Shown one piece after another: positions 1-64,000 of a DNA stretch of 64,000 bases. How positions within the stretch are numbered: the stretch's first letter is position 1; every line of letters begins with the position of its first letter. The stretch is from positions 889 to 64,888 of the forward strand of contig DAOSLF010000003.1 of NCBI GenBank assembly GCA_035368605.1, written 5' to 3'. Source of the stretch: Candidatus Omnitrophota bacterium (lineage in GTDB: Bacteria > Omnitrophota > Omnitrophia > Omnitrophales > Aquincolibacteriaceae). Position numbers and translations under genes: made by a program. The notes below the pieces were generated by a model. That model did not search any database. It had not been told where the DNA came from and saw only the letters and a list, made by a program, of their open reading frames with translations.

Positions 1-3000
1 AATGTGAAGCGCCGGCGCCCGTCTCGGCACGGACAAGTTCTCCGGCCGCGTTATAAGTCATCGTGTAATCCCCGACTTTACATTGAAACCCGAGGAACCC
101 GCCCTCCTCATCCTGCACAATTTCACGCGACGTCCCTTGAGGCAGAGACTGTTCAAACAGCGAACCCTCCGCGAGCCGTCCCCGGACCGGAACGTAATCT
201 TCAATTTCAAGAATCAATCCGTTCGAAAACTGGATCTGCCCGGCTTTGATTCGCTGATCTTCATCAAACACAAGATTGACCGCCGTGGCGCCCGAGGCGA
301 GATGAACTTCGGATCCCTGATCCCCCTCAAAAATGATCCAGGAACCGTCCGGGGCCTGATACCCCTTCAGACTGACAGCCCGAAGACCTGTTTCCGCATA
401 GGCTGCATTCTTATAGTCGCCGGGGTCGGGAACCGCTCCGTCAGGAAGCGTTTGGAAATAATCGGAATATTCATAAAGGTAACCATCCCGGGTAAGATGC
501 TTGATCAGTTTGCCGTCGGCGTCATAAAACCATACCGTCCCGCGTTCATCCGTGATCCGGGTCTCTTCACCTTCATAAGAATACCGGGTGCTGTTCAAAA
601 CACGGTTCCGGTAGGTCAATTCCGCTCCGATGATCTCCTCATCGGAATAAAGGTAGTGAGTCACGATCCCGTTCGGGTCTGCCGAGGTTAAAAGTTTTCC
701 GCCCCTGAACCGGCGGACTTCCCCGCTCACAGGATCCGTGAAAACGGTGATCTCGTTTCCTTCGCTGTCAAACTCATAGGAAAGATCATATTGCCTTCCA
801 TCCGGCTGGATAATCCTCCGGAGCGCGCCGTAGCTGTAACTGACCGCCGGGGACCCGTCCGGGGAAGTATGATCCGGGCCGCCGATACTGATCTCGGCCG
901 AGTTCTCGGAAAATTCATATTCGTTGACGATCCCGTTCGGAAGCGTCACGCGGGTCACCTCGCTTCCGTTCAGTTCAACCCGGGTTCCGTCAAATCTCCG
1001 GAAGGTCACAAGCCGGTTCGCCCCGGCAGTCGTGTCCGTGTGAATCATCCGCGTGGGAATATCCAGATAAGGCAGGAGCCCCGGAAAAGTGAGCGGTGTT
1101 CCGGCGGCAATGGTCGCGCCGACCGAAGAAAGGTTCTCGGCCTCGATCTTGAGATTCCTGATCCGGGAAGCCCGAATACCCGCCTGCTCCTCCCAGAGAG
1201 GCTCTTCAAAAGTTTTCAGGCTCATGTAGGAAACATCCTTGAAATAGACGCATCCTTCCTTTCCCACGCCGTCGCTTTCCTTCACAAGTTCGAGAGTGAT
1301 CTCGCCTTCCAATCCGGCTTTGCCCGCCATGGGGAACCAGAAGGTCCGGTATTCCGGCACCAGGTTTTTCATGCTGAACGCATATAAAGTGTTGTAGCCC
1401 GTTCCTTTTATCTTGAACGTAAAATCCTGGTTCCATGTCATGGAGGGATCCTGCATGAGGGTGACCGACAAAAATCCGTAATCGGAGATCTCGAACGGAG
1501 AGTTTTGATGATTAAAAACCATCCCGAGGACGTGGCTTGTGCTCGTGCTTTGATATTGAAACATAAAATACGCCTGGGAGTCATAGCCGATATCGGCCCG
1601 CCGGGCATAGATCATTTCGCCCTGGGGGTGATCGGGATAACTGAACTCCCCGACGATCGACCCCGGGATCGCGATCACATTCAGCGTTCTTGATATAAGC
1701 TGCGCCCGTTCAGCGGCCCTCTCGGGAAGCATGAGATATTCGAAAAGAGGCATGGAAACGGGCTCGCCTTCCCGCGTAAATTCCGCGTCAACCCCGACAA
1801 CGCGGCCGGCCGCGTCGTAACGATAAACAAGATCCGTGCGGCCATTCCGGAGGGTCTCGACCGCCGTGATCTCGGTCCCCCGGTAATAAAGCCATATGCC
1901 CTCGCCGACACTCACCCGGTTACCCGCGAATTCATCAATATCCATCTCCCTTCCGTCGTTCAGAACCGCATGGGCCCGGATCAGGTTGCCGTCGTCTCCG
2001 AACTCAATCCCCGTAAGAATGGCCTGAGGGGTCGTGATCGAAATGATCCGGCCTCCTTCCATCTGAACCGTGTTCCCGTCCTGAATCATCGTCCGGAGCG
2101 TCCCGTCGGTATTGAAAATCCTCCGGCGGTCATTGTCCTGGATATTGAAGGAATGGATCGTTCCCCGGAGGTCCTGATCGTAGTAAAAACGACCCGTTTC
2201 CAGCTTCCCCCGCGCGAGATCAATGATGAAACTCGCAATCCCTTTTTCATAGAGCACCGTCCGGCCGTTACGAAAAACCCACTTTGAAAGAAGCCCGTTT
2301 TCAAAATACTGAATACTGCCGTCCGCCCGCCGGAGAATGCCGCTTACAAGTTTCCCGGACGAATCGATCGTAAAATTCTCGAGAATTTCCTCGGCATCGC
2401 GAACCCCTCCGCCGAAAGCCTCCGTGACGATCCCGTTCCGGATCAATGTCCTTATCTCCTGTTCGCTTTTACCGAGCATCATCGCCCAGTCCAGCCGGTT
2501 CGTTGTCCGGACCTTGAAGCCGGAAAGCGGTCCGATATAAATTTCTCCGGCAACAGGCTCCCCGTTCGCCGACTGAATGACCGTCGTTATCATCTCCGCC
2601 CTGCCGTCAAGCGGCCGCACCACCGGGATCGTGATGAACTGCCATCCCTGTTTTAGCGGTTCGGTCAGAAAAATATTCCCGGTCCCCTTGAATTCGAACT
2701 TCAGTCGTATGTTTTCCGGCGTGCCGTCACCGACGCGGACGGGAACCGAAAGAAAATCAAAGCGGTCCAGGTCCAGGGGCGCGGCGCTGTACTTGTTCCA
2801 AAGCCCCACAGGATGCTCCGCGTCCAGGAACTGGAACGCTATCTGGCGGACTTCCCCCAATAACGGATCGCGGATCAGTTCGCTTGCCGCGTAACCATGC
2901 AGAGGCGTATAAAAAGCTCCCTGGGAATCCGCCCTGTTGTAAACATCGAGCTCAAAACCTCCCATGAGGGCCCGGCCGAGATCGGTATGCCCCGTCAACA

Positions 3001-6000
3001 AAAGATATTCCTGGATATCCATTTCCCTGAAACTGCCGCCCTCTCCGAACTCGATCGCGCTGTGGTGGAAAGTTCCGTCCGGCTGGCGATAATTGAACAC
3101 ACGACCTTCGCCGAATCTGGAATCAAAAACGTTCGGAATAAAGCTCGGCTGTTTCACAAGGCCGGACATCTTTCCGTCGGGCATAACGCTTCCGCCGTCA
3201 TAAAGCACTTCGACGTTTTCGCCGAACGGGGGCATGGGGAGCGCGGAATCCGTCGCGGGGTTCAGATTCAACAGGAACGATCCGTAGAGGTTGTCGAAAC
3301 GCTCCGCGACACCCCGGTCCATCAGATAGCTCCGCAAATAACCCCGGCTCGTCGTGAGAAGCGAAAGAATGAATGATGCCTGGTCCACACCGAAATACTG
3401 CGACGAAAAAACAGGCTCTTCGGTCGGCAAGATCTCCCCCGTGACGGGATCCGTATGAAGAACGGTTCTTATCGAAAGAGCGTCCACAAAACCCGCTTCC
3501 GTCACGATCTCCGGAAAACTCGTTTCCAGATTCTTGAGAAACTGAAGCGTGTAATGCGGGGCCAGGCCAAAGGCCGAGGCTGTCCCGTAAATTGACCCGA
3601 TATCGCTATGGCGGACATCATCCGCTTCGGCGGCCGCGGGAAGACCGATTTTGCCTTCGTATCCGTACCCGGGATTATCGCCCGCCGACAAAAGGCCGGG
3701 ATTCCCGGTCCCGAAAGCGTATTCGGCCTGCACGTAAAGAAAATTCCGGAGCGCGACATTGAATTCGGGATACCGGGTTTCATCCACGTGGATCAGCGGC
3801 CAGAACATCTGGAAGGTCCCTCCGTCAAACGGCGCCGCGAGTTCGATTGCCCGGCCTTCTTCCGTCAAGTAACGCCGGATTGTGACATCCAGTCCGTCAA
3901 ACGCAGGTTGATACTCGGGGTAATTCGCCGCGAGCCAAACCATGCCCGGGCGAAATTCGTTGAACAGGCGGTCTATATAATAATTGTTAACAAACTCCCA
4001 TTGCCCGGTCTGCGGATTAAGTCCGTAAGCACCCCGGAAACGTTTTTTCACGGAATCATAAAAAGCCGCGTATCCCGCTTCCTGGGCTGTCAGGATCGCG
4101 TTAGCCCGTGCGACAATACTTTCCCGCAGAACCGTCATATCGGGCTCAAGAGAAAGATTTTTTACGGCCCCGAGCACACTCGAAAGGCTGACGGCAAGGT
4201 TCAGCGTGTCTCCAAAACCGTATTGATCGGAAAGGTTTTCGTAACGGTAAGTCTTTATGACCTCCCCGGTTGGCTCCCCGGATTCATCAAGGACCGGCTG
4301 CTCATTTTCAATGATCCTGAAAAAAGCGACCATACCGTTCCATCCCGCCTGACGCTGGACTTCCTGATAGACCGCCAGCAAGGCTTCCAGTTTTTCGAAA
4401 GCCTGTTTCCTTGAAACAAGCGGCGTTTCAAAATCACCGGCCGCGATCGCGGCAAGGATCTCGGCCCAGAAACCCACAAGCGTAGCCTGGCTGTAATCCG
4501 ACTGTTGATCTTCCGCGAGCAGGTAATTATCGAGAGGAAGTCCGGTGCCCGCGTGGAGCCCTTTGCCTTCCGAAAAAAATCCGAGCTGTTTTTCGACCAG
4601 ATACCGCCGGTAAGCGGCTTCGGCGGCCGTCAGAGCCTCCGGAGGGGACGCGGGACCGGGCTCTTGAAATTCGATCGCGTCCGAAAATTCGAGAAAACGA
4701 CCGGACGCGGTAATTTGTTTGACGATCTCATTGTTTTCGATCAGGCATTGGGTCCCGTCACGAAAAAGGATCTCGCCGCTGAAAATATACCCATTCTCAT
4801 CAACCGTCAGTGAACGCAGGCTCGCGTTGGGAAGTTCGATCACGGAAACAAAGTGCTTCCCGGGAAGAAGCTCGGGAACCTCATAGGGCTCGATCCGGAC
4901 CTGTCTGGATTGAACATAACGGACCGGGCGGCCCTGCTCGAATTCGATCCGTCCCCCGCCCGGGAGATCGATCTTTACAAGTTCGGTCAGCCTTTCAGTC
5001 AATCCTTCGCCGTTCGGATAGCGGATCACCCGATAGGTCATTCCGTCTTCCGTGATGAGGCTCTCGGGTTCCCGGCTGTTCCGATAATCGATGAAGATCG
5101 TCCGGACACCATCCGCCCCGATCCGTTCGATCACTTTGGAGTTTCGATAGATCTCTACCTGCCCGTCCGCGGATGTCCTCCTGAAACCCGTCAGGCTGGT
5201 CCCGTTCCAGACAAGCTCCGTTAAAACAGTTCCGTCCGAGAGCACGATACGGTCAAGCGAACTTTCGTCGATACGAAGAAGCGTCCCGTCGCTTAGCCGC
5301 AGGCCCTCCAGCGCGCCCTCCGCGTTATAGATCTGAACCACACCGCTTCCGTCATCCCAGGAAATCGAAAGAAGGTCGCCGTTTTGAGATATCTGATTCC
5401 CGATCGAAACAACCCGGTGATCCGGCCCCGTCAAGGCGACGGGCAGGCCATCCGCAAGCCGCAGAATCTCTCCTTTTCCTGAAACCGTCTGCCGGATATT
5501 TCCCGTCGCGTCGTATTCGATCCGTTCGAGAAGATCATTCTGCAGGGTCTCCCAGGCTTCAGGGAACGCGTCCTTGTTTTGGAGGAAAAGGCCGGGATCT
5601 ATTTCGGTCGAAAAACCCGCCGGCCTGACGGCAATAATCTTCGATAAATAACCCGTAAGATCATGCCCTTCCCGGCTGATACTTGTTTCATAGCGGAAAA
5701 AATCACCGTTCGCATTCCTGTAACCTTTGAGAAATCCGTCTTCATAATAGACCTGGGTCCCATCCGAACGTTTGATCCAGAGCGGTTTTCCCTGATCGTC
5801 ATAGCGGGCGGTGAGGTTCTCTTCAAAACTCAAAATCCCGGTCACGGAGCCTCCATCACCCGACCGGTAGGCGAAATCCGTTCTTTTTGAATCGGAGCCG
5901 AGAACATAGGCCACGGTCCCGTCCTCGTGGTAGATCAACTTCTCCCCCGACGGTTTCTCCAGGCAAACCGGCTTCCCGCCCTGATAAAGCATCCGGTCAC

Positions 6001-8260
6001 CGTTCTGAAAAACAAGAAGCCCTCCCGCGAGATTGTTCCCGGAATCAAATTCCGGAAGGTAAAGCGTATAAACCGAAGGCTGTTCGACCGCCGTCAGCAT
6101 ATCCCCGGCATACTTCAGCACCATGCCGTTTTGCGTGGTTAAGGTTATCGGGTCCGTGCCCAAAACGGGCACTCCGGGCACTTCGGGAACTTCGGGGGCA
6201 TTTTTCCGGAGCATCACTTCATGAGCCAGATAGGTCGAACCGCTTCCCCGGCTGCCGCTGATCAAAAGCTCGTTGAGACCCGGCCGGAGTCTCCAGGTCT
6301 CATTATGAAGCTCTCCGTCCACCGTGTAAGTCAGCGTATAGAATTCCTGATCCGTCAAAGACGGAGACGTCACGACCACAACGGGCAACACCGGGGCCGT
6401 CGTGTAAAAAATACTGTCGGAAAAAACCGTTCTGTTACCGGCCCGGTCCTCGACCTCGCACAAAACCGTTTTTAATCCGTCTCCTCCTTCCCCGGGGATC
6501 TCAACAACCTTGTTCGCTCCGTAAGTCTCCCAATCCGTCCAGCTGGACCCGTCATCCAGTGAAAACCTGACGCTGGCAACCGGGGAAAGATCGTCCTGCG
6601 CCTCGATAAAAAGAGCCAGGGCCCTCGAATCCGTCTCGGCGTCCCCCCTGTTGATCCGTAAACTCCCCCACGGCGGCACCGTATCCAGAAAAATCGTCAC
6701 GGTCTTCGTCGAAGTGCGTCCGAAAATATCGGTCGCGGAAAGAACCACCGTGTTCTCACCTTCCTGCAGGGAATAGCTCCGGGTCCGATCCTTGCCGTCC
6801 ACGGTGTAACGAAGTTCGCAGGAGCTTTCCCGGGTGTAAACCGGCTGTTCGGGTATTTCGATCTCGGGCGGAGTCGTATCAAGGACCCGGCGGCCGTCAT
6901 TGTAAAATTCTTCGACGGAACCTTCTTCGTAAAGGACCTGATAACCGGTGACGGCTTGTCCGTCCGTGATATTCCGGATAATGCTTTTGGCGGGTATCGT
7001 GCTCGCGCGGTCGAGCGCGGCTGTCAGCGATTCGGGGAGAAATGCGCCGCGGCCATAAGACTCGGAGGTCGCCCGGATACTGTAATTCCCGGTCCCGGCG
7101 TTCACGAATACCGGATCGGCCTTCAGATTTCCGGCTGTCTGCGCCGCGGCCGCGGGAGGCGTAGCGCTGCCATAAGCGGTACTCCGTTCCGTATTCTTCC
7201 AAAAGGTATTGTTCTCCACCACGGCATATCCGCGGCCTGGCTGACCGGCGGAGTGGGCGGCCCAGGAGAACTCATAGATCGATGAAAATGTGCTTCCCGT
7301 GAAAATATTATTACAGATCCGGCTCTTCGCTCCGGAAAGGACGTTTATGGCGATATCGTTCGCCACGAAGGTGTTGTACCTGATCACGGTCGTGTCCTTC
7401 GGGAGCTGGACTCCGACATGCGTCATCGAAAAATAATTCATTTCGATCAGCGTATCGGAACCGTTCCGGACATGAATGCCGTAATCCTTGTTAGCCACGA
7501 TCCGGTTATGGCGGATCACAACCCTGTCTCCTTCAACGCGGATCGCAGCGGAAGGAGTCCCCGCGTAAGGGCCGATCCCCGAGATTGTCAGTCCTTCAAT
7601 CCGGTTATTCCCCATCGCGCGAATCCCCTGGATTCCCGTTTCATAATCACCGTGAAGGATCGTCGTATCTGCATTCTCCCCCTGCAAATTCACCCCGGCT
7701 TTCAGAATCAGCCCTTGGGGACACCCAAAGGCGTCGCGTTCGTAATGATAAGTGCCGGAATGGATGAAAAGGGTCGTCCCGGCTTCGGCGTTATCGATCG
7801 CGGACTGGATCGATTGTCCTTCATAGACATGACGGAACATTCTGCCATCCGGAAGTTTTTCCGTTACGATCCGTCCGGATTCATCATAAATATTCTGGTC
7901 CGTTCCCGGACTTTCGGAAAGCGGACCGGCGTTATTAGCGAGGAACTGCGTGGTGGCATCCGCAAGAACCGGTTCATCCGGTGCCGTTGATGAAACATTT
8001 GCCGCCGCGACAACCGGTCGGACCGCGGTGAGATCATAGTCCTGCGACGGAAGACCATCGCACCAGACCGTCTGGTGCCAAACAAGACAGAATACCAGGC
8101 AAAGCGCCACCACTCTGATGGACAGCCGATGCGAGCAGCGGCAGAAACGCTTCGCGAACGCAGGAAGTGGCAAGACTCCCGAAAGAGAAGCCTCCGCTTG
8201 AACCCGCGGCAAGATCATCACATCCCGATCACTTTGGCGTTCGTCGGATATTTTCTTCAT
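1..8260 (-). CDS. Giant secreted multidomain protein, N-terminal >2,750 aa only (C-terminus lies beyond nt 1): signal peptide, parallel beta-helix repeats, Ig-like modules, glucoamylase/GH144-like region, many YD/RHS-type repeats
   Basis: Absent from the ORF track because no stop codon falls inside the window. Hand translation of the minus strand from ATG 8260 (alt ATG 8218) gives MKKISDERQSDRDVMILPRVQAEASLSGVLPLPAFAKRFCRCSHRLSIRVVALCLVFCLVWHQTVWCDGLPSQ... The frame was spot-checked open at nt 7618, 6538, 5278, 4498, 3418, 2338, 1498 and 58. No minus ORF in this frame is listed over 8.2 kb; all listed ORFs here are short shadow ORFs. Motifs: NNRIEGLTISG, VIRHNRIVANKDYGIHV, VIRYNTFVANDIAINV (beta-helix); YRYDAAGRVVGV, YEFDSEGNEI, FYDADGKLI, YDDQGKPL (YD repeats); YFGVDQASFILSLL (GH144/PF10091-like). 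Confidence 0.85.
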   Translation of the reverse strand, partial: MKKISDERQSDRDVMILPRVQAEASLSGVLPLPAFAKRFCRCSHRLSIRVVALCLVFCLVWHQTVWCDGLPSQDYDLTAVRPVVAAANVSSTAPDEPVLADATTQFLANNAGPLSESPGTDQNIYDESGRIVTEKLPDGRMFRHVYEGQSIQSAIDNAEAGTTLFIHSGTYHYERDAFGCPQGLILKAGVNLQGENADTTILHGDYETGIQGIRAMGNNRIEGLTISGIGPYAGTPSAAIRVEGDRVVIRHNRIVANKDYGIHVRNGSDTLIEMNYFSMTHVGVQLPKDTTVIRYNTFVANDIAINVLSGAKSRICNNIFTGSTFSSIYEFSWAAHSAGQPGRGYAVVENNTFWKNTERSTAYGSATPPAAAAQTAGNLKADPVFVNAGTGNYSIRATSESYGRGAFLPESLTAALDRASTIPAKSIIRNITDGQAVTGYQVLYEEGSVEEFYNDGRRVLDTTPPEIEIPEQPVYTRESSCELRYTVDGKDRTRSYSLQEGENTVVLSATDIFGRTSTKTVTIFLDTVPPWGSLRINRGDAETDSRALALFIEAQDDLSPVASVRFSLDDGSSWTDWETYGANKVVEIPGEGGDGLKTVLCEVEDRAGNRTVFSDSIFYTTAPVLPVVVVTSPSLTDQEFYTLTYTVDGELHNETWRLRPGLNELLISGSRGSGSTYLAHEVMLRKNAPEVPEVPGVPVLGTDPITLTTQNGMVLKYAGDMLTAVEQPSVYTLYLPEFDSGNNLAGGLLVFQNGDRMLYQGGKPVCLEKPSGEKLIYHEDGTVAYVLGSDSKRTDFAYRSGDGGSVTGILSFEENLTARYDDQGKPLWIKRSDGTQVYYEDGFLKGYRNANGDFFRYETSISREGHDLTGYLSKIIAVRPAGFSTEIDPGLFLQNKDAFPEAWETLQNDLLERIEYDATGNIRQTVSGKGEILRLADGLPVALTGPDHRVVSIGNQISQNGDLLSISWDDGSGVVQIYNAEGALEGLRLSDGTLLRIDESSLDRIVLSDGTVLTELVWNGTSLTGFRRTSADGQVEIYRNSKVIERIGADGVRTIFIDYRNSREPESLITEDGMTYRVIRYPNGEGLTERLTELVKIDLPGGGRIEFEQGRPVRYVQSRQVRIEPYEVPELLPGKHFVSVIELPNASLRSLTVDENGYIFSGEILFRDGTQCLIENNEIVKQITASGRFLEFSDAIEFQEPGPASPPEALTAAEAAYRRYLVEKQLGFFSEGKGLHAGTGLPLDNYLLAEDQQSDYSQATLVGFWAEILAAIAAGDFETPLVSRKQAFEKLEALLAVYQEVQRQAGWNGMVAFFRIIENEQPVLDESGEPTGEVIKTYRYENLSDQYGFGDTLNLAVSLSSVLGAVKNLSLEPDMTVLRESIVARANAILTAQEAGYAAFYDSVKKRFRGAYGLNPQTGQWEFVNNYYIDRLFNEFRPGMVWLAANYPEYQPAFDGLDVTIRRYLTEEGRAIELAAPFDGGTFQMFWPLIHVDETRYPEFNVALRNFLYVQAEYAFGTGNPGLLSAGDNPGYGYEGKIGLPAAAEADDVRHSDIGSIYGTASAFGLAPHYTLQFLKNLETSFPEIVTEAGFVDALSIRTVLHTDPVTGEILPTEEPVFSSQYFGVDQASFILSLLTTSRGYLRSYLMDRGVAERFDNLYGSFLLNLNPATDSALPMPPFGENVEVLYDGGSVMPDGKMSGLVKQPSFIPNVFDSRFGEGRVFNYRQPDGTFHHSAIEFGEGGSFREMDIQEYLLLTGHTDLGRALMGGFELDVYNRADSQGAFYTPLHGYAASELIRDPLLGEVRQIAFQFLDAEHPVGLWNKYSAAPLDLDRFDFLSVPVRVGDGTPENIRLKFEFKGTGNIFLTEPLKQGWQFITIPVVRPLDGRAEMITTVIQSANGEPVAGEIYIGPLSGFKVRTTNRLDWAMMLGKSEQEIRTLIRNGIVTEAFGGGVRDAEEILENFTIDSSGKLVSGILRRADGSIQYFENGLLSKWVFRNGRTVLYEKGIASFIIDLARGKLETGRFYYDQDLRGTIHSFNIQDNDRRRIFNTDGTLRTMIQDGNTVQMEGGRIISITTPQAILTGIEFGDDGNLIRAHAVLNDGREMDIDEFAGNRVSVGEGIWLYYRGTEITAVETLRNGRTDLVYRYDAAGRVVGVDAEFTREGEPVSMPLFEYLMLPERAAERAQLISRTLNVIAIPGSIVGEFSYPDHPQGEMIYARRADIGYDSQAYFMFQYQSTSTSHVLGMVFNHQNSPFEISDYGFLSVTLMQDPSMTWNQDFTFKIKGTGYNTLYAFSMKNLVPEYRTFWFPMAGKAGLEGEITLELVKESDGVGKEGCVYFKDVSYMSLKTFEEPLWEEQAGIRASRIRNLKIEAENLSSVGATIAAGTPLTFPGLLPYLDIPTRMIHTDTTAGANRLVTFRRFDGTRVELNGSEVTRVTLPNGIVNEYEFSENSAEISIGGPDHTSPDGSPAVSYSYGALRRIIQPDGRQYDLSYEFDSEGNEITVFTDPVSGEVRRFRGGKLLTSADPNGIVTHYLYSDEEIIGAELTYRNRVLNSTRYSYEGEETRITDERGTVWFYDADGKLIKHLTRDGYLYEYSDYFQTLPDGAVPDPGDYKNAAYAETGLRAVSLKGYQAPDGSWIIFEGDQGSEVHLASGATAVNLVFDEDQRIKAGQIQFSNGLILEIEDYVPVRGRLAEGSLFEQSLPQGTSREIVQDEEGGFLGFQCKVGDYTMTYNAAGELVRAETGAGASH

Positions 8261-8427
8261 CGATCAGAAAGATATCCGCGCGAAAGATCAAAGTACACGG
8301 ATTTAAAGCTTAAATTTTTTGGTTCTATCTCATAAGACGATTCATATCGCTTATAAATAGATTTTTGGGGCCGGGCAGCAAAAACCGCTAAAAAAGGATC
8401 AGGGATGGAACGGCGAGAAAGGCAATG

Positions 8428-8619
8428 CTAGAAGCTGAACTTTCCTGCGCAATGTTTTTCTTCGAGGATATCAAATATCTCGTTGATGTAGCCCTGGATG
8501 TGGACAGGCGGCTGATTATCGAAGAGGAGGGACAGGTTCAGGAGGAAACGGCGGACTTCCGTGGCGAGCTTCTGGTCTTTGATCCTGGAAAGCCTTGTTT
8601 CCAATTCTTCCATCAACAT
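8428..8619 (-). CDS. Hypothetical small helical protein (63 aa)
   Basis: ATG start with GGGAGA 9 nt upstream. GC3-rich codons like neighbouring genes. Lies in an otherwise AT-rich 600-bp divergent control region. No family recognised. The overlapping plus-strand ORF 8425..8715 looks less protein-like. Confidence 0.35.
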   Translation of the reverse strand: MLMEELETRLSRIKDQKLATEVRRFLLNLSLLFDNQPPVHIQGYINEIFDILEEKHCAGKFSF

Positions 8620-8856
8620 TTGCTACTATCTCCCGTTTTCTTCAGGGAATATAACTCATTTTATGATAATTTGCAAGTCAATAAAGTCTTCGATATAGCA
8701 TTAAATAGCTATTGATTGCTTTGTATAGTCGATAAACCAAATAATTGATTTAAATTCACTAAGGTAAAGAAGAATCCGGTTCGATAAGTAACCATGACGT
8801 TATACACTATCCGGTGCCGGTTGCAGACTCTCAAACATAAACGAGGAGCCTCTTTC

Positions 8857-10272
8857 ATGAAAAAGACCATAGCGGTCCTTGCGATTCTCAGTATCACATT
8901 TTTGTCCCCCTTTTCCGCCTGGGCCGTCGGGTCAGGAGGCCTCGAGAACGCCTCCTTCAGCGCCCAACAGCTGAGCCTTGGCGGCGCCACGACAGCGACA
9001 CCGGATGAACCGGCCGCCATCTCCTACAATCCCGCCGGCATCGTGGACCTTCCCGGCGTCCAGGTCCAGGCCAGCCAGAACTTTATCAGCATGCTGACGT
9101 TCAAGGATAATGACGTCACAGGGGACACCCGGAGCTCGGGAACGCTCGCGTATGTCCCGACCGCGTATGTCACGATCAACCCGGGAAGGGTCTTCTGTGA
9201 CCGCCTGGCTTTCGGCATCGGAAGTGACTCCCCCTTCGGGCTCATGAACAAGTACAATTCCAGTGATCCGGCGACCCATTACACGGGCTGGCGGAACTAT
9301 CTCAAGATGTTCACGCTAAAACCGACCGTCGCCTACAAGTTCACGGACAAGCTCTCGATCGGCGGCGGCCCGATGTGGTACCGGATTTACGATTTCGGAG
9401 GCATCCAGGGTTATCCGAACAACCTCATCACGATCCCCTTCCTCGGAGTCAATACAGCTGACGGACAGATCAGGATCAACACGTCCGGCAACCATTGGGG
9501 ATGGCAGCTCGGCACACTCTATAAATTCAATGAAAAACACCGTGTCGGTTACTACTTCCGCAGTCCCGTGGTCGTGAACCTGAAAGGCCGGGTCAAGGTA
9601 GAAAACTCCAACATCTCACCACTTCTCGGCGGTCTCGGCCTCCGTAATTTTGAGACCGGTGTGCATACGAAGATGAGCCTTCCGATGAGCATGACTTGGG
9701 CCTACGCGTACCAGCCGACGAAGAAAACACACTACGAAGCCGATTTCATCTGGACCCGCTGGTCCACCATGAAACGCGTCTATTTCGTGAACGACACTTC
9801 CGGAAACGCGCTGGACGATGCGATCCTGAACGCGGTCCGCAGCGCCGACAAAGACTGGCGGGACGGCTTTGGATTACAGCTCGGGGCAAGCCACAAGCTC
9901 ACGGACAGGCTGACGCTCCGCGGCGGAAGCTGGTTCTACTGGACCCCGGTCCCGAAAACCCATTTCACACCAAGTATCCCCGATGCCAATCACCTGGTGC
10001 TTTCTCTCGGTCTCGGCTACAAGCTCAGCAAATATCTTGTCGCCGACCTCGCCTATTACAACTCGTTCTATTTCAAACGCCGGATCAATAATGACATCGC
10101 CGAGAATGCCGCGCTCCTCAACTCCTCCGTGGACGGGCATTACAAGACTTATTCGCAGGGCCTTACCGTCAGCATGACGCTCAAGTGGGATGATATCTTT
10201 CCCCGCGTGACGCGCGCGGGCGACGAGGAATCCATCGGTTCGTCCATGAGCATGAACCCGGCCGCCAGATAA
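8857..10272 (+). CDS. Outer-membrane transport protein, FadL/OMPP1/TodX family
   Basis: Internal ATG 8857 preceded by AGGAG (8844-8848). Signal peptide MKKTIAVLAILSITFLSPFSAWA. N-terminal GLENASFSAQQLSLGGATTATPDEPAAISYNPAG matches the FadL-family hatch motif. Barrel-like alternating sequence over about 470 aa. Confidence 0.75.
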   Translation: MKKTIAVLAILSITFLSPFSAWAVGSGGLENASFSAQQLSLGGATTATPDEPAAISYNPAGIVDLPGVQVQASQNFISMLTFKDNDVTGDTRSSGTLAYVPTAYVTINPGRVFCDRLAFGIGSDSPFGLMNKYNSSDPATHYTGWRNYLKMFTLKPTVAYKFTDKLSIGGGPMWYRIYDFGGIQGYPNNLITIPFLGVNTADGQIRINTSGNHWGWQLGTLYKFNEKHRVGYYFRSPVVVNLKGRVKVENSNISPLLGGLGLRNFETGVHTKMSLPMSMTWAYAYQPTKKTHYEADFIWTRWSTMKRVYFVNDTSGNALDDAILNAVRSADKDWRDGFGLQLGASHKLTDRLTLRGGSWFYWTPVPKTHFTPSIPDANHLVLSLGLGYKLSKYLVADLAYYNSFYFKRRINNDIAENAALLNSSVDGHYKTYSQGLTVSMTLKWDDIFPRVTRAGDEESIGSSMSMNPAAR

Positions 10273-10280
10273 AAAGGTCC

Positions 10281-10330
10281 GAAAAACAAAAACCCGGTAC
10301 CGGCTTTGGCCGGCACCGGGTTTTTTTATT
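10281..10330. terminator. Bidirectional rho-independent terminator between convergent FadL-like gene and gpsA
   Basis: Stem cccggtaccggc (10293-10304) / gccggcaccggg (10309-10320) with one A-C mismatch, loop tttg. T7 run at 10321-10327 and an A-rich run upstream, 10281-10292. Confidence 0.8.
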
Positions 10331-10347
10331 TTGGGAACGATCAGGTC

Positions 10348-11388
10348 TTATTTCCGCCTGAACGCGGAAAGATCGAACGCCTTCCACTCGTCGTAGGGTG
10401 TGCGGGAAAGCAGGGACGAAACGGCATCCGCGGGTGACTTGCCTTCGAACAACATCTTGTAAACCTCGGTCATGATCGGGAGCTGGAGGTCCGGATACTT
10501 GCGGGAAAGTTGATGGACGCTGAGGGAGGTCCCGATGCCTTCCGCGACCATCGCCATTTTCCCGAGGATGTCCCCGGTCTTCTTCCCCTTGACGAGTTCG
10601 CGTCCGACATAAAGGTTCCGGCCGTGCTTTGAGGCACAGGTCGTGAAGAGATCGCCGATCCCCGAAAGTCCGAAAAAGGTGTCCGGGCTCGCGCCAAACT
10701 TCACGCCGAGCCGGGCGATCTCGTAGATCCCGCGCGTCATAAGACCCGCCTTGGTGTTATCACCGAACTTCAGACCATCGCAAACACCCGCGGCGATCGC
10801 AATCACGTTCTTGAGCGCGCCGCCGAGCTCCACGCCCACCACGTCCTTCTGGACATAAATACGAAAGCGCGGGTCCTGGAAATGCTCCTGGACATAAGAC
10901 GCCACGGCCGCATCGTCGGACGCCGCAACGAGCATGGTTGGTATCTTGCGCGCGACTTCTTCGGCGTGGGACGGACCCGAAAGGACAACGAGCCGGACAT
11001 CTTTCCCGAGGACCTTGTGGACGATCTCGGAGGGCCTCAGACAGGTCCCGTTCTCGATGCCCTTCGCGACATTGACGAGAATCTTTCCGCGATACGGGAG
11101 CTTCTTCAGCCTGAGAAGGACGCTCCGAAGGTGCTGGGTCGGGACCGCGAGAACAATCACATTCGCGAACTCGACGGCTGCCCTGAGATTCGAGGTGATG
11201 CGAAGGTCCTTCGGCAGTCTCACACCCGGAAGGAACCTCTCATTCACGCGTTTGCGTTCGAGCGTCTTCGCGTAATCGGGAAAGACGGACCAGAGCAGGA
11301 CTTCGTTCCCGCGCCGCAGGTTCACAAGCGCAAGCGCCGTCCCCCACCCGCCGTCACCTATAACACTTACCTTGATCGGTTCAGTCAT
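10348..11388 (-). CDS. gpsA: NAD(P)H-dependent glycerol-3-phosphate dehydrogenase
   Basis: MTEPIKVSVIGDGGWGTALALVNL... (GxGxxG) and full-length GpsA similarity. I chose ATG 11388, because the longer ORF to 11547 would overlap the upstream thioesterase gene. Confidence 0.9.
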   Translation of the reverse strand: MTEPIKVSVIGDGGWGTALALVNLRRGNEVLLWSVFPDYAKTLERKRVNERFLPGVRLPKDLRITSNLRAAVEFANVIVLAVPTQHLRSVLLRLKKLPYRGKILVNVAKGIENGTCLRPSEIVHKVLGKDVRLVVLSGPSHAEEVARKIPTMLVAASDDAAVASYVQEHFQDPRFRIYVQKDVVGVELGGALKNVIAIAAGVCDGLKFGDNTKAGLMTRGIYEIARLGVKFGASPDTFFGLSGIGDLFTTCASKHGRNLYVGRELVKGKKTGDILGKMAMVAEGIGTSLSVHQLSRKYPDLQLPIMTEVYKMLFEGKSPADAVSSLLSRTPYDEWKAFDLSAFRRK

Positions 11389-11477
11389 GTTATTCACCGC
11401 TTTAAACGTTCTCATTGCCGGTACAGCATAACAAAAATCGTGACCTGGGACTTGTTCCCGGGGACAGATCCCCGCAT

Positions 11478-11903
11478 TCAGGGTTTCCTGCTCCTCAAAA
11501 GCGTATGCACTTTCACTTTCTGCCGGATCTCGTCCGGGATGCGACACGGACGCAGCGTCTTATCGACGAACACGTGCAGCGTGTCACCGGTTGTGATGAT
11601 CTTGTCCGTCCCTTTCCGGATAACCTGATACTGGAACTTGATCGAGCTCGCGCCAAGGTGACTCACGCTGGTCCGGATGATTAACTCATCGTCGTAGGTC
11701 GAAGGGGCGATATACTTGGCGTGCGCCTCCCCGACCGGGAGGAAGAGTCCCTTTTTCTCGCATTCGGTATAGGGCAGGCCGAGCGCCCGGAAATATTCGT
11801 TGCGCGCCGCCTCGAAGAAACGGAAGTAGTGGCCGTAGTAGGTGACGCCCATCCGGTCCGTATCGGCGTAAATGACACGGTATTCGTGATCAAAATATTC
11901 CAT
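11478..11903 (-). CDS. Acyl-CoA thioesterase, YbgC/4HBT hot-dog family
   Basis: YRVIYADTDRMGVTYYGHYFRFFEAARNEYFRALG is a typical 4HBT N-terminus. ATG 11903 is preceded by GGGAGA. Confidence 0.8.
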   Translation of the reverse strand: MEYFDHEYRVIYADTDRMGVTYYGHYFRFFEAARNEYFRALGLPYTECEKKGLFLPVGEAHAKYIAPSTYDDELIIRTSVSHLGASSIKFQYQVIRKGTDKIITTGDTLHVFVDKTLRPCRIPDEIRQKVKVHTLLRSRKP

Positions 11904-11922
11904 TTCTGTCTCCCGGACCGTT

Positions 11923-13047
11923 TCAGCCCACACGGTTGAAATGGCTAAAGAAGCCTTTCTTCGACGCGACCTTGTCGCCCCGCTCCGCCGCGAGGGCTTC
12001 GAGAAGTTCCCGCTCGGCCTTCGACGGTTTCGAAGGCACTTCGACCTGGATCCGCAGGTACAGGTCCCCGCGCCGATCCGGCATGTTGACCGCCGGCAGT
12101 CCCTCGTGGCGGACTTTCACGATCTTTCCCGAAGGCGTCCCCGGCTCGATCGTGAGCTCCGTCTTGCCGGTCAGCGTCACGGCATCGGCCTTTCCGCCGA
12201 GCACCGCGACCGTGTAAGGGATCAGCGTTTCCGCGTAGAGGTCGTGCCCCTGGCGCTCGAACACCTTGTGTTTTTCGACCGTCACATGGATGTAGAGGTC
12301 TCCGCGGCCGCCCGCACCCTGGCCGGCCTCGCCTTCCCCCGTCACCCGCAACCGGGAACCATCCTCGATCCCGGCCGGAACATTCACCTGGAGCTTGCGG
12401 ACCTTGCGGACGCGTCCTTCCCCGCGGCAGACGTGGCAAGGTTTCTCGATCGATTCCCCTTCGCCGCCACACTTCGGGCAGGTCCGCCGCATCGAGAAAA
12501 ATCCCTGCGTGATCCTGACCTCGCCCCGGCCGCCGCAATCGGCGCAAACCTTCTTCCTTGAACCTTTTTCCGCGCCACTCCCGCCGCATTCCGTGCAAGT
12601 CTCGCGCCTCGGGATCTCGAGCTCCATCGCCTTGCCCGAGAGCACCTCTTCGAGCGTGAGCGTCACCGGGTATTCGAGATCGGAACCCCGGCGCCCGCGC
12701 GCCCCGCTGCGGCGACCGCCCCCGCCTCCGCCACCGAAGAAATCCTCGAAAAGATCGCCGAAGATGTCGCTGAAGCCGCCGAAGGAGTCCTGGAAGTTCT
12801 CGAAACCCGAGAAACCGCCGCCCCCGAGGCTGTGCCCGAACTGGTCGTAACGGGCGCGTTTGTCGGAATCATTCAGAACGGCGTAGGCCTCGGCCGCCTC
12901 CTTGAATTTCTCCTCAGCCTCCTGACTGTTGGGGTTGCGGTCCGGGTGGTACCGGAGGGCGAGCTTCCGGTAGGCTTTCTTCAGTCCATCCTCCGTCACG
13001 TCACGGCTGACGCCCAACACTTCATAGTAATCGCGCTTTTGTTTCAT
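11923..13047 (-). CDS. dnaJ: Molecular chaperone DnaJ
   Basis: J domain with HPD (RYHPDRN), a G/F-rich linker, and four CxxCxGxG motifs ([32 protein letters not shown]). Confidence 0.95.
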
Positions 13048-13121
13048 AGAGTACGGGGTACGGAGTACGGGGTACGGAGTAAACGGTTTTGAGACTCCAT
13101 ACTCGGTACGCCGTACTGAAT
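13048..13121 (-). promoter_or_regulatory. Structured grpE-dnaJ intercistronic leader with GTACGGR heptamer repeats
   Basis: 13051-13081 reads (GTACGGG GTACGGA)x2 GTA. It is complementary (20 of 23 pairs including G-U) to 13096-13118. There are six GTAC cores in 74 nt and no SD upstream of the dnaJ ATG. Confidence 0.5.
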
Positions 13122-13751
13122 TTAGGTGATCTCGTCCTGTTTTTCGGGAGGAGGGGCGGTGCGGACCCGGACCTTCGCGGCCCGCAGGAGCCGGTCGTGG
13201 AGCATATACCCGGTCTCCAGCTCGTCGACAATGACGTCCTCCTCTCCCTTTTCCTGGACGCGAGCCACAGCTTCATGGCGGTGCGGATCGAACTTCTCGC
13301 CGACCGTTTCAAGACGCGTGAGACCGTGGTTCCGGAGAATATCGGTCAGCTGTTTCTGGACCATCTGGATCCCGGTGGCGACGTTCTTGAAATTCTGGCG
13401 AAGTTTTTCCTCATCGGCCTCGGCGAGCTCACCGGCGGTCGTATGCTCGACGGCACGGCCAAAGTTATCGAGTACGGGGAGCATCTCGCGCATGATACGC
13501 TCCATGCTGAACTTGATGAATTCGTCCTTGTCGCGGAGCGCGCGTTTTTTCGCGTTCTCGAAGTCCGCCGCGGCGTGCAGGAACTTCTCGCGGAGCCCTT
13601 CGAGCTCTTCGACACGTTTTCTGAGCGCCTCGTGCTCTTCCGGGGAGATCGCGGCCTTCGGCGTCTCCGGCACCGGAGGGACGGAAGCCTTCGCGGGCTC
13701 TTCAGGATGGTCATTCTTGTGGTTATGCCTGGAGTTCGGAGTCACGATCAA
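13122..13751 (-). CDS. grpE: Nucleotide exchange factor GrpE
   Basis: C-terminal GrpE signature ...[22 protein letters not shown]...[16 protein letters not shown]. The TTG start at 13751 overlaps the hrcA stop (TTGA), so the exact start is uncertain. Confidence 0.85.
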
Positions 13752-14530
13752 AACCCTTCCCCGGATGCAAAAAGCTCGCCGATCAGACCGGCTACCCGTG
13801 AAACAAGCGGGATCACCCGCCGGTACGGCATCCGTTTCGGGCCCAGGACCGCGATCACGCCCGTCCCGAGGTCCCCGGCCGAATACCGGGCCGTCACGAT
13901 CGCACAGTCCTCAAGGGCTTCGCTGCCGTTCTCGCGACCGACCGAGACCGAGACCTTCGACTCGTGGGCCTTCTCGAGAAGCCACTGCTTCAGGAGAATC
14001 TTCTCCTCGAGTGTCTGCAGCAACGCCTTCAGCTTGTGGATGTCACGAAACTCGGGTTTTTCGAGGATATGCGTAAGACCCTGGAGCGACAGCTTGAGCT
14101 CGTCGATCTTCCGGGAAAGATCCGGCTCGGGGGCCATCGAAAGCGAGAGACCGATCTCCCGCGTGACGGAGGAAAGAAGTCCCGAAACCCTGTCGAGGAA
14201 CGCCTCGATGGCGCGCTCCTGGCGACAACCCTGGCTGATCTCTTCCGCGACCCGGGCAGAGACAGTCTCCGGGAGCTCTTCATCAAAGGGCAAGTGGTCC
14301 AGATAATAACGGTATCCGTCATCGGTCGGGATACGTCCCGACGACGTGTGCGGATGCGACAGATAGCCCATTTCCTCAAGCACGCCCAGTTCGTTACGAA
14401 CGGTGGCCGGCGAACAGCGGAGTGAGTAGCGGCGGACGATGAACTGCGAGCCCACGGGGTCGCTCGTCTCGATATGGGACTCCACCACACTCCGGAGTAA
14501 ACCGGATTGTCTCGGGGTTAACGGTATCAT
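13748..14530 (-). CDS. hrcA: Heat-inducible transcription repressor HrcA (short, about 260 aa)
   Basis: MIPLTPRQSGLLRSVVESHIETSDPVGSQ...SPATVRNELGVLEEMGYLSHPHTSSGRIPTDDGYRYYLDHL matches the HrcA winged-helix N-terminus. I prefer ATG 14530 over the TTG at 14569. Confidence 0.85.
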   Translation of the reverse strand: MIPLTPRQSGLLRSVVESHIETSDPVGSQFIVRRYSLRCSPATVRNELGVLEEMGYLSHPHTSSGRIPTDDGYRYYLDHLPFDEELPETVSARVAEEISQGCRQERAIEAFLDRVSGLLSSVTREIGLSLSMAPEPDLSRKIDELKLSLQGLTHILEKPEFRDIHKLKALLQTLEEKILLKQWLLEKAHESKVSVSVGRENGSEALEDCAIVTARYSAGDLGTGVIAVLGPKRMPYRRVIPLVSRVAGLIGELFASGEGF

Positions 14531-14588
14531 AGGGAGGGATATGATAGCAGAAAATGCTCCATTCCTCAATACAGTCCCGGGGTCCGGC

Positions 14589-15974
14589 TCAGGCGGCGGT
14601 GTCGCGGGAGGTAGTCAGGACGAGGGTGTCCTGAAGGGATTTTTTCTTCCTGCGGAAAAGCTCCAGGTCTTCGCGGGAGGCACGCCACGAATAGGACTTC
14701 GTCTGGGACAGGAAGAACATCAGATAATCCCAGTCCTTGTAACCGTAACCATGAAGGACATCCGCAAACTCACGGGCCGCGAGCTCCCAGAGATAAATAA
14801 CATCTGCATTGATGCCTCCGGTCGCGGAATAGACCTTCTGGCGGATGTCCTTCGAAGGGGCCGTCATATAGAGCGAATAATGGCACGGCTTTGAAGGTTC
14901 GTACTTCAGCATCACCTTGACACCGGAGAACGTGTTATAAATCCGCTCGTCCTGACCGATCAGCATCTGGATGCGCCGCGTAAGCTGAAGGGCAAGGAAT
15001 TCCCCCGTCGTCATATCCGGCACGTTGAACTCCGTATCCCACCGGTCCAGGCTTTTCAGGATCATATCCCGGTTCATCGGGAACGACGGATCGTCAAACG
15101 CGCTGGCCATCATCGCCATCGGGATGATCCGCGTGATCTTTTCCTTTTCGCCGTCGACAGACACGTGGAAAAGGTATTCAGGGGTCTCCGGAGGAATCTT
15201 CGCGCCTTTCGGCGTCACCCTGGTCTTCGCATAAACGACGACCTGCCGGTCCTGGAGTACGAGGCTCCGGATATCGAGAATCTCCCAGGACGCCTGCGCA
15301 CGTTCAAGGGGGTATCCCGTCGCGTCCTCGAAATAGAACTCTTTCATCCACTTGACGTCCTCCTGGCCTTTGAAATACCGCGGCTTGAGCTCCTGGCGGG
15401 TCATCGTGTTCAGGTCCGCGAAGAATTTCCGGACCGGCCGGTGCCAGAGGATGGGACGGTTCAGCTGGATTTCGTAAATGAGGCGTTTGCGGTATTCGCT
15501 GCGCGGAATGTCCCAGAAGCGGACCTTCTTCACATCGTCGCTCGCGCCTAGGAACATCATCTCCATCCCCGTCTTTTCGGTGTCCGCGGCCTGGAGGTAA
15601 TAAAAATCGATCTTCTTGTCGGTGGAGAGCATGACGCGCGACATCGAAAAGAGCATGTCCTCAATGCGGTCGATCGCTTTTTCGGTCGGCTGGAAAAGCT
15701 GTTCCATATCGGTCACCTGGCCGGAGAGGATGGCTTCCTTGAAATCCATCGCGAAGAGCTGATCGAGGGGGAGAAAAACGCCGAGCGTCGTTCCGTTGAT
15801 CCTCACGTCACATTGGCGGATGCCGTATTCCTTCTCGGCGATCGACGCGATCTCTTCCTTGACCTTCTCGGCCCGGTAACTGGCGGGCGTGCAACCGGCA
15901 AGGAAGAGGACCGTGAAAAGAAAAAGGGACAGGCTCGCGACCGGAGAGATCGGACCTGTCCCCTGTTTCCTCAT
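14589..15974 (-). CDS. Hypothetical lipoprotein (461 aa)
   Basis: Signal peptide with canonical lipobox LFLAGC. No recognisable family. Sits between the FtsH paralog and hrcA. Confidence 0.7.
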   Translation of the reverse strand: MRKQGTGPISPVASLSLFLFTVLFLAGCTPASYRAEKVKEEIASIAEKEYGIRQCDVRINGTTLGVFLPLDQLFAMDFKEAILSGQVTDMEQLFQPTEKAIDRIEDMLFSMSRVMLSTDKKIDFYYLQAADTEKTGMEMMFLGASDDVKKVRFWDIPRSEYRKRLIYEIQLNRPILWHRPVRKFFADLNTMTRQELKPRYFKGQEDVKWMKEFYFEDATGYPLERAQASWEILDIRSLVLQDRQVVVYAKTRVTPKGAKIPPETPEYLFHVSVDGEKEKITRIIPMAMMASAFDDPSFPMNRDMILKSLDRWDTEFNVPDMTTGEFLALQLTRRIQMLIGQDERIYNTFSGVKVMLKYEPSKPCHYSLYMTAPSKDIRQKVYSATGGINADVIYLWELAAREFADVLHGYGYKDWDYLMFFLSQTKSYSWRASREDLELFRRKKKSLQDTLVLTTSRDTAA

Positions 15975-15981
15975 GATCCGC

Positions 15982-17640
15982 TTATACCGCCGGCGGGGTT
16001 CCGCCCTGCGTCAGATGGGCGCGGCGGGGATTCGCCTTGCCGTACTCCATGAAGATCGCCTCGATCTCGTCATAATCCAGTTCGTTCTTCTGAAGGAGCT
16101 CATGGGCGAAACGCTCGAAGATGTCCTTTTCCTTGCGGAGGAGCGTATCCACCTCGGCCATGCAGTCCTTCAGGATCTTGTCGACGTCCTGGTTGAGCCG
16201 GGTCTTCATCTCTTCGGAGAGGAGCTGCGGGGCGACCGTGTAGTCTCCCACGAGACCCGACGGCCCCATCCCGTATTTCCAGACCATCGCGTTGGCATAA
16301 TTCGTCGCCTGATAGAAATCACTCCCGGGCCCTCCGCCGACACCGGTCGTGGTCGTTCCGAACTTGATTTTCTCCGCGACATAACTCGCGACGCAGACCT
16401 TGATCTCGGCCAGCATCGACTCGCGGTCGTTCAGGTGCCATTCCTCGATCGGCGTGGGATGCACGACACCGAGGGACATCTTCCGCGGGATAATCGAGGC
16501 CTTGAACACGTCGTCGCGCGGATGCAAAAGGTACGTGACGATCAAATGGCCCGTCTCGTGATACGCCGTCATCTCGCGTTCCTTGACGTTTATGGTCAGC
16601 TTCTGCTTCACGCCGAGCTCGATACGCTCGATCGCTTCGGAGATATCCTTCAGCGTCACGGAATCGCGTTTATTGCGGGTCGCGATCAGGGCCGATTCCT
16701 TGACGATGTTCTCAATGTCGGCCGGCGACTTGTCCACCGCCTTGCGCGCGAGACGCTTGCAGTCAACCGAGGCCTCGTGTTTGACCTTGCCCAGATAGAA
16801 CTTGAAGAGCGCCTCGCGGCCCTCGAGATTCGGTTTCTTGATATAGACCTTCCGGTCGAAACGTCCGGGACGGAGCAGCGCGGGATCGAGTACGTCCTCG
16901 GCCGCGTTCGTGGCCCCGATCACGACGATGTTCTCGGTCTTTTCCCCGAGACCATCCATCGCGACGAGTAGCTGGTTTTGGGTGGTGTTCCCTTCCCCGC
17001 TCCCGAACTGGCTGAAGGTGCGGCGGTGCCCCATCGCGTCAAGCTCATCAATAAACACGATGCAGCCGCCGAACCCGTAGGCCATGCGGGCGGCTTTCTT
17101 GAAGAGTTGGCGAACGCGGCTTGCGCCGACGCCGACGAAAATCTCGTTGAATTCGCTCGCGGCCATCGAAAGAAACGGCAGCCCCGCTTCCGTCGCGATA
17201 GCCTTCGCGAGATATGTTTTGCCGCACCCGGGAGGCCCCATCATCAGGATGCCGCGAAGAATCTTGCCGCCGATCTTCTTGAGGCGCGCATGGTCCTTGA
17301 TAAGCTGAACGACCTCCCAGCACTCCTCTTTGGCCTCGTCGATCCCGATCACGTCCGAAAACTTCACGTTCACGTCCTTGGCCGCGATATTCTTCTTTTT
17401 CTCGAGGTTCCCGAGGTTGCCGCGGAACAGCACCATATAAATATAGGCGAAGACCACCGCATTGATGACCATGATGATCATCTGGAGCGGCAACTGCGCC
17501 AGCGTGATATTGCGGTAGTAGCTTTCAAGCGACGCCATCCCCCAGATCGAGAGGAGGATCAGGATGAGGGAGGCGGCCACGATCGCGATCTTGATCCAGT
17601 GATCCATCCAAAAAAGCTTCCAGCGACGGTATGATTTCAT
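15982..17640 (-). CDS. ATP-dependent zinc metalloprotease, FtsH family paralog (AAA+ plus M41)
   Basis: Two N-terminal TM helices with only about a 20-aa loop between them. Walker A GPPGCGKT, Walker B IVFIDELD, second region of homology [21 protein letters not shown], zinc site HETGH. ATG 17640 has GGAGA 10 nt upstream; the track's TTG at 17649 is too close to it. Confidence 0.85.
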
Positions 17641-17801
17641 GTCAGACAATTCTCCTTTTCATTCTTGGCCTTCAAACTTGGGAAAGCGGCCTGGGAAGGC
17701 GGATAGTTGGGGTATTATATCCGTAAGTATTTCCGTTTTATAGAGGTATTTTGCCCTTTGGCCCCTGTCTTAACCCGAAACTCCGGGAGGAAAGGACAGT
17801 C

Positions 17802-18311
17802 TCACCACCAGTAGTCTTCCGAGGGAGCGGCATTCGTCGCCGCGGTTTCCGGGGAGATCCCCGCAGAGACTCCGCCTGCATCGGTCATCTCGGCTGCGGC
17901 ATCGAATCCGGGGAGAACTTCCGTTCCAGCGGCTGTCTCCTGTTCCCAATAGCCTTCCGCAGGCTGCTCGGGGGAAACCGGCTCTTCCGGCGCGGCAAGG
18001 GCATCCGCGGGAACCGCGGGTTCATCCCACCAGTTAAGTCCGGCCGTTTCCCCGGGCATGGCTTCCCTGGCCGCTGGTTTTTCGGCCTCGGGAGCGAACG
18101 GCGGCGCCGTCAGGAAGGTATCTTTGGGATTGTATTTAACACTATAAAGAAGAGCTCCTTTTTTTCCGTCTTTTTCCTCTTCCATCTTCTGTTTATAGAG
18201 AATGCCGTCCGTTTGCGTGTCCCGGATCGGATCCTCGCTCCTCCGGATCGCGGCAAGATTCGGCACGGCAAGCACGATCACCAAGGTTAAAAACAGACAT
18301 TTTCTGCTCAT
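17802..18311 (-). CDS. Hypothetical secreted Pro/Glu/Ala-rich protein
   Basis: I chose internal ATG 18311, which avoids overlap with uvrA. Signal-like MSRKCLFLTLVIVLAVPNLAA, low-complexity acidic C-terminal half ending EDYWW. Confidence 0.5.
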   Translation of the reverse strand: MSRKCLFLTLVIVLAVPNLAAIRRSEDPIRDTQTDGILYKQKMEEEKDGKKGALLYSVKYNPKDTFLTAPPFAPEAEKPAAREAMPGETAGLNWWDEPAVPADALAAPEEPVSPEQPAEGYWEQETAAGTEVLPGFDAAAEMTDAGGVSAGISPETAATNAAPSEDYWW

Positions 18312-18381
18312 GGATGCACCACGTAAAGAGTATCTGAAAAAACCGGTCCTGGCAAATCGCGCGGCGTCCGGAATACGGAGC

Positions 18382-21183
18382 TTAAACATTTATACCCTGC
18401 CCTGTGTTGTATTTCTTGAGGCACCGCCCCGTATAAGACCGCTCGCACGCGAGAAGACCCGGGACATCCCCTGCGTAGAGGACCTCGCCACCCCTGTCGC
18501 CCCCCTCGGGTCCGAGATCGATCACATGGTCCGCGAGACTGATCAGTCCCATATGGTGTTCGATCACAAAGAGCGAATGCCCGCGCGCGAGGAGCTCGTC
18601 AAAAGCCTTCAGCAAATGATGGATATCCCGCTCATGAAGACCGGTGGTCGGTTCGTCGAGGAGATAGAGGGATGGTTCCGGTCCCAATTCGGTAAGCTCC
18701 GACGCGAGCTTCAGGCGTTGCGCCTCCCCTCCCGACAACGTGAGCGTCGGCTGTCCGAGCCGGAGATAGCCGAGGCCGATCCTGCGGAGGATATCCAGTT
18801 TCTCGATGAGGCCCTTGCGATCCGCGAAGAAGACGGCCGCTTCATCCACGGTCATATTGAGGACCTGATCGATGTTCTTTCCCTGATATTCGATCTCGAG
18901 GATCTCGCCCTTGAAACGTTTCCCGCGGCAGGCTTCACAGGGGACAAAGACATCCGCGAGAAAATGCATCTCCACCTTCACGGCACCATCCCCCTTGCAG
19001 GCCGGACAGCGGCCTTTCTCGGAATTGAAGGAAAAGTGACCGGCATCGAATCCCGCGCGCCGGGCCGCCTGGGTCGCGGCAAAGAGTTTGCGGATCTCTT
19101 CGAACGCCTTCGTATAGGTCGCTGGATTGGACCGGGGAGAGCGGCCGATCGGTGACTGGTCGATCACGATCATCTTCGCGATGTGCTCGAATCCCGTGAC
19201 ACGGCCCGCTTCGCCAAGTTCTTCGCGGGAAACAGGTTCGCCGCGGGATTTCAGATAATGATGATAGAGAACATCATAGAGCAGCGTGCTTTTCCCGGAA
19301 CCTGAAACGCCGGTCAGGACCGTCAGCCGTCCGAGCGGGACCGTCACACTGATATTTTTCAGGTTATGCGCCCGCGCGTTTATGATCGTGATCGCCGCTG
19401 TTTTATTCCGGGCCGCGCGGCCGGATTCCGGAACGCGGAACGCCCGTGTCAGTTTTTCCCGTCCCGAAAGATAGCGGGCCGTGTGGGAGTCCTTCACGCC
19501 AGGGAGTCCCCGGACAGGTCCCTGATAAATGAGCCGTCCTCCTCCGGCGCCGCCGTCCGGACCGAGGTCGATCACTTCGTCGGCGGCTTCAATCATCGTC
19601 CGGTCGTGTTCGACCACAACAACCGTATTCCCGAGGTCGCGCAGTTTTTTGAGGAGATTGATCAGCATTTCGTTGTCGCGCTCGTGCAACCCGACGCTCG
19701 GCTCGTCCAGCACATACAGCGTGTCGACAAGCGCCGAACCGAGCGAGCTCGCGAGATGGATCCGCTCCACTTCCCCGCCCGAAAGGGTGCGGGACATCCG
19801 GTCAAGCGTGAGGTAGCCGAGGCCGACCTCTTTCAGAAAGCCGACACGCGCAAGAAGTTCCTCGTGCACGGGGCCGGTCTTCTCCCTTTCCGCAGGCCGG
19901 AATTCGATTCCGCGAAGGAATTCGAGCAGCCGGTCGACCGGCATCGCCTGGATTTCGGCGATCGTCTTGCCGCCGACCCGGTAATTCATCGCCTCCGGTT
20001 TCAGACGGGCGGTCCCGCAGGCCGAACACGGAATGTAGCCGCGGTAGCGGTTCAGGAAAATCCGAACGTGCATCTTGTAGATCTTCTTCGCGAGGTAATC
20101 GAAGAAATCCCGCACGCTGAAGTATTCGTCTCCTTCGCGTCCGTTAAAAATCCATTCCTGGTGCTCTTTTTTGAGTTTCGCCCAGGGCTTTTTGACAGGA
20201 ATGCGTTTCCTCGAACAGAAATCGAGCAGTTGCCCCTGCTCCCAGCGGGTGCTCGCCTTCGTCCACGGCTCGATCGCGCCGCCGCTGATCGAACGCGAAG
20301 GATCGGGAATGACGAGGTCCCGGTCGATCGTGATGACGCGTCCGAACCCCTGGCAGACGGGGCAGGCGCCGAGCGGGCTGTTGAACGAGAAAAGGTTGGA
20401 CGTGGGTTCGGGGAACGTCCGGTCGCAGGAAATACAGCGGAGCTTCTCGGAAAAGGTCAATCGCTCGCCATCGGTCCATGCCTGGACCTCGCCCTGCCCG
20501 TAACGGAACCCGGTCTCGAGCGAATCGATCAGACGTTCCCGTTCATTCGCGGCGGGGATCAGTTCGTCAATCCCCACGAAAAGTTCCTCAGGCGCCGGCT
20601 TGGCCGCGACGACCGCACTTCCCTCGCGCCATTCGCCTTTATGAAAGAACGGGCCAAACCCTTGCCGCTCGAGTTCGGCGATATTCTCCTTCAGGTATTT
20701 TTTCCCGGATCTCCCGACCGCGATCCGGATCACGATCCGGAACTTTCGGCCCGAAGCGTCCGCGATCAGCCGGTCCGCCGTGCCCGCCGGGTCGTGGCTC
20801 TCAACCTCTTTCCCGCAATCCGGACAAGTCAGGCGCCCCGCCCGGGCGAAAAGGACCCGGAGATAGTCGTTGATCTCGGTCTGGGTGCCAACCGTCGAGC
20901 GGGCATTTGTGACGATATTCTTGGCCTGGATCGCGATCGCGGGAGGGATTCCGGTGGCGCTTTCGAGATCCGGCTTCGGCATCCGCTCGAGGAATTGGCG
21001 GGCATACGCGGAAACGGACTCGAGATAGCGGCGCTGTCCCTCCGCATACAGGGTGTCAAAGGCAAGGGATGATTTTCCCGATCCGGAGACACCCGTTACG
21101 ACATAGAACTTCCGGTGCGGAAGCCTGAGGTGGAGGTTCTTGAGATTGTGGGTCCTGACCCCGCGGAGCTCGATGGAATCCAA
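18382..21183 (-). CDS. uvrA: Excinuclease ABC subunit A
   Basis: Two ABC modules (VVTGVSGSGKSSLAF, VLTGVSGSGKSTLLY) and Zn-finger Cys pairs. In-frame TTG 21183 gives LDSIELRGVRTHNLKN, a typical UvrA N-terminus, and about 934 aa. The listed ORF to 21354 overlaps the upstream lipoprotein gene. Confidence 0.9.
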   Translation of the reverse strand: MDSIELRGVRTHNLKNLHLRLPHRKFYVVTGVSGSGKSSLAFDTLYAEGQRRYLESVSAYARQFLERMPKPDLESATGIPPAIAIQAKNIVTNARSTVGTQTEINDYLRVLFARAGRLTCPDCGKEVESHDPAGTADRLIADASGRKFRIVIRIAVGRSGKKYLKENIAELERQGFGPFFHKGEWREGSAVVAAKPAPEELFVGIDELIPAANERERLIDSLETGFRYGQGEVQAWTDGERLTFSEKLRCISCDRTFPEPTSNLFSFNSPLGACPVCQGFGRVITIDRDLVIPDPSRSISGGAIEPWTKASTRWEQGQLLDFCSRKRIPVKKPWAKLKKEHQEWIFNGREGDEYFSVRDFFDYLAKKIYKMHVRIFLNRYRGYIPCSACGTARLKPEAMNYRVGGKTIAEIQAMPVDRLLEFLRGIEFRPAEREKTGPVHEELLARVGFLKEVGLGYLTLDRMSRTLSGGEVERIHLASSLGSALVDTLYVLDEPSVGLHERDNEMLINLLKKLRDLGNTVVVVEHDRTMIEAADEVIDLGPDGGAGGGRLIYQGPVRGLPGVKDSHTARYLSGREKLTRAFRVPESGRAARNKTAAITIINARAHNLKNISVTVPLGRLTVLTGVSGSGKSTLLYDVLYHHYLKSRGEPVSREELGEAGRVTGFEHIAKMIVIDQSPIGRSPRSNPATYTKAFEEIRKLFAATQAARRAGFDAGHFSFNSEKGRCPACKGDGAVKVEMHFLADVFVPCEACRGKRFKGEILEIEYQGKNIDQVLNMTVDEAAVFFADRKGLIEKLDILRRIGLGYLRLGQPTLTLSGGEAQRLKLASELTELGPEPSLYLLDEPTTGLHERDIHHLLKAFDELLARGHSLFVIEHHMGLISLADHVIDLGPEGGDRGGEVLYAGDVPGLLACERSYTGRCLKKYNTGQGINV

Positions 21184-21199
21184 GGAAATCCCGGACGAA

Positions 21200-21589
21200 C
21201 TACCTGGCGTCGCTCGGGAGCCTGTCGCCGATCCAGTCGATGATCTCGCCGCTGCTGAGCCGCTGCCGGGAGTCGGGCGCGAGAGACACCGAGGTCTGTT
21301 CCCGGTCGACCCGTTTGACGAGGATCGAGATAACGCGTTTGTCAGCGTCGTCAAAGCGGGTGTACTCGGTGTTGCGGACCGTGATGAGGCCTTTTTCCTT
21401 GTCGGTGGACTCGAGTTCCCATCCGGGCTTCGCGTTCAGAGCCATCAGGGTGTTCATGTAGGTCAGGTCATAAGGCTTGTTATAAAGAAGGACCTCGTCG
21501 TGGACCGGGAGGACCTTGTGGACCGACGAACAGCCGGGAAGATAGAGGCACGCGAGAACGGCAACACACATCAGGATTTTTTTCATCAT
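21200..21589 (-). CDS. Small lipoprotein (129 aa)
   Basis: ATG 21589 preceded by AAGGAGA. MMKKILMCVAVLACLYLPGC lipobox. No recognised family. Confidence 0.7.
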   Translation of the reverse strand: MMKKILMCVAVLACLYLPGCSSVHKVLPVHDEVLLYNKPYDLTYMNTLMALNAKPGWELESTDKEKGLITVRNTEYTRFDDADKRVISILVKRVDREQTSVSLAPDSRQRLSSGEIIDWIGDRLPSDAR

Positions 21590-21655
21590 GGATATCTCCT
21601 TAACCCCGCAGGGTCTCGATTTGAAGCCGGCTTTTTTGTCCGTCACCGGACAGGG

Positions 21656-24600
21656 CTAGAACTTCCCCGTCATCCGCACGAACGGACCGCTGTTATGATA
21701 ATTGTTCGCGTCCCGGAGGTCATCCGTAAAATCGGTAAAATTATAACCGATCCCGATCCGCACGTAATCATAGATTTCACGATCAACCTCGAAAAGCATC
21801 CCGTGCCGTATCGTATCGAGCGCGGAGGATTGCCACAAGAGCCGATATTCGGCCGCGATATCCCATTTCCGGGTCACATGGAAATTAATGCGGCTGACAG
21901 ACAAGAAATTACCGGTATCCGTCTCATCAAGCGTGTTACGGGCCAAAGTGAACAAGTCGCGATCCTGGGTGATCAGCGTTGCCCGTTTCCACGCCAGTTT
22001 CTGTGCGAGACCGAAGAACCGATTCACGTCATAGATCGCGTCCATTGAGATAACATGCGCGATCTCATGGAACATGTTTTCGTTGTAATAAGAATTCACG
22101 TACTGAAAATCATTTCCGATGTCTCTCAAATAGCTATACTTAAAGAGAAAATTCAGGTGGTCAAGACCAATAGGGCGATAGGCAAAAGCCACGGTAAAAT
22201 CCGCAAAATTCCCAAGATTTGTTTGCTTGCTTTCATCCACGAGATCGAAAAGATAGGTGGCGCCATAATCAAATTTGGTCAGAAAAGTCAGCTCGCGATG
22301 AATTTGATATTGAAATGAATTGCGCAAGACCAGCTGATTACCCTTGGGATACGCACCATTGCTTCTCAGTTCCGCATAAGTCCGCGCACGGAGTTTTCTG
22401 CCGTCCGCGTAGGCCAGATAGCCTCCATAAACGTTGGAGCTGTTATTCTGCGCCAGGCTATTTTCAACCAATGTCAGCAGATTCCGGGCCATCGAACTGT
22501 CCAAGTGCCGCCGCTCATACTTCGCGCCGTAATCCCAGTGGTCGTTCAGCGCGCCCTCATAGCCGAGAATATCCGCAAAACCATCCACGCCCTGGTAGGA
22601 GGAGTACTCGCGTTCCGAATAAATTCGCGATTTCTCGGTAAGCGAAAAAGAGCTCCCGATCGCGGTTGAGAGTGTCCTCGAACCAATGCCGCGGTCGATC
22701 GAGCGGAGGTTCGCATAGCTTCGCGCGCCGTTGCCGTGGTTCCTTTCGAAGCCGAAGTAGGTCGAATCCCCCAGCGGACCGAACATCTGCTCGATATAAC
22801 CGAAGACATCCTTGATCAGCTCGCAACGCACACCGCCGCCAAACTGGTAATTGTCCGCCGAGTGAAGAGTCGTTTGCGCTTTCACATACGGCAAGAGGCG
22901 GTCATTGATATGGTAGCCGATCTTGGTCGCGATGCCGTGCTCATAGGGGATTTCGGAATAAAGCGAGGGCGTCAGGTTGGCAGCGTCCTGGACTTGGTCG
23001 ATGTTGCTGCGCTGGTATTCGGCCTGGGCAAGGTATTTGCCGTTATCGTAGGCAAGCTGGGCCGTGTGGGTCTGCAGGTCTTCGTAAGGGGCCATGATAT
23101 TATGCTCGGCAAGAGGCATCAACTGGCCGATCACCTCGCTTGAATCGAAACGGTAGCGGGCCGAGAAATTATCGGTGAACTTGTAACGGCTCGCGAGACC
23201 GTATTTCTTGAAACCTTCCTGGCTCGTCATGTGGCCGTTCGAAAAACTCGGCTCCACGCCCTGGACGTAACCGCTCACTTCGAGGTTCCTCACGGGTTCC
23301 GACTGCGCGCGGATCAGGTAGGCGTCCTCGCGCGGCCGCGTGTTGTCCCCGCGCAGGTTCCCTTCCGTCCCGAAGCTGAGCCCTCCGTCGAAAGAGACCG
23401 AGGAATCCATCTGCTTGTTCGCGGTGGTCGCGTACTCCGCGGTGATCTTGGTGTTGCGGCCGAACTTCATCATCAGGTCAACGCCGCGCATGTCGTAATC
23501 GTTGCCGCCGGTCCGTTTTTCCTCGACCGCCGTTGCACCGAGCCTCACGTGATCGCCGGCCCACACGTAACCGCGCAGACCGCGGTTGCCGATCTCCGGA
23601 AGGTCCGACGAGGAAGGTTCATACTCGTAGTCCACGATCAGGTAAACGGGATTGCCGTCCATGATATCGGCCGAAACGAGCGAATCCGTCGCGGCGACGG
23701 ACGAGAGCGGGCGGGAAAGAAGGATGCGGCCTTCGGCGTAGCTGATCTCGTAATCCGTCCCTTCCGTCATGTCGTGGCTCGTCAGCACCATCCCCGTAAT
23801 CTTGTCGCGGATCTCGACGCGAATCTTTTCGCTACCTTCGATCAGGTTCCGGTTGCGCGTGTAGAAAAGGGAGCCGCCCGTCGCGTAGAACTCGTTATGG
23901 TCGGCCCGTTTGTCCGAATCAGCCCAGAAAAACCGGAGACCGCGCTTCGGGTCCCCGTAGACCGTGCTCGCGACCGAATCGAAACTCCCCTTGAGGCCGG
24001 AGAGCGTCCGGTTATAGGTGGCCAGTTCGGTATCCGTGAATTCCGTCTTGAAGCTCCCCCATTTCAGATAAGACTTGTCCATCTCGACCAGCACATAGAG
24101 CCGCTGGGCCGTGTCCTGCGCCTCGTAGTCGCGTGCCGAGTAGTCGCCGTAGACCGGATAGTATTCGTCAGGGTCGAGGTTCGTGAACAGCGCGGAACGG
24201 CGATCCGAGGTGTCGTAGTGAGCCTTGACGAGGAACTTCCCCTTGAGTTTCGATTTCAGGAAAAAGGCCGCGCGGCCGTCCTCGGTGAACCCGTCGCGGT
24301 AGGCGTCGGAATCCGCGGCTTCCATCGCCCCGTTCGCGAAATTGATGCCGAGCTGCTCCTCGCCAAGGGCGACCATGAAGAACGTGCTGTCCTTGACCTT
24401 GATCTTTTCCTGGTAGGTCGTGCTTTCCCCTTTCGGATCCGCGGCCATGATGTTGAACTCGTGCTCGCCGGGCTCGACGAAGAACTCCTTCTGGAACATG
24501 CCGGTCTCGGGGTCCACTGTCACGGGGAGGTCGTTGATCATGACCTGGTACTCGGGTCTTGTCTTGCCCTGGACCCGGACCGTCGGTTTCGCGATGAGGG

Positions 24601-26419
24601 GGATGCTGCGCTTGCCGTCCTTAAAGAGGTTGAAATCCCCGACCGCCGGAAGCTCGGGCTGGTAGTTCTTCTGGGCCCTGGGATCGAGCTTGTTGTAGAC
24701 CTCGAAGAACTTGAGGGTTGTCCAATCCTCGTGGTGCTTCGCATCGCGAACCTTGAGCTGGTACGAATAGACGCCGGGCTTGATCATGAAACCATTCTCG
24801 GCCTTCCCGTCCCACGTCACCTCCGCGGGCGGCGCACCGATGCCGTAACCGGTCCAGACGGGCACGCCCATTTCGTCGCGGACCTCGATGGCCCATTTCT
24901 TGACGAACCTGGCGTAATTGGTGTCGAGCCTGAAGAGCGCGTCCTTTTCGAGGACCCCGACGCCGAGCTTCAGGAGCTCCGGTTCCATCATAATGTCAAG
25001 GTCCGGCCGGGAGATATCAACCCCCTGCGTGACCATGACCATCAGGTCCTTGCGGAACGCCTCGGGAATGCCGGAGGGCGGGAGCAGGACGGCAAAACTC
25101 GCCTTGCCCATGAGACCGGGCGTGATCTTCACGAGATAGGTCTCTTCGGTGATGAATTTCGTTCCTTCGGGAAGCGTATGCCCGTCGATCTTGACGAGAT
25201 GGCGGCCCGGCGCGACGCCGGGGATGTGATAGCGGCCGTACTCATCGGTGACAACCTTGATGCCCTCTTCCGTATAAAGCGTCACCCACGGCACGCCCTC
25301 TTCACCGCATTGCTGGACGCCGTCCTGGTTAAGATCGTTAAAGACCTTGCCGATGATGGTCCCCTCCTCAAAGATCGGATCGCCCACGACCGTGAACTGC
25401 ACGTGCGCCGTTTCGGAAAGCGTGCCGCCGCTCCCCTCCACCGTAACCTCCAGCGAATATGTCTTCCCGAGCTGGACACCGCTCGTCACGAGCGTGGCAA
25501 ACGTCACGTCATACGAGGCGCCGGGTCCGATCGTCCCGAGCGGGATGAGCAGCGAGCCGTCCTGCCCGGCGACCGACTTCCCGTTCACGCGGATCGAATG
25601 CTCGGCGTAGTCGAACCCGTTCGGAATCTTGACCCGCATGTTCGAGTTCGTGAAGGTGTTGCCGGAACTATTCCGGAAATGCGCATTAATCCCGATCGCG
25701 TCTCCTTTCTTGATGTGACGCTTGGACGCCGCAACCGTAAGCTTTGCCGGATTCACTTCCGCGTTCAGATCGTCATACAGAATATTTCCATATCGGGGAA
25801 CTGCACCGGCGCTGACACCGTTGGCATCCAAAACAAAAACAACTTTGGCCGCATTTTCAGGAACGATCGCAGTTATCGAAAAGAGCGTCCAGACGCCCAC
25901 CGGAGCGGTGGCAGCAGTGATTTTTCCCGTTTCAACGGGAGTTCCGATTTTCACCCCGGAGGCGTCCTCGAACTCGATCTTCATTCTCCCCCCCGTGTCC
26001 GCTGCCATGATGTCCGATTGGGCATAGCCCGAGAAAGTAATGTAATCTCCCGGCTTCACGTTGCTGTAGGTCTGGAACGTGAAGGTGCTTTCATAAAAAG
26101 CCGGCGCGTCAAAATAGGCCTGCAAATAAAGCGCGTAGGAGCCGTTCCTCGGGGCGAGAAAACCGGGCGGCAACCCGGCGGGATTAACCACTCCATCCCA
26201 GCGCCCCATTTTGGCGGTCGTGTTCAAAGGCCTGGTGTTATCTGCCCAGTTATTCTGCGTCCCGTCCCCAAGCGGCTGTTCAAAACTCGGGTTGCCGAGC
26301 ACGTTGGCGAAGGCGGAAGGCGTAAAAGCGAAAAACAGCCACAAACCACAAAACCATACGGCAATACGAAGCCGGGGCGCTTTCTTGGCGGGCATGTGGT
26401 GTGTGGCGCGTGACATCAT
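21656..26419 (-). CDS. Very large multidomain outer-membrane protein (1,587 aa): CBM-like N-terminus, DUF11-like repeat, SdrD-B/Cna-B-like and FlgD-Ig-like modules, about 900-aa C-terminal beta-barrel-like region
   Basis: Signal peptide ...WFCGLWLFFAFTPSAFA. NVLGNPSFEQPLG (CBM4/9-like). LTVAASKRHIKKGDAIGINAHFRNSSGNTFTN...IPNGFDY (DUF11-like). GTIIGKVFNDLNQDGVQQCGEEGVPWVTLYTEEGIKVVTDEYGRYHIPG (SdrD-B-like). VTWDGKAENGFMIKPGVYSYQLKVRD (FlgD-Ig-like). Aromatic-rich alternating C-terminal part ending ...VRMTGKF (terminal Phe, OMP hallmark). Confidence 0.8.
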   Translation of the reverse strand: MMSRATHHMPAKKAPRLRIAVWFCGLWLFFAFTPSAFANVLGNPSFEQPLGDGTQNNWADNTRPLNTTAKMGRWDGVVNPAGLPPGFLAPRNGSYALYLQAYFDAPAFYESTFTFQTYSNVKPGDYITFSGYAQSDIMAADTGGRMKIEFEDASGVKIGTPVETGKITAATAPVGVWTLFSITAIVPENAAKVVFVLDANGVSAGAVPRYGNILYDDLNAEVNPAKLTVAASKRHIKKGDAIGINAHFRNSSGNTFTNSNMRVKIPNGFDYAEHSIRVNGKSVAGQDGSLLIPLGTIGPGASYDVTFATLVTSGVQLGKTYSLEVTVEGSGGTLSETAHVQFTVVGDPIFEEGTIIGKVFNDLNQDGVQQCGEEGVPWVTLYTEEGIKVVTDEYGRYHIPGVAPGRHLVKIDGHTLPEGTKFITEETYLVKITPGLMGKASFAVLLPPSGIPEAFRKDLMVMVTQGVDISRPDLDIMMEPELLKLGVGVLEKDALFRLDTNYARFVKKWAIEVRDEMGVPVWTGYGIGAPPAEVTWDGKAENGFMIKPGVYSYQLKVRDAKHHEDWTTLKFFEVYNKLDPRAQKNYQPELPAVGDFNLFKDGKRSIPLIAKPTVRVQGKTRPEYQVMINDLPVTVDPETGMFQKEFFVEPGEHEFNIMAADPKGESTTYQEKIKVKDSTFFMVALGEEQLGINFANGAMEAADSDAYRDGFTEDGRAAFFLKSKLKGKFLVKAHYDTSDRRSALFTNLDPDEYYPVYGDYSARDYEAQDTAQRLYVLVEMDKSYLKWGSFKTEFTDTELATYNRTLSGLKGSFDSVASTVYGDPKRGLRFFWADSDKRADHNEFYATGGSLFYTRNRNLIEGSEKIRVEIRDKITGMVLTSHDMTEGTDYEISYAEGRILLSRPLSSVAATDSLVSADIMDGNPVYLIVDYEYEPSSSDLPEIGNRGLRGYVWAGDHVRLGATAVEEKRTGGNDYDMRGVDLMMKFGRNTKITAEYATTANKQMDSSVSFDGGLSFGTEGNLRGDNTRPREDAYLIRAQSEPVRNLEVSGYVQGVEPSFSNGHMTSQEGFKKYGLASRYKFTDNFSARYRFDSSEVIGQLMPLAEHNIMAPYEDLQTHTAQLAYDNGKYLAQAEYQRSNIDQVQDAANLTPSLYSEIPYEHGIATKIGYHINDRLLPYVKAQTTLHSADNYQFGGGVRCELIKDVFGYIEQMFGPLGDSTYFGFERNHGNGARSYANLRSIDRGIGSRTLSTAIGSSFSLTEKSRIYSEREYSSYQGVDGFADILGYEGALNDHWDYGAKYERRHLDSSMARNLLTLVENSLAQNNSSNVYGGYLAYADGRKLRARTYAELRSNGAYPKGNQLVLRNSFQYQIHRELTFLTKFDYGATYLFDLVDESKQTNLGNFADFTVAFAYRPIGLDHLNFLFKYSYLRDIGNDFQYVNSYYNENMFHEIAHVISMDAIYDVNRFFGLAQKLAWKRATLITQDRDLFTLARNTLDETDTGNFLSVSRINFHVTRKWDIAAEYRLLWQSSALDTIRHGMLFEVDREIYDYVRIGIGYNFTDFTDDLRDANNYHNSGPFVRMTGKF

Positions 26420-27994
26420 TTAAAACCGCCTGTGCGAGAACTTCATTCCAAAACGGAGGTCGTAACGGATGGCATCGGGAGCTTCCCCGTCCTGCTTGGA
26501 GTGCTGAACTTTACCGATCGCAAGCCATTCCCCGAAGATCGCTATTTTGGAAAGCCACTCGTCTTCTTTCCAGCGATAGGACCTGAACGGCATCCAGCGG
26601 ATTCCGGGAGCAAGGTAATACTGGTTTTGATAATGATAAGAGTATTCGTCATTGCTTGTATGCTCAAAACGGAGGTAAGGCATCAGGACCAATTCATCGT
26701 TGATCGGGTTATGCGGGAGCGGGATAGCGGGCAGCTTGATCCCCATGATCACGGAGGAGTTCAGAATCCAGGCGTTGAAATGACGCATCTCGCTAAAATC
26801 GGTTTTATGCCACCGGTAGTCGCCGAAATATTCGCCCCACACATATTGACGGAGATAATCGGCAAAACGTTCGGGCTTTCCTTCGTCCAGAGGCGGCAAC
26901 TCCGTGCCCCATTCATAGAAAATCTGAACCCCGGCAACCAGATCGTAGTCTTTCGCGTTCTGGATCTCGTCCTTGATGTTGTAACGGTTGCCGTATTTGA
27001 TATAGAACTTGTAATTCCGGACCCATTCAAGGAGCGGGATGTCCCAGCCGAACGGGCGGAAGTTGTAAAGCCAGGGATTGCGCGCGAAGGGACGCCATTC
27101 GAATCCGGCGAAGATATCGAAGTGGCTCTTGTAATCCGCCCCGACCGCTTCGATCGTTGTCGTCTCCTCGAAGAAGGGATCGATGGTGCTGAGCGGGGCG
27201 CGGATGCCTTTAAGGACGATGCGGTTCGTCCAGTAGCCGACCTGGCTGTTGAAGTTCCTGTTCTCGAGGTTGGTCATGCGGTAGGTTGTTTCGCCGAAGG
27301 ACTGCCACAGCACCGGTTCGCCGGCCGGCTCGCCCTGGAAGGGGCCCCACATCTTTTCCCCGAGATCGAGCTGGTCCGCGAATTTAAGAACGAGCTCTTC
27401 TTCCTTCTGGTACTGGGCCTTCGTCTTCACGGGCTCCGGTTTTTCAGGCGCGACAAACACCGGCACGGCCTGGACGCTCTTTGCGAAATTCCCGCCCTGG
27501 GATTCGATCCTCGATTTGACGCGGGTCACTTCCGCGGTCGCCTGGGCGGCCGTCGGGAAGGCCTTGTCCCCGACCCAGAAAAGATCGGACGTTCCCCCGC
27601 CCGCGAGCGGGAGGGGAAGTTTGCGGATCTCTACGCCTTCGAAATTCGCGACCTGCAGGTTCTTCTTGATGTATTCGTCGATCGCCTTGATGTCTTTCAG
27701 GCCGGGAAGGAAACGCGATCGGAGCGCGCCGCCCCCGAAATCTGTCACGATGGAATATTCGGCGTTCTGCGGCCGCGAGCGGGTCTTGATCACGGGAAAG
27801 CCGCGGACCCCGGAGACCTTCAGGTCGAGTTTCTGGCCGGACGGGGCGTAGAAATGCTCGGCGTAGAGATTTCTCCCGGGAGTTTCGGCCGGAGCGGCTT
27901 CAGGCTCGGTCGTCAGGATGCCCGCAAACGCAGGGGAGGAACAGAAAAGAACCGCGCTTGCCAAAACAGGGGGTATGAAATTTTTAAGTATCAT
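26420..27994 (-). CDS. Secreted, probable outer-membrane beta-barrel protein (524 aa)
   Basis: Signal peptide MILKNFIPPVLASAVLFCSSPAFA. Aromatic-rich C-terminal half ending ...FGMKFSHRRF. Its stop TAA directly abuts the ATG of the 1,587-aa gene (TAAATGATG). Confidence 0.7.
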   Translation of the reverse strand: MILKNFIPPVLASAVLFCSSPAFAGILTTEPEAAPAETPGRNLYAEHFYAPSGQKLDLKVSGVRGFPVIKTRSRPQNAEYSIVTDFGGGALRSRFLPGLKDIKAIDEYIKKNLQVANFEGVEIRKLPLPLAGGGTSDLFWVGDKAFPTAAQATAEVTRVKSRIESQGGNFAKSVQAVPVFVAPEKPEPVKTKAQYQKEEELVLKFADQLDLGEKMWGPFQGEPAGEPVLWQSFGETTYRMTNLENRNFNSQVGYWTNRIVLKGIRAPLSTIDPFFEETTTIEAVGADYKSHFDIFAGFEWRPFARNPWLYNFRPFGWDIPLLEWVRNYKFYIKYGNRYNIKDEIQNAKDYDLVAGVQIFYEWGTELPPLDEGKPERFADYLRQYVWGEYFGDYRWHKTDFSEMRHFNAWILNSSVIMGIKLPAIPLPHNPINDELVLMPYLRFEHTSNDEYSYHYQNQYYLAPGIRWMPFRSYRWKEDEWLSKIAIFGEWLAIGKVQHSKQDGEAPDAIRYDLRFGMKFSHRRF

Positions 27995-28000
27995 TAAAAA

Positions 28001-28030
28001 TTTTTAGTTTTTGGCTTTCGGCTTTTGCAA
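28001..28030 (-). promoter_or_regulatory. Putative sigma70-type promoter giving a leaderless transcript for the 524-aa gene
   Basis: On the minus strand: TTGCAA (28030-28025), 18 nt, TAAAAA (28006-28001), 6 nt, then ATG at 27994. No SD; AT-rich surroundings. Confidence 0.4.
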
Positions 28031-28059
28031 AACTTTAATGAACAAGGTCCCGCCAAAAC

Positions 28060-28863
28060 TTACATCATTCCGAGAACATGGCCCATATGATAGAGACCCG
28101 TCTTCTTTTTCGCAAGGAATTTTGCCGCCAGAAGCGCGCCCCGGGCCAAAGCTTCGCGGGAAGTAGCCTTGTGGACCAGTTCGACACGCTCCCCATCCCC
28201 GAAAAACGACACCGTATGTTCACCGACCACGTCGCCGCCCCGCATGGCGAATACGCCGATCTTCCCTTGCTGCCGGGCGCCGGTGTCCCCTTCGCGGCCA
28301 CAGACCAGATCCTTCGCCGGGTCCCTGCCTCTTGCATCGGCCAGAATTTCGGCCAGTTTAAGAGCGGTGCCGCTCGGCGCGTCCTTTTTCATCCGGTGGT
28401 GGATTTCCATGATCTCGAGGTCGTAGCTTTCGTCGAGGACCTTGCCCGCGAACGCCGCGAGGCGGAACAGGAGGTTCACCCCCACGCTCATGTTGGGCGA
28501 CTGGACGATCGGTATCTTCTTTGAAGCGAGGGCGATTTTTTTCATCATCCCGGGAGGAATCGCGGTGGTCCCGATCACATACTTCTTCTTCGCCGCGACA
28601 CAGGCCGCAAGGTTATCCGGCAGCGCCGAAAAATGACTGAAATCGATCAGGACATCCGACGTCTTCATGACCGCGACCGGACTGGAATCAATCCGGACAT
28701 TAAGGAGATCGCCGCCGATCAAGGAACCGATATCCATGTCCAGTGTCGCGTGGCCGCGCTGTTCGATGCCGCCCGTGATCCTGAACGCCCTGTCCTTCGC
28801 AGCGAGCTTCAGGATGATCTTTCCCATCCTGCCCGCCGCGCCCGCCACCGCCAATCTGATCAT
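28060..28863 (-). CDS. dapB: 4-hydroxy-tetrahydrodipicolinate reductase
   Basis: MIRLAVAGAAGRMGK... and the signature EIHHRMKKDAPSGTA. ATG 28863 is preceded by AAGGAGAAGGG. The listed longer ORF overlaps dapA. Confidence 0.9.
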   Translation of the reverse strand: MIRLAVAGAAGRMGKIILKLAAKDRAFRITGGIEQRGHATLDMDIGSLIGGDLLNVRIDSSPVAVMKTSDVLIDFSHFSALPDNLAACVAAKKKYVIGTTAIPPGMMKKIALASKKIPIVQSPNMSVGVNLLFRLAAFAGKVLDESYDLEIMEIHHRMKKDAPSGTALKLAEILADARGRDPAKDLVCGREGDTGARQQGKIGVFAMRGGDVVGEHTVSFFGDGERVELVHKATSREALARGALLAAKFLAKKKTGLYHMGHVLGMM

Positions 28864-28877
28864 ACCCTTCTCCTTAT

Positions 28878-28901
28878 ACCACTCCAACCTACGAGGTTGG
28901 A
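28878..28901. repeat. 24-nt hairpin repeat copy A (ACCACTCCAACCTACGAGGTTGGA) in the dapA-dapB spacer
   Basis: Identical 24-mer at 35001-35024. Core palindrome CCAACC-TACGA-GGTTGG. Confidence 0.8.
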
Positions 28902-28907
28902 TTTTGG

Positions 28908-29792
28908 TTAAACGATTTTCAACGTTTTGAGAACTGCCCGCAGTTTCTTCACGTTCTCCGGTTTCATCTCGCAGAGCGGAAGCCGCAGCTCCGGCTTGAT
29001 CATCCCCATCATCCCGAGCGCCGTCTTGGCCGGAATGGGATTCGTCTCGATGAAGACCGCTTTGGAAAGAGGATAGTGTTTCTTGTGGAGTTCCCGCGCC
29101 TTCGCCATATTGCCGTCGAGCGCCGCCCACACCATGTCATGAACGAGCTTCGGCGCGACGTTCGCCGACACCGAGATCACACCCACCGCCCCGGCCGCGA
29201 TCAGCGGGAAGGTCAGGCTGTCCTCGCCCGAAATGACGGGAAGGTCGCAGAGCTGCATGATCTGGTCCGCCTGGTCCATGCTCCCGCTCGCTTCCTTGAT
29301 CGCGACAATATTGTCGATCTTCGAAAGCCGCGCCACGGTCTCAGGCGCGATCGACACTCCGGTACGCCCCGGCACGTTATAAAGGACGATCGGGATGTCA
29401 ACCCGGCCCGCGAGGTATTCGTAGTGGCGGTAGAGACCTTCCTGCGTCGGCTTGTTATAGTACGGCGTCACGATCAGCGCCGCGTCCGCGCCGGTTCGCT
29501 TCGCATGCTGGACAAGGCCGAACGCCTCCGCGGTATTGTTCGACCCGCACCCCGCAATCACGGGGACGCGCCCGTTCACGTAATCGACGACGAACGACAT
29601 TGTGTCACGGTGTTCCTCATGCGACATCGTTGCGGACTCCCCCGTCGTGCCGCAGGGAATGATCACGTCCGTCCCGGCCTTCAGGTGGAAATCGATGAGC
29701 CCCGCCATCGCCTTGCGATCGACCTTACCGCTCCTGAACGGCGTGACAAGCGCAACCATGGAACCCGCGAACCTTATTTTCTTTTTAGCCAT
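28908..29792 (-). CDS. dapA: 4-hydroxy-tetrahydrodipicolinate synthase
   Basis: ALVTPF...CGTTGESATMSHEEH...IVAIKEASG (Schiff-base Lys context). Strong SD GGGAGAAGGAAG. Confidence 0.92.
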   Translation of the reverse strand: MAKKKIRFAGSMVALVTPFRSGKVDRKAMAGLIDFHLKAGTDVIIPCGTTGESATMSHEEHRDTMSFVVDYVNGRVPVIAGCGSNNTAEAFGLVQHAKRTGADAALIVTPYYNKPTQEGLYRHYEYLAGRVDIPIVLYNVPGRTGVSIAPETVARLSKIDNIVAIKEASGSMDQADQIMQLCDLPVISGEDSLTFPLIAAGAVGVISVSANVAPKLVHDMVWAALDGNMAKARELHKKHYPLSKAVFIETNPIPAKTALGMMGMIKPELRLPLCEMKPENVKKLRAVLKTLKIV

Positions 29793-29816
29793 GTTCTCTT
29801 CCTTCTCCCTGCCTGA

Positions 29817-30629
29817 TTAAAGAAAATATTCGCCCCGATAGACAACCTGCGCCTTCCCCTGAAGGAAGGCCTTTGTGACGACGGTACCTTTGCGCTCCAG
29901 ATCGATCACAAGCTTCTCGCCGCCCCTCGTGTGGACCGTGACCGGTGTCGCGACATACCCCTTGAGCACGCTCACGACGGAAGAAGCCGTCGATCCCGTC
30001 CCGCACGCGAGCGTCTCGTTCTCGACACCGCGCTCGTACGTCCGGACCATGATCTCGCGCTTGCTCTTCACCTCGACAAAATTCACGTTCGTTCCCGCCG
30101 GCTTGAACTTCGCATGCGTGCGGACTGCCCGTCCGACGGTGGCAACATCGATCTTCCCGAGCCCCTCCACAAAGATCACGATATGCGGGACACCGGTGTC
30201 GACGAACGCGTAGTGGAGCCGGTGGCCGGAGACCTCAAGCATGCCGCTCATCTCAAAAATCCTCGGCTTCACAAGCTGGACCTTCACGTCACCGCTTTGT
30301 CCGACTGCGGCCTCAATGAGTCCGGAGCCCGACTCAAAGATCATCTTTGGGGGCAGTTTGATAACTTCGCGCGCATACAGGGCAATACAACGGAAACCGT
30401 TCCCGCAGGCCGCGGCCTCGGAACCGTCCAGGTTGATGATCCGCATCCTAAAATCCGCCTTCGCGGACTTTTCATAAAGCAGGACGCCGTCCGCGCCCAC
30501 TCCCTGATGAAGCTCGCAGACCCGCTTCGAGAAAGCGGCGGCGTTCTTTACGACCCCCCGTCGGTTGTCCACAACCACGAAATCGTTCCCCGAGGCGACC
30601 ATTTTATAGAAGGGTATTGTTTTTCTCAT
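29817..30629 (-). CDS. dapF: Diaminopimelate epimerase
   Basis: FYKMVASGNDFVVVDN, with catalytic Cys contexts CGNGFRC and ACGTGSTAS. Confidence 0.92.
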   Translation of the reverse strand: MRKTIPFYKMVASGNDFVVVDNRRGVVKNAAAFSKRVCELHQGVGADGVLLYEKSAKADFRMRIINLDGSEAAACGNGFRCIALYAREVIKLPPKMIFESGSGLIEAAVGQSGDVKVQLVKPRIFEMSGMLEVSGHRLHYAFVDTGVPHIVIFVEGLGKIDVATVGRAVRTHAKFKPAGTNVNFVEVKSKREIMVRTYERGVENETLACGTGSTASSVVSVLKGYVATPVTVHTRGGEKLVIDLERKGTVVTKAFLQGKAQVVYRGEYFL

Positions 30630-30788
30630 GATAACGTCTTGATAAACCTGCGGTTAGGCGGGCGTATTCTATCAAATCCCCCCCGGGAATCCAAAAGGAT
30701 TGATTGGAAAGGAGCCGGGGAACCGCACGAAGAGTTTTGCGGCCTCTTTCCGGGCCCCCGGATCAAAACTTCGCGAAGGCGGGACAAA

Positions 30789-31013
30789 TCAGGTCTGATT
30801 GTCGCTTTCGGGATTCGTTTTATCGAGTTTCTTGCACACGTCCCTCTTACAGATGCATCCCGTCAACTCCTTCACAATGACGGCCACACCTAGCACGGTC
30901 AGGGCAATCGGGGCCCAGGAGACATTCCACCAGGCGAACACGATCACAAGCACTCCGGCGAGCGCGGAACAGCAACAACACGGACTCTTGTGACTTTCTT
31001 TCTTTTTTTCCAT
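30789..31013 (-). CDS. Small Cys-rich membrane protein (74 aa)
   Basis: ATG 31013 preceded by GGGAGGGGG. MEKKKESHKSPCCCCSALAGVLVIVFAWWNVSWAPIALTVLGVAVIV... has two TM helices, a CCCC run and CICKRDVC. Confidence 0.55.
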   Translation of the reverse strand: MEKKKESHKSPCCCCSALAGVLVIVFAWWNVSWAPIALTVLGVAVIVKELTGCICKRDVCKKLDKTNPESDNQT

Positions 31014-31201
31014 GACCCCCTCCCTTTCTCGGTTAAGCGGCTCAGGCCGGCATCGTCTCACTCATGTTCATGCCGCCCCCTTTCACTTTTATCCACGGGC
31101 ATTCCTTCTGTTGTTTCATTTCTTTCCACTGCTCGGCCGTTGGGATGGCCTTGCGTTCGGCGTCCTTATGGATCGCAATCCACTTGGCCTGCGCCTTGAG
31201 A

Positions 31202-31246
31202 AATGGGGTCAGTCACCATTTCCCTGAAATGGTGACTGACCCCATT
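31202..31246. repeat. 45-nt perfect palindromic (REP-like) element copy 1, likely terminator of the hss-odc operon
   Basis: AATGGGGTCAGTCACCATTT CCCTG AAATGGTGACTGACCCCATT: 20-bp stem, 5-nt loop, 6 nt after the decarboxylase stop. A second copy lies at 46914-46958. Confidence 0.85.
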
Positions 31247-31252
31247 ATTTAT

Positions 31253-32434
31253 TTATACGAGAATGACCTTGGCAGGTTCGAAGCCGTTGAAATTGGGGAC
31301 AGCGCTCGCGCAGGAGTAGGCGCCGATATTCTTGACGTAAACAACATCCCCGACGAACAACTCGGGGAACTCTTCGTTCGATGTGAGGATATCAAGCGAA
31401 TCGCAGGTCGGGCCCGCGATCACGCTCATGGTCTTCTGCCCGCGTCGCAAGGTCTTGAACTCGTACTTGCAGTGATCGAACATCATCCCTGAAAAATCCT
31501 GGTAGATGCCATCATTGATGTAGTAGAAGTTCTTGTTGTCGCGGAAGGCCTTCCCCACCACCTGCGTCACGAGCACGCCGGAGGGACCCGCGAAAAACCG
31601 CCCCGGCTCGGCGATAAAATGAGTGGATTTCGGAAAGAGCTCCTTCATCTGCTTGCGGATCTGCGCGGCCATCCGCTCAAAGTTGATGCCGATCTCGTTT
31701 TCAAAGTGAGGTATCGGGAACCCGCCTCCGATATCGACGATCGAAAGCGGCATGCCGTTCTCTTTGGCCTCCCTGAAAATCCCGGCCGTGAGCTCGAGCG
31801 CCTGCAAATAATTTTCGACGTTCGTCGACTGCGAACCGACGTGAAAGCTCACGCCTTTCGGCACGAGCCCGAGGCTTTTCGCCTTCCGCAAGAGACAAAA
31901 CCCCTGGTCCGGTTCCGCGCCGAACTTAAGCGACAGCTGGACGACCGAGCCGCGGTTCTCGACGCGGATCCTCAAGATCACGTGCGCTCCGGGGAAACTC
32001 TCCGCGATCTTGTAAAGCTCGGCTTCGTTGTCGAAGGTCATGAGCCGGACGCGGCGCTTGCGGGCGGTGACGATATCCTCTTTCGACTTGATCGTATTCG
32101 CGAAGATGATGTGGCTCGGTTTCGCGCCCTGCTTGAGGACGAGTTTCATCTCGGCCGCGCTCGCGACGTCGAAGCAGGCCCCGAGCTTCGCGAAATATTT
32201 GACGATCCGCGGATGCGGATTGGCCTTGATCGCGTAATAAGGCGTCACTTCCGGCAGGGCCTTTCGAAAGCGGTTGAACTGCTTCTCGAGGACACTCTTG
32301 CGGATCAAGAGAAAGGGCGTCTTATGCTTTTTCAGCATTTGCCGGATCAGATTCTCGATACCCGAGGACTCCGTCGGCCTGACCGCCTTGTTTAAAAACG
32401 AAATGCTCCCACTCTCAAGAAGGGGCTGTTTCAT
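31253..32434 (-). CDS. PLP-dependent Orn/Lys/Arg decarboxylase (group IV, ornithine-decarboxylase-like)
   Basis: YYAIKANPHPRIV (PLP Lys), VDIGGGFPI, GPTCDSLD. Lies 6 nt downstream of hss. Confidence 0.85.
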   Translation of the reverse strand: MKQPLLESGSISFLNKAVRPTESSGIENLIRQMLKKHKTPFLLIRKSVLEKQFNRFRKALPEVTPYYAIKANPHPRIVKYFAKLGACFDVASAAEMKLVLKQGAKPSHIIFANTIKSKEDIVTARKRRVRLMTFDNEAELYKIAESFPGAHVILRIRVENRGSVVQLSLKFGAEPDQGFCLLRKAKSLGLVPKGVSFHVGSQSTNVENYLQALELTAGIFREAKENGMPLSIVDIGGGFPIPHFENEIGINFERMAAQIRKQMKELFPKSTHFIAEPGRFFAGPSGVLVTQVVGKAFRDNKNFYYINDGIYQDFSGMMFDHCKYEFKTLRRGQKTMSVIAGPTCDSLDILTSNEEFPELFVGDVVYVKNIGAYSCASAVPNFNGFEPAKVILV

Positions 32435-32440
32435 TCCGGA

Positions 32441-33943
32441 TCAACCCCTGTCGTCCACGAGGAAGGAGTTGAACTGCCAAAGCTCGTCCTTTTTCGGCGC
32501 CTTGGCCCCGAACCTCAGGTACTTCGTGTTGAGATTCTGAAGCGGCGTCCAGTCCGAGGGGATCGAAACGAACGGGACGATGTAAGGGGTCGCGAACTTC
32601 AGGATGAACTCGTGATCGATATCATCCGGGAGCAGAAAACCCTTGCGCGGATTGTCGATCATCCAGAGCGCCGCGGCGACCACGGAGACCGCCACCTGGA
32701 GAGTCGTCGCCTGCTGGTGCGCGACCAGTTTGCGCGTCGTGTGGATGTCGAGAAGCGAACCGCACCACCAGGACGTGAAATCATGTCCCATCAGGAGCAC
32801 ACCGAGCTCGTCGCGACCGTCAATGATATCGTCCGAAAGGATGCGCTGGTCCTCGTGCAGCTTGTACTGGCGCATCCGGAGCTCCTGCATCGAAAGGACC
32901 GCGGAATCGCAGGGGCAGTACGCGTAATGCACGGTCGGGCGGTACACGGCCTTGCCGTTCTTCCATACCGTGAGACGGTCGGAGATCGAAAACGCCTCGC
33001 CGTGGCGGATCACCATGCCGTTGATCTCCCCACAGGGCACCCACGAACGAACAAACGTGTTCATGCCAAGCGTGCCGAGGCAAATCTGGTTCTTCGGCCC
33101 CGTCCTGTGCTCATAGCCGTCCCTGGGAAGTTTCTTCTCGTGAGTCCCCCAGCCGAGTTCGGCCGGCGCGACACCCTCCTCATAGAACCCTTCGATCGAC
33201 CAGGTGTTCACGAACTCGTTGACGCGTTTCGGAACGTCCGTGACCTGCGTGTCTCGTTCGCTGATATGGATAACCTTGACGCCTGTTGTCTGCGCGAGCT
33301 TCGCGAAGTTCTTCCCGGCAAGAAAGCGCTCGAGGTTCTTCGCGCGCGGATCCCGCGGCTTTTCCTTCAGAATCTTCTTCGCGATATCGATCAGGGCCTT
33401 CTTTGTGAAATGGGACACAAGGCCGGGATTCGCGCCGTGGTCGACGATCGAAGTCGCGCCCTTCTCGTCGCCCCACTTCTCCTTCATGAGCTTGCGAAGC
33501 TTCATGTGGCGATAGTAGAGCGTGTATTGGGTCGGGTCAGTTCGCTTGTCGTCACGGTAAGGGTCCCATTCCTCGATCGAGGTGTTGACATAGAGGATGT
33601 TGTTTGCGCGACACCAGTCGAGGATCTCCCATGCGTCGATATTCCAGGCGAGGTCGATGATCATATCGCCGCACCCGACGTATTTCGCAAGAAGCTTCCT
33701 GTAATTGTCCCTCGTGACGCGATCGAAGACGTAGCGGACGCCTTTCTTCAGCGCGTCTTTTACACGGTGGCGGTTGTCGACGAAGTCCATAATCGTGATG
33801 TTCTTCGCGGGCATGTCGAAGTGACGCAGGATCAGCGGTGTCGCACATTGCGACACACCCCCGCACCCGATAATCAAGACCTTTCCGTTGAACTTCACGC
33901 GGGTCTCGGGGATGCTGGCTTTGACCTTAGGGTATTTGAACAC
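32441..33943 (-). CDS. hss: Homospermidine synthase (bacterial type)
   Basis: GTG start with GGAGGGTGA upstream. IIGCGGVSQCATPLILRHF, VTRDNYRKLL, GANPGLVSHF, ISERDTQ, FVNTWSIEGF, AELGWGTHE, VYRPTVHYAYCPCDSAV, DELGVLLMGH are collinear with bacterial HSS as I recall it (Blastochloris viridis). Confidence 0.85.
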   Translation of the reverse strand: MFKYPKVKASIPETRVKFNGKVLIIGCGGVSQCATPLILRHFDMPAKNITIMDFVDNRHRVKDALKKGVRYVFDRVTRDNYRKLLAKYVGCGDMIIDLAWNIDAWEILDWCRANNILYVNTSIEEWDPYRDDKRTDPTQYTLYYRHMKLRKLMKEKWGDEKGATSIVDHGANPGLVSHFTKKALIDIAKKILKEKPRDPRAKNLERFLAGKNFAKLAQTTGVKVIHISERDTQVTDVPKRVNEFVNTWSIEGFYEEGVAPAELGWGTHEKKLPRDGYEHRTGPKNQICLGTLGMNTFVRSWVPCGEINGMVIRHGEAFSISDRLTVWKNGKAVYRPTVHYAYCPCDSAVLSMQELRMRQYKLHEDQRILSDDIIDGRDELGVLLMGHDFTSWWCGSLLDIHTTRKLVAHQQATTLQVAVSVVAAALWMIDNPRKGFLLPDDIDHEFILKFATPYIVPFVSIPSDWTPLQNLNTKYLRFGAKAPKKDELWQFNSFLVDDRG

Positions 33944-34018
33944 GATCGCTCACCCTCCATTGTTTGAAATTTGACAATAACCGTCACAAAAAACTTTTTC
34001 CCGTGAATCGGAAACCGG

Positions 34019-34047
34019 ATATTACATCATATCGTTTTCTGCATCAA
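34019..34047 (-). promoter_or_regulatory. Putative promoter of the hss-decarboxylase operon
   Basis: Minus strand: TTGATG (34047-34042), 17 nt, TAATAT (34024-34019). Confidence 0.4.
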
Positions 34048-34135
34048 CCACTAAACCCCGAAAAAACATATTTTTTTAAAAATTCCCCGCCGAAGGCCGA
34101 GAGCCAGGCCTTCAGCCCCAAGCCGCCATTGCGCC

Positions 34136-34164
34136 TTGACGGAAGCGGGCTTTACGTGGAGAAT
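34136..34164 (+). promoter_or_regulatory. Putative promoter of the TIGR04073-like gene pair
   Basis: TTGACG (34136-34141), 17 nt, GAGAAT (34159-34164) with TG at -15/-14. SD AAGGAG at 34181. Confidence 0.35.
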
Positions 34165-34191
34165 CTTCCCGCTGTCCAAAAAGGAGCCTTT

Positions 34192-34527
34192 ATGAAAAAA
34201 ATTCTTTGCGCGTTCCTCGCCCTTTCTGTTCTGACATCCGCGACGCCGGTCTTCGCGAATTTCGACAATTTTCAGAAGAGCCCCTGGACCGAAGAGAAGA
34301 CCTATGTCGATAAATCGGTCGGCAAGCTCGCCTTCGGTCTCACGAACATCACAGCCGGCTGGACGGCCCTCTTCTTCGAAACCGCGAAACACGGCAACAT
34401 CTTCGCGGGCATCGCAAAGGGTGTCTGGCGCACCGGGACCAACACCGTGGGCGGCGTTCTCCATGCGGCTACCTTCCCCGTCGCGGTGGATATCCCCCTT
34501 CCTGACGGAGGCGTGAAATTCGAATGA
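34192..34527 (+). CDS. Small secreted protein resembling the exosortase system-associated TIGR04073 family
   Basis: ATG 34192 after AAAGGAG. Signal peptide MKKILCAFLALSVLTSATPVFA. The pattern KLAFGLTNITAGW...G...G...TFPV fits my recollection of TIGR04073 (KLxRGxxNxxxGWxE...TFPxP). Confidence 0.55.
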   Translation: MKKILCAFLALSVLTSATPVFANFDNFQKSPWTEEKTYVDKSVGKLAFGLTNITAGWTALFFETAKHGNIFAGIAKGVWRTGTNTVGGVLHAATFPVAVDIPLPDGGVKFE

Positions 34528-35135
34528 AACGCTTCCTCGCGCTCGCCCTTCTATTGATGATCGCTCTCGCTCCCTCCGCGGTCGCAACGCCATGGGCCGA
34601 AAAGGAAGGTTACGGCGAAAAGACCAAAGGGAAGCTTGCGTTCGGTCTCCGCAACACGTTCCTCGGCTGGACCGAAATGTTCTCGGAGCCGAAGCGCTAC
34701 AAGTTCGACCTCAAGAAGAGCGAATGGGAAGGGTTCTGCATGGGAATCTCGAAGTTCGTCTTTTACACGGCGGACGGTCTGATCCAGCTCGCGACCTTTC
34801 CCATTCCCGTCGACTTCCCCGACTTCGGGGAGGGAGCGGTCCCGGACCTCGGAAAGAAAAAGGAAGGGCCGCCGAAACCGTGGGAGGTTCACGGAAAATC
34901 AAGGTACAGCGTAATTCCCGCCTCGGAAGTCCCGGCCACGATCCGCGTCACCAAAGCGAAGTCACCCGCTCCCGTTCCGCCGCCGATCCAGACTCCCCCG
35001 ACCACTCCAACCTACGAGGTTGGAATGGTTCCCACGACTTCTCTAGCGGAAACCGCGGCCCAGGATACTTCCGGGGTTCCCGAACCGCCGACTCTTGTCG
35101 CGACGCCGGTCCCCGACCTGCCCTACTCGAAATAA
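34524..35135 (+). CDS. TIGR04073-like paralog with Pro-rich C-terminal extension
   Basis: ATGA overlap with the upstream paralog. GKLAFGLRNTFLGWTEMFSEP...LIQLATFPIPVDFP, then a low-complexity tail of about 100 aa (PAPVPPPIQTPPTTPTYEVG...). Confidence 0.6.
   Translation: MKRFLALALLLMIALAPSAVATPWAEKEGYGEKTKGKLAFGLRNTFLGWTEMFSEPKRYKFDLKKSEWEGFCMGISKFVFYTADGLIQLATFPIPVDFPDFGEGAVPDLGKKKEGPPKPWEVHGKSRYSVIPASEVPATIRVTKAKSPAPVPPPIQTPPTTPTYEVGMVPTTSLAETAAQDTSGVPEPPTLVATPVPDLPYSK
35001..35024. repeat. 24-nt hairpin repeat copy B, in-frame inside the Pro-rich tail of the 34524..35135 gene
   Basis: Identical to 28878-28901. Encodes TTPTYEVG. Confidence 0.8.
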
Positions 35136-35412
35136 AAACCGCACCCGGGGTTACCCGTTGCGGCGTTTGACTCACGAATCCTGTTCAGCTTCGGACCTGA
35201 TACTCGCGGGCGGAATTCCCTTCGCATTCCACAAAGGCATGCTTCAAGCATTCTCGATCACAACCTGGCAACAACCCTCCGATCCCCGATCCTCCGCCCG
35301 CGCGTGAACATACCCCGAGAAGACCAGGTCAGGGATCAGCACAGGCAGGAAAAAGCTCTGCGGGGACCGTTTGCACCGCATCACACCGATGCGATGTTCG
35401 CTCTTTTCCCTA

Positions 35413-36237
35413 TTACTCCGCCGCCAGAAATCCGTGGACGATGTTGACGAACACCTCGCGCTCTTCCATATGGATCGAGTGGGCCACGGCGGGGATGCAC
35501 CGGTAAACGCTGCCAGGGATCATCTTCGAAAGCGCCTCCGCTTCTTCCGGAAGGATCAGCACGTCCTCCCCGCCCTCGAGAACAAGCGTCCGGGCCTTGA
35601 TCCCTCCGAGACGCCCGCGTGCGTCGAACGAAGCGACCGCGTCAATCTGCCCCTTGAATCCGGGAAGCTGCTGCCGGTAACGATCGCGGATGCCCCGTTT
35701 CACGAGCGCCGCAACGAAACTTTCCCGGGAAAGAACGCTCGGCGAAAAAAGCCAGCGGGTCCATTCGCGGAGCCACGCCTCGAGATCCCCCCCCTGCGCA
35801 AGGTCCCTGTAAAATTTCAGGAAAAGCTCGTTGTTCCTCCCGGAAGAAACGGCCGCGGTGCTCGACAGGACGAGCCGGTCGACGCGCTCCGGATACCGGA
35901 TCGCAAGCTCCTGGGCAATAAAACCTCCGAGGGAATGACCCAGAACATGCGCCCGCCCGACCTTGAAATGATCGAGCACCCGCAGGACGTCCTCCGCCAT
36001 TTCGATGACGCTGTACGGCTTTCCCGGAATCGAACTGCGCCCCGCGCCCCGGTTGTCGAGCGTCAGGATGCGGTACTGCTTCGGAAGTCTCGCGATCACC
36101 CCGTTCCAGTTCGAGCTGTCGGTCCCAAGCCCCGCGATCAAAAGAAGCGGCGCCCCCTCCCCGCGCGACTCGCAGTAGATCGCGACCTCGCCCGGAAGTT
36201 TCTCCCCCTTATGCGTTCGTCGTTCGTGAGTGGTCAT
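35413..36237 (-). CDS. Alpha/beta-fold hydrolase
   Basis: LLLIAGLGTDSSNW, nucleophile elbow GHSLGG, C-terminal His context AVAHSIHME. ATG 36237 preferred over TTG 36291. Confidence 0.8.
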   Translation of the reverse strand: MTTHERRTHKGEKLPGEVAIYCESRGEGAPLLLIAGLGTDSSNWNGVIARLPKQYRILTLDNRGAGRSSIPGKPYSVIEMAEDVLRVLDHFKVGRAHVLGHSLGGFIAQELAIRYPERVDRLVLSSTAAVSSGRNNELFLKFYRDLAQGGDLEAWLREWTRWLFSPSVLSRESFVAALVKRGIRDRYRQQLPGFKGQIDAVASFDARGRLGGIKARTLVLEGGEDVLILPEEAEALSKMIPGSVYRCIPAVAHSIHMEEREVFVNIVHGFLAAE

Positions 36238-36396
36238 GGGTTTCACAGTCTGTCTTTTAGACTCTAGTCCCGCTAATTCCCGGTCGATCAAGTTCGTTTT
36301 TCAACAAAAACAATCCTGTTTTTGGAAAAATCCCGGATCAATGGCTAACAACCAGTTTCTGCCGGAAAACCACAAAGAATATCTACTATGGTTTCA

Positions 36397-36430
36397 ACAA
36401 AAAAGGCCGTGCCGAAACGCCGGCACGGCC
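36397..36430 (-). terminator. Rho-independent terminator ending the arg-lysA transcription unit
   Basis: Minus strand: GGCCGTGCCG-gcgttt-CGGCACGGCC (perfect 10-bp stem) followed by TTTTTTG, 17 nt after the lysA stop. Confidence 0.85.
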
Positions 36431-36446
36431 CCGATTTTCAAAAACC

Positions 36447-37727
36447 CTAAACACATTCACCCCGAACCAGGTCCTGGTAGGTCTCGCGTTTGCGGACGAT
36501 CCTGAAGGAGCTTCCCTTCACCATCACCTCGCAGGCGCGACCGCGGGAATTGTAGTTGGAACTCATCGTAAAACCGTAGGCACCCGCGGTCATAATCGTG
36601 AGGCATTCGCCGGGCCGCATTTCGGGAAGCTCCCGATCCTTCGCAAAAAAGTCCCCGCTTTCGCAGATGGGACCAACCACATCGTACACCCAGCGCCGGG
36701 CATCCGGGCGTTTCTGGACGGGCCAGATCGCGTGGTAGGCGTTGTAGAACGCGGGACGGATCAGGTCGTTCATACCCGCGTCCGTAATAAAAAATTTTTT
36801 CACGTTCGTTTCCTTCACATAGAGGATCTTCGCGGCGAGCACACCCGCGTTCCCCACGATGAAACGCCCGGGTTCGAAGATGACCTGGAACTTGCGTTTC
36901 CTGAGCAGGGGGAGGATCTTCGACGCGAACTCGTCTGCCGTCTGCGGGTCCTCGTCGCTATAGATGATGCCAAGGCCGCCGCCGAGGTTGAGGAACCTTA
37001 TCTTCATGCCCGCCGCCTCGATCTCATCGATAAATTCCAGTATCTTGCGGAATGCCTCGACAAAGGGCTCCCCCGTTTCGATCTGGGAACCGATATGGAC
37101 ATGAACACCCGTGAGCCGGGCGTGCGCGAGCGTCTTGCTCGCGAGGTAGATCGCACGCGCGCGTTCAAAGTCGATGCCGAACTTGGTCTCGGCCTTGCCG
37201 GTCGTGATGTAGTCGTGCGTGTGCGGGTCGACGTTCGGGTTGATGCGCAGCGACACATTCACTTTCTTTCGCATCTTCTTCGCGAGCGCGTTGATGCGCT
37301 CGAGCTCGGGCACGGACTCGACGTTGAAAAGGAGGATGCGAGCCCTGATCGCCTCGCGAATCTCCTCGTCCTTTTTTCCGACGCCGGCGTAGACGATCTT
37401 CCGGCCCTGGCATTTCACCTTCCTCGCGCGGAAGAGCTCGCCGCCTGAGACAATGTCGAGGCCGGAGCCCTTCGCGACGAGCGCCCTCAGGACCGCAAGG
37501 TTCGAATTGGCCTTCACGGAATAACAGATCAGGGGCCGCACGGAGCGGAACGCGCGCTGGAGCTTCGCGAGGTGGTCGGTGAGCGTCTTCGAGCTGTAGA
37601 TATACGCGGGCGTGCCGGTCTTCTCCAGGATCTTCCTGAGCGGGACATTCTCGCAGCAGAGCTCGCCCTTCCGGTTATAGCAGAAATCGTGCATCCGGGA
37701 TTCTTCTTCGAAATCGATTCGTGACAT
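36447..37727 (-). CDS. lysA: Diaminopimelate decarboxylase
   Basis: CYSVKANSNLAVLRAL (PLP Lys), LNLGGGLGI, GPICESGD. SD GAGGTAA. Confidence 0.92.
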   Translation of the reverse strand: MSRIDFEEESRMHDFCYNRKGELCCENVPLRKILEKTGTPAYIYSSKTLTDHLAKLQRAFRSVRPLICYSVKANSNLAVLRALVAKGSGLDIVSGGELFRARKVKCQGRKIVYAGVGKKDEEIREAIRARILLFNVESVPELERINALAKKMRKKVNVSLRINPNVDPHTHDYITTGKAETKFGIDFERARAIYLASKTLAHARLTGVHVHIGSQIETGEPFVEAFRKILEFIDEIEAAGMKIRFLNLGGGLGIIYSDEDPQTADEFASKILPLLRKRKFQVIFEPGRFIVGNAGVLAAKILYVKETNVKKFFITDAGMNDLIRPAFYNAYHAIWPVQKRPDARRWVYDVVGPICESGDFFAKDRELPEMRPGECLTIMTAGAYGFTMSSNYNSRGRACEVMVKGSSFRIVRKRETYQDLVRGECV

Positions 37728-37807
37728 AATCGTTACCTCGATTTTCCAGGATAGTTAACTCCCCTCTTTCCTGGGAGGGGCCGGGGGAGATTTCAGATTC
37801 CCCTGGA

Positions 37808-37830
37808 TTCCCCCTTGGCCGAAGGGGGAA
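37808..37830 (-). other. Intercistronic stem-loop directly after the argH stop
   Basis: TTCCCCCTT-CGGCC-AAGGGGGAA (9-bp stem) with no U tract. A second hairpin CCCCTC/GAGGGG lies at 37761-37780. Confidence 0.5.
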
Positions 37831-37833
37831 CGT

Positions 37834-39213
37834 TCAAGCAAGCAGTCTCGTCCAATAGTCCATCTGCTGACGGACCTTGAGGGGATGCGTGCTGCCGATG
37901 GTCTTCTTGCCACGGACCGAAGTCTCGGGGTCGAAGAGATCGTAAATATCCGCGCCGATCCCGGGGGAGAACCTCTTCCACTCCCTGAGCGAAAGTTCCC
38001 GCAGCCCCTTGCCCGACTCCGCGGCGAAGCGCACGGCCTGGCCGACGGTCGAGTGGGCCTCCGAGAACGGGACCTTCTTGCGGACGAGGTACTCAAGGAT
38101 GTCCGTGGCGAAGAGCGTGTCGTCCGCGACCGCTTTCGCCATCGCCTTTTTCTGCCAGGTTGCGGACGCGACCGTGAGTGCGAGCACTTCAAGGGCGATC
38201 GTCGTCTTGTGGACCGCATCGAATGCGCCGGGCTTATCCTCCTGGAGGTCCCGGTTATAAGAAAGCGGCAGTCCCTTCTGGACGGTCAGGATCGACTGCA
38301 GATGCCCGAAGATCACCCCGGCCCTGCCCCGCACGAGCTCAAAGACATCAGGGTTCTTCTTCTGCGGCATCAGGCTGGAGCCCGTCGCGAACGCGTCGTC
38401 GAGCTCGACATACCCGAATGCCTCCGAGTTCCAGAGGATGAAATCCTCGGCGAGCCTCGAAAGATGCATCCAGAGGATCGAAAGGTTCGCCAGAAATTCC
38501 GCAAGGAACCCCCGGTCGCTCACGGCGGTCATGCTGTTTCGGGCGATTTTTTCGAAGCCGAGCTCCTTCGCGAGGAATTTTTGATCGATCGGAAGCGCGG
38601 AACCCGCGAGCGCCGCGGAACCGATCGGGAGGATATTGACGCGCTTCAAGGTGTCGGCAAGTCGGGCCTTGTCCTCCTCGAGCATCTCGACATAGGCGAG
38701 GAGGTGATGCGCGAGCAGCACCGGCTGGGCCTTCCTCAGATGCGTCATGCCGGGGACAATGGCCCCCTGGGCTTTTTCCGCCGCGGCGACGAGCGCCTTC
38801 TGGAGACGCGAGGTTTCATACCGTATCACCGCGATCTTTTCCCGGAGGCAGACCCGGGTGGACGTGACGACGAGGTCGTTCCGGCTGCGGCCCGTGTGGA
38901 GTTTCTTCGCGACCGCGCCTGAGCGCTTTTCGAGTTCGCTTTGGATCAGGGTGTGAATGTCTTCGACCTCCGCGACATAGCGGGCGATGTCTTTTCCCTC
39001 GAGGTCCTTCTCGATCCGCGCGAGGCCTTTCAGGATCGCCTTCGATTCGGCCTGTGTGATGATCGCGGTCCGCGCGAGCATCTTCGCCCACGCCGCGTTT
39101 ACGGCGAGTTCCGCGTCAAAGAGCTCTTTGTCGACGGCGAGCGAATAGCTGAAGCATCTCAACGCCGGATGCATTTCCTTCTTGAACCGACCGCCCCAGA
39201 GTTTTTTGGACAT
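37834..39213 (-). CDS. argH: Argininosuccinate lyase
   Basis: MSKKLWGGRF, GRSRNDLV, GSSLMPQKKNPD signature. Confidence 0.95.
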   Translation of the reverse strand: MSKKLWGGRFKKEMHPALRCFSYSLAVDKELFDAELAVNAAWAKMLARTAIITQAESKAILKGLARIEKDLEGKDIARYVAEVEDIHTLIQSELEKRSGAVAKKLHTGRSRNDLVVTSTRVCLREKIAVIRYETSRLQKALVAAAEKAQGAIVPGMTHLRKAQPVLLAHHLLAYVEMLEEDKARLADTLKRVNILPIGSAALAGSALPIDQKFLAKELGFEKIARNSMTAVSDRGFLAEFLANLSILWMHLSRLAEDFILWNSEAFGYVELDDAFATGSSLMPQKKNPDVFELVRGRAGVIFGHLQSILTVQKGLPLSYNRDLQEDKPGAFDAVHKTTIALEVLALTVASATWQKKAMAKAVADDTLFATDILEYLVRKKVPFSEAHSTVGQAVRFAAESGKGLRELSLREWKRFSPGIGADIYDLFDPETSVRGKKTIGSTHPLKVRQQMDYWTRLLA

Positions 39214-39287
39214 ATTTACCCCCAGCTTGGAGCCCAGCGACGAGAGCCAAGAGCTGTTCCAGGCTCTTCGTTTTTCGCCCTTCGCGC

Positions 39288-40472
39288 TTAGCTTTTATAC
39301 ATTCCCTCGTACGGAAGGCCCCAGAGTTTCATGAACCCCGTCGCGGCCGTCCGGTCGAAGAGATCGCCCTTTGAATACGTCGCGAGTTTTTCCCGGTAGA
39401 GCGCAAACTTTGATTCGCGGCCCACGCAGATCGCGTGGCCCCGGTCGAGCTTGATCCTCACTTTTCCCGTGACACGCGCCTGGTTGGAGGCAAAGAAGGC
39501 GTCGAGGGCTTTTCTCAGGGGCGAGAACCAGAGCCCGAAATAGACAAGCTCGGCATATTTTTCGCTGAGCACGCGCTTGTAATGGATGAACTCGCGGTCC
39601 ATGACGAAGCCCTCGAGCTCGTCGTGGGCCTTCAGGAGCACATCCGCGGCCGGGGCCTCGTAGACCTCGCGGCTCTTGATCCCGACCAGGCGATTCTCGA
39701 TCATGTCAAAACGCCCGACGCCGTAGGCGCCCGCGACTGCATTGAGCCTGTCGATCAGCGTCACGAGCGGCATCTTCTTTCCGTCAAGGCTGACCGGCAC
39801 GCCCTTCACGAAACCGATCTCGATGTAGCGCGGCTTCTTCGGCGTCTTGTCACAGGCCTTTGTCATCACGTACGCGTCTTCCGGCGGCTCGAGCATGGGG
39901 TCTTCCAAAATCCCGGCCTCGATCGCGATCCCCCAGATGTTCTTGTCGATCGAGTAGATGCTTTTTTTCGTCACATCGATCGGGATACATTTCTCCCGCG
40001 CGTATTCGATCTCTTCTTCGCGGGTCTTAAACTCCCACTCGCGGAGCGGGGCAATGATCTTGAGATCCGGATTGAGCGCCCTCACCCCCACTTCAAGGCG
40101 GACCTGATCGTTGCCCTTGCCCGTGCAACCGTGCGCCACGGCCTCGGCGCCCTCGCGTTCAGCGACCTCGACCAGGTGCTTCGCGATCATGGGACGCCCG
40201 AGCGCGGTCGCGAGCGGATATTTCCCCTCGTAACGCGCGTGGGCCCAGATCGCGGGAAGGATGTAGTCCTTCGCGAACTCGTCCTTGAGATCGACGATGA
40301 AGGTCTTGAGCGCGCCGGCGGCTTTCGCGCGCTTGATCAGCTTGGTCTTGTCCTTGACTTCCCCGATGAACGCGGAAAAACAGATGACCTCGTAGCCGTA
40401 ATGTTCCTGCAGCCATTTCACGGCGCAGGAAGTGTCAAGTCCGCCTGAATATGCCAGCACTATTTTTTTCAT
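39288..40472 (-). CDS. argG: Argininosuccinate synthase
   Basis: KIVLAYSGGLDTS and full-length similarity. Confidence 0.95.
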   Translation of the reverse strand: MKKIVLAYSGGLDTSCAVKWLQEHYGYEVICFSAFIGEVKDKTKLIKRAKAAGALKTFIVDLKDEFAKDYILPAIWAHARYEGKYPLATALGRPMIAKHLVEVAEREGAEAVAHGCTGKGNDQVRLEVGVRALNPDLKIIAPLREWEFKTREEEIEYAREKCIPIDVTKKSIYSIDKNIWGIAIEAGILEDPMLEPPEDAYVMTKACDKTPKKPRYIEIGFVKGVPVSLDGKKMPLVTLIDRLNAVAGAYGVGRFDMIENRLVGIKSREVYEAPAADVLLKAHDELEGFVMDREFIHYKRVLSEKYAELVYFGLWFSPLRKALDAFFASNQARVTGKVRIKLDRGHAICVGRESKFALYREKLATYSKGDLFDRTAATGFMKLWGLPYEGMYKS

Positions 40473-40541
40473 TGTTTCATCCTTTTCAATGACTGAAGGC
40501 CGGAAATGTTCCGGTTTTTCAAAAATCGATCGTCCCCAGCC

Positions 40542-41471
40542 TTATTGGATCGCTCCTTCGTTAAAGAGATGAAGCAAAACGGCCTTCTGGATGTGAAGCC
40601 GGTTCTCGGTTTCGTCGAATACGATGCAGTTCTTGCTTTCCATGACACTGTCGGTGATCTCCTCGCCGCGGTGCGCCGGCAGGCAGTGCATGATGAGCAC
40701 GTTTTTCCTGGCCTTCGCGACGAGCTCCCTATTGACCTGCATGCCCTGAAAGTCCTTCAGCTTCTTCTTCCGCATCGCCTCTTCGCCCATACTGACCCAG
40801 ACATCGGTGTAAATCGCATCCGCTCCGGCCACGGCCCTGGCGGGGTCAAAGAACCCTTCGATCACGGCCCCCGTCTTTTTCGCGATTTCCCGCGCGGTCC
40901 TCACGATCTTGGCGTCGGGCTGGTATTTCTTCGGCGTCGCGTAACGGATCTTCGCGCCCAGTTTCGCCGCGACAAGGATCAGCGAGTGCAGGACATTGTT
41001 GCCATCCCCTACGAACGCGAGGACGGGGTCTTTTTCGGCGGGGATCTTCTCATACAGCGTCATGTAATCCGCAAGCGCCTGGCAGGGATGCTCCTTGTCG
41101 CTCAAGCCGTTGATGACGGGTTTGTCGAAGTAGTCCCGGAACTCGGTAATTGTCCAGTGCGAAAAGGTTCGCATGACGACCCCCGCGAGGTACCGGTTGA
41201 GGACGCGCGCGACATCCCGCACCTCTTCCCGCACGCCGAGCTGGATGTCCTCGGGTCCGAGGTAGATCACACCGCCTCCCATCGCAAAGATGCCCGCCTG
41301 GAACGAAACCCAGGTCCTGGTCGACGGTTTCTCGAAAATGAAACCGAACATGCGTCCCTCGAGAACGTTCCGGAAATCCTGCGGCCGGGCCTTGAGATCC
41401 GCCGCAAGTGCGAACAACTTTTTGATCTCGTCCGTGCTGAGGTCGTTGATCGAGATCAATGAGTCGAACAT
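40542..41471 (-). CDS. argF: Ornithine carbamoyltransferase
   Basis: FEKPSTRTWVSF, HCLPAHRGEE. Confidence 0.92.
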   Translation of the reverse strand: MFDSLISINDLSTDEIKKLFALAADLKARPQDFRNVLEGRMFGFIFEKPSTRTWVSFQAGIFAMGGGVIYLGPEDIQLGVREEVRDVARVLNRYLAGVVMRTFSHWTITEFRDYFDKPVINGLSDKEHPCQALADYMTLYEKIPAEKDPVLAFVGDGNNVLHSLILVAAKLGAKIRYATPKKYQPDAKIVRTAREIAKKTGAVIEGFFDPARAVAGADAIYTDVWVSMGEEAMRKKKLKDFQGMQVNRELVAKARKNVLIMHCLPAHRGEEITDSVMESKNCIVFDETENRLHIQKAVLLHLFNEGAIQ

Positions 41472-42679
41472 GAGCAGTCTTCCTGTTTTTTCGACAGCTT
41501 CGCGAATACCTGGTCAAGGATCGCGACGGCCCTGCGGACCTCTTTCGCGGTCACGTTGAGCGCCGGCAGGAACCGTAGCACGTCGCCCTGGGTCGAATTG
41601 ACCAGAAGCCCCCGGTCGCGCGCCTCCTGGGCGTAGGGCGCGGACGGTGCGCTGAGCTTGAGGGCGCACATAAGGGCCATGCCGCGATATTCCTCGATCA
41701 CGGGATACTTTTCCCGGAGCTTCTCGAACTCGATCTTGAGGAGTTCCCCCATCCGGACCGTATTCGTGAGCAGTTTTTCCTTGCGAATCGCCTTAAAAAC
41801 GGCCAGGGACGCCGCGCACACGAGCGGGCTCCCGCCGAAGGTCGAGCCGTGCATGCCGGCCGTCAGAACCTCTTTTCTGATCCGTTTGTTCACGACAAAC
41901 GCACCGATCGGAACACCGCCGCCCAAAGCCTTCGAAAGCGTCATAATATCCGGTTCGACGCCGTGGTAATGCTGGTAGGCGAACATCTTGCCCGTCCGCC
42001 CCATACCGGTCTGCACTTCATCCAGGATGAGAAGCATATCCCGCTCGTCGCAAAGCTGGCGCAGGCCCTGCATGAATTCCGGCTTCGCGACGTGGATTCC
42101 GCCCTCCCCCTGGATCGGCTCGAGCATGATCGCCACAGTCTTCGGCGTGAGAAGTTTTTTCACGGACTCAAGATCGTTGAACTCGGCGTAGTGGAACTTC
42201 TCGATCAGCGGCTCGAAACCCTGATGAAACTTGTCCTGGCCGGTCGCGGTCATCGCTGCGATCGTCCTTCCGTGGAAGGACCGCTTCATCGTGATGATCT
42301 CGTAGCGACCGGTCTCGCCACCGTACTTTTTGGCGAACTTGATGGCACCCTCGTTCGCCTCGGCGCCGGAATTGCCGAAGAATACGCGTCCCGGGAAGGA
42401 GGCTTTCACAATCTCGCTGGCGAGCTCCGACTGCTTGATGTTGAGGAAGTTGTTCGGGATGTGGAGCATCGTCCGGGACTGGTGTTTGATCGCGTTGATC
42501 ACGGCCGGATGGCAGTGCCCCAGGCACGACACGCCCCAGCCCGGGAAGAAATCAAGATACTCCTTGCCTTCCAGGTCCCAGACCCGCGATCCTTTCCCCT
42601 TCACGAGACAGACCGGCAGCCGCGTGTAAGTGGGCATCACGTATTCGTTATAAAGTTTCTGGACGTCTGTGGTTTTCAT
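41456..42679 (-). CDS. argD: Acetylornithine aminotransferase
   Basis: Class-III aminotransferase: LILDEVQTGMGRTGKMFAYQH, TLSKALGGG. Overlaps argF by 16 nt. Confidence 0.9.
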   Translation of the reverse strand: MKTTDVQKLYNEYVMPTYTRLPVCLVKGKGSRVWDLEGKEYLDFFPGWGVSCLGHCHPAVINAIKHQSRTMLHIPNNFLNIKQSELASEIVKASFPGRVFFGNSGAEANEGAIKFAKKYGGETGRYEIITMKRSFHGRTIAAMTATGQDKFHQGFEPLIEKFHYAEFNDLESVKKLLTPKTVAIMLEPIQGEGGIHVAKPEFMQGLRQLCDERDMLLILDEVQTGMGRTGKMFAYQHYHGVEPDIMTLSKALGGGVPIGAFVVNKRIRKEVLTAGMHGSTFGGSPLVCAASLAVFKAIRKEKLLTNTVRMGELLKIEFEKLREKYPVIEEYRGMALMCALKLSAPSAPYAQEARDRGLLVNSTQGDVLRFLPALNVTAKEVRRAVAILDQVFAKLSKKQEDCSCSTH

Positions 42680-42718
42680 AGCCCTGTGTTCAGTTCTCAG
42701 CCCTCGGCATTCAGCCTT

Positions 42719-42746
42719 TACTGATAGCTGATCGCTGATGGCTGAT
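42719..42746 (-). repeat. Four tandem heptamers (plus strand NNCTGAT; minus strand AUCAGNN) in the argB-argD spacer
   Basis: Plus strand: TACTGAT AGCTGAT CGCTGAT GGCTGAT. On the mRNA these are AUCAGCC AUCAGCG AUCAGCU AUCAGUA, followed by two complementary GGCUGA motifs (42695-42716). Confidence 0.7.
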
Positions 42747-42748
42747 CC

Positions 42749-43603
42749 CTATAGAGTTATTTCCGTTCCGATTCCCTGATCGGTAAAAATCTCGAGTAGC
42801 AACGCGTGCGGGATGCGCCCGTCGATGATGTGCGCTTTGGGGACACCGCCCTCAAGCGCGTCGATGCAGGCCTTCACCTTCGGGATCATGCCTCCCGAGA
42901 TGATCTGCTGGTCGATCAGCCTCTGCGTGTCGCCCACGCACAGTGACGGGATCAGGGTGCTTTCATCCTTGAAATCGCGCAGGATGCCCCTCACGTTCGT
43001 AAGCACCATGAACTTCTGGACTTGCATGGCGGCCGCGATGTTGGCCGCCGCCTCGTCCGCGTTCACGTTGTATATTTCGCCGTCCGGCCCCTTACCGACC
43101 GGAAAGATCACGGGAATCTTTCCGAACCCCGTCAGTTCCTTGATCGGGACCGTGTTGACCGAGGACACGTCGCCGACGAAACCGATGTCCCCGTGTTCCG
43201 TGTTCTTCACGACACTCAGGACCTTTGCGTCGTAACCGGAAAGACCGACCGCCGAACCGCCGAGCCGTTCGATGTCGTGAACGATGCCGCGGTTGAGCTC
43301 GGCCAGCGTTTCGTTGACAACCGAAATCGCGGGTTTGTCCGTCACGCGCAGTCCGTTGATAAACTGGCTCTGGATGCCCTTTTTCTTCATGTTCTCGGTG
43401 ATGTACTTGCCGCCGCCGTGAATCAGGACCGGACGGATACCGACGTAGCTCATGAACACGAGATCCTGGAGCACCATGTCCCGCACTTCCTGGTACGTGA
43501 GCGCGGCACCGCCATACTTGATGAGAACTTCCTTGCCGCGGAATTTCTGAATGTACGGAAGCGCTTCGATGAGGACGCCGGCCTTTTTGATCAGTTCCTG
43601 CAT
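42749..43603 (-). CDS. argB: Acetylglutamate kinase
   Basis: VLIKYGGAAL and full-length AAK-family ArgB similarity. Confidence 0.92.
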   Translation of the reverse strand: MQELIKKAGVLIEALPYIQKFRGKEVLIKYGGAALTYQEVRDMVLQDLVFMSYVGIRPVLIHGGGKYITENMKKKGIQSQFINGLRVTDKPAISVVNETLAELNRGIVHDIERLGGSAVGLSGYDAKVLSVVKNTEHGDIGFVGDVSSVNTVPIKELTGFGKIPVIFPVGKGPDGEIYNVNADEAAANIAAAMQVQKFMVLTNVRGILRDFKDESTLIPSLCVGDTQRLIDQQIISGGMIPKVKACIDALEGGVPKAHIIDGRIPHALLLEIFTDQGIGTEITL

Positions 43604-43677
43604 TTTTTCGTGTGGAGCGCAGCGTGTTCGGCGTGGAGTTTTCCCCTACGCTCTACACTGCACGCTCTTCCCTTTCT

Positions 43678-44898
43678 CTAGGAATATGCCGCGTTAATGA
43701 GAACGTACTTCGTCGTGAGGTCGGACGTGATAAACTCCGCCCGGCCGCGGCCTTTGCCGATCTTGACATCGATCGTGTACTCTTTTTTCTGGAGGATCCG
43801 CCGCGCCTTCGGGATGTTGAGGACGCGAAGCTTCCCGAGGTGCACGACTTCGGCGTCACCGAACGAGATACTCAGGTGGTTCGGGTTGAAATCCACGCCG
43901 CTCGCGCCAACCGCGGCCGCGATGCGCCCCCAGTTCGGGTTCGAACCCGCGAGCATGGTCTTGAAAAGCATCGAGTTGGCGATCTGCCGCGCCGCGCGCT
44001 CGGCGTCCGTCGGGGTTTTCGCCCCCGAGAGACGCAGTTTGCAGACGTGCGTCACGCCCTCGCCGTCCTTCACCATTTCATAGGCGATGTACCGCATAAC
44101 CTCTTCGAGGGCCTCACGGAACATCCAGTAGTCGCGGTCGACCTTCGCGATCGTTGGGTTGCCGGCCAGGCCGTTCGCGAGGCAAAGCACCATGTCGTTG
44201 GTGCTCATATCGTTGTCGATCGCCATGCTGTTGAACGTGTCGTCCGCCGCGTGGCGCACCGCACGCCGCAGCATCGGTTTCGTGATCGCGCAATCGGTCG
44301 TGATGAAACAAAGCATCGTCGCCATATTCGGGTGCACCATACCCGCGCCCTTCGCGCAGGCCGCGATCGTCACTTTCTTCCCGCCGAGCTCGATCGAAAG
44401 CGCGATCTCCTTGTTGGAAAGGTCCGTTGTCAGAATCCCTTTCGCCGCGCCGTGACCGCCCGTGTCGGAGAGCTTCGCGACCAGTTTCGGGATCGCCCGT
44501 TTGACGCGCGTGACCGGGAACGGCACGCCGATAATTCCCGTCTGGGCGATGAGGACCTCGTTCGGGAGCACCTCGAGGGCCTTCGCGGTCTCCCATGTGA
44601 TTTCGTCAACCGCCTTCTTGCCGATCGCCCCATTCAGGCAATTTGCGTTCCCGCTCGTCCCGAGAATGGCGTGGTGCCTCGCATTGTTGATAACCTTCAT
44701 GGAATACAGCACGGGCCACGCCTTCGCGCGGTTGGTTGTGAACGTTCCCGCCGCGACACACGGAATCTTCGAGAAGATCAGCGACATGTCATATTTTTTT
44801 TTCTTCTTTTTGATGCCCGCGTGAATGCCGCCCGCCACGAAACCGCGCGGGGAAGTCACCGAACCGTTTTTTTCTCTCTTCCAAAAAGGTTTTTTCAT
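43678..44898 (-). CDS. argJ: Bifunctional glutamate N-acetyltransferase/amino-acid acetyltransferase
   Basis: KGAGMVHPNMATMLCFITTD (autocleavage site before Thr). Confidence 0.92.
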   Translation of the reverse strand: MKKPFWKREKNGSVTSPRGFVAGGIHAGIKKKKKKYDMSLIFSKIPCVAAGTFTTNRAKAWPVLYSMKVINNARHHAILGTSGNANCLNGAIGKKAVDEITWETAKALEVLPNEVLIAQTGIIGVPFPVTRVKRAIPKLVAKLSDTGGHGAAKGILTTDLSNKEIALSIELGGKKVTIAACAKGAGMVHPNMATMLCFITTDCAITKPMLRRAVRHAADDTFNSMAIDNDMSTNDMVLCLANGLAGNPTIAKVDRDYWMFREALEEVMRYIAYEMVKDGEGVTHVCKLRLSGAKTPTDAERAARQIANSMLFKTMLAGSNPNWGRIAAAVGASGVDFNPNHLSISFGDAEVVHLGKLRVLNIPKARRILQKKEYTIDVKIGKGRGRAEFITSDLTTKYVLINAAYS

Positions 44899-44976
44899 CG
44901 AGAACTGCTCTCCCTTAGATTGACTTGCATAGCGGTTTTCGCACTTCGTTCACAGCGATCATATCGTGAAGCGGTT

Positions 44977-46002
44977 TCAGATGAGCCCCGCACCCTCGGG
45001 GAAACCGAACCGGATGTTCATGTTCTGGACCGCCTGACCGGAGGCGCCCTTTAAAAGATTGTCGATGGCCGTAATGATGACAAGCCGCCCCGTGCGGGCG
45101 TCGAGCGAAACGCCGATGTCGCAGAAATTCGTGTTCCGGACGTCCTTCAGGCTCGGGAACTGTCCCGCAGGCTTGACCCGCACGAACGGGTCCTTGCCAT
45201 ACGCGGTCACGAGCGCCCGCCGCACTTCATCCTCCGTCACCGTCTTTTTGGCGGGCTCGACATAGATCGTCGCGAGAATACCGCGGTACACGGGAAGAAG
45301 ATGCGGGATGAACGTGATCGCAACCTCGCGGCCGGCCGCCAACGAAAGATTCTGCTCGATCTCGGGAATATGCTGGTGTTTATTGACCTTGTACGCGTTG
45401 TAGTTCCCGTCCACTTCGCAGAACTGTGTCGAGGTGACAAGCTTCTTCCCCGCGCCGCTCACGCCGGACGCGGCATTGATGATGACGGGATCATGCTTGA
45501 TAAGCTTCTTCTCCAAGAGCGGAATGAGCGCGAGCGAAGGGCCTGTCGGATAACACCCGGGATTGGAAATAAGCTCGGCCTTCCTGATCTTCTTCCGGTT
45601 CACTTCGCAAAGTCCGTAAACGGCCTGCCGGAGCCGCGCCGGGAACGCATGGTCGATTCCGTACCACTTCGGATAAAGCGTCGCGTCTTTCAGCCGGAAA
45701 TCCGCGGAGAGATCAATCACAACCTTTCCCGCCTGCAGAAACAGGTCCCCGGTCGTCATCGCCTCCGTGTGGGGCAGGCAGAGAAAAACCATGTCGGCCT
45801 TCTTCCTGAGATCTTCAAAATCATACGGGGTGATCTGGAGTTGCACGCCCCTGGGAACGGACGGAAGGACCTCAGAAAGCGGGATCGGCTTTTCCTGCCG
45901 AGTGGTGAGATGAGTGATCCGAACATCCGGATGGGAAAGCAACAACCTCGTGAGTTCAGCGCCTGTGTAACCCGTAGCGCCCAAGACAGCGCAGTTCAAC
46001 AT
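44977..46002 (-). CDS. argC: N-acetyl-gamma-glutamyl-phosphate reductase
   Basis: VLGATGYTG, catalytic Cys context SNPGCYPTG. Confidence 0.92.
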   Translation of the reverse strand: MLNCAVLGATGYTGAELTRLLLSHPDVRITHLTTRQEKPIPLSEVLPSVPRGVQLQITPYDFEDLRKKADMVFLCLPHTEAMTTGDLFLQAGKVVIDLSADFRLKDATLYPKWYGIDHAFPARLRQAVYGLCEVNRKKIRKAELISNPGCYPTGPSLALIPLLEKKLIKHDPVIINAASGVSGAGKKLVTSTQFCEVDGNYNAYKVNKHQHIPEIEQNLSLAAGREVAITFIPHLLPVYRGILATIYVEPAKKTVTEDEVRRALVTAYGKDPFVRVKPAGQFPSLKDVRNTNFCDIGVSLDARTGRLVIITAIDNLLKGASGQAVQNMNIRFGFPEGAGLI

Positions 46003-46058
46003 CTGACGTCGGTTTCTCCTTTGCGGGAATAAAGGGACAGCCTCCTTGAGAACGCGTT

Positions 46059-46087
46059 ATTATAGGAATAGCTCTATCCTTTGTCAA
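46059..46087 (-). promoter_or_regulatory. Consensus sigma70 promoter of the arg-lysA operon
   Basis: Minus strand: TTGACA (46087-46082), 17 nt, TATAAT (46064-46059). About a 50-nt leader with AAAGGAGAA before argC ATG 46002. Confidence 0.7.
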
Positions 46088-46175
46088 TTTAAGAAGTTAC
46101 GTCAAAAACCGGGGATGGACCGCGGCTCAAAACACTCATAACTCCATACCACGAATCAGGTTACGTGTATTTTGA

Positions 46176-46204
46176 TTGACATTCAGAGGTTAAATCTCTA
46201 TCTT
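46176..46204 (+). promoter_or_regulatory. Putative rnc promoter (near-leaderless)
   Basis: TTGACA (46176-46181), 17 nt, TATCTT (46199-46204). ATG codons at 46205 and 46214 with no SD. Confidence 0.5.
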
Positions 46205-46915
46205 ATGAAATCCATGAAAAAGACACCTCAGATCACCAAGTCCCTTCTCAAGAAGTCATTCGGCCTGACGGTCAAAAAAGTCCCTCTTTACGAAGCCGCG
46301 CTGACACACCCTTCCTTCCGGCATGAAAACCAGATCAAGGCCAAACTCGAGGATTTCGACCGTCTGGAATTTCTCGGGGACTCGATCCTGAACGAAGTGA
46401 TCTGCCAGAGGATCTACGCGGATTTTCCGGACGCCGACGAGGGCATGCTTTCGAAGCTCCGGTCGATACTCGTTTCGCAGAAGATCCTCAGCCGCATCGC
46501 AGCAAAATTCAAGCTTCACAATCTGATCCGGCTCGGGAACAGCCTGGGCCAGGCCATGAAAACGCCGTATAAATTCAAACTGATGACAGACTCGATGGAA
46601 TCGATCTTTGCGGCGGTCTTTTTCGATCTCGGCCGGAAAAAAACGGAGGCATTCATCCTGAAACATTACGCGGAATATATCGACGCCAAACGGCTATTCC
46701 GCCTTGATCCCAACCCGAAGAGCACGCTCCAGGAACTGACGCTCAAGAAATGGCAGAAACTTCCCCAATACACCCACAAGTTCGGTCCGAAAGGCGTGAC
46801 TACGACAGTGTCCATAGACCGCCGGCGCAAGGCTTCGGGATTTCACAAGATCAAGAAGGAATCGGAGCTGAAGGCGGCACGGGCCCTTCTGAAACTTCTC
46901 CGGCAGGAACAATAA
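46205..46915 (+). CDS. rnc: Ribonuclease III
   Basis: AALTHPSF...ERLEFLGDSILN signature and a C-terminal dsRBD. The start is ATG 46205, or 46214 if the mRNA is leaderless. Confidence 0.9.
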   Translation: MKSMKKTPQITKSLLKKSFGLTVKKVPLYEAALTHPSFRHENQIKAKLEDFDRLEFLGDSILNEVICQRIYADFPDADEGMLSKLRSILVSQKILSRIAAKFKLHNLIRLGNSLGQAMKTPYKFKLMTDSMESIFAAVFFDLGRKKTEAFILKHYAEYIDAKRLFRLDPNPKSTLQELTLKKWQKLPQYTHKFGPKGVTTTVSIDRRRKASGFHKIKKESELKAARALLKLLRQEQ

Positions 46916-46958
46916 TGGGGTCAGTCACCGTTTCCCTAAAACGGTGACTGACCCCATT
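46914..46958. repeat. 45-nt perfect palindromic (REP-like) element copy 2, bidirectional terminator between rnc and asmA
   Basis: AATGGGGTCAGTCACCGTTT CCCTA AAACGGTGACTGACCCCATT. It overlaps the rnc TAA stop and ends 3 nt before the asmA TAG stop. It differs from copy 1 by a compensatory A-T to G-C pair. Confidence 0.85.
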
Positions 46959-46961
46959 ATT

Positions 46962-49445
46962 CTAATCCAGAACGAGTTCGAAAAGGAGAGCGCGGGCTTT
47001 TTTGTTCCGGATCTTTTCGACGAGTTCTTCGACTTGCGCGGGGTCCGGTTTGATTTCGGGAGCGGATAAGGGGCCCGTGACCAGCATCGTGATCGGCCCC
47101 AGATGGGCACGCGTTTCCCTCCGAAAGGTTCCAGCCATCTCCGGAAAAATCTCCGCGGCAAGGGTCGTCGGAAAAAAAACATCCCACCGGAAATTCGTCA
47201 GGCCATCGAAACCAAGCGTACCTTCCCCAGCCACGACATAATCGGAACCCCTGGTCAGGAAGTTATCCGTCATGACCTTGCCGTCGAACAGACTCCAATT
47301 GAAATCCAGTTCGCTGAACGCGCCCGGGTCTTTCAACCGTTCACGGATACCGGAGAAAGGCGTAATAGTCGCCACAGCGCCGGGCAGATCAATGAAATTG
47401 ACCCGGCCGTTCGAAAGAGTAAAACGACCCTTTCCGCCGAGCAAACCAGCCCAGTTGTCTTTCCCCCAGCCATTTCCATGCAATGAGAACTTCAGGGTAA
47501 GCGATCCCGTCATCGGCGGCTGTTCCTGGCCCGAGCGGGTCAGAAAGGATGCAAAGTCCAGCCCCTTGGCCTCGCCTTCACAAAGGTACCCGATCGGTTT
47601 GGCTGAAAGGTCCAGCGACCCCGCCAGATCCAGCATTCCGCCATAAACCTGGGCGTGGAACTTGGGAACATCCCATTGCCCGTCCGAATAAGCCAGTTCC
47701 GCCGAAAAATCCTTGAGCGTCTGCCCCGAGGGGAACAAGTCTCCGATCGAGGTCTTCACATGGTCGAGCACGTCCCTGCCGGAGGCGAGATCGGCCTTTT
47801 TCCGGAAAAGCGCCATGACCGCGTCCCAGAATTCTTCCACTCGCAATTCCCCCGAAGAAAGACGGGCCCAGACCGCACTCTTCACACCCGGCTGGGTGAC
47901 CTTCAGGTCCGCGACCAGAGCGCTCCCTCCGATCTCGAACTTCATCTCCCGCCCTTCGAGCATGAGCGGGCTGTAATCGAAGGAAAAATTCGCGTTCCCG
48001 ACGCCCTTGCCGTCCTTGCCCGTCAAAGCGCCGTTCTCGATCGTCACATGAAAGATCTGCTCGGTCTTGTCAAAATGCCGGAGGTCCCCTTTCCAGTTCG
48101 CAAGCAACTTGGCATCACCGCGGACCTGGTATCCCTGGAGGGCGGGAACGAATTTCTCCCAGCCCGTCATGGAGAATTTGTTGGTCAGGAGATTCAACTG
48201 GCCGATGGCCGTCGCCATATCAAGGTCGGTCAGGTTCCCTTTGAGCGACATCTCCTGGAACCGCACGGAGAAATCTCCCGAAAGCACCGATCCCTTTTGG
48301 ACAAGATAATCAAAGGTCACGAGGAACGGAACATCCTTTGGCTTCGCGAAATAATTCCCGTATGTAAGAAGCGCAGGGCCGAAATCGAGATTAAGGTGGA
48401 GCGAAAGATGATCGAGGGTTCCTTCCAGGCTCAGGTTCCATTGGCTCATCCCCGAAAAACCAATCTGGAGCGGGAGGGCGTTCTCGACTCCGGGCCAGCA
48501 GGTGACGAGCTTTTCAAGCGCCACTTCCCTGGATGTAAAAAAGAGGCTTGGAATCTCACCCGTCCCGAGCTTGACGGTGCCGTTCGACTCGACCACCCCG
48601 AACGGGAAACGGAAAGAGGATTGGCTGACGGTCAGTTCCTCTGCCGACGCATTCCAGGCGCCGGTGATGTCCATATCGAGATCAAAAGGTTCCGGAGCAT
48701 TCCATAGTTGGCCGTTCAAAACCTCATAACTCAGCCCCACGATCCGCCCGGTCCCCGAGAAATTCATCGCGGCAACCTCGGGCTGTTTTTTGACCTCAAA
48801 GGAACCGTCCAGGATACCGTTCTTGAAAGCAAAAAAACGTCCCGCCTCACCCGCCATTTTTCCGGGGTTCACAAGCGGAAGTCCCTTGAAATCGATCAAT
48901 AACCGGACATTCGTTTTATTCCAGTCCGGTTTTTCGACCGACGGAATGACCACATGGCCTTTGACGCCAAGCGCTTCGGCCCGGTCACCGACATCGCTGG
49001 TCATCTGGACCGGGATGGGAAGGTTCGGGCGGATCGCACCCATTTTCAGCGCGACGTTGCGGAACTGGAGCGGACCGAGCACCGGGAACCAGGGAATGCC
49101 GGCATCAGCCTGGCCGCCGAAGACACAGATGCCGGACGGCTCAACCCTGCCCCACGCCATCGGGATGATATTGAAATCAAAACGTATCGAATCCGCGCGG
49201 ATCGTCGCGGATCCGTCCGTGAACGTCAGGGAAGGTTTCAAGAGAGAAATGGCCGGCTGCGGAAGGAATTTGATCTCGATCCCGTCATGGGAGACGAGCC
49301 CGCCGGAGACATTCTGGATTTTCTGGATGAGATAATCCTGAACCCTGGGCGAGCGGAGGAGACGATCGGACTGGAACCAGACAAAAGCGGCAAAGGCGAC
49401 CGCGGCGAGGAAAAGTAACAGGAAAAAGCGTGCGCCTTTCTTCAT
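46962..49445 (-). CDS. AsmA-family outer-membrane biogenesis protein
   Basis: N-terminal anchor MKKGARFFLLLFLAAVAFAAFVW. AsmA-like N-terminal (IEIKFLPQPAISLLKPSLTF) and C-terminal (DGKVMTDNFLTRGSDYVVAGEGTLGFDG) regions. Confidence 0.7.
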   Translation of the reverse strand: MKKGARFFLLLFLAAVAFAAFVWFQSDRLLRSPRVQDYLIQKIQNVSGGLVSHDGIEIKFLPQPAISLLKPSLTFTDGSATIRADSIRFDFNIIPMAWGRVEPSGICVFGGQADAGIPWFPVLGPLQFRNVALKMGAIRPNLPIPVQMTSDVGDRAEALGVKGHVVIPSVEKPDWNKTNVRLLIDFKGLPLVNPGKMAGEAGRFFAFKNGILDGSFEVKKQPEVAAMNFSGTGRIVGLSYEVLNGQLWNAPEPFDLDMDITGAWNASAEELTVSQSSFRFPFGVVESNGTVKLGTGEIPSLFFTSREVALEKLVTCWPGVENALPLQIGFSGMSQWNLSLEGTLDHLSLHLNLDFGPALLTYGNYFAKPKDVPFLVTFDYLVQKGSVLSGDFSVRFQEMSLKGNLTDLDMATAIGQLNLLTNKFSMTGWEKFVPALQGYQVRGDAKLLANWKGDLRHFDKTEQIFHVTIENGALTGKDGKGVGNANFSFDYSPLMLEGREMKFEIGGSALVADLKVTQPGVKSAVWARLSSGELRVEEFWDAVMALFRKKADLASGRDVLDHVKTSIGDLFPSGQTLKDFSAELAYSDGQWDVPKFHAQVYGGMLDLAGSLDLSAKPIGYLCEGEAKGLDFASFLTRSGQEQPPMTGSLTLKFSLHGNGWGKDNWAGLLGGKGRFTLSNGRVNFIDLPGAVATITPFSGIRERLKDPGAFSELDFNWSLFDGKVMTDNFLTRGSDYVVAGEGTLGFDGLTNFRWDVFFPTTLAAEIFPEMAGTFRRETRAHLGPITMLVTGPLSAPEIKPDPAQVEELVEKIRNKKARALLFELVLD

Positions 49446-49499
49446 GCGGGCCGTCCTCGTATTAAATGACCGGTGACCTTCCGGAGCCAGCGACGGGCA

Positions 49500-49628
49500 T
49501 CAATAAGCGTTGCTGCTCATCTGGGACCCGCCGAGCGGCGAATAATTGTAATCCTGCAAAAACTGCTGGCAACCTGAACAGACCCATCCCAGCAGAACAA
49601 TCAGGGACAGGATCAGGAACTGACGCAT
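49500..49628 (-). CDS. Unlisted 42-aa lipoprotein-like small ORF coupled to rpsI
   Basis: The ATG overlaps the rpsI stop (TAATG). MRQFLILSLIVLLGWVCSGCQQFLQDYNYSPLGGSQMSSNAY has a hydrophobic signal-like N-terminus with Cys after SG. Confidence 0.35.
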   Translation of the reverse strand: MRQFLILSLIVLLGWVCSGCQQFLQDYNYSPLGGSQMSSNAY

Positions 49629-50020
49629 TAACGCTTCGTATACTGGAAGCGACGGCGAGCGCCTTTGCGGCCAGCCTTTTTGCGCTCTTTTTCGCGGGGG
49701 TCGCGAGTAAGATAACCACCCTGACGCAACGTCGAGCGGCTGTCGGCGTTCAGTTCAAGAAGCGCTCTGGCGATCCCGAGACGGACCGCACCCGCCTGGC
49801 CCGCCGTTCCGCCGCCATCAACACGGGCACGGATGCGGACCTGGCCGAGGAGGTTCACCGCCTTGAGCGGCTGCTCCACGACCATCTGCAAATTGGCGCG
49901 TTTGAGATATTTATCAGAATCCTGGCCGTTGATCTTGAACCCTTTCTGTCCGGGGAAAATCCAGACACGGGCGATCGCGGATTTTCTGCGGCCGGTCGCG
50001 TAAATGGGAGCTGTTGCCAT
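49628..50020 (-). CDS. rpsI: 30S ribosomal protein S9
   Basis: GRRKSAIARV...GGGTAGQAGAVRLGIARAL...RKKAGRKGARRRFQYTKR. Confidence 0.97.
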   Translation of the reverse strand: MATAPIYATGRRKSAIARVWIFPGQKGFKINGQDSDKYLKRANLQMVVEQPLKAVNLLGQVRIRARVDGGGTAGQAGAVRLGIARALLELNADSRSTLRQGGYLTRDPREKERKKAGRKGARRRFQYTKR

Positions 50021-50022
50021 CT

Positions 50023-50454
50023 TCAGGAAACCTCGATTTGAATCGGCTTTTGAGCCTTGTGGTTATAGTCAGGACCGGCGAACACGCGAAGACGTTTGGC
50101 CATCACATCCCCGTTCCGGGTCTTGGGAAGCATGCGGGTCACGGCCTTCGTGATAACATCGGCCGGCTTTTTCTCCATGAGCTCTTCGAGCGTCACTGAG
50201 TGAAAGCCGCCGGAATACCCGGACCAGCGGGTGTAGACCTTCTGTTCTTTTTTTTTGCCGGTCACGCGGATTTTCGCGGCATTGATCACGATGACCTGAT
50301 CGCCCGTAATCTGATCTTTCGCAAAGCAAGCCTTGCCTTTCCCGATCAGAAGGGACGCTGCCTTCGTGGCCAGACGCCCGAGGGTCTTCCCCGATGCGTC
50401 GATGAGATAAACCTTGCGGTTGATGTCCTTTTCCTTAGGAATAAACGTTTTCAT
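50023..50454 (-). CDS. rplM: 50S ribosomal protein L13
   Basis: KVYLIDASGKTLGRLATKAASLL..., full-length L13. Confidence 0.97.
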   Translation of the reverse strand: MKTFIPKEKDINRKVYLIDASGKTLGRLATKAASLLIGKGKACFAKDQITGDQVIVINAAKIRVTGKKKEQKVYTRWSGYSGGFHSVTLEELMEKKPADVITKAVTRMLPKTRNGDVMAKRLRVFAGPDYNHKAQKPIQIEVS

Positions 50455-50613
50455 AACTCTCTTCTCTTGAATGAATTGGCACCGCTTCTCCTGTTCTACA
50501 GGCTAGCGTCGCAACGCCATTTACCCATAAAATCACACGGAAAACAGTGTTAGGGAAAAATCACTACGGAGGAAATCTTCCCGCGACTCGAAGTGTCCCG
50601 AAAAAGTTCGCAG

Positions 50614-50642
50614 AGTATACCAAAGCACCCCTGCGGTGTCAA
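50614..50642 (-). promoter_or_regulatory. Sigma70 promoter of rplM-rpsI with a 5' leader of about 150 nt
   Basis: Minus strand: TTGACA (50642-50637), 17 nt, TATACT (50619-50614), with an A-rich UP-like tract upstream. Confidence 0.65.
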
Positions 50643-50713
50643 ACGTTTACCCTCTTTTTTTTATTGGACGGACCGGAAGACACGACCGCCAAAAACTCCC
50701 GGAAATATTCGCA

Positions 50714-50745
50714 AATGACCCCGAACCCGAAGGTCCGGGGTCATT
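50714..50745 (-). terminator. Stem-loop terminator candidate after the 1,380-aa gene
   Basis: AATGACCCCGAACC-CGAA-GGTCCGGGGTCATT (14-bp stem, one G-U) 30 nt past the stop. The U tract is poor. Confidence 0.5.
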
Positions 50746-50774
50746 CACAGCCGTCCCGTCCGAAGATCCCACCA

Positions 50775-53700
50775 TTACTGTTTAAAGGAAGCCCACTTCC
50801 TCGTGACCGGATCATAGCTTTTCAGCACGGATCTCCTTCCGGACTTAACCGTATAGATCTCTTTCAGGCCGGTAGCCGTCATGACGTAATAGAGCCCCGA
50901 GCGGTATCCCCTCCGGTCCTGCGAGCTCGGCTTCTCGGAAACCGCGCCCGTCGTAAGGTTCATGACCCGGACCTTGTTTCCTGAGATCGTCTGATACGCC
51001 AACGTCGCAAGCGACGGAACGGCGGTCCATCCCGCAGGGATGGGCCGCGGCACGATCTTGAGCGTGTTCATGTCGACCCAGGTCTGCGAGCCGTTCGTTT
51101 TGGTGATCACTGCGTTCATTCCTTCAAAAACAACCGACTTTGCCGCTCCGGAGACCCTCAGCTTTTGGGTCGCGTCCGCGATCTTTTGCACATAGATACT
51201 TCTCGGAGCAATGCCGTAGACCACGGTTGCGCCGTCAGGAGAAACGTCATAGACGCTGCTGACCGGAACCGTCGAATACCGCCCCCCTTTATAAACCTTG
51301 AATAGTACCTTCGACTCTCCTGTCTTCAGATCCAGCAGGATCAGCTTGCTATATCTATTCACGGTCTCGATCTTGAACGCGTAGTTCACGTTCGATGCCG
51401 CCCGAGTCCAGCCGGCGGGCAAAGGAGGATCCATCAACTGCAGCGTGTCGAGATCCACATACTTTGTTTCCACCGCTCCGCCCGAATGCGTGACCGTGCA
51501 GACCGCGACACTTCCCCGGTACTCCACAGCGGTTACGGCTCCCGAAAGCGTCATTTGCGCGGCAGTTCCCAGATTGATGATGAAGGTCTTGCTGTAATCC
51601 GCATCCCCGTTGCCGGTCGCGGAAACACCGACCGTCAGAACGGTCTTCCCGGAGGGCGTCCGGTACACATCGATCGTTCGATACGAACCCGACCCCGAAC
51701 TCCCGCCCGCCGCCTGGCTCGCCGGATAAAAAATCTTGACCGGCGTCAGAACCAGGTGCTCCGTCCCGGCGGAAGCATCATAGACAAACACTTCGTAGGT
51801 GTTGCTGTAGGTGATCTTCGTCGGAACAATGAGATACCCCTCATCCAGCACCGCATCCGCCTGCTCGAGAAGCGTGTGGTGAGACAAAGTGCTTGCGAGG
51901 GTCGTTTGATCCACCACATAAACATCCCCGATCCGGGTGCCGTTCCGGTAAGCCGTAGCCATTACCACCGAAACATTCCCGTCAGAGAGAAAACCGACGC
52001 TCTGGGGAATACCCGTGATGTCCGCATGTTTCGTGGCATCACCAACCTGCTGAACACGCAGCCAGCCCGTTGCCGGGGTGGCGTAATCGTTCCGCACGCC
52101 GAAATAAACCAGCTCGCCGCTCGGGGAAATGTCCATCGAGGTATAACTGTTCGGCGGCGATTGGAGAGAATAGAGTTCCCGGATCTCGCCGGTCCCGAGG
52201 TCCTGGATTTTTAATCTCGTGTAGTTGCCATGATTGTCCGGATTGATCCAATCCTCGGTCATAAACGCATAATTCGCATTACCCGCCGCCCGAGTCCAGC
52301 CGGCGGGCAAAGGAGGATCCATCAACTGCAGCGTGTCGAGATCCACATACTTTGTTTCCACCGCTCCGCCCGAATGCGTGACCGTGCAGACCGCGACACT
52401 TCCCCGGTACTCCACAGCGGTTACGGCTCCCGAAAGCGTCATTTGCGCGGCAGTTCCCAGATTGATGATGAAGGTCTTGCTGTAATCCGCATCCCCGTTG
52501 CCGGTCGCGGAAACACCGACCGTCAGAACGGTCTTCCCGGAGGGCGTCCGGTACACATCGATCGTTCGATACGAACCCGACCCCGAACTCCCGCCCGCCG
52601 CCTGGCTCGCCGGATAAAAAATCTTGACCGGCGTCAGAACCAGGTGCTCCGTCCCGGCGGAAGCATCATAGACAAACACTTCGTAGGTGTTGCTGTAGGT
52701 GATCTTCGTCGGAACAATGAGATACCCCTCATCCAGCACCGCATCCGCCTGCTCGAGAAGCGTGTGGTGAGACAAAGTGCTTGCGAGGGTCGTTTGATCC
52801 ACCACATAAACATCCCCGATCCGGGTGCCGTTCCGGTAAGCCGTAGCCATTACCACCGAAACATTCCCGTCAGAGAGAAAACCGACGCTCTGGGGAATAC
52901 CCGTGATGTCCGCATGTTTCGTGGCATCACCAACCTGCTGAACACGCAGCCAGCCCGTTGCCGGGGTGGCGTAATCGTTCCGCACGCCGAAATAAACCAG
53001 CTCGCCGCTCGGGGAAATGTCCATCGAGGTATAACTGTTCGGCGGCGATTGGAGAGAATAGAGTTCCCGGATCTCGCCGGTCCCGAGGTCCTGGATTTTT
53101 AATCTCGTGTAGTTGTTACGATTGTCCGGATTGATCCAATCCTCGGTCGCAAAAGCATAATTCGCATTACTCGCCGCTCGAGTCCAGCCCTGGGGGATTG
53201 CCGGGACATGATAAAGGTCCATCGTCCCCTGGAGGCCTATCCCCTCAATGATGACATAGATCGTTCGCACTTTCGAAAGATCGACCTGCTGGAACAGTGT
53301 CGCGGGAATCCGGTAAATGTTTTCCTCGCCGGATTCGATACCCGTCAAATGGACAAAAGCCTTCTGGTCATTTGCGTCCACAAATTCCAGTTTGATGGTT
53401 CCGGCGGTTCCCTTGAGCCCGAAAACAAACTCACTGAAACCGCTGAGGTCGTTCGTTTCAATCTCCGGAGTTCCGTAATGGTCGAACGTCAATCCCCCGC
53501 CAGCCCAACCGAATATGCCTGTGTTGTAGGTGAAAGAGCCCCCTCGGCCGTGCGCCGTCGCGGCGGCATTCGCATCCCCTCCATAAATCACCGTGATCAC
53601 CGGATTCCCGGGCAGGGGCGTCAGATTCTCGGAGGTCAGGAAAGTATCCGGGAGGATTTTCGGCTTGTAAGGATGTTCTCCCAACCGCACCTGGAGTTCC

Positions 53701-54917
53701 CCTGTCGGCTGCGAGACGCCATGGCTCTCCACGACCACGTTGATGTTCGTGATCCGGTGGAGGTCGAGCCCGGGATTGTTCGCGAGAAGTTCGCTCATCG
53801 GTATCGCGTAAAACTGCTCCGATGTTCCGACATCCGCCAGATGGACGACCCCCTTGTTCCGGGCCGCATCCTCAAATTCCACCTTGATCCGCCCGCTACC
53901 GCTCGACAGCCTGAGGCCCAGCACAAGGTTCGCCATTCCGGTCAAATCCCTGGACTCCACCGCCGGCGTCCTGTAATCATCGAATGACGTCACCCCCGCC
54001 GCCCAGCCGGCGCTCGGCGGCAGAGCGTAAGAGAGCGTGTAAAGCGATGAACTCTGCTGCGAAACCTCTCCAAAGGCGCCTTCGGGGCCCGCGACATCGA
54101 TCAGATGATGGATTCCGGAAAAAGTGCTCACGTCTGCCGGTGTCAGGGCCGGATTGGAAACGACCACCGGCGTATACGCCAAGCCCGCGGTCTCGATCTC
54201 GACCGTGCCGCTGGATCCCGCGTTCGCCTTATCCGCAACAAAAACGATCTCGCGAATCCGGGTCGCATCAAGCTGCGGGGAAAGCGTCTGGAGCGTGGTG
54301 GAAGAAATAACGTAATTTTTGAAATCGCTGGTGAGGGTGAGCGGAACAGTGGCCACATGATTCGAGACATCTTTGATCTCCAGCTTGAGCGTGGCGTCCG
54401 GGGTCCCTTTAGCCGCGACCGTCAGCCCGGAGGCTGAAAGATTCATCGGAGCCGACCCGGAGAGATAAACGAACGCGAAATCATCGCTGTCCAGGTTGCT
54501 GTATTGCATCTGGATGTTTCGGGAAGAGGTCTGATGGACCTGAAGAGTCCCGCTCACCACAGTTTCCCCGCTGCCGACGCCGGATCCGATCACCGGTCTG
54601 TCAGGCAACACGGTAATCCGGGAAGGATCATAGGCGGCCGTTGTGAAATTCTGCGTATCGCTTGCTGCCGACAAGGGGCTAACGCTTTGAGTAACAGAAC
54701 CGGAAGGAACGGCTTTCGTATCAGAAACCGTTTTTGAATTCGCCTCCGCAAGGGTCCTCGTCCGGATATGGTCGCGCCCGGTCAAATACCCATGGGCCGC
54801 GAAGGAAGTGGGCACAGGAATCCCGTTAAAAATAAAAAGGACGGTTACGAGATACGCAACCGTCCTTTGCATAAGTCCGTTTTTGACACCTCTAATTTCA
54901 TTTTTCTGTGCGTCCAT
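50775..54917 (-). CDS. Large modular surface/secreted protein (1,380 aa): three CBM-like modules of about 150 aa, then tandem PD40/beta-propeller-like modules of about 296 aa
   Basis: ATG 54917 with AAGGGGGTG SD. N-terminal hydrophobic segment VAYLVTVLFIFNGIPVPTSFAA. Repeated pattern D(L/F)(T/S)G..(L/F)V(F/L)GL...G.IK(L/V)EF.DA appears three times. DISPSGELVYFG and DVSPDGATVVYG are TolB-like PD40 motifs. Confidence 0.8.
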   Translation of the reverse strand: MDAQKNEIRGVKNGLMQRTVAYLVTVLFIFNGIPVPTSFAAHGYLTGRDHIRTRTLAEANSKTVSDTKAVPSGSVTQSVSPLSAASDTQNFTTAAYDPSRITVLPDRPVIGSGVGSGETVVSGTLQVHQTSSRNIQMQYSNLDSDDFAFVYLSGSAPMNLSASGLTVAAKGTPDATLKLEIKDVSNHVATVPLTLTSDFKNYVISSTTLQTLSPQLDATRIREIVFVADKANAGSSGTVEIETAGLAYTPVVVSNPALTPADVSTFSGIHHLIDVAGPEGAFGEVSQQSSSLYTLSYALPPSAGWAAGVTSFDDYRTPAVESRDLTGMANLVLGLRLSSGSGRIKVEFEDAARNKGVVHLADVGTSEQFYAIPMSELLANNPGLDLHRITNINVVVESHGVSQPTGELQVRLGEHPYKPKILPDTFLTSENLTPLPGNPVITVIYGGDANAAATAHGRGGSFTYNTGIFGWAGGGLTFDHYGTPEIETNDLSGFSEFVFGLKGTAGTIKLEFVDANDQKAFVHLTGIESGEENIYRIPATLFQQVDLSKVRTIYVIIEGIGLQGTMDLYHVPAIPQGWTRAASNANYAFATEDWINPDNRNNYTRLKIQDLGTGEIRELYSLQSPPNSYTSMDISPSGELVYFGVRNDYATPATGWLRVQQVGDATKHADITGIPQSVGFLSDGNVSVVMATAYRNGTRIGDVYVVDQTTLASTLSHHTLLEQADAVLDEGYLIVPTKITYSNTYEVFVYDASAGTEHLVLTPVKIFYPASQAAGGSSGSGSYRTIDVYRTPSGKTVLTVGVSATGNGDADYSKTFIINLGTAAQMTLSGAVTAVEYRGSVAVCTVTHSGGAVETKYVDLDTLQLMDPPLPAGWTRAAGNANYAFMTEDWINPDNHGNYTRLKIQDLGTGEIRELYSLQSPPNSYTSMDISPSGELVYFGVRNDYATPATGWLRVQQVGDATKHADITGIPQSVGFLSDGNVSVVMATAYRNGTRIGDVYVVDQTTLASTLSHHTLLEQADAVLDEGYLIVPTKITYSNTYEVFVYDASAGTEHLVLTPVKIFYPASQAAGGSSGSGSYRTIDVYRTPSGKTVLTVGVSATGNGDADYSKTFIINLGTAAQMTLSGAVTAVEYRGSVAVCTVTHSGGAVETKYVDLDTLQLMDPPLPAGWTRAASNVNYAFKIETVNRYSKLILLDLKTGESKVLFKVYKGGRYSTVPVSSVYDVSPDGATVVYGIAPRSIYVQKIADATQKLRVSGAAKSVVFEGMNAVITKTNGSQTWVDMNTLKIVPRPIPAGWTAVPSLATLAYQTISGNKVRVMNLTTGAVSEKPSSQDRRGYRSGLYYVMTATGLKEIYTVKSGRRSVLKSYDPVTRKWASFKQ
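51397..53172 (-). repeat. In-frame tandem direct duplication, 2 x 888 bp (296 aa)
   Basis: 51397-52227 is identical by eye to 52285-53115 (831 nt). The remaining 57 nt of each unit are about 85-90 percent identical. A diverged third module follows at about 50900-51396. Confidence 0.9.
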
Positions 54918-55021
54918 GACCGCACCCCCTTGTTTTCATTTTTTTATATCCTTAAAGCTCATCATTAAATTCTTTTTTAAATATCTTTAAAAGTATTCCA
55001 AAAAAACCGTCGGCAAGCCGA

Positions 55022-55049
55022 ATATTAACACATTTTAATCCAATGTCAA
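55022..55049 (-). promoter_or_regulatory. Putative promoter of the 1,380-aa surface protein gene
   Basis: Minus strand: TTGACA (55049-55044), 16 nt, TAATAT (55027-55022), in a 170-bp AT-rich spacer. Confidence 0.55.
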
Positions 55050-55087
55050 GGCGCGGATATTTCTTGCTATGAAAAACACCACTTCCG

Positions 55088-55846
55088 CTAGTAGAAAACC
55101 TTTATCAGGGTGAGCCCGCAGGAGGGTATTGTTTGCCCGGAAAAACAGCGGGATTTCGCCTTTAGCATGGAAGGGATATCGGAGGGTTGACGTTTCCCCC
55201 TCCCTACTTCGAGAAGGGTCCCCATAATGTTGCGGACCATGTGATAGAGAAAGCCGTCGCCTTCAAAGCGGAAGACCAGAAGACCATTCTCCTTTTTGAT
55301 CCGGATGGGCCTGAGCGTCCTGGTAAAGCTGACTTTCCTGGAACTTCTGCCTTTAAGAACGGCCGCCTCTGAAGTGAAGGACCGGAAGTCGTGACGACCG
55401 GACAGATGTCTCGCGGCTTTACGCATCGCGGCAAGGTCCAAGCGGAACGGAACGTGGTAGGCTCGGCCGGCAAGGAGGGGCGCGCGAAAAGGGCTGTTCC
55501 AGACGCGATATTCATAAACTTTGGACCGGGCACTGTAGCGCGCGTGAAAATCCGCTGGAACTTCCACGGCTGACTTTACAACGATGGCGGACGGGAGATA
55601 GGCATTCACGCCCCTCTGGATATGCGAAAGCTCGCGTCCGCTGCCGGTCCTGAAATTGACGACCTGCCCTTCCGCGTGAACGCCGGTATCCGTGCGACCG
55701 CTCGCGGCGGAGATCTTCACCGGATGGTCGAAAAACGCGGAAAGGGCCTTTTCGAGGGCTTCCTGGACCGTCGGCTTGCCGGGCTGGCGCTGAAATCCGA
55801 AAAACGCGGCGCCGTCGTATTCCAATACCAGTTTGATGTTTCTCAT
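55088..55846 (-). CDS. truA: tRNA pseudouridine(38-40) synthase
   Basis: LVLEYDGAAFFGFQRQ, catalytic ASGRTDTGVHA. Confidence 0.92.
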   Translation of the reverse strand: MRNIKLVLEYDGAAFFGFQRQPGKPTVQEALEKALSAFFDHPVKISAASGRTDTGVHAEGQVVNFRTGSGRELSHIQRGVNAYLPSAIVVKSAVEVPADFHARYSARSKVYEYRVWNSPFRAPLLAGRAYHVPFRLDLAAMRKAARHLSGRHDFRSFTSEAAVLKGRSSRKVSFTRTLRPIRIKKENGLLVFRFEGDGFLYHMVRNIMGTLLEVGRGKRQPSDIPSMLKAKSRCFSGQTIPSCGLTLIKVFY

Positions 55847-55894
55847 ATTGTTGCGGGAAGCGCGGGGAAAATTTCGATCTGGCTATTCCACACT

Positions 55895-56911
55895 TTACGC
55901 TAACCGCCAGTCCTTAAAAAGAACTTCCGCAATCTGGACCGCGTTCGTCGCCGCGCCTTTACGGATCTGGTCGCCGGAGACGAACATCGCCAGCCCGTTC
56001 GTCACGCTTGAATCGACGCGCAGTCGGCCGACATGGATATCGTCCTGACCCGTCGTTTCAAGCGGCATCGGGAAATAATTCCTCTCGCGGTCGTCAACGA
56101 TCTTCACGCCCGGCGCTTTCGCGAGAAGGACGCGTGCGTCATCCGGCGTGATGGGTTTTTCGGTCTCGATATGCAGCGCTTCGGAATGCGCCCGGAGTAC
56201 CGGAACACGCACACAGGTCGCCGAGATCCGGATATCGGAATCGTGGAAGATCTTTTTGGTCTCCTTGATCATCTTGGTCTCTTCCTCGTTGTAGCCGTCG
56301 GGCCCGATCCCGGAGTTGTGCGAGAATACGTTGAATGCGATCTGGTGCGGCAGGACATTTTTCTGAACGGGACGTCCCGCCAGGAAATCCCGGGCCTGGA
56401 TCCGGAGCTCTTCCATCGCCTTCGCGCCGGCACCGCTCGCGGCCTGATAGGTCACTGCGACAAAGCGCTTGATCTTCACGGCCTTGTGGATCGGCCAAAG
56501 CGGAACAAGTGCGATGATCGTGGAGCAGTTCGGGTTCGCGATGATCCCTTTGTGCTTCGCAATGTCCTCGGGGTTGATCTCAGGGATCACAAGCGGAACC
56601 TCCGGATCCATCCGGAACGCGCTTGTGTTATCCACGACCACCGCGCCCGCCTTCACGGCGTACGGCGCGAGGGCTTTCGAGATCGATCCGCCCGCACTCG
56701 CGAACACGAGGTCGATTCCCTCGAAAGAATCCGGTGTCGCTTCTTCGATCTTGTACGTCTTCCCCATGAATTTCTGCTCTTTCCCCGCCGAACGACCGGA
56801 CGCGAGCAGTTTGAGCGACGCGAACGGGAACTTTCGTTCCTCAAGGATGGCCAAAAGTTCCTGACCGACAGCGCCGGTGACGCCGAGAATTGCAATATCG
56901 GGTTTTTTCAT
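55895..56911 (-). CDS. asd: Aspartate-semialdehyde dehydrogenase
   Basis: IAILGVTGAVGQE, active-site ANPNCSTI. Confidence 0.92.
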   Translation of the reverse strand: MKKPDIAILGVTGAVGQELLAILEERKFPFASLKLLASGRSAGKEQKFMGKTYKIEEATPDSFEGIDLVFASAGGSISKALAPYAVKAGAVVVDNTSAFRMDPEVPLVIPEINPEDIAKHKGIIANPNCSTIIALVPLWPIHKAVKIKRFVAVTYQAASGAGAKAMEELRIQARDFLAGRPVQKNVLPHQIAFNVFSHNSGIGPDGYNEEETKMIKETKKIFHDSDIRISATCVRVPVLRAHSEALHIETEKPITPDDARVLLAKAPGVKIVDDRERNYFPMPLETTGQDDIHVGRLRVDSSVTNGLAMFVSGDQIRKGAATNAVQIAEVLFKDWRLA

Positions 56912-56912
56912 A

Positions 56913-56966
56913 TTAACGCACAGCGTAGAGCGTTTGGCGCTCGGGATTCAGCATCCGCCACGGCAC
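56913..56966 (-). CDS. Candidate 17-aa upstream ORF coupled to asd
   Basis: AGGAGG (56980-56975), 8 nt, then GTG 56966: VPWRMLNPERQTLYAVR. Its stop TAA ends 1 nt before the asd ATG, and asd itself lacks an SD. Confidence 0.3.
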   Translation of the reverse strand: MPWRMLNPERQTLYAVR

Positions 56967-57118
56967 GCTCCCCGCCTCCTTTATCAGTTATTCAGCGATT
57001 CTGCTTTCACCGAAACCCAAATCGACGCTGATTCGGCATTGAGCTTCCATTTCACGAAGGAATCCGCGGGCGATCGACAAGAAATGGCTCTGTTCTTTTA
57101 TAAAACTTCGCCCGCCCC

Positions 57119-58189
57119 CTACGATATACGTTCCGTTACAAGATCACCCATTTTCACACAACCGACCCTGGTCGTGCCTTCCGCGTAAATATCCGCGGTG
57201 CGATAGCCGTCGGCAAGGACCTTCTCGACCGCCGCCTCGATCGCGCGCGCGGCCTTCGGCTGGTCAAAACTGTGTTCCATCATCATCGCGACCGAGAGGA
57301 TCGTCGCGAGAGGATTCGCGATGTCCTTGCCCGCGATGTCGGGCGCCGAACCGTGTACCGGTTCGTACATCGCCACCTTGTCGCCGACCGAAGCCGACGG
57401 CAGCATCCCGATCGAGCCCGTGAGCATCGCGGATTCGTCGCTCAGGATGTCCCCGAAGAGATTGCTTGTGACGATCACGTCGAACTGTTTCGGGTCGCGG
57501 ATCAGCTGCATCGCGCAATCATCCACATAACGATGTGAGAGTTCGACATCCGGGAAACCATTCGCAACCTCGATCACCACCTTGCGCCAGAGCTGACTCA
57601 CGTCGAGGACATTGGCCTTGTCAACCGAAGTCACTTTTTTCCGCCGCTTCCGGGCGAATTCGAAGGCCCTCCGCGCGATCCGCGCGATTTCAGGCGTCGT
57701 GTAGCTCATCGTATTGAAACCCCGCTCCGTGCCGTCGGGAAGTTTTTCGATCCCGCGAGGCGAACCGAAATAAACGCCGCTCACGAGCTCTCGCAGGATG
57801 ATGAAATCGAGGCCCTCGACGATCTCTTCCCTGATCGGCGAACGGGATGCGAGCTGCGGGAACATCTTCACGGGACGGACGTTCGCATAGGCGTTAAGCC
57901 CCTTGCGGAGCCCGAGCAATCCTTTTTCCGGACGCTTATCCGAGGGCAGGCTGTCCCATTTCGGGCCGCCGACCGCGCCGAGAAAAACCGCGTCGGCTTT
58001 CTGGGCCTTCGCAAGGGTCTCGGGCGTGAGAGGGACGCCAAATTGATCGATGGAAGCACCACCGGCCAGAAGTTCCTCGGTCTCGAATCTGAGACCGGTC
58101 TTGGGCTCGACCTTCCGCAGGACCTTCATGGCCTGCGCCGTTACTTCGACTCCGATACCGTCACCGGGAAATACTGCTATTTTGTACAT
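57119..58189 (-). CDS. leuB: 3-isopropylmalate dehydrogenase
   Basis: [29 protein letters not shown] 58189 with GGTGA SD is preferred over GTG 58201. Confidence 0.92.
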
Positions 58190-58228
58190 GGGATGGGTCA
58201 CCTTTCGAGCGTGGACTCTTTAAAACGC

Positions 58229-59698
58229 TCAGACCTTGCTGATCTTGAAATGCCTGCGTTTGACACTTTCGTAGATTTTGGAATATTTCTTCGCGGTCGA
58301 GGACCAGGAGAAGTCACTTTCCATGGCATTCTTCACGAGTGTTCTCCACGGCTTATCCTGCCGGAAAACCGTGACCGCCCCGGCGACCGCGTCCGAGAGA
58401 GCCTCGACCGTGTAATCCTCGAAAACAAACCCGTTTCCCTTACCGGACTCCGCGTCAAACGGCTCCAGAGCGTCGGCAAGGCCACCGGTCGCGCGGGCGA
58501 CCGGCACCGCCCCGTAGCGGAGGCCGATGATGTGCCCGAGCCCCGCGGGCTCGTGATAGGCCGGAAAAAGAAGCATGTCGGCCCCGGCATAGATCCGTTT
58601 CGCCATCCTGGGGTCGAAAAGGATATGCACGCTCAGCCATTTCTTGTTGCGCCTGGCCAGATCACGCAGAATCTGATGATACCGTTCCTCGCCGGTCCCG
58701 AGCAGGACACACTGGACACCCAGACCGGCCATTTTTTCGAAAGCCGGGATCAGGATATCGAGCCCCTTCTGCGCCGTGAGGTGGGACACGAAACCGATCA
58801 GGGGCACAGCCTCATCCGCGGCGAAACCATTTTCCTTCTGGAGCACCGTTTTGTTGACCTTTTTCCCGGAAGCGGCAGCGGCGCTGAAATTCGCCTCGAT
58901 CTCTTTATCGGTCGCCGGATCCCATTCCGCGGGATCGATCCCGTTCAGGACTCCCGTCACGGTCTCCTTTCGCGCGGCGATCACCCCTTCCATCCCGCAG
59001 CCGAATTCTTTCTTCTGGATCTCGCGACTGTAATGTTCGGACGCAGCCACCACGCGATCGGCGAACACGAGCCCGCCTTTGAGGAAACTGAACTTGCTGT
59101 AGAACTCAAGAAGGTCCGACTTGTAAAACTCCCATCCGAACCCGGTGGACGGAAAAGAGTCGGGCGGGAAATTTCCCTGGTAAGCGAGGTTGTGGACCGT
59201 GAAGACACTTCGCGCTTTCGCGAACGGGGCGTAGCCGGTCTCGATCGACTTGATATAGACCGGAATCAGACCCGTCTGCCAATCATGACAGTGGATGATC
59301 TCGGGGCTCAGCTTGAGCTGCTCGATGGCCTTGAGGGTCGCTCGCTGAAAATACGTGAACCGCCGGTCATTATCCTGGTAATCCCCGATCGCGTTGCCGT
59401 AGAGCTCGTCCCGCTGGAAATAATCAGGATGCTCGATAAAGTAGACCTTGATCCCGTTATCGAGCTTCTTGTAGAAGACCCGGGTCGCTTCGAGGGTATT
59501 GCCGATTATCACCTCGAAATAATTGATCGCGATCTCGAGACCCAGCCTGCGAATATCGACGCATTTGTAGCGGGGCATGAATACCGTAACATCGTGACCT
59601 TCCGCGCGGACGGCGGCTGTCAGAGAAGCGAGGGTATCCCCCAATCCCCCCGTTCGTGCGAACGGGGAGATCTCGGACGTAACGAAGAGAATCTTCAC
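58229..59698 (-). CDS. glgA: Glycogen synthase (ADP-glucose type, GT5)
   Basis: GTG start. KILFVTSEISPFARTGGLGD and full-length GlgA similarity. Confidence 0.9.
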   Translation of the reverse strand: MKILFVTSEISPFARTGGLGDTLASLTAAVRAEGHDVTVFMPRYKCVDIRRLGLEIAINYFEVIIGNTLEATRVFYKKLDNGIKVYFIEHPDYFQRDELYGNAIGDYQDNDRRFTYFQRATLKAIEQLKLSPEIIHCHDWQTGLIPVYIKSIETGYAPFAKARSVFTVHNLAYQGNFPPDSFPSTGFGWEFYKSDLLEFYSKFSFLKGGLVFADRVVAASEHYSREIQKKEFGCGMEGVIAARKETVTGVLNGIDPAEWDPATDKEIEANFSAAAASGKKVNKTVLQKENGFAADEAVPLIGFVSHLTAQKGLDILIPAFEKMAGLGVQCVLLGTGEERYHQILRDLARRNKKWLSVHILFDPRMAKRIYAGADMLLFPAYHEPAGLGHIIGLRYGAVPVARATGGLADALEPFDAESGKGNGFVFEDYTVEALSDAVAGAVTVFRQDKPWRTLVKNAMESDFSWSSTAKKYSKIYESVKRRHFKISKV

Positions 59699-59736
59699 AA
59701 GACTTTTGAGGACGGGTACCGGAACTTCGTGATGGC

Positions 59737-60069
59737 TTAACGGACCTGAAGAACGCAGTTCCAGCTGCCGAAGGCGTTCGGAACGCGCTCGCCGGCCTCC
59801 TGGGCATCCTGCCAGTCACCGTCGACCAGATAGCGGTACTCATAGCGGCCCAGACCAAGCACGACGGAGGCTTTCCAGTTGCCGTTCGCGTCCTTTTTCA
59901 GGGGCGTTTTCCCGGGATTCCAGCCGTTAAAACTCCCGCCAACGGAAACTTTCTTCGCTTGCGGAGCATAGAACTTGAATTCGACGGTCTTGTCGCAGGA
60001 TTTGGAACAGGTCTGGGAAACGGATTTAGCGGGTTTTTTGACGGAAATTTTGGTTGATGGTCTCGACAT
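59737..60069 (-). CDS. Stand-alone glycogen-binding CBM48/AMPK-beta-like domain protein (110 aa)
   Basis: VEFKFYAPQAKKVSVGGSFNGWNPGKTPLKKDANGNWKASVVLGLGRYEYRYLVDGDW matches the AMPK1_CBM/CBM48 pattern. SD GAAGGAG. Confidence 0.8.
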   Translation of the reverse strand: MSRPSTKISVKKPAKSVSQTCSKSCDKTVEFKFYAPQAKKVSVGGSFNGWNPGKTPLKKDANGNWKASVVLGLGRYEYRYLVDGDWQDAQEAGERVPNAFGSWNCVLQVR

Positions 60070-60141
60070 GATAGAAACTCCTTCTGATTGTCTGGCTGGT
60101 TAGTTCACATTCCGTAGATCAAATGACGCGGAAGTGGGGGC

Positions 60142-60170
60142 AGTATATATCAGAAAAAACAACTTGCCAA
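60142..60170 (-). promoter_or_regulatory. Putative promoter of the CBM48-glgA unit
   Basis: Minus strand: TTGGCA (60170-60165), 17 nt, TATACT (60147-60142). Confidence 0.5.
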
Positions 60171-60191
60171 GAAGCATCTGGCCCATATAAT
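60164..60191 (+). promoter_or_regulatory. Putative rpmB promoter (near-leaderless)
   Basis: TTGCCA (60164-60169), 16 nt, TATAAT (60186-60191), 9 nt, then ATG 60201. No SD. Confidence 0.55.
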
Positions 60192-60200
60192 ACCGCCTCT

Positions 60201-60464
60201 ATGAAAATCTGCGTCATCTGCAATAAGAAGCCGATTGTCGGCAATACTATCGCTCGCCGTGGTCTTCCTAAAAAGACCGGCGGTATCGGTGTCAAGACTA
60301 CCGGCATTTCCCGCCGTCGCTTCATGCCGAACCTCCAGAGGGTCAAGATCAGGTTCCCGAACGGAACGGTGCGGCGCGTCAACGTTTGCGCCAGCTGTCT
60401 CCAGTCGGGCAAGGTCACCAAGGCGCCCGTTCGGCGGAAAACCGAAGTCCAGGCGGGCGCTTAA
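60201..60464 (+). CDS. rpmB: 50S ribosomal protein L28
   Basis: MKICVICNKKPIVGNTIARRG...RRRFMPNLQRVKI is the L28 pattern (C..GK....GN..S....T.RRF.PNL). Confidence 0.85.
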   Translation: MKICVICNKKPIVGNTIARRGLPKKTGGIGVKTTGISRRRFMPNLQRVKIRFPNGTVRRVNVCASCLQSGKVTKAPVRRKTEVQAGA

Positions 60465-62110
60465 TCCGGGTCCGCCGGCTCCTTCATTTCCTTCGCGTCC
60501 AGGCTGAGTGTTTCTATGCCGTTCCAGACCCTGGTCTTCACGGTATAGGCAAAATCGTATTTCGACCCCGGACGTGCCGTGGCGAGTCGGAACATTTGCT
60601 TTTCATTGATGAGGGCGGGATAGTTCGCTGATCCGTCGCCGACCACGATCTCGTAAGTTTCCCCGTAGATTTTCCTGGGTCTGGTTTTGACCGAAAGTCC
60701 CCGCGTCAGGAATACCGGCCGCGGGTTCCCCACCCCGAAAGGTTCCAGCAATTCCAGTTCACGGAGAAACACCGTCGTGAGGTCTCCGAATCCGATCTCG
60801 AGATCAACCGGGACTTTCCTGACCATGATCGCGGGGTCCAGGTTCTCAAGGGCATAGGCGTTGATCTCCTCGCGGAACGCCTTGAGATTCCCCGCCCGGA
60901 TCGAAAGCCCCGCCGCCTGTTCGTGTCCGCCGAATTCCTCCAGAAGTCCGGCGCAGGATTGAAGGGCGTTGAATAAATGAAATCCTTTGATCGAGCGCCC
61001 TGAACCCTTGCCTTTGTCACCCTCGACAGCAATGACGATCGCGGGCCGGCAGTATTTCTCGACAAGCCGCGACGCCACGATCCCGATGACGCCCTGATGC
61101 CATCCTTCTCCGGCCGCAACGATGATACGGTCCCGGTTGAAATTAACCGTCCGTTCGACCTTCGCGATCGCTTCTTTCGTGATCTCCCGTTCCTGCTGCT
61201 GCCGGGCCCGGTTCTCCTCGTTCAGGATATTCGCGAGGCTCATCGCCTCCCGTTGCGAATCCGTCAGGAGAAGCCTGAGCGCGGTATCCGGGGAACTCAT
61301 CCTGCCGGCCGCGTTGATCCGGGGGCCCAGGATGAATCCCACATGACCGGTATCGATCTTTTGGCTCCTGATCTTCGCGACCTCGGCCAGGCATTTAACC
61401 CCCATCCGCCGGCGCGCAGAAAGTTCCGCGAGCCCGCATCGAACAAGCGCGCGATTCTCGGAAACGAGCGGCGCGATATCGCTGATCGTCGAGATCGCAA
61501 CAAGGTCCAGGAGCGCGATCGACTCTTCCCCGATCATCGCCTGCGCGAGCTTGAAGGCAAGACCCGCCGCCGAAAGCTCCTTGAAGGGATAAACACAATC
61601 TTCCTGGAGCGGGTTCAGGATCAGGTGCGTGTCGGGAAGTCCCTCCGGCGGCAGCCGGTGGTGGTCGATCACGATCACCTCCATCCCGAGGCTCCGCGCG
61701 AGGCGGATTTCCTCCCGGGCCGTGATCCCGCAATCAATCGTGATAACGAGTTTCGCGCCTTCCCTGTGCGCCTTGAGGATCGCTTCTTCGCTCACGCCGT
61801 AACCGTGCCGCTCCCTTTCGGGAAGGAACGTCAGGAAATCACCGCCGAGCTTTTCAAGGACCTTGACCATGACCGCGACGCCGGTAATGCCATCTGCGTC
61901 ATAATCCCCGTGCAGGAGCATCCGTTCCTTTTTCCGGATCGCCTCTTCGAGGCGCGATTTCACCTCTCGCATATTTTTCATCAGAAACGGATCGTGCAGA
62001 GCGGAAAGATCGGCGGAAAGGAAACTTTCGATGGCGGCAGAATCCGTCAGCCCACGCCCGGCAAGAAGCCTGAGAAAAGCAGGAGAATAGTTTTTTATCC
62101 GTTCCGCCAT
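60461..62110 (-). CDS. recJ: Single-stranded-DNA-specific exonuclease RecJ
   Basis: DHH family: HGDYDADGITG, VIVIDHHR, GGHEQAAG. Confidence 0.9.
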   Translation of the reverse strand: MAERIKNYSPAFLRLLAGRGLTDSAAIESFLSADLSALHDPFLMKNMREVKSRLEEAIRKKERMLLHGDYDADGITGVAVMVKVLEKLGGDFLTFLPERERHGYGVSEEAILKAHREGAKLVITIDCGITAREEIRLARSLGMEVIVIDHHRLPPEGLPDTHLILNPLQEDCVYPFKELSAAGLAFKLAQAMIGEESIALLDLVAISTISDIAPLVSENRALVRCGLAELSARRRMGVKCLAEVAKIRSQKIDTGHVGFILGPRINAAGRMSSPDTALRLLLTDSQREAMSLANILNEENRARQQQEREITKEAIAKVERTVNFNRDRIIVAAGEGWHQGVIGIVASRLVEKYCRPAIVIAVEGDKGKGSGRSIKGFHLFNALQSCAGLLEEFGGHEQAAGLSIRAGNLKAFREEINAYALENLDPAIMVRKVPVDLEIGFGDLTTVFLRELELLEPFGVGNPRPVFLTRGLSVKTRPRKIYGETYEIVVGDGSANYPALINEKQMFRLATARPGSKYDFAYTVKTRVWNGIETLSLDAKEMKEPADPD

Positions 62111-62123
62111 AACTTCACCCTGA

Positions 62124-62171
62124 CAAAAAAAGAGGACAGGCCGACATCCAGGGGAAACCGGCCTGCCCTCT
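62124..62171 (-). terminator. Rho-independent terminator after secDF
   Basis: Minus strand: AGAGGGCAGGCCG-15 nt-CGGCCTGTCCTCT (13 bp, one G-U) followed by T7. It ends 13 nt before the recJ ATG. Confidence 0.8.
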
Positions 62172-62207
62172 TCGAATGCTCCAAACTTACCACTTACAGC
62201 TTATCGC

Positions 62208-64000
62208 TTATTTATGCGCCTTCCAGTCCACCACAAGCGCCGTCGCGATAAAGATCGTCGAATAGATACCGACGCCGAACCCGACCAGCATCGCGAACGC
62301 AAAGTCGTTGATGCTCGATCCGCCAAAGAGGAACAGCGCCAGGGTCGCGAGGATCGTCGTGAAGCTCGTGAGGAACGTCCGGCTCAGCGTCTGGTTGATG
62401 CTGAGGTTCACGATTTCCGCGAACGGGGTCTTGCGCATCAGTTTTATGTTGTCGCGGACGCGGTCGAACGTCACAATCGTGTCATTGACCGAAAAACCCA
62501 TGATCGTCAGAACCGCCGCAATCGTGGGCAGGTTGATCTCGCGCCCGGAGAGCGCATACACACCGAACGTGAATATCGTATCGTGCATGATAGCGATCAC
62601 GGCCGCCAGCGAGAACTTCCATTCAAAGCGGAGCGCCAGATAAACGAGAATCCCGATCGCGGACCACAAAACCGCCCAAAGGGCTTTTTTTGTAAGGTCC
62701 TTGCTGACCGAAGGTCCCACATGATCAACACGAAGGATCTCGTAGCCTTTGTCACCGGCAAAGTTTTTGATCGCGGTTTCCACCTTCTGGGCCTCATTCC
62801 CGGCGATCCTGATGATGTACTGGTTGTCCTTAGTCTCGCCATACCGCTGGAGCGTGATGCTTTTCAGGTCTTCCTCCTCAAGCGCATCCCGGACCGCGCC
62901 GGCATCGACCGCATTCCTGAAACCGACCTGGACCAGTGTCCCGCCGGTGAATTCCACGCCATAATTTTGACCGCCCCGCATCGCGAATGCCGCGATCCCG
63001 ATCCCGAGCGTGATAATCGAGAACCCGTACGCCCAGACACGCCCCTTCAGGAACTGGATATTCGTTTTTTTGAAGAACTGATGCATGCGAAGGTTGAGGT
63101 TCGGGTTTCTCTTTGAAAGGAAATCAAAGATGACCCGCGTCACGACAATGGCGGAGAACATGCTGGCAATGATACCGATGGACAGCGTCACCGCGAACCC
63201 CTGCACCGGGCCCGTCCCGAATATGAACAGAAGAACCGACGTGATAAGCGTCGTCACGTTCGAATCAAGGATGGCCGAAAACGCCTTGTGATACCCCGCC
63301 GAAATGGCGGCCTTGGAACCCTTCCCCATCGCGACCTCTTCGCGCATCCGCTCCGAGATGAGGACGTTCGCGTCGACGGCCATCCCGACCGAGAGGATAA
63401 AGCCGGCGATACCGGGAAGCGTCAGCGTTGCGCCAAGCGCCCCGAGCGAACCGACCATGAAGATGATATAGAAAGTAAGGCCAATCACCGCCACAACCCC
63501 CGAGAGGAGGTAATAGATCGGCATAAAAAGGAAAATAAAAAGAACGCCCAAAAGACCCGCCCTGACGCCCTTTTCGATCGAATCTTTTCCAAGCCCCGGA
63601 CCGACCGTCCGCTCTTCGACGATACTCACGGGCGCGGGCAGGGCGCCGGCGCGGAGTACGAGCGCGAGATCGCTTGCTTCGGCGGCCTTGAAGTTCCCGG
63701 ATATCTGGGCCTTGCCGTTCGGAATCCTGTCGCGGATCACCGGCGCGGAATGCACCGTGCCATCCAGCACGATCGCGAGACGCTTGCCGATATTCTGGAA
63801 CGTGGCCCTGTCGAAAATCTTCGCGCCCTCGTCGTCAAAACTCAGCTGAACGATGGCCTGCCCGTAATTGTCAAAACCCACGGACGCGGTCGTCAGATGC
63901 CCGCCGGTGAGGATCGCCTCTTTGGAGAGAAGGACCATATCCTCCGCCATGTCGGATTTGACCTTTTTATATTCATACCCTTCCGGCACCTGTCCTTCCG
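62208..64000 (-). CDS. secDF: Fused protein-export membrane protein SecDF (N-terminus beyond the right edge)
   Basis: SecD periplasmic and TM part (LAIVLDGTVHSAPVI...) runs directly into a SecF part (NIQFLKGRVWAYGFS...GVEFTGGTLVQV...). The ORF is open to nt 64000. Confidence 0.9.
   Translation of the reverse strand, partial: EGQVPEGYEYKKVKSDMAEDMVLLSKEAILTGGHLTTASVGFDNYGQAIVQLSFDDEGAKIFDRATFQNIGKRLAIVLDGTVHSAPVIRDRIPNGKAQISGNFKAAEASDLALVLRAGALPAPVSIVEERTVGPGLGKDSIEKGVRAGLLGVLFIFLFMPIYYLLSGVVAVIGLTFYIIFMVGSLGALGATLTLPGIAGFILSVGMAVDANVLISERMREEVAMGKGSKAAISAGYHKAFSAILDSNVTTLITSVLLFIFGTGPVQGFAVTLSIGIIASMFSAIVVTRVIFDFLSKRNPNLNLRMHQFFKKTNIQFLKGRVWAYGFSIITLGIGIAAFAMRGGQNYGVEFTGGTLVQVGFRNAVDAGAVRDALEEEDLKSITLQRYGETKDNQYIIRIAGNEAQKVETAIKNFAGDKGYEILRVDHVGPSVSKDLTKKALWAVLWSAIGILVYLALRFEWKFSLAAVIAIMHDTIFTFGVYALSGREINLPTIAAVLTIMGFSVNDTIVTFDRVRDNIKLMRKTPFAEIVNLSINQTLSRTFLTSFTTILATLALFLFGGSSINDFAFAMLVGFGVGIYSTIFIATALVVDWKAHK

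Follow-up and report, generated by a model that had tools for sequence, protein, structure and literature searches.

A predicted surface protein of about 4,300 residues in Omnitrophota with a GH192-like glucanase barrel at its conserved core

Introduction

What kind of protein is encoded by the giant minus-strand frame that continues past the left edge of the window (the whole 64,000-nt stretch of Omnitrophota DNA analysed here), and on what might it act? Omnitrophota are an uncultured phylum of ultra-small, host-dependent bacteria. The β-1,2-glucanase families are recent, having been defined between 2017 and 2025, and, to our knowledge, the characterised β-1,2-glucanases are all small soluble enzymes. 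A sequence-only reading of the window had described an exported giant in which a glucanase-like domain is embedded between RHS-type repeats, in a frame missing from the accompanying ORF list. That omission is an artefact and not a property of the sequence, because ORFs that cross the edge were left out of the list.

Results

An intact gene with full-length orthologs

Translation of the minus strand over positions 1-8260 gave 2,753 codons with zero stops, compared with 23-144 stops in each of the five remaining frames, and an in-frame TGA (8266-8264) lies just 5′ of the ATG at 8260. Ten orthologs of 4,267-4,468 aa align to residues 46-2753 of the product without a break. In a near-identical strain (locus L004, UR.bin134), which comes from an independent assembly and shares 96.6% nucleotide identity with the window, 2,201 codons align without a gap and the same frame is open across all 2,205 codons that the contig holds; dN/dS between the two was 0.08-0.24 in every region. 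The open minus-strand frame from ATG 8260 and the absence of frameshifts, both points raised by the sequence-only reading, are thus borne out; the gene is unbroken and evolves under purifying selection. That the ORF is chimeric or decaying, with a continuity that is only apparent, is effectively refuted by the zero stops, the ten collinear orthologs and the shared frame in an independent assembly at a dN/dS of about 0.2, even though the window and the UR.bin134 contig both stop inside the gene, at a locus that is hard for assemblers. The orthologs start ~40 codons further downstream than ATG 8260, and translation may therefore begin inside the frame, for instance at ATG 8218 or TTG 8173.

The proposed recovery of the C-terminus by leftward extension did not succeed: an exact 40-mer (nt 61-100) found no match in genome contigs or metagenome contigs, and the UR.bin134 contig ends at residue ~2384, earlier than the window edge. 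The C-terminal part of the protein was therefore read from the orthologs. The features of the locus are as follows, all on the minus strand.

8431..8619, minus: conserved 63-aa ORF directly upstream of the giant gene (58-65% amino acid identity to ORFs of 65-69 aa)
2..8260, minus: giant ORF crossing the left edge, N-terminal ~64% of a ~4,300-aa protein (no in-frame stop; collinear with ten full-length orthologs; open in the near-identical strain)
8057..8137, minus: hydrophobic N-terminal segment, aa 42-68 (Kyte-Doolittle 1.83; sole hydrophobic segment of the part in the window)
6941..7813, minus: predicted right-handed parallel β-helix of pectate-lyase/NosD/CASH type, aa ~150-440 (Pfam above thresholds)
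6161..6940, minus: putative Ig-like or β-sandwich spacers, aa ~441-700 (all Pfam matches sub-threshold)
4721..6160, minus: N-side degenerate YD-type β-hairpin repeats, aa ~701-1180 (hhalign to the C-side YD stretch)
3266..4633, minus: (α/α)6 barrel of the SGL clan, aa ~1210-1665 (sequence and profile match to 8xuj_A, AF2, Foldseek)
4208..4210, minus: codon of Asp1351, counterpart of the candidate general base D149 of EeSGL1 (aligned to D150 of the 8xuj chain, +1 offset)
3956..3958, minus: codon of Glu1435, counterpart of the general acid E221 of EeSGL1 and E239 of XcSGL (aligned to E222 of the 8xuj chain)
3812..3814, minus: codon of Phe1483 in DGGxFQ, probable counterpart of the clan-defining F286 of XcSGL (aligned to DGAYFQ of 8xuj)
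2501..3157, minus: CBM-like β-sandwich module 1, aa ~1702-1920, immediately following the barrel
1736..2413, minus: middle YD/RHS stretch, aa ~1950-2175 (PF05593 match; modelled β-hairpin repeats)
1214..1696, minus: CBM-like β-sandwich module 2, aa ~2189-2349 (hhalign to module 1; modelled β-sandwich)
2..1057, minus: C-side YD/RHS stretch, aa ~2402-2753 (PF05593 41.5 bits, tile aa 2430-2753)

The domain order within the window is thus signal segment, β-helix, Ig-like, YD, GH192-like barrel, CBM-like, YD, CBM-like, YD.

An SGL-clan barrel closest to GH192

The central region (nt 3290-4540) had been likened to an (α/α)6 fold of the β-1,2-glucanase type, and this likeness was upheld. The domain at nt 3266-4633, which includes YFGVDQASFILSLL, matched 8xuj_A at E 4e-10 as a single sequence and at 5e-19 as a profile, the sole sequence match in the PDB. 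Structure prediction and fold comparison, two of the checks suggested by the sequence-only reading, agreed: the AF2 model of the barrel reached a pTM of 0.81, and the best 14 Foldseek matches against the PDB all belonged to the SGL clan, 8xuj among them (E 1.9e-17, TM 0.75-0.77). Model and Foldseek matches together place the domain in the (α/α)6-barrel catalytic fold of this clan (clan GH-S, that is GH144, GH162 and GH192-194, with GH189 related). The narrower assignment to GH144 and PF10091 did not stand. PF10091 scored 17.8 bits on the whole protein and 20.9 bits on a tile against a gathering threshold of 27, PF26157 was also sub-threshold on the barrel, and neither sequence nor profile searches of the PDB led to a GH144 chain. 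The suggested HMMER tiling delivered PF13229 and PF05593 above threshold but not PF10091. By sequence comparison the closest family is GH192 (PDB 8XUJ), clearly nearer than GH144, and the barrel may belong to a deep branch of GH192 or form a family of its own in the clan.

The best match in both sequence and fold, EeSGL1 of Endozoicomonas elysicola (founder of GH192, Group 1 of PMC12102758; 8XUJ, clan GH-S), has the same barrel, and its general acid Glu, candidate base Asp and DGxxFQ Phe are all kept here. EeSGL1 is, however, a single-domain secreted enzyme of 438 aa, whereas the barrel described here occupies residues ~1210-1665 of ~4,300 and, in the model, carries extra β-hairpin insertions. 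The GH144 enzymes (CpSGL 5GZK, XcSGL 8XUL; PF10091 'Glycoamylase') share clan and fold at a Foldseek E of about 1e-9 and TM of 0.62-0.69. Asp1351 and Glu1435 are each invariant in 12 orthologs and present in 129 of the 131 family representatives, and Phe1483, likewise invariant in the orthologs, in 128 of 131. This Phe, mapped by alignment and spacing, lies 48 residues past the acid Glu compared with 47 in XcSGL. Tyr1558, 123 residues after the acid Glu and a Tyr in 106 of the 131 representatives, is a candidate for the clan Tyr (Y367 of XcSGL, stacking at subsite -3), although HMMER pairs it with a His of EeSGL1. Mutation of the equivalent residues abolishes EeSGL1 activity (PMC12102758), and the barrel looks catalytically intact by its sequence. 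The characterised members of Groups 1-3 of the clan and of GH144 are all specific for β-1,2-glucan, whereas a Group 4 protein keeps the clan residues and showed no detected β-1,2-glucanase activity (PMC12102758). Because identity to EeSGL1 is ~20% (20-21%) and PF10091 and PF26157 stay below threshold, substrate specificity is not confidently transferable.

The Group 4 precedent speaks for a reading in which the barrel, CBM-like and β-helix domains solely bind glycans and tether a nanobacterium to its host or to a surface. Modules of binding type are indeed abundant (β-helix, Ig-like, CBM-like, YD and, in orthologs, an ILEI-like domain), and the literature suggests adhesion roles for the long proteins of Omnitrophota. 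Against such a non-catalytic adhesin, both catalytic carboxylates and the Phe by the nucleophilic water are near-invariant in the 131 representatives and in all orthologs, a pattern expected from selection on catalysis, and the barrel, at 50-66% identity across orthologs, is the slowest-evolving and most conserved part of the protein. We consider a purely adhesive role unlikely.

A probable exported protein with a strain-variable head

The only hydrophobic segment of the part in the window, aa 42-68, is predicted to be a Sec signal peptide or signal anchor, with a likely cleavage site after VWC (aa 67), and the orthologs have the canonical layout of a basic n-region, a hydrophobic h-region and an xWA/VFA-E/D site, in keeping with the signal-peptide-like N-terminus noted before. 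The β-helix repeats placed earlier at about nt 7250-7800 are also supported: PF13229 scored 37.3-42.7 bits on the whole protein and on tiles (threshold 25.9), PF05048 (NosD) 36.5-38.3 bits (threshold 23.6) and PF07602 22.7 bits, above its threshold when tiled, and the Pfam matches span aa 150-357, about nt 7190-7813. The Ig-like modules expected at about nt 6300-7000 fared less well. Signals were found at aa 493-610, but every one was sub-threshold (Big_13 25.7 bits against 27; an OmpL47-type domain 22.5 bits; Glucodextran_B and Big_3_3), and the Ig-like assignment of aa ~441-700 from these profiles is weak.

Between the window and UR.bin134 the β-helix has 61% amino acid identity and a dS of 1.70, against 94-99% identity in the remainder of the protein, and its identity ranking is incongruent across orthologs and paralogs. 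On these comparisons the N-terminal β-helix head is swapped between close strains. Head replacement at the strain level resembles the exchange of receptor-binding modules. Right-handed β-helix glycan-binding or depolymerase heads such as phage tailspikes share the Beta_helix, NosD and DUF1565 signatures, are likewise distal in their proteins and are likewise replaced as a module between strains; the head may recognise glycans.

The central domain is encoded at 44 loci, 29 of them at >=46% identity. The named ones are all Omnitrophota except one 'Elusimicrobia' MAG, the remainder being 'uncultured bacterium' MAGs, and the ~4,300-aa family appears specific to Omnitrophota. Orthologs are single-copy, one per genome, and syntenic across genomes, and the order FadL-GpsA-DnaJ-GrpE-HrcA is common to the window and loci L001, L003, L048, L050 and L051. 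Paralogous SGL domains occur in other large Omnitrophota proteins, and orthologous loci have a second exported protein of the SGL clan (PF26157) at a distance of ~9 kb; a search of the window for a GH162-like second SGL gene had as its sole match the central domain of the giant ORF itself.

A single syntenic set of orthologs among FadL, GpsA, DnaJ, GrpE and HrcA in many species, maintained by purifying selection and with a predicted anchor in the membrane of the cell itself, would suit a housekeeping enzyme that remodels the glucan of the cell's own periplasm or surface, or turns it over, and plays no part between cells. The behaviour of the two ends speaks against this: the β-helix head is replaced between strains that are 96.6% identical elsewhere and the C-terminal module is replaced between orthologs, and recombinational end-swapping is typical of proteins that face a variable external target. 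Moreover, a periplasmic housekeeping enzyme would hardly need ~4,300 aa and long spacers, and the scanned subset of window ORFs contained no glucan synthase gene. We regard a purely housekeeping function as distinctly improbable.

Interrupted YD repeats and a variable C-terminus

Self-BLASTP of the product found no internal repeats at E < 1e-3; the repeats are too degenerate for this method, and profile-profile comparison was therefore used. The YD/RHS repeats said to flank the core on both sides are present. On the C-terminal side PF05593 reached 26.5 bits in the middle stretch (tile aa 1940-2230, threshold 22, best at aa 2131-2157) as well as the score listed above for the last stretch, and 37.2 bits on the whole protein, above threshold; orthologs carry ~50 aa more of the C-side YD stretch past the window edge. 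On the N-terminal side Pfam RHS_repeat gave a non-significant 10.5 bits, and the repeats were recognised by profile-profile comparison only, hhalign to the C-side YD giving probabilities of 93.6% (E 2e-7) and 95.1% (E 3e-8) in several registers; YD..G-like motifs are enriched there. The two CBM-like modules that alternate with the YD stretches are homologous to each other (hhalign 94.9%, E 4.5e-8). A barrel followed by carbohydrate-binding modules within a larger exported protein has a precedent in the SGL clan, although that protein is four times shorter, is without β-helix, YD repeats or membrane region, and showed no detected β-1,2-glucanase activity.

The ortholog sequences beyond the window edge comprise, in order, an ILEI-like domain (29 bits), a coiled coil, a C39-like domain (18.4 bits, sub-threshold), a membrane region that hydropathy resolves into two strongly hydrophobic helices and a Gly-rich hydrophobic region, and a C-terminus of ~420 aa. 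The last 1,067 aa of an ortholog had no match in a PDB sequence search. The last ~420 aa have been exchanged among orthologs independently of the remainder: P0001 and P0002 are 82% identical in the core and 22% in the C-terminus, whereas the C-terminus of P0006 is 81-84% identical to that of P0001. The sequence-only reading had expected a variable toxin tip to the left of nt 1; the ortholog module is variable, but it matched no known toxin family or solved structure.

These data allowed us to weigh a canonical Rhs/Tc polymorphic toxin, in which a YD cocoon surrounds a C-terminal toxin that is released by an RHS-core aspartyl protease and delivered into a neighbouring cell, with an immunity gene downstream. 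The PF05593 signature, the local β-hairpin geometry and a C-terminal module that varies between relatives are shared with Rhs, TcB-TcC and teneurin proteins (RhsA 7Q97, Tse5 8CP6, YenB-C 4IGL, teneurin-2 6CMX). Ranked by E-value, Foldseek matches of aa 1690-2753 put teneurin, Rhs, Tse5 and TcB/TcC first, the likeness of the C-side stretch to teneurin, Rhs and Tse5 shells being local (E 1e-15 to 1e-12 at a TM of about 0.1), and the small downstream TPR-like gene is far more divergent (24-40% identity) than the next conserved genes (57-80%). Unlike in those shells, however, the YD stretches are short (~480, ~225 and ~350 aa) and are split by a glycoside hydrolase and two CBM-like domains. A continuous shell closing into a cocoon is not predicted, although the multi-domain model has a pTM of 0.36 and the mutual arrangement of the YD segments is therefore not fixed. 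A coiled coil, the C39-like domain and the hydrophobic membrane region separate the repeats from a C-terminus in which no known toxin domain was found. TIGR03696, the RHS-associated core, is absent from P0001 and P0002 in NCBIfam searches, and nine orthologs have no DPxG[L/W] autoprotease motif around the junction. The downstream gene does not follow the type of C-terminus (36-40% identity within type B, 31-38% between A and B). Thus, the RHS-toxin framing fails on the interrupted repeats and on the missing RHS core and DPxGL motif, and we judge such a toxin very unlikely here. The canonical Rhs-toxin class was rejected on the lack of TIGR03696 and of the DPxGL motif.

Discussion

We propose that minus-strand nt 2-8260 probably encodes ~64% of an Omnitrophota-specific, glycan-attacking surface protein. 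The protein would be exported by Sec and then tethered to the cell's own membrane by the C-terminal hydrophobic region seen in the hydropathy of the orthologs. Its YD, Ig-like and coiled-coil parts would form a stalk rather than a closed toxin cocoon, and this stalk would display the β-helix head for glycan recognition and the glucanase and CBM core as an inverting endo-glycanase. The likeliest substrate would be β-1,2-glucan, for example periplasmic or cyclic glucans from Gram-negative hosts, or a glycan of the envelope that is related to it, and the device could serve the host-attached or predatory lifestyle proposed for Omnitrophota. This function is plausible from sequence and models. Of the cell-surface attack or adhesion suggested by the sequence-only reading, export and a glucanase-like core are thus retained, the function itself being inferred, and the RHS-toxin frame is not.

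A more specific version, which we hold to be unlikely, would make the protein a device for contact, tethered to the membrane of episymbiotic or predatory Omnitrophota. The β-helix head would select a host glycan, the active core would degrade host β-1,2-glucans (osmoregulated or cyclic periplasmic glucans of Gram-negative cells), and the swappable C-terminal module, behind the C39-like domain and the glycine-rich membrane region, would be a second polymorphic effector; the enzymatic core would be fixed and both ends exchangeable. If true, this would be the first case in which β-1,2-glucan is the target of attack between bacteria, and a case of YD repeats assembled into an open stalk and not into a toxin cocoon.

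Long proteins of Omnitrophota mostly carry a signal peptide and/or transmembrane segments, and prey adhesion or cell-wall digestion has been proposed for them (bioRxiv 10.1101/2023.11.21.568195; 10.64898/2026.06.07.730766). The long and giant surface proteins described in these studies (West-Roberts et al. 2023; Nielsen & Lui 2026) come from the same phylum and resemble the present family in several ways: they combine a signal peptide with transmembrane segments, include a group of architectures with a C39 peptidase, contain RHS-like β structures of antiparallel strands as well as carbohydrate-active domains, and have type II secretion ATPase (T2SSE) genes nearby. The catalogued proteins, however, have at least 10,000 or at least 30,000 aa, whereas ours has ~4,300. 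The Archaeovorin and Dockerin giant types of West-Roberts 2023 were considered and do not apply, the orthologs having 4,267-4,468 aa against >=30,000 aa; SecA-DEAD, dockerin and TSP3 had no Pfam match in the window ORF, P0001 or P0002. Both papers leave an SGL-clan or β-1,2-glucanase domain unmentioned, and the literature that we searched never links Omnitrophota with GH144, the SGL clan or β-1,2-glucanases. The earlier remark that the architecture is undescribed is therefore fair for the exact architecture, but long surface proteins with carbohydrate-active domains are already well known from this phylum.

In the surface protein that we favour, an SGL-clan member that looks catalytically intact forms the conserved core of ~4,300 aa, with paralogs in other large proteins. 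This yields a definite proposal for the enzymatic role of at least some long proteins of Omnitrophota, and a domain of ~450-700 aa is expressible and assayable. The mosaic head and C-terminal module mark the parts that would face variable partners and could help to identify hosts. For annotation, YD/RHS repeat matches alone do not indicate an Rhs toxin.

Two minor observations concern the surroundings of the gene. The housekeeping neighbourhood and one-per-genome orthology are also compatible with a role in the cell's own envelope. Upstream, a promoter-like site lies at 8676-8648 on the minus strand, but a promoter and terminator scan of the upstream region found such sites no more often than expected by chance. 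The 63-aa ORF has counterparts at the same position in L001, L003 and L048 and is possibly co-transcribed with the giant gene.

Reality and extent of the giant gene

Translation of window positions 1-8260 on the minus strand gave 2,753 codons with no stop, running from ATG 8260, directly upstream of which lies an in-frame TGA, to the window edge; the remaining five frames of the same 8260-nt DNA each carry 23-144 stops. The frame is collinear with ten full-length proteins of 4,267-4,468 aa (41-62% identity, a single segment for most orthologs), and by this measure ~1,550 residues of the protein lie beyond the left window edge. An independent, near-identical strain, Candidatus Omnitrophota bacterium UR.bin134 (contig JAKJDL010000010.1), matches window nt 1108-6985 at 96.6% nucleotide identity, with the frame open across all 2,205 codons available, no gaps, and dN/dS values of 0.08-0.24 in every region. 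Together, these comparisons bear out the long minus-strand ORF from ATG 8260 that a sequence-only reading had proposed; it had gone unlisted solely because the ORF listing leaves out frames running past the window edge. The giant ORF is an intact gene under selection, and we reject its reading as an artefact. Orthologs start ~40 codons downstream of ATG 8260, and by this alignment the true start may be ATG 8218 or TTG 8173.

The window, at aa 2753, and the independent contig JAKJDL010000010.1, at aa ~2384, both stop inside the giant gene, and a paralog in the UR.bin134 MAG likewise lies at a contig end. Assembly seems to break repeatedly in long repeat-bearing genes of this kind, as the literature also notes.

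Domain anatomy inside the window

Matches to Pfam, profiles and PDB entries, taken region by region, gave the following map, with which the domain boundaries drawn by hand in the sequence-only reading substantially agree.

Regions of the giant ORF inside the window (residues of the ORF)
aa 42-68, minus strand: the sole hydrophobic segment of the window part
aa ~150-440, minus strand: right-handed beta-helix (PF13229 42.7 bits, NosD 38.3 bits, DUF1565 22.7 bits; each over its threshold in tiled searches)
aa ~441-700, minus strand: Ig-like signals, all sub-threshold (Big_13 25.7 against 27 bits, Glucodextran_B, OmpL47-type domain)
aa ~701-1180, minus strand: N-side beta-hairpin repeat region, with only faint RHS, MORN and Tcp10 signals in Pfam
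aa ~1210-1665, minus strand: (alpha/alpha)6 barrel, from PDB sequence, profile and fold matches
aa ~1950-2175, minus strand: middle YD/RHS repeats (26.5 bits, above the Pfam threshold)
aa ~2402-2753, minus strand: C-side YD/RHS repeats (41.5 bits, above the Pfam threshold)

Ortholog N-termini show a basic n-region, a hydrophobic core and an xWA/VFA-E/D site, and we read aa 42-68 as a predicted Sec signal peptide. Ortholog profiles of the N-side repeat region matched those of the C-side YD regions in several registers, with probabilities of 93.6% (E 2e-7) and 95.1% (E 3e-8). A relaxed YD..G motif occurs eight times in the giant ORF against 0.8 expected, and seven of the eight fall in the three repeat regions, the exception being aa 125 in the N-terminal linker.

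A conserved central barrel of the beta-1,2-glucanase clan

In a single-sequence search, the only PDB match of the central domain was 8xuj_A (E 4e-10), and a profile of 12 ortholog domains strengthened this match to E 5e-19, over chain residues 21-393 of 447. Entry 8XUJ is the structure of EeSGL1, the beta-1,2-glucanase on which GH192 was founded; E221 acts as its general acid and D149 is its candidate general base, and mutants of either residue lose >99.9% of activity (PMC12102758). Counting along the printed alignment, D1351 pairs with chain D150 and E1435 with chain E222, chain positions being uniformly offset by +1 from the published numbering; both residues are invariant in 12 of 12 orthologs. 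Residues 1180-1700 were modelled with AlphaFold2 (pLDDT 74.6, pTM 0.81), and the top 14 PDB fold matches of the model are members of the SGL (beta-1,2-glucanase) clan only: GH192 (8xuj, E 1.9e-17, TM 0.75-0.77), GH162 (6imu/6imw), the GH189 domain of cyclic glucan synthase (8rf9/8rf0) and GH144 (5gzk, 4qt9, 3eu8, 8xul). Epimerases and other (alpha/alpha)6 enzymes come next, at E >=4e-4 only.

The clan is defined by E239, F286 and Y367 of XcSGL (PMC12102758). The phenylalanine has its probable counterpart in F1483, which sits in a DGGxFQ motif (DGAYFQ in EeSGL1) 48 residues past the acid Glu, against 47 in XcSGL. A search of 1.84 billion cluster representatives with the central-domain profile found only 244 relatives, and among the 131 representatives covering the catalytic region, 129 retain D1351, 129 retain E1435 and 128 retain F1483. 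For the clan tyrosine the candidate is Y1558, kept in 106 of the 131; its assignment is uncertain, as HMMER aligns it to a His of EeSGL1. The central domain thus belongs to the SGL clan. The GH144-type model PF10091, which the sequence-only reading had named as a test, reached 17.8-20.9 bits against a threshold of 27; the nearest family is GH192, at ~20% identity, and the domain may branch deeply within GH192 or form a sister family to it. All active characterised members of the clan are specific for beta-1,2-glucan, and the Group 4 protein is inactive (PMC12102758). Because every active member shares this specificity, beta-1,2-glucan is, by analogy, our best guess for the substrate of the barrel, as a candidate rather than an established one.

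Exchangeable ends around a conserved core

The barrel is the most conserved region of the protein (50-66% identity across all orthologs). At the N-terminal side, the beta-helix head at aa 184-430 (window 6971-7711, minus strand) is 61% identical to its UR.bin134 counterpart with a dS of 1.70, and all other regions are 94-99% identical with a dS of 0.04-0.18. Head identity is also ranked incongruently across orthologs and paralogs: the ortholog P0004 reaches 67% in the head and 47-52% elsewhere, and the non-orthologous P0012 reaches 60% in the head. The low identity and high dS, together with the incongruent ranking, point to replacement of the distal beta-helix head as a module by recombination.

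The orthologs extend the map past the window edge, where the YD repeats run ~50 residues further.

Features beyond the window, in orthologs and their loci
orthologs, after the YD repeats: ILEI-like domain (29 bits when tiled)
orthologs, ~330 aa: coiled-coil-like region
locus L001 19690-20245, ortholog P0001 aa ~3231-3415: C39-peptidase-like domain (18.4 bits, sub-threshold), also in paralogs P0015-P0023
L001 20245-21400, P0001 aa ~3416-3800: membrane region, from hydrophobicity in orthologs
L001 21400-22804, P0001 aa ~3850-4267: C-terminal domain of ~420 aa, also in orthologs P0002, P0004, P0006, P0007 and P0011
L001 22797-23321, L003 23206-23616, L048 16989-17840, L050 16074-16871, L051 15959-16399 (ortholog loci): small exported TPR-like gene downstream

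The C-terminal domain is likewise exchanged. Between P0001 and P0002 the preceding core is 82% identical and the last ~420 aa 22%; the C-terminus of P0006 is 81-84% identical to that of P0001, against ~50% elsewhere. The last ~420 aa are therefore a mosaic, swapped independently of the remaining protein, and a GA[DG]H[FS]D motif is common to all C-terminal types. A variable tip had been predicted left of nt 1 by analogy with Rhs toxins; the orthologs bear this out in part, as the variability is there, and Pfam and PDB sequence searches matched this C-terminus to no known toxin family and no solved structure. The TPR-like gene lies immediately downstream of every ortholog and evolves very fast: its identity is 24-40%, and the conserved gene after it (201 aa) stays at 57-80%. 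In L048 a fusion joins the TPR-like gene to the C-terminal portion of the gene that follows. We found no co-variation of the TPR-like gene with the C-terminal type of the giant protein.

The C39-like domain directly precedes the membrane region. All orthologs carry a Ser (HFGQSAF) at the presumed nucleophile position where paralog P0019 has Cys (FGRCAF), and the His of HFVVL is conserved in orthologs; the domain may be either a processing protease with a Ser variant or a docking module without activity. The membrane region opens with two ~30-aa segments of strong hydrophobicity (P0001 aa ~3416-3480), after which come ~300 aa of hydrophobic, Gly/Ala-rich stretches that look like glycine zippers. 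The predicted membrane region may insert into the own-cell membrane or into a target membrane. Other large Omnitrophota YD proteins share the stretch from the coiled coil through the C39-like domain to the membrane region, at 22-40% identity. Nielsen & Lui (2026, bioRxiv 10.64898/2026.06.07.730766) report that, of the architecture clusters in Omnitrophota proteins of at least 10,000 aa, a C39 group is the largest, and that 39% of their catalogue has a signal-peptide-plus-TM topology.

Taxonomic range and gene neighbourhood

A back-translated scan with one genome per species located the central domain at 44 loci, of which 29, at >=46% identity, are read as orthologs and ~15, at 29-34%, as paralogs. 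The named loci restrict it to one phylum, all being Omnitrophota/'Omnitrophica' MAGs bar one 'Elusimicrobia' MAG; the rest are 'uncultured bacterium' MAGs. In the window the giant gene neighbours genes for a FadL-like porin, GpsA, DnaJ, GrpE and HrcA, surroundings shared by the orthologs in L001, L003, L048, L050 and L051, and the remaining window genes are housekeeping (diaminopimelate and arginine pathways, UvrA, FtsH-like, SecDF, RecJ). Given this conserved neighbourhood and housekeeping context, we conclude that the giant gene is a conserved chromosomal gene of an Omnitrophota lineage.

Genes upstream of the giant gene and its orthologs
window 8431-8619, minus strand: 63-aa ORF (MLMEELETRLSRIKDQKLATEVRRFLLNLSLLFDNQPPVHIQGYINEIFDILEEKHCAGKFSF), just upstream of the giant gene
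L001 1-1556 and L003 1-1092, minus strand: exported protein of ~930 aa carrying a PF26157 (SGL_GH162) domain, ~9 kb upstream of the orthologs

The 63-aa ORF, for which we obtained no family assignment, is 58-65% identical to ORFs of 65-69 aa that occupy the corresponding place in L001, L003 and L048, and may be a co-transcribed partner of the giant gene. The PF26157 protein is 22% identical to the giant ORF barrel; its gene is absent from the window, where synteny breaks past HrcA at ~nt 14570.

A proposed role in cutting a partner glycan

We propose that the giant protein would be exported by the Sec pathway and tethered to the own-cell membrane by its C-terminal hydrophobic region, with the YD, Ig and coiled-coil parts forming an extended stalk. 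The variable beta-helix head would recognise a surface glycan, and the GH192-like barrel with the CBM-like modules would act on the envelope of a partner cell, cutting beta-1,2-glucan or a glycan related to it. This proposal fits the second exported SGL-clan protein in orthologous loci, and also the paralogs of the SGL domain that other large Omnitrophota proteins carry, one of them in the UR.bin134 MAG. The giant protein could instead serve to remodel the cell's own envelope glucan, and a purely adhesive role is a further rival, to be set beside the retention of D1351 and E1435 on one side and the inactive Group 4 protein of the clan on the other. A cryptic Rhs-type toxin, a third rival, would share the YD repeats and the variable C-terminus, but the YD stretches are short and broken up by the glucanase domain and two CBM-like domains, and the full-length orthologs have neither the RHS-associated core TIGR03696 nor a DPxG[LW] motif at the junction; we therefore do not file the giant protein as an Rhs or Tc toxin. 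Omnitrophota giant proteins have been described with RHS-like antiparallel beta structures that are not classical Rhs cocoons (West-Roberts et al., bioRxiv 10.1101/2023.11.21.568195).

Omnitrophota are already known for long surface proteins that carry carbohydrate-active domains, the SGL clan is a known enzyme clan, and family members are present in public databases as hypothetical or 'YD repeat-containing' proteins. Our literature search found no description of an Omnitrophota long surface protein built around a conserved SGL-clan glucanase, of that core occurring alongside a beta-helix head, CBM-like modules and YD stretches that stay open, or of both ends being exchangeable in such a protein. 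The giant protein would thus offer a clear, testable enzymatic hypothesis, in silico in its basis and fitting the existing narrative, for an enigmatic protein class.

Other large ORFs in the window

Two sizeable ORFs, of 461 aa (14589-15974, minus strand) and 524 aa (26420-27994, minus strand), had no Pfam match at E <=1e-3. Three further large ORFs are as follows.

window 21656-26419, minus strand: 1,587-aa ORF, SdrD_B just at threshold (29.7 bits), FlgD-Ig sub-threshold
window 50775-54917, minus strand: 1,380-aa ORF, no above-threshold domain
window 46962-49445, minus strand: 827-aa ORF, AsmA-like

These three may encode further envelope or surface proteins.

Follow-up and report, generated by a model that had tools for sequence, protein, structure and literature searches.

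Giant outer-membrane β-barrels that operate together with partner barrels or plug proteins, as in SprA-PorV-Plug and LptDE, are a known pattern, and the largest solved single-chain outer-membrane barrel, that of SprA, has 36 strands. Smaller barrels behind variable or extended N-terminal parts are found in the autotransporters (about 280 aa, 12 strands) and in SlpA/OmpM of Deinococcus, where an extended periplasmic stalk with a cell-wall-binding module leads into a C-terminal barrel of very large size (30 strands in SlpA); the chaperone-usher ushers FimD and PapC have 24 strands. According to the main text of Solan et al. (PNAS 2021; PMC8346858), known single-chain barrels range from 8 to 36 strands, and a 'superfamily of large OMBBs' with 38- and 40-strand barrels is predicted from hairpin and barrel-closing contacts.

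When examining a 64,000-nucleotide stretch of DNA from a Candidatus Omnitrophota bacterium (hereinafter, the window), we identified, on the minus strand at positions 21200-27994, genes for two outer-membrane proteins, A (524 aa) and B (1,587 aa), and a lipoprotein, C (129 aa; Table 1). The same logic that was applied to the large barrels of Solan et al. yields about 38-40 strands and a closing contact for B, and families 002 and 003, which their main text presents without accessions, domain architecture or function, can be likened to B by description alone; that main text does not include A or C partner genes, OmpA-plus-stalk architectures or the Omnitrophota synteny described here.

The trio resembles LptD-LptE and SprA-PorV-Plug in that a giant barrel is accompanied by a small lipoprotein or by a partner barrel and plug. 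With autotransporters, B shares a Sec signal, a variable adhesin-type passenger and a C-terminal barrel that is constant and has an aromatic last residue; moreover, β-helix passengers occur among the relatives of B, and in A itself a 12-strand barrel comes after a helix. However, the barrel of B, with about 900 aa and about 40 strands, is far larger, and its relatives differ from autotransporters in having periplasmic Ig and OmpA domains between the passenger and strand 1 and in including barrel-only members. Deinococcus SlpA/OmpM is similar to B in the layout of stalk and barrel, but B shows no sequence homology to it, its stalk consists of Ig-like β-sandwich domains without SLH or coiled coil, and the wall-binding module in the family of B is of the OmpA type and is absent from B of the window.

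Several class assignments were tried and rejected. B gave no PF03797 signal expected of a classical autotransporter (T5aSS), no PF00577, PapC_N or PapC_C match expected of an usher (with no chaperone or pilin genes nearby), and no SLH match expected of an SlpA/OmpM tether-porin; nor does it conform to the TonB-dependent transporters (Plug PF07715 and a 22-strand TonB_dep_Rec barrel). Neither B nor C carries OstA, LptD or LptE signatures in Pfam or NCBIfam, A does not conform to Omp85/TpsB (POTRA domain(s) and a 16-strand Bac_surface_Ag barrel), and the OmpA-family domain (PF00691) is absent from every window ORF of 100 aa or more, A, B and C included.

The locus and its conservation in Omnitrophota

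The gene layout given in a preliminary description of this DNA was borne out in all its parts. The A/B junction reads ...CGGTTT TAA ATG ATG TCA (TAAATGATG is genuine), so the two genes abut; public gene calls place the start of B at Met9, 24 nt downstream (P0001, 1,579 aa), and the gap is thus at most 24 nt with either start. The ORF coordinates agree with a lipoprotein gene 66 nt beyond B: C lies within the listed ORF 21200..21646(-), where the ATG at 21589, with AAGGAG 7 nt upstream, yields the 129-aa product, which begins MMKKILMCVAVLACLYLPGC and, by inspection, shows the bacterial lipoprotein signature (...YLPG-C20, the lipobox cysteine being residue 20). Also by inspection, A and B have Sec-type signal peptides ending in AFA and a terminal Phe (...SHRRF in A and ...MTGKF in B). 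Both are real genes rather than chance ORFs because each is matched by over 200 full-length homologs with identities of 40-80%.

Table 1. Genes of the trio and protein regions, in window coordinates
Feature	Position	Strand	Residues	Description
Gene A	26420..27994	-	524 aa	Outer-membrane protein; stop codon included; signal peptide aa 1-24; from ORF list
A, N-domain	27470..27877	-	40-175	Compact alpha/beta domain; pLDDT about 85-93; 48% mean ortholog identity
A, helix	27371..27421	-	192-208	Conserved charged helix joining N-domain and barrel; 66% identity
A, barrel	26423..27310	-	229-524	Predicted 12-strand outer-membrane β-barrel
Gene B	21656..26419	-	1,587 aa	Stop codon included; signal peptide aa 1-38; start abuts A stop
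B, tip	25385..26305	-	39-345	Variable; N-domain (39-222) and DUF11/CLIPPER-like domain (223-345)
B, stalk base	24401..25384	-	346-673	Conserved; SdrD_B-like (346-450), FlgD_ig-like (451-575), Glucodextran_B-like Ig (576-673)
B, barrel	21659..24400	-	674-1587	Predicted giant β-barrel module, about 38-40 strands; Phe at end
B, insert	23705..23944	-	826-905	Small β-sandwich inserted after about six barrel strands
Gene C	21200..21589	-	129 aa	Lipoprotein; lipobox LPGC, Cys20; 66 nt past B

Among the 72 Omnitrophota species genomes recovered by an A-based search, all of which encode A, the gene order dapA-dapB-A-B-(C)-uvrA is fixed. The co-localisation of the trio suggested earlier also held when the neighbourhoods were compared: B comes next after A, on the same strand and with short gaps, at all 65 testable loci, and C is found at 41 of 50. 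The protein that we liken to LptE is missing from the other nine loci (18%), and in seven genomes B directly adjoins uvrA with no C between; C is dispensable to the module. Identity among its orthologs is 40-45%, and G19 and C20 do not vary in the three orthologs compared. A and B are apparently single-copy at the locus and evolve about as slowly as dapB. However, the entire lysA-dapF-dapA-dapB...uvrA-ftsH-like block is syntenic phylum-wide, so the adjacency of A, B and C is by itself weak evidence for shared function, and the putative link between the three, which comes from synteny only, should be read with the synteny of the whole dapA-uvrA neighbourhood in mind.

Structure of the encoded proteins

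In the AF2 model of A (pLDDT 78.5), the N-domain, which has no sequence match in Pfam or PDB, precedes strand 1 of the barrel and, for this reason, appears to be periplasmic. E198, E199 and L203 are invariant in the connecting helix, and the barrel has near-invariant loop lengths (62% identity with 1% gaps among orthologs).

The last 914 aa of B form, in an AF2 model of moderate quality (pLDDT 70.5 overall, below 50 at fragment residues 1-90), one continuous antiparallel β-meander of about 40 strands, six ahead of the insert and 34 behind it by DSSP; we give the count as 38-40 because the neighbours of fragment 332-336 covary directly, so that this segment is unlikely to be a strand of the barrel. 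Coevolution analysis of 303 barrels (Meff 230) gave hairpin contacts for all the top 11 pairs, followed, at rank 12 of 105,340, by fragment pair 14-909 (E687-R1582 of B), in which the residue states are compensatory (E/D-R, D-N, N-D) and by which the first and last strands pair antiparallel; the sheet is unbroken across fragment positions 632/654 (z 7.4). This contact-like covariation between the first strand and the last supports a single closed barrel, and the protein shows the hallmarks of outer-membrane β-barrels, namely, a Sec signal, a self-closing amphipathic meander and a C-terminal aromatic residue. The prediction agrees with the earlier proposal of a membrane barrel of about 900 aa, far larger than those of porins and autotransporters, and the model predicts more strands than in any solved single-chain barrel. 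The first strands and the insert show 66-72% ortholog identity, and the insert resembles a plug and ranks with the best-conserved blocks of the barrel family. The best Foldseek match of the barrel is SlpA (E 1e-6, with a TM-score of only 0.24), and SprA and LptDE are also in the list, with TM-scores of 0.12-0.21 (LptD/LptE 0.12-0.15).

Five domains precede the barrel of B, of which the two at the tip are variable (ortholog identity 31% with 19% gaps in the N-domain, 40% in the DUF11/CLIPPER-like domain) and the three barrel-proximal ones conserved (SdrD_B-like 74%, FlgD_ig-like 60%, Glucodextran_B-like Ig 56%). The domain assignments proposed in the preliminary description stood in part. The matches to SdrD_B (residues 358-422, 29.7 bits, right at the Pfam cutoff), FlgD_ig (492-558, E 3e-4) and DUF11 (227-326, E 0.028), the latter two below the cutoff, are weak in B itself, and the same domains are matched strongly, in unchanged order, in its relatives; by contrast, a CBM-like N-terminus is unsupported, no CBM model matching residues 30-225 even at E <= 10. 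B contains no OmpA, SLH, LysM or SPOR domain. The base of the stalk, at a minimum, should be periplasmic, because its last Ig domain abuts strand 1, which under standard outer-membrane protein topology is entered from the periplasm, and because about 45 of 150 relatives carry an OmpA domain N-terminal to that Ig domain; the binding domains proposed earlier are only putatively exposed. The stalk measures about 20 nm by our estimate, a length that would fit within the periplasm and in that respect speaks against surface display.

Relatives of the giant barrel

A profile search with the barrel of B retrieved, from many phyla, 3,704 clusters at 50% identity, of which 1,804 had E <= 1e-30, so that the family comprises at least 3,704 such clusters; the named sources are Wallbacteria, Sedimenticola, Pseudomonadales, Thermodesulfovibrionia, Deferribacteres, Planctomycetes, Elusimicrobia, Deltaproteobacteria and Polarisedimenticolia. 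The barrel is C-terminal in every profile-matched relative, and the part N-terminal to it varies from 0 to about 6,700 aa. Long relatives combine at least 10 CLIPPER/DUF11 domains with pilin-like Cna-B and β-helix stalk domains, all of which are stalk domains of extracellular fibrillar adhesins (PMC12617251). An OmpA peptidoglycan-binding domain is present in about 45 of the 150 top relatives, including proteins of 4,000-5,000 aa, 250-400 aa ahead of the barrel and between FlgD_ig and Glucodextran_B, thus N-terminal to the last Ig domain; there are relatives with 2,600-6,700 aa of CLIPPER, Cna-B or β-helix stalk upstream of this domain. At the other extreme, barrel-only or single-Ig relatives (P0295, P0393, P0447) carry signal peptides, which implies a barrel function that needs no passenger and speaks against a reading of the family as passenger anchors.

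No family in Pfam, NCBIfam or PDB covers A, C or the barrel of B, in accord with the earlier remark that the three map to no named system. The giant-barrel family is large, widespread, without a database name and unstudied, and a family of about 40 strands and thousands of members that lacks a Pfam or NCBIfam model represents a sizeable blind spot in envelope annotation. The notion of a dedicated trio holds within Omnitrophota, where the genes are co-localised; it does not extend to the family, most members of which occur without A or C (neither gene lies beside relatives outside Omnitrophota), and C is dispensable even within the phylum.

Possible roles of the module

Our tentative interpretation is that the trio consists of an uncharacterised giant-barrel anchor of a stalked surface protein, a phylum-specific partner barrel and an accessory lipoprotein. 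Under this scenario, the barrel of B would be anchor and conduit in one: the Ig domain fused to strand 1 (and, in relatives, the OmpA domain where present) would remain periplasmic, whereas the chain would thread back out through the lumen, predicted to be very wide, so that the distal, fast-evolving tip (residues 39-345) is shown on the cell surface, and the conserved SdrD_B and FlgD_ig domains, together with the inserted sandwich, could fill or gate the lumen. A would be an obligate partner docking to B that may stabilise B, help to assemble it or provide the periplasmic anchoring that OmpA-bearing relatives have in cis, and C a non-essential accessory, possibly an LptE-like lumen plug. Given the slow evolution of A and B, comparable to that of dapB, and their occurrence in every genome examined, the A-B(-C) complex appears to be a core envelope or surface structure of small, possibly host-attached cells rather than a strain-specific adhesin. 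Standard topology would leave the N-terminal chain of B in the periplasm, and outward threading is what we infer. A broader version of this proposal, which we regard as rather unlikely, is that B, a single-chain barrel of about 40 strands and so larger than SprA, exemplifies a new, widespread display or anchoring route in which a passenger is threaded through its own barrel while the periplasmic domains before strand 1 (OmpA in many lineages) pin the assembly to the cell wall, the Omnitrophota form being a universal core with A as its dedicated 12-strand partner barrel and C as plug lipoprotein.

The position of strand 1 immediately after the last Ig domain and antiparallel to the last strand, the genuine OmpA domain at the same position in relatives, the top Foldseek match to the SlpA tether-porin, the barrel-only relatives, the housekeeping rates and universal, apparently single-copy presence of A and B, and the estimated correspondence of five Ig-like domains to the width of the periplasm are all compatible with a somewhat unlikely alternative, that the entire stalk is periplasmic and either holds the outer membrane at a distance from the peptidoglycan or tethers the two, or else extends to the inner membrane. 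In that case, the giant barrel would be a major plugged pore, comparable in function to SlpA or OmpM of Deinococcus or to OmpA, with A and C as further subunits and the periplasmic domain of A contacting the wall. However, the 2,600-6,700 aa stalks upstream of OmpA are too long for the periplasm, which implies an outward route for the family as a whole; within B, the tip shows the lowest conservation and the most indels, unexpected if it binds an invariant ligand such as peptidoglycan; and B of the window has no wall-binding domain of the kinds sought.

It is improbable that B is a gated translocon for other cargo (a polymer, a protein fibre or prey-derived material), analogous to ushers or the T9SS SprA, with the inserted sandwich as plug, A serving as shuttle or gate barrel in the way that PorV serves SprA, and C as a plug lipoprotein. 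So wide a barrel must be plugged, partner barrels and plugs typify giant barrels, and SprA and LptDE are among the Foldseek matches, but the conserved neighbourhood contains only dap genes and uvrA, with no cargo, chaperone, pilin, polysaccharide or energising genes, the Pfam scan of B gave no Usher, T9SS, LptD or secretin signal, and A and C do not accompany relatives outside Omnitrophota. To our knowledge, Omnitrophota are not among the T9SS phyla. For the uptake machine that had also been suggested, we found no specific evidence. Very improbable, finally, is that A, B and C are independent envelope proteins whose order is frozen across Omnitrophota, as the phylum-wide synteny of the block, the loci lacking C and the B-family members without A would allow: the stop of A abuts the start of B in the window, and in every genome the two genes share a strand and are separated by short gaps; A, with more than 200 homologs, is confined to Omnitrophota-labelled sequences except for one Verrucomicrobiae-labelled and one unclassified MAG, and is present in all 72 genomes; and its loops are conserved in length and sequence as an interface would be, unlike those of a free porin.

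The family unites fibrillar-adhesin stalks, a module that binds peptidoglycan and a giant barrel within a single polypeptide, which hints at an anchor that bears load and, possibly, at a route of export outside the described secretion types. Omnitrophota are mostly ultra-small cells, possibly predatory or host-dependent, and we know of no pure-culture isolate ever obtained. A and B, usually with C, constitute a universal surface or envelope module among the genomes from the A-based search, and the trio is a target for localisation, for cell-capture antibodies and for tests of host attachment in this phylum.

A linked gene pair and its lipoprotein neighbour in Omnitrophota

Genes A and B, which encode a 524-aa barrel protein and a 1,587-aa giant-barrel protein, form a tightly linked pair that is conserved throughout the phylum Omnitrophota and is followed, in the window and in most related loci, by gene C, which encodes a small lipoprotein (see the table). 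In the ORF list, the three genes are co-directional and jointly span 21200-27994, in agreement with the three-gene module of the preliminary description, and A and B indeed abut, with a junction that reads TAA ATG ATG; the public gene call of B (P0001) starts 24 nt later. By inspection, the Sec signal peptides of A and B both end in AFA and the C-terminal residue of both proteins is Phe, again as had been proposed. The lipoprotein gene was also found where it was expected, 66 nt downstream of B, with AAGGAG located 7 nt upstream of its ATG, and its product contains the lipobox LPG-C20, which is retained in the C orthologs. The end of dapB lies 65 nt upstream of A, and uvrA begins just downstream of C. 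The mechanically called uvrA ORF, with a TTG start, overlaps C by ~150 nt; this overlap is an ORF-calling artefact because the conserved UvrA sequence starts near 21185, just past the stop codon of C. A scan for promoters and terminators yielded nothing exceeding the shuffle expectation, and neither A nor B has a paralog elsewhere in the window.

All close homologs of A and B are proteins from Candidatus Omnitrophota MAGs annotated as 'hypothetical'. When one genome per GTDB species was scanned, A was detected in 72 Omnitrophota species, and tblastn over these loci showed a constant order, dapA-dapB-A-B-(C)-uvrA. The neighbourhood proved to be conserved: B follows A in 65 of the 65 loci with downstream DNA, and C is detectable in 41 of the 50 testable loci; in 7 loci, B meets uvrA within ~150 nt and C is truly absent. 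The orthologs show 42-82% (A) and 39-78% (B) identity to the window proteins, matching DapB (48-78%), so A and B evolve at a housekeeping rate. In one distant lineage (contigs L001, 13061-16223, and L002), a 587-aa gene without a Pfam match and mgtE separate C from uvrA; the former, which lies on the same strand and immediately after C, could be a fourth component of the module in that lineage. Past uvrA, a small protein and a 461-aa protein, both without Pfam matches, flank a short FtsH-like AAA/M41 protease (~550 aa), and the same order of these genes recurs in distant Omnitrophota contigs.

Features of the A, B and C genes and proteins and of other window genes (genes in window numbering, protein segments in residues)
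Feature	Position	Strand	Remarks	Mean identity to window
A	26420..27994	minus	524 aa	
A, alpha/beta domain	40-175		confident, AlphaFold2	
A, charged helix	192-208		conserved; AlphaFold2; then disordered linker	
A, 12 long strands	229-521		AlphaFold2	
B	21656..26419	minus	1,587 aa	
B, N-domain (tip)	39-222			31%, 19% gaps
B, DUF11-like (tip)	223-345		Pfam DUF11 at 227-326, below cutoff	40%
B, SdrD_B-like	346-450		Pfam SdrD_B at 358-422, exactly at cutoff	74%
B, FlgD_ig-like	451-575		Pfam FlgD_ig at 492-558, below cutoff	60%
B, Glucodextran_B-like Ig	576-673		weak match at ~610-675, scan of excised pieces	56%
B, first barrel strands				69-72%
B, inserted sandwich	826-905		short strands	66%
B, rest of barrel				46-55%
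C	21200..21589	minus	129-aa lipoprotein; ATG inside mechanical 148-aa ORF	
uvrA, mechanical ORF	18382-21354	minus	TTG start	
Small protein past uvrA	17802-18389	minus		
FtsH-like protease	15982-17649	minus		
461-aa protein	14589-15974	minus		
FadL/Toluene_X family	8794-10272	plus	Pfam E 3e-52	
Decarboxylase- and dehydrogenase-like pair	31253-33943	minus		
lysA-like gene	36447-37727			
AsmA-family protein	46962-49445	minus	827 aa	
1,380-aa protein	50775-54917	minus		

Predicted structures of A and B and the giant-barrel family

Searches with the whole proteins and with excised sub-domains detected no Pfam match for A or C and no Pfam or NCBIfam match for the barrel or the N-domain of B; NCBIfam returned nothing meaningful for any of the three proteins. 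The Pfam matches to B are all weak and confined to its N-terminal part. Of the modules originally assigned to B, SdrD_B holds at the cutoff and FlgD_ig and DUF11 fall below it, yet the relatives share the SdrD_B-FlgD_ig order; the proposed CBM-like identity of the N-domain is unsupported, given that the excised pieces gave no CBM match. When profiles of all three proteins, and the N-domain of A, were searched against PDB sequences, SdrD was the only match. An origin of the A and B barrels as paralogs was also considered and rejected (hhalign probability 0.6%).

The AlphaFold2 model of A, built from a 42-sequence alignment (pLDDT 78.5), establishes this protein as a 12-strand outer-membrane barrel with an N-terminal domain. 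The barrel shows 62% identity and 1% gaps among orthologs, and since the loop lengths are conserved, unlike those of free porins, A appears to be interface-bearing.

The C-terminal part of B (674-1587), for which a giant barrel of about 900 aa had been predicted, is almost all beta in the AlphaFold2 model (pLDDT 70.5, pTM 0.69), with six strands, a small inserted sandwich and then ~34 more strands. No Foldseek match covers the whole module (best TM-score 0.25), and no solved barrel of comparable size class matches it well. We analyzed the topology by mean-field DCA of up to 303 family barrels (Meff 230), in which the top couplings, as expected, join consecutive strands as antiparallel hairpins; among them is a pair across a low-confidence loop, 632/654 counted from B residue 674, with a z of 7.4. 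The top long-range pair, 14-909 in the same numbering (E687/R1582 of B), ranks 12 of 105,340 and shows compensatory states, namely, E/D-R in 235 sequences, D-N in 43 and N-D in 17. This pair marks the seam at which the first strand meets the last, and it speaks for a single closed barrel of ~38-40 strands rather than for two. Of all pairs in the family, 719/733 covaries by far the most strongly (46/60 from residue 674; DCA 4.7 vs at most 1.9 for the rest), and its two residues switch between Tyr-Ser, in 163 sequences, and Phe-Ala, in 100. Although AlphaFold modelled the region with low confidence, this hairpin is therefore real, and it probably involves a specific hydrogen bond.

B is a stalked giant outer-membrane barrel within a large unnamed family. 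At E <= 1e-3, a four-sequence barrel profile matches 3,704 clusters, counted as representatives at 50% identity, of which 1,804 also pass E <= 1e-30. The match always lies at or near the C-terminus, in proteins of ~900 to 7,612 aa, and the identified sources include Wallbacteria, Sedimenticola, Pseudomonadales, Thermodesulfovibrionia, Deferribacteres, Planctomycetes, Elusimicrobia, Deltaproteobacteria and Polarisedimenticolia, along with further Omnitrophota paralogs. These relatives are annotated as 'hypothetical', 'DUF11', 'OmpA family' or 'outer membrane beta-barrel protein'; no Pfam model for the barrel was found, and weak OMP_b-brl, OmpA_membrane and DUF2490 matches occur only at the extreme C-terminus of some of them. 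The minimal forms consist of a signal peptide and the barrel, with or without one Ig domain in between, and long forms carry adhesin stalks, among whose components are CLIPPER/DUF11 domains (at least 10), pilin-like Cna-B domains and a beta-helix; stalk domains of this sort have been characterised as extracellular (PMC12617251). In about 45 of the top 150 representatives, including proteins of 4,000-5,000 aa, the barrel is preceded at a distance of 250-400 residues by bona fide OmpA domains, one or two per protein, in the order SdrD_B, FlgD_ig, OmpA, Glucodextran_B, barrel, which is exactly the order in B minus OmpA; judging from these domains, many family members would bind peptidoglycan close to the barrel. 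No OmpA-like domain was detected in A, B, C or the rest of the window. Outside Omnitrophota, the relatives have no A or C neighbours but often TPR genes or TPR tails. Outside the A-B-C lineage, TPR-protein genes were observed 3' of giant-barrel relatives in contigs L004 (15943-16905) and L078 (7348-8652), and four proteins (P0119, P0396, P0401 and P0415) have a TPR or coiled-coil extension past the barrel; such lineages may use another periplasmic partner.

Giant predicted barrels are already in the literature: from the same kind of evidence, Solan et al. proposed barrels of 38 and 40 strands, which they termed a 'superfamily of large OMBBs' (PMC8346858). In the literature searched, including Omnitrophota, giant-gene and CLIPPER papers, we found no description of the three-gene module, its phylum-wide conservation or the stalk/OmpA/giant-barrel architecture.

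Topology and possible function

In known outer-membrane proteins, the C-terminal Phe is periplasmic, and the first and last strands of the B barrel pair antiparallel, so the Ig domain fused to strand 1, and likewise the OmpA domain of the relatives, should be periplasmic. These topology rules, as well as the OmpA domains in relatives, the barrel-only members and the short Omnitrophota stalk, favour a fully periplasmic strut or tether-pore like SlpA, OmpM or OmpA, the main rival explanation, which we regard as rather unlikely. The long extracellular-type stalks of the relatives, on the other hand, must extend outside the cell, and we tentatively prefer a model in which B is a threaded, surface-displayed stalk. 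In this, the simplest model for the family as a whole, the chain would thread through the very wide lumen in an autotransporter-like manner, with the periplasmic anchor domains inserted before strand 1; the variable, indel-rich tip of B would be exposed, and the conserved SdrD_B/FlgD_ig base and the insert would lie within the lumen or gate it. This threading model fits the conservation gradient of B, from the variable tip to the highly conserved base.

Given the linkage of the genes and by analogy with LptE and PorV-Plug, we infer that A may be a docking, assembly or anchoring partner of B, and C an accessory plug; that this linkage is mere synteny seems highly improbable. A role of B as a translocon for other cargo appears improbable, if less so. 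For autotransporters, ushers, LptDE, TBDTs, Omp85, SLH tether-porins and the OmpA family, the hallmarks were tested one by one and are lacking in the window proteins, which bears out the earlier view that no named system applies; the module may share something of the mode of action of several of these systems, but it is a member of none of them.

Other genes of the window

The window also encodes a FadL/Toluene_X-family outer-membrane transporter, so this genome encodes ordinary, recognisable outer-membrane barrels as well. An AsmA-family (TamB-like) envelope protein adjoins a further large protein without annotation, of 1,380 aa, that gave no credible Pfam match (marginal TOBE_2 only). Between dapF and the lysA-like gene lie an Orn/DAP/Arg-decarboxylase-like and a saccharopine-dehydrogenase-like gene, presumably a carboxy(nor)spermidine synthase/decarboxylase pair; the same pair is found in a related contig.

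Follow-up and report, generated by a model that had tools for sequence, protein, structure and literature searches.

REPs generally lie at gene 3' ends, as reported by Di Nocera, De Gregorio & Rocco (2013, PMC3733652), and published REP hairpins consist either of a 7-20-nt basal stem or of two shorter stems joined by a 1-3-nt bulge. The same survey describes TIRYT genes flanked by inverted repeats with the motif GGGGWSAS; some of these can pair with themselves, extend over the 3' end of the ORF and make up moderately abundant families. TIRYTs were equated by Quentin et al. (2018, PMC6006769) with TnpA_Y1 subclass 2.1, which is listed there as having no REPs, and the TIRtron/TIRYT repeats probably correspond to this subclass and to group 1 of the RAYTs, the REP-associated tyrosine transposases (Bertels et al. 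2017, PMC5581495). Group 1/subclass 2.1 is the largest and most widespread RAYT group. Its flanking 16-mers average about 12 occurrences per replicon (PMC5581495), and its proteins have a median length of 238 aa, a C-terminal extension and the motifs NHVH or NH[YF]H, W[EQ], and YIELNP or Y[IV]HLNP (PMC6006769).

The window analysed in the present study, a stretch of 64,000 nucleotides, is placed by exact protein look-ups in Ca. Omnitrophica bacterium ADurb.Bin314, a species recovered in many anaerobic-digester-type assemblies, and contains two copies of a palindrome that recurs in related genomes. Omnitrophota are a largely uncultured phylum with very small cells and are not covered by the TIRYT surveys. 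In the literature searched, REPs are not mentioned together with Omnitrophota, and a literature search with the arm sequence returned unrelated primer matches only. The Omnitrophota palindrome family is previously undescribed and is otherwise an ordinary member of the REP/RAYT class. We consider it highly probable that the palindromes are RAYT-dependent repeats of the REP/REPIN type, with a cognate class-2 Y1 (HUH) RAYT/TIRYT, and that they now stand as hairpins at gene 3' ends.

Like REP/BIME and the REPIN-RAYT systems of E. coli (group 2) and of Pseudomonas and Stenotrophomonas (group 3), the Omnitrophota repeats are short extragenic palindromes behind genes. They likewise have a cognate HUH/Y1 enzyme that is putatively single-copy, lies between repeats and appears to be vertically inherited at a fixed locus; different enzyme lineages go with different repeat sequences. 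In contrast to those systems, the Omnitrophota repeat has no GTAG or GT[AG]G tag, its copy number is low and the two RAYT-flanking copies share their loop orientation. Its stem is perfect and, at 20-23 bp, much longer than that of classical REPs, whereas E. coli TnpA_REP needs a bulge (PMC8266576). The likeness to TIRtrons and TIRYTs lies in a RAYT-like Y1 gene between inverted repeats that lack GTAG and carry the GGGGWSAS motif. Shared too are the self-complementarity of the repeats, their overlap with the transposase ORF at its 3' end and their dispersal as a moderately abundant family, although each Omnitrophota flank is a complete near-perfect 20-bp hairpin and not a single arm.

The subterminal hairpins of IS200/IS605 offer a further possible analogy, with a Y1 HUH enzyme (TnpA_IS200), single-strand DNA hairpins and guide nucleotides at the foot. 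The Omnitrophota enzyme differs in its class-2 Y---NP motif, in place of Y---Q, and in being syntenic and putatively single-copy, and the Omnitrophota hairpins are dispersed without the gene.

Two long hairpins behind genes in the window

The palindromes and the features around them, with positions counted from the start of the window, are the following:

31202-31246 (no strand): REP-type palindrome copy 1, with 20-bp perfect arms and the 5-nt loop CCCTG on the + strand
31205-31212 (+): foot motif GGGGTCAG of copy 1, with its inverted partner CTGACCCC at 31236-31243
31253-32434 (-): ornithine/lysine decarboxylase gene, its 3' end abutting copy 1 (Pfam Orn_Arg_deC_N and Orn_DAP_Arg_deC)
46172-46915 (+): RNase III gene rnc, its stop codon (46913-46915) inside the copy 2 stem (Pfam Ribonuclease_3 and dsrm)
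46911-46961 (no strand): REP-type palindrome copy 2, with 23-bp perfect arms and the loop CCCTA; the core common with copy 1 is 46914-46958
46917-46924 (+): foot motif GGGGTCAG of copy 2, with its inverted partner at 46948-46955
46962-49445 (-): AsmA-family gene, convergent with rnc, its stop codon (46962-46964) directly after copy 2 (Pfam AsmA)

Copy 1 reads AATGGGGTCAGTCACCATTT-CCCTG-AAATGGTGACTGACCCCATT and the core of copy 2 reads AATGGGGTCAGTCACCGTTT-CCCTA-AAACGGTGACTGACCCCATT. They differ at three positions, comprising one A-T versus G-C pair and one loop base, and are 94% identical over 48 nt (repeat finder, family D13), while the 23-nt arms of copy 2 (46911-46933 and 46939-46961) form a perfect palindrome (repeat finder, family I13). 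A sequence-only reading of this DNA had described the perfect stem of copy 1, the second copy at 46914-46958, their difference by one compensatory stem pair and one loop base, and the 6 nt between copy 1 and the decarboxylase stop codon, all of which agree with the sequences. It had also called both flanks conserved, which is true of the right flank, where ATTATT is common to both copies, but not of the left, where AATAAT is present in copy 2 only.

Each 45-nt element is laid out as two inverted 20-nt units (AAT/AAA-GGGGTCAGTCACC-N-TTT) with a 5-nt spacer between them. As a left repeat, 5 nt and a right repeat, it is best regarded as a gene-less miniature of the inverted repeats around the transposase gene, analogous to a REPIN, which likewise consists of two inverted units and a spacer. 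The foot is AAA/AAT-GGGGTCAG, and GGGGTCAG, which starts each arm, fits the GGGGWSAS motif of the TIRYT repeats (PMC3733652). GTAG/CTAC and CGTC/GACG tags are absent from both copies and from the family consensus. No direct repeats flank the copies, and outside the foot the flank columns show no pairing and no duplication.

Four occurrences of the 15-nt arm were counted in the 64-kb window against an expectation of 0.38, a count reached in 0 of 100 shuffles, and all four arms lie within the two hairpins. A relaxed arm search of the window returned 17 matches at 1-3 mismatches against 16.9 expected, and solitary 13-mers were not in excess there. Apart from the two palindromes, no perfect stem in the 64 kb exceeds 9 bp. 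Their RNA folding energies are -37.5 to -44.9 kcal/mol (z-scores -8.2 to -9.3), and Rfam gave 0 matches at gathering thresholds over the whole window. CRISPR repeats, integron attC sites and dif-type sites were considered and dropped, since the copies are dispersed and neither arrays nor a matching consensus occur.

Copy 1 ends 6 nt from the TAA (31253-31255, minus strand) of the gene for a 393-aa PLP decarboxylase. The next gene on the minus strand, about 190 nt downstream of copy 1, is that of a 74-aa membrane protein and is followed by dapF. Copy 2 occupies the entire 46-nt gap between the convergent rnc and asmA. The 8 kb beyond the right end of the window contain no further palindrome copy and no RAYT, giving only two copies in about 72 kb of this genome, a sparse density by comparison with classical REPs. 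A giant ORF runs off the left end of the window.

Palindrome family and RAYT in related Omnitrophota

One genome per species was scanned with the pattern GGTCAGTCACC-N(5-25)-GGTGACTGACC. This pattern scan revealed 13 palindrome copies with identical spacing in Omnitrophica RIFOXYB12_FULL_50_7, where a 14th, diverged copy was found later, and a single copy each, also with identical spacing, in two further assemblies. A scan of metagenomes, anchored on the outer 10 nt of each arm only, gave 113 matches, more than 25 of which were the same palindrome type; many other metagenome families kept the foot GGGGTCAGTC with different inner stems. Within the palindrome family both loop orientations (CCCTA and TAGGG) and both forms of the foot (AAA...TTT or AAT...ATT) occur, and a 39-nt core is common to several Omnitrophota species of 48-58% G+C. 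Because the pattern scans required an exact match of both arms, well-paired copies are over-represented in the collected family. Viral contigs yielded 0 hairpin matches, and thus no sign of a phage origin. Contigs L061 and L074 carry further copies; they come from a sample that also contains the window's organism, have a similar G+C content of 0.58 and may belong to the same genome.

The repeat family is therefore not specific to this genome, as the sequence-only reading had supposed, since it has at least 13 copies in RIFOXYB12 and more in other Omnitrophota assemblies and metagenome contigs. The copy number in RIFOXYB12 is similar to the roughly 12 occurrences averaged by RAYT group 1. That reading's description of a dispersed REP-like element at gene 3' ends is supported by the observed positions: at 18 of 31 non-redundant sites an ORF of at least 100 aa has its stop codon within 15 nt of the core.

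Pairing was counted over 28 non-redundant aligned copies, and 92.4% of cells were paired. Six stem pairs are changed on both sides, a number and a covariation score reached in 0 of 500 shuffles. Independent compensatory events include A-T to T-A (L149), T-A to G-C (L020 at 1500) and A-T to G-C (copy 2 of the window). It was from the last position only that the earlier reading had deduced selection on the hairpin itself; this position is unpaired in 13 of the 28 copies, those flanking RAYT genes included, and its single compensatory change is therefore weak evidence. Compensatory double changes do occur at other stem positions. In L059, a copy outside the 28-copy alignment, a C-G to T-A change was seen by eye only.

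In RIFOXYB12 (L020) and in two metagenome contigs (L043 and L077), two palindrome copies about 620-720 nt apart (start to start) bracket a 226-aa ORF that runs into the downstream hairpin, where the first arm encodes the final residues and the loop contains the stop codon. The protein matches Pfam Y1_Tnp (1e-15), the NCBIfam equivalog REP_Tyr_transpos for the REP-associated tyrosine transposase (83.8 bits; cut-off 80) and E. coli TnpA_REP (PDB 4ER8; 1.3e-7), the last with the HuH motif aligned. Its motifs are NHFH, WQ and YVEANP, which fits the class-2 signature Y---NP (Quentin et al. 2018, PMC6006769). More than 2,500 RAYT homologues were found, many of them named Omnitrophica proteins, and a conserved C-terminal GLESTLRPRGRP motif is common to them. 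A class-2 Y1/HUH transposase flanked by the same repeat was observed only in the relatives L043, L020, L077 and L149. The RAYT that the sequence-only reading had proposed to look for was thus found in related Omnitrophota genomes, with the palindrome on both sides. For many RAYT homologues the only contigs obtained were very short (about 1-2 kb), which would be consistent with flanking repeats breaking the assemblies.

With its 226 aa, a C-terminal extension of about 80 aa ending in GLESTLRPRGRP and a serine-rich stretch after Y---NP, the Omnitrophota RAYT fits best, by motifs and length and not by phylogeny, the row for subclass 2.1 in Table 1 of PMC6006769; its YVEANP also resembles the Y motif of subclass 2.5 (YI[VI]ANP). 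The observed gene order radC-RAYT-HAD is kept in three genomes, at 89-96% identity for RadC and 58-75% for the RAYT. Judged from this synteny, the RAYT appears to behave as a domesticated gene at a fixed chromosomal locus and is putatively single-copy, a behaviour described for domesticated, vertically inherited RAYTs (PMC5581495).

Neither a RAYT nor a remnant of one was detected in the 64-kb window by tblastn or by a family HMM run on six frames, and the radC/HAD locus is not within the window. Among 10 NCBI-sourced RAYT homologues and the contexts of P0002, P0014 and P0019, none is from ADurb.Bin314 or its samples. One candidate remnant beside copy 1 came from tblastn, where the RAYT C-terminus aligned with 31156-31224 over 23 aa at 52% identity (E = 4.8). 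The family HMM combined the RIFOXYB12 protein with those recovered RAYT homologues that exceed 200 aa; run unfiltered, it gave nothing at 31156-31224, its best match in the window (E = 2.9) being elsewhere. The similarity is the hairpin read as protein, and the remnant was therefore rejected.

Across relatives of decreasing RAYT identity, repeat and enzyme vary together. In L149, with a RAYT 75% identical, the upstream flank is GGGGTCTGTCACC...GGTGACAGACCCC, with the compensatory A-T to T-A change, and the downstream copy is a half-converted intermediate. The RAYT of L150 (58-61% identical, same locus) is flanked by an unrelated hairpin, AAAGGTGCCAGGCATAATTA..., and those of L155 and L156 (54%) by the simple inverted repeats GGGGACAGGCTG / CAGCCTGTCCCC. 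The RAYT of L103 (36%) abuts a hairpin with the foot GGGGTCAGTC and another inner stem. Distant relatives thus have inverted repeats of the GGGGTCAG type (L103) or the GGGGACAG type (L155 and L156), and these feet agree with GGGGWSAS.

In the proposed mechanism, the repeat would not be mobile by itself and would need its cognate RAYT/TIRYT. In single-stranded DNA the element would fold into a hairpin, and the RAYT may bind this hairpin together with the foot GGGGTCAG, which sits where the guide GTAG does in classical REPs. Cutting and rejoining beside the hairpin could then seed, remove or homogenise copies at low frequency. That the RAYT would act on the hairpin in this way is suggested by analogy with the TnpA_REP enzymes of E. 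coli, Stenotrophomonas and Marinomonas and with IS200/IS605.

These observations overturn no established view. They extend the REP/RAYT (TIRYT) partnership of repeat and enzyme to Omnitrophota, and they tie a family of perfect hairpins to a RAYT group that surveys describe as being without REPs. To our knowledge there is no biochemistry on record for group-1/subclass-2.1 RAYTs, and the 45-nt hairpin with its GGGGTCAG foot would be a simple substrate for testing DNA recognition by this least understood RAYT group. The palindrome is also useful as an annotation landmark for gene 3' ends.

Retention, possible RNA roles and rival explanations

The palindrome between rnc and asmA is observed at the orthologous site in three species, namely that of the window, RIFOXYB12 (L005 and L048) and another (L049). 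The encoded proteins are 62-65% (Rnc), 45-50% (AsmA) and 71% (Asd) identical and the flanking DNA is heavily diverged, whereas the 39-nt core differs at only 1-2 positions among the three. Within the window's species, the site is a hot spot of change: strain variants L038 and L040 have 10-11 differences over about 1.1 kb, eight of which are inside copy 2; their allele combines a loop inversion with three transitions in one arm, giving three mismatches. Such a pattern points to template switching, or to conversion by another copy, more than to independent point mutation.

Several palindrome sites lie between tightly convergent genes, and the orientation of the loop relative to the direction of the abutting gene (about 9 to 5) shows no clear bias. 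A G+C-rich stem and a position at gene 3' ends are both present, as in terminators, but the U-tracts beside both window copies are weak. A terminator pattern scan flagged only one strand of each copy, for copy 1 the one antisense to the decarboxylase and for copy 2 that of asmA, and the RIFOXYB12 copies have A-runs and T-runs on both sides. Given the weak U-tracts and the antisense-only pattern, copy 1 may act more as an intra-operon stabiliser or attenuator than as a full stop.

The decarboxylase, rnc and asmA messages would carry the copies as their final bases, where a hairpin of 20-23 bp could block 3' exonucleases and stop or attenuate transcription in both directions. Protection of 3' ends together with bidirectional termination or attenuation would be the most likely roles at the present sites. 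With only 0-6 nt between stop codon and stem, the hairpin may in addition slow translation termination. In E. coli, a REP no more than about 15 nt from a stop codon reportedly depresses translation of the upstream gene, a finding attributed to Liang, Rudd and Deutscher in 2015, and both window copies have this geometry.

If the two copies were ordinary Rho-independent terminators that had evolved independently, their resemblance would be incidental, with no link to a repeat family or a transposase. Their position at gene 3' ends, their very stable hairpins, the terminator-like pattern of each copy on one strand and the A- and T-runs around the RIFOXYB12 copies all agree with such an origin. 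Independent terminators would not, however, have 39 nt of sequence in common at different sites and in species of 48-58% G+C, nor would the same sequence bracket a RAYT gene, and the other terminator-like hairpins of the window are 9-bp stems of unrelated sequence. Sequence identity between the sites, together with the RAYT flanking, refutes it as a sole explanation and leaves it very unlikely; termination can be a role added to a repeat, not an alternative origin. A more plausible though still improbable account is that the copies persist chiefly because they supply RNase III with double-stranded RNA to cut, rnc regulating itself by cutting its own protective hairpin and the decarboxylase copy serving differential decay of the operon. 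The classical RNase III substrate spans about two helical turns, much like a perfect RNA helix of 20-23 bp, and the copy beside rnc is kept in three species despite the protein divergence and in the same orientation relative to rnc in all three. Most family members adjoin unrelated genes, however, one strain has the flipped loop and three mismatches next to an identical RNase III protein, and the retention would be explained equally well if genes in such tight convergence need a bidirectional terminator. A role of the rnc copy as an RNase III substrate is attractive but speculative.

Two further explanations concern the inverted arrangement of the arms. A MITE that arose from a conventional DDE-type insertion sequence and depends on it for movement would likewise consist of two terminal inverted repeats and hardly any sequence in the middle. 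We regard this as a slim prospect: there is no target-site duplication, the A/T-rich flanks being the element's own partly complementary foot, and beyond 3-4 nt the flanks neither pair nor repeat. At 45 nt the element is moreover below the usual MITE size, and the only transposase found flanked by the palindrome is a Y1/HUH enzyme. Slimmer still is the prospect that GGGGTCAGTCACC is an uptake signal of a group of species, occurring in pairs as in the DUS and USS terminator pairs of Neisseria and Haemophilus, with which it has in common a conserved short word (here a 13-mer) in inverted pairs behind genes and a clade-wide distribution among related species. Known uptake sequences occur about once per kb, whereas the palindrome is far sparser, at roughly one per 30 kb; it also has a fixed spacing and loop, no single arms or excess of solitary 13-mers in the window, and a Y1 transposase gene that it flanks.

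RAYT-dependent repeats of the REP/REPIN type thus remain our preferred reading. A more specific version of it, which we offer only tentatively and consider doubtful as a whole, holds that the palindrome is the working substrate of a group-1/subclass-2.1 RAYT, with the GGGGWSAS foot replacing the GTAG guide, and that at rnc/asmA it was co-opted by the host as an indispensable bidirectional terminator and/or an autoregulatory hairpin for RNase III.

Copy 1 is absent from the sister species ADurb.Bin277, where the whole 450-nt spacer is unalignable; because the entire spacer differs, it provides no clean empty site, and insertion and replacement look alike there. Within the window's species, copy 1 is identical in 10 independent contigs, and one strain carries a 1-nt deletion in the loop.

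Palindromes related to the window element

Metagenome scanning recovered an abundant sister palindrome family, AAT-GGGGTCAGTCCCCAATAT-NNN-ATATTGGGGACTGACCCC-ATT, on contigs of peat/bog type (L041, L044, L068, L091, L094, L095, L107, L115 and L120, among others). A 40-nt variant of this family, GGGGTCAGTCCCCATTGATTACGAATTGGGGACTGACCCC, was also found, and solitary extra TGACCCCATT words frequently occur near its palindromes.

The pattern scan of one genome per species extended the comparison to other taxa, with matches at the following positions:

L003, 2605-2644: Solirubrobacterales palindrome
L014, 6633-6672: Solirubrobacterales palindrome
L016, 3124-3163: Solirubrobacterales palindrome
L011, 326-361: palindrome AATGGGGTCAGTCACCTTTCAATATTGAAAGGTGACTGACCCCAAT, on a contig labelled Deltaproteobacteria bacterium AM_0619

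The actinobacterial Solirubrobacterales MAG carries a longer, distinct palindrome family, CACCACAGGGGTCAGTCACCGTGCGGTGCGCACCGCACGGTGACTGACCCCCTGTGGTG, whose three copies are counted as lying in two contigs. It has a 13-mer foot in common with the window element and may be the repeat belonging to a related RAYT (REP-associated tyrosine transposase). The L011 palindrome and the window element have 16 nt of foot and arm in common, whereas their inner stems differ. The label of this contig places it in a different phylum from the window organism; AATGGGGTCAGTCACCTTTCAATATTGAAAGGTGACTGACCCCAAT is either a related repeat in the labelled phylum or part of a mis-binned contig.

A short tandem array, (TTTTGTCCCCCC)n, was observed at approximately 2180-2260 of L155 and L156, two contigs carrying a 54%-identical RAYT, immediately after the right inverted repeat of that gene. 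It comprises two to four units, the count varying between samples.

Genes and contig ends near the two copies

Genes for the metabolism of arginine, polyamines and lysine follow one another in the same direction along the 31253-43900 region of the window (- strand), forming a long stretch that contig L025 mirrors. Its members include argD-like, OTCase, argG, argH, lysA-type decarboxylase, homospermidine-synthase-like, ODC, dapF, dapA and dapB genes, all on the - strand, and copy 1 lies where the polyamine pair gives way to the dap genes.

Upstream of rnc, which adjoins copy 2, window positions ~46046-46141 contain the ends of two short-read contigs that both carry this gene, L036 and L037. These ends fall at 46067 and 46072, i.e. 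at most 5 nt apart, approximately 100 nt 5' of the rnc start and away from the palindrome, while other contigs end elsewhere (45799-45991). A G/A polymorphism is present at position 46125, also upstream of rnc.

Other features of the window

Further features, the latter two located by the repeat finder, are:

2-8263, - strand: stop-free frame, continuing past the left window end
10279-10334: bidirectional terminator-like hairpin of conventional type, AAAAACCCGGTACCGGC / GCCGGCACCGGGTTTTTTT
51366-53189: three tandem 888-nt units within a 1,386-codon frame (50778-54935, - strand)

The hairpin is unrelated in sequence to the REP-type palindrome, and its presence indicates that ordinary terminators with strong T-runs are also used by this genome. 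Being stop-free over at least 2,754 codons and open at its left end, the first frame represents a giant gene. Units 1 and 2 of the tandem array are 96% identical across 300 nt, and the 48-nt unit starts show 77% (unit 2) and 71% (unit 3) identity to that of unit 1; the array looks like an internal domain repeat, recently duplicated, in a large protein.
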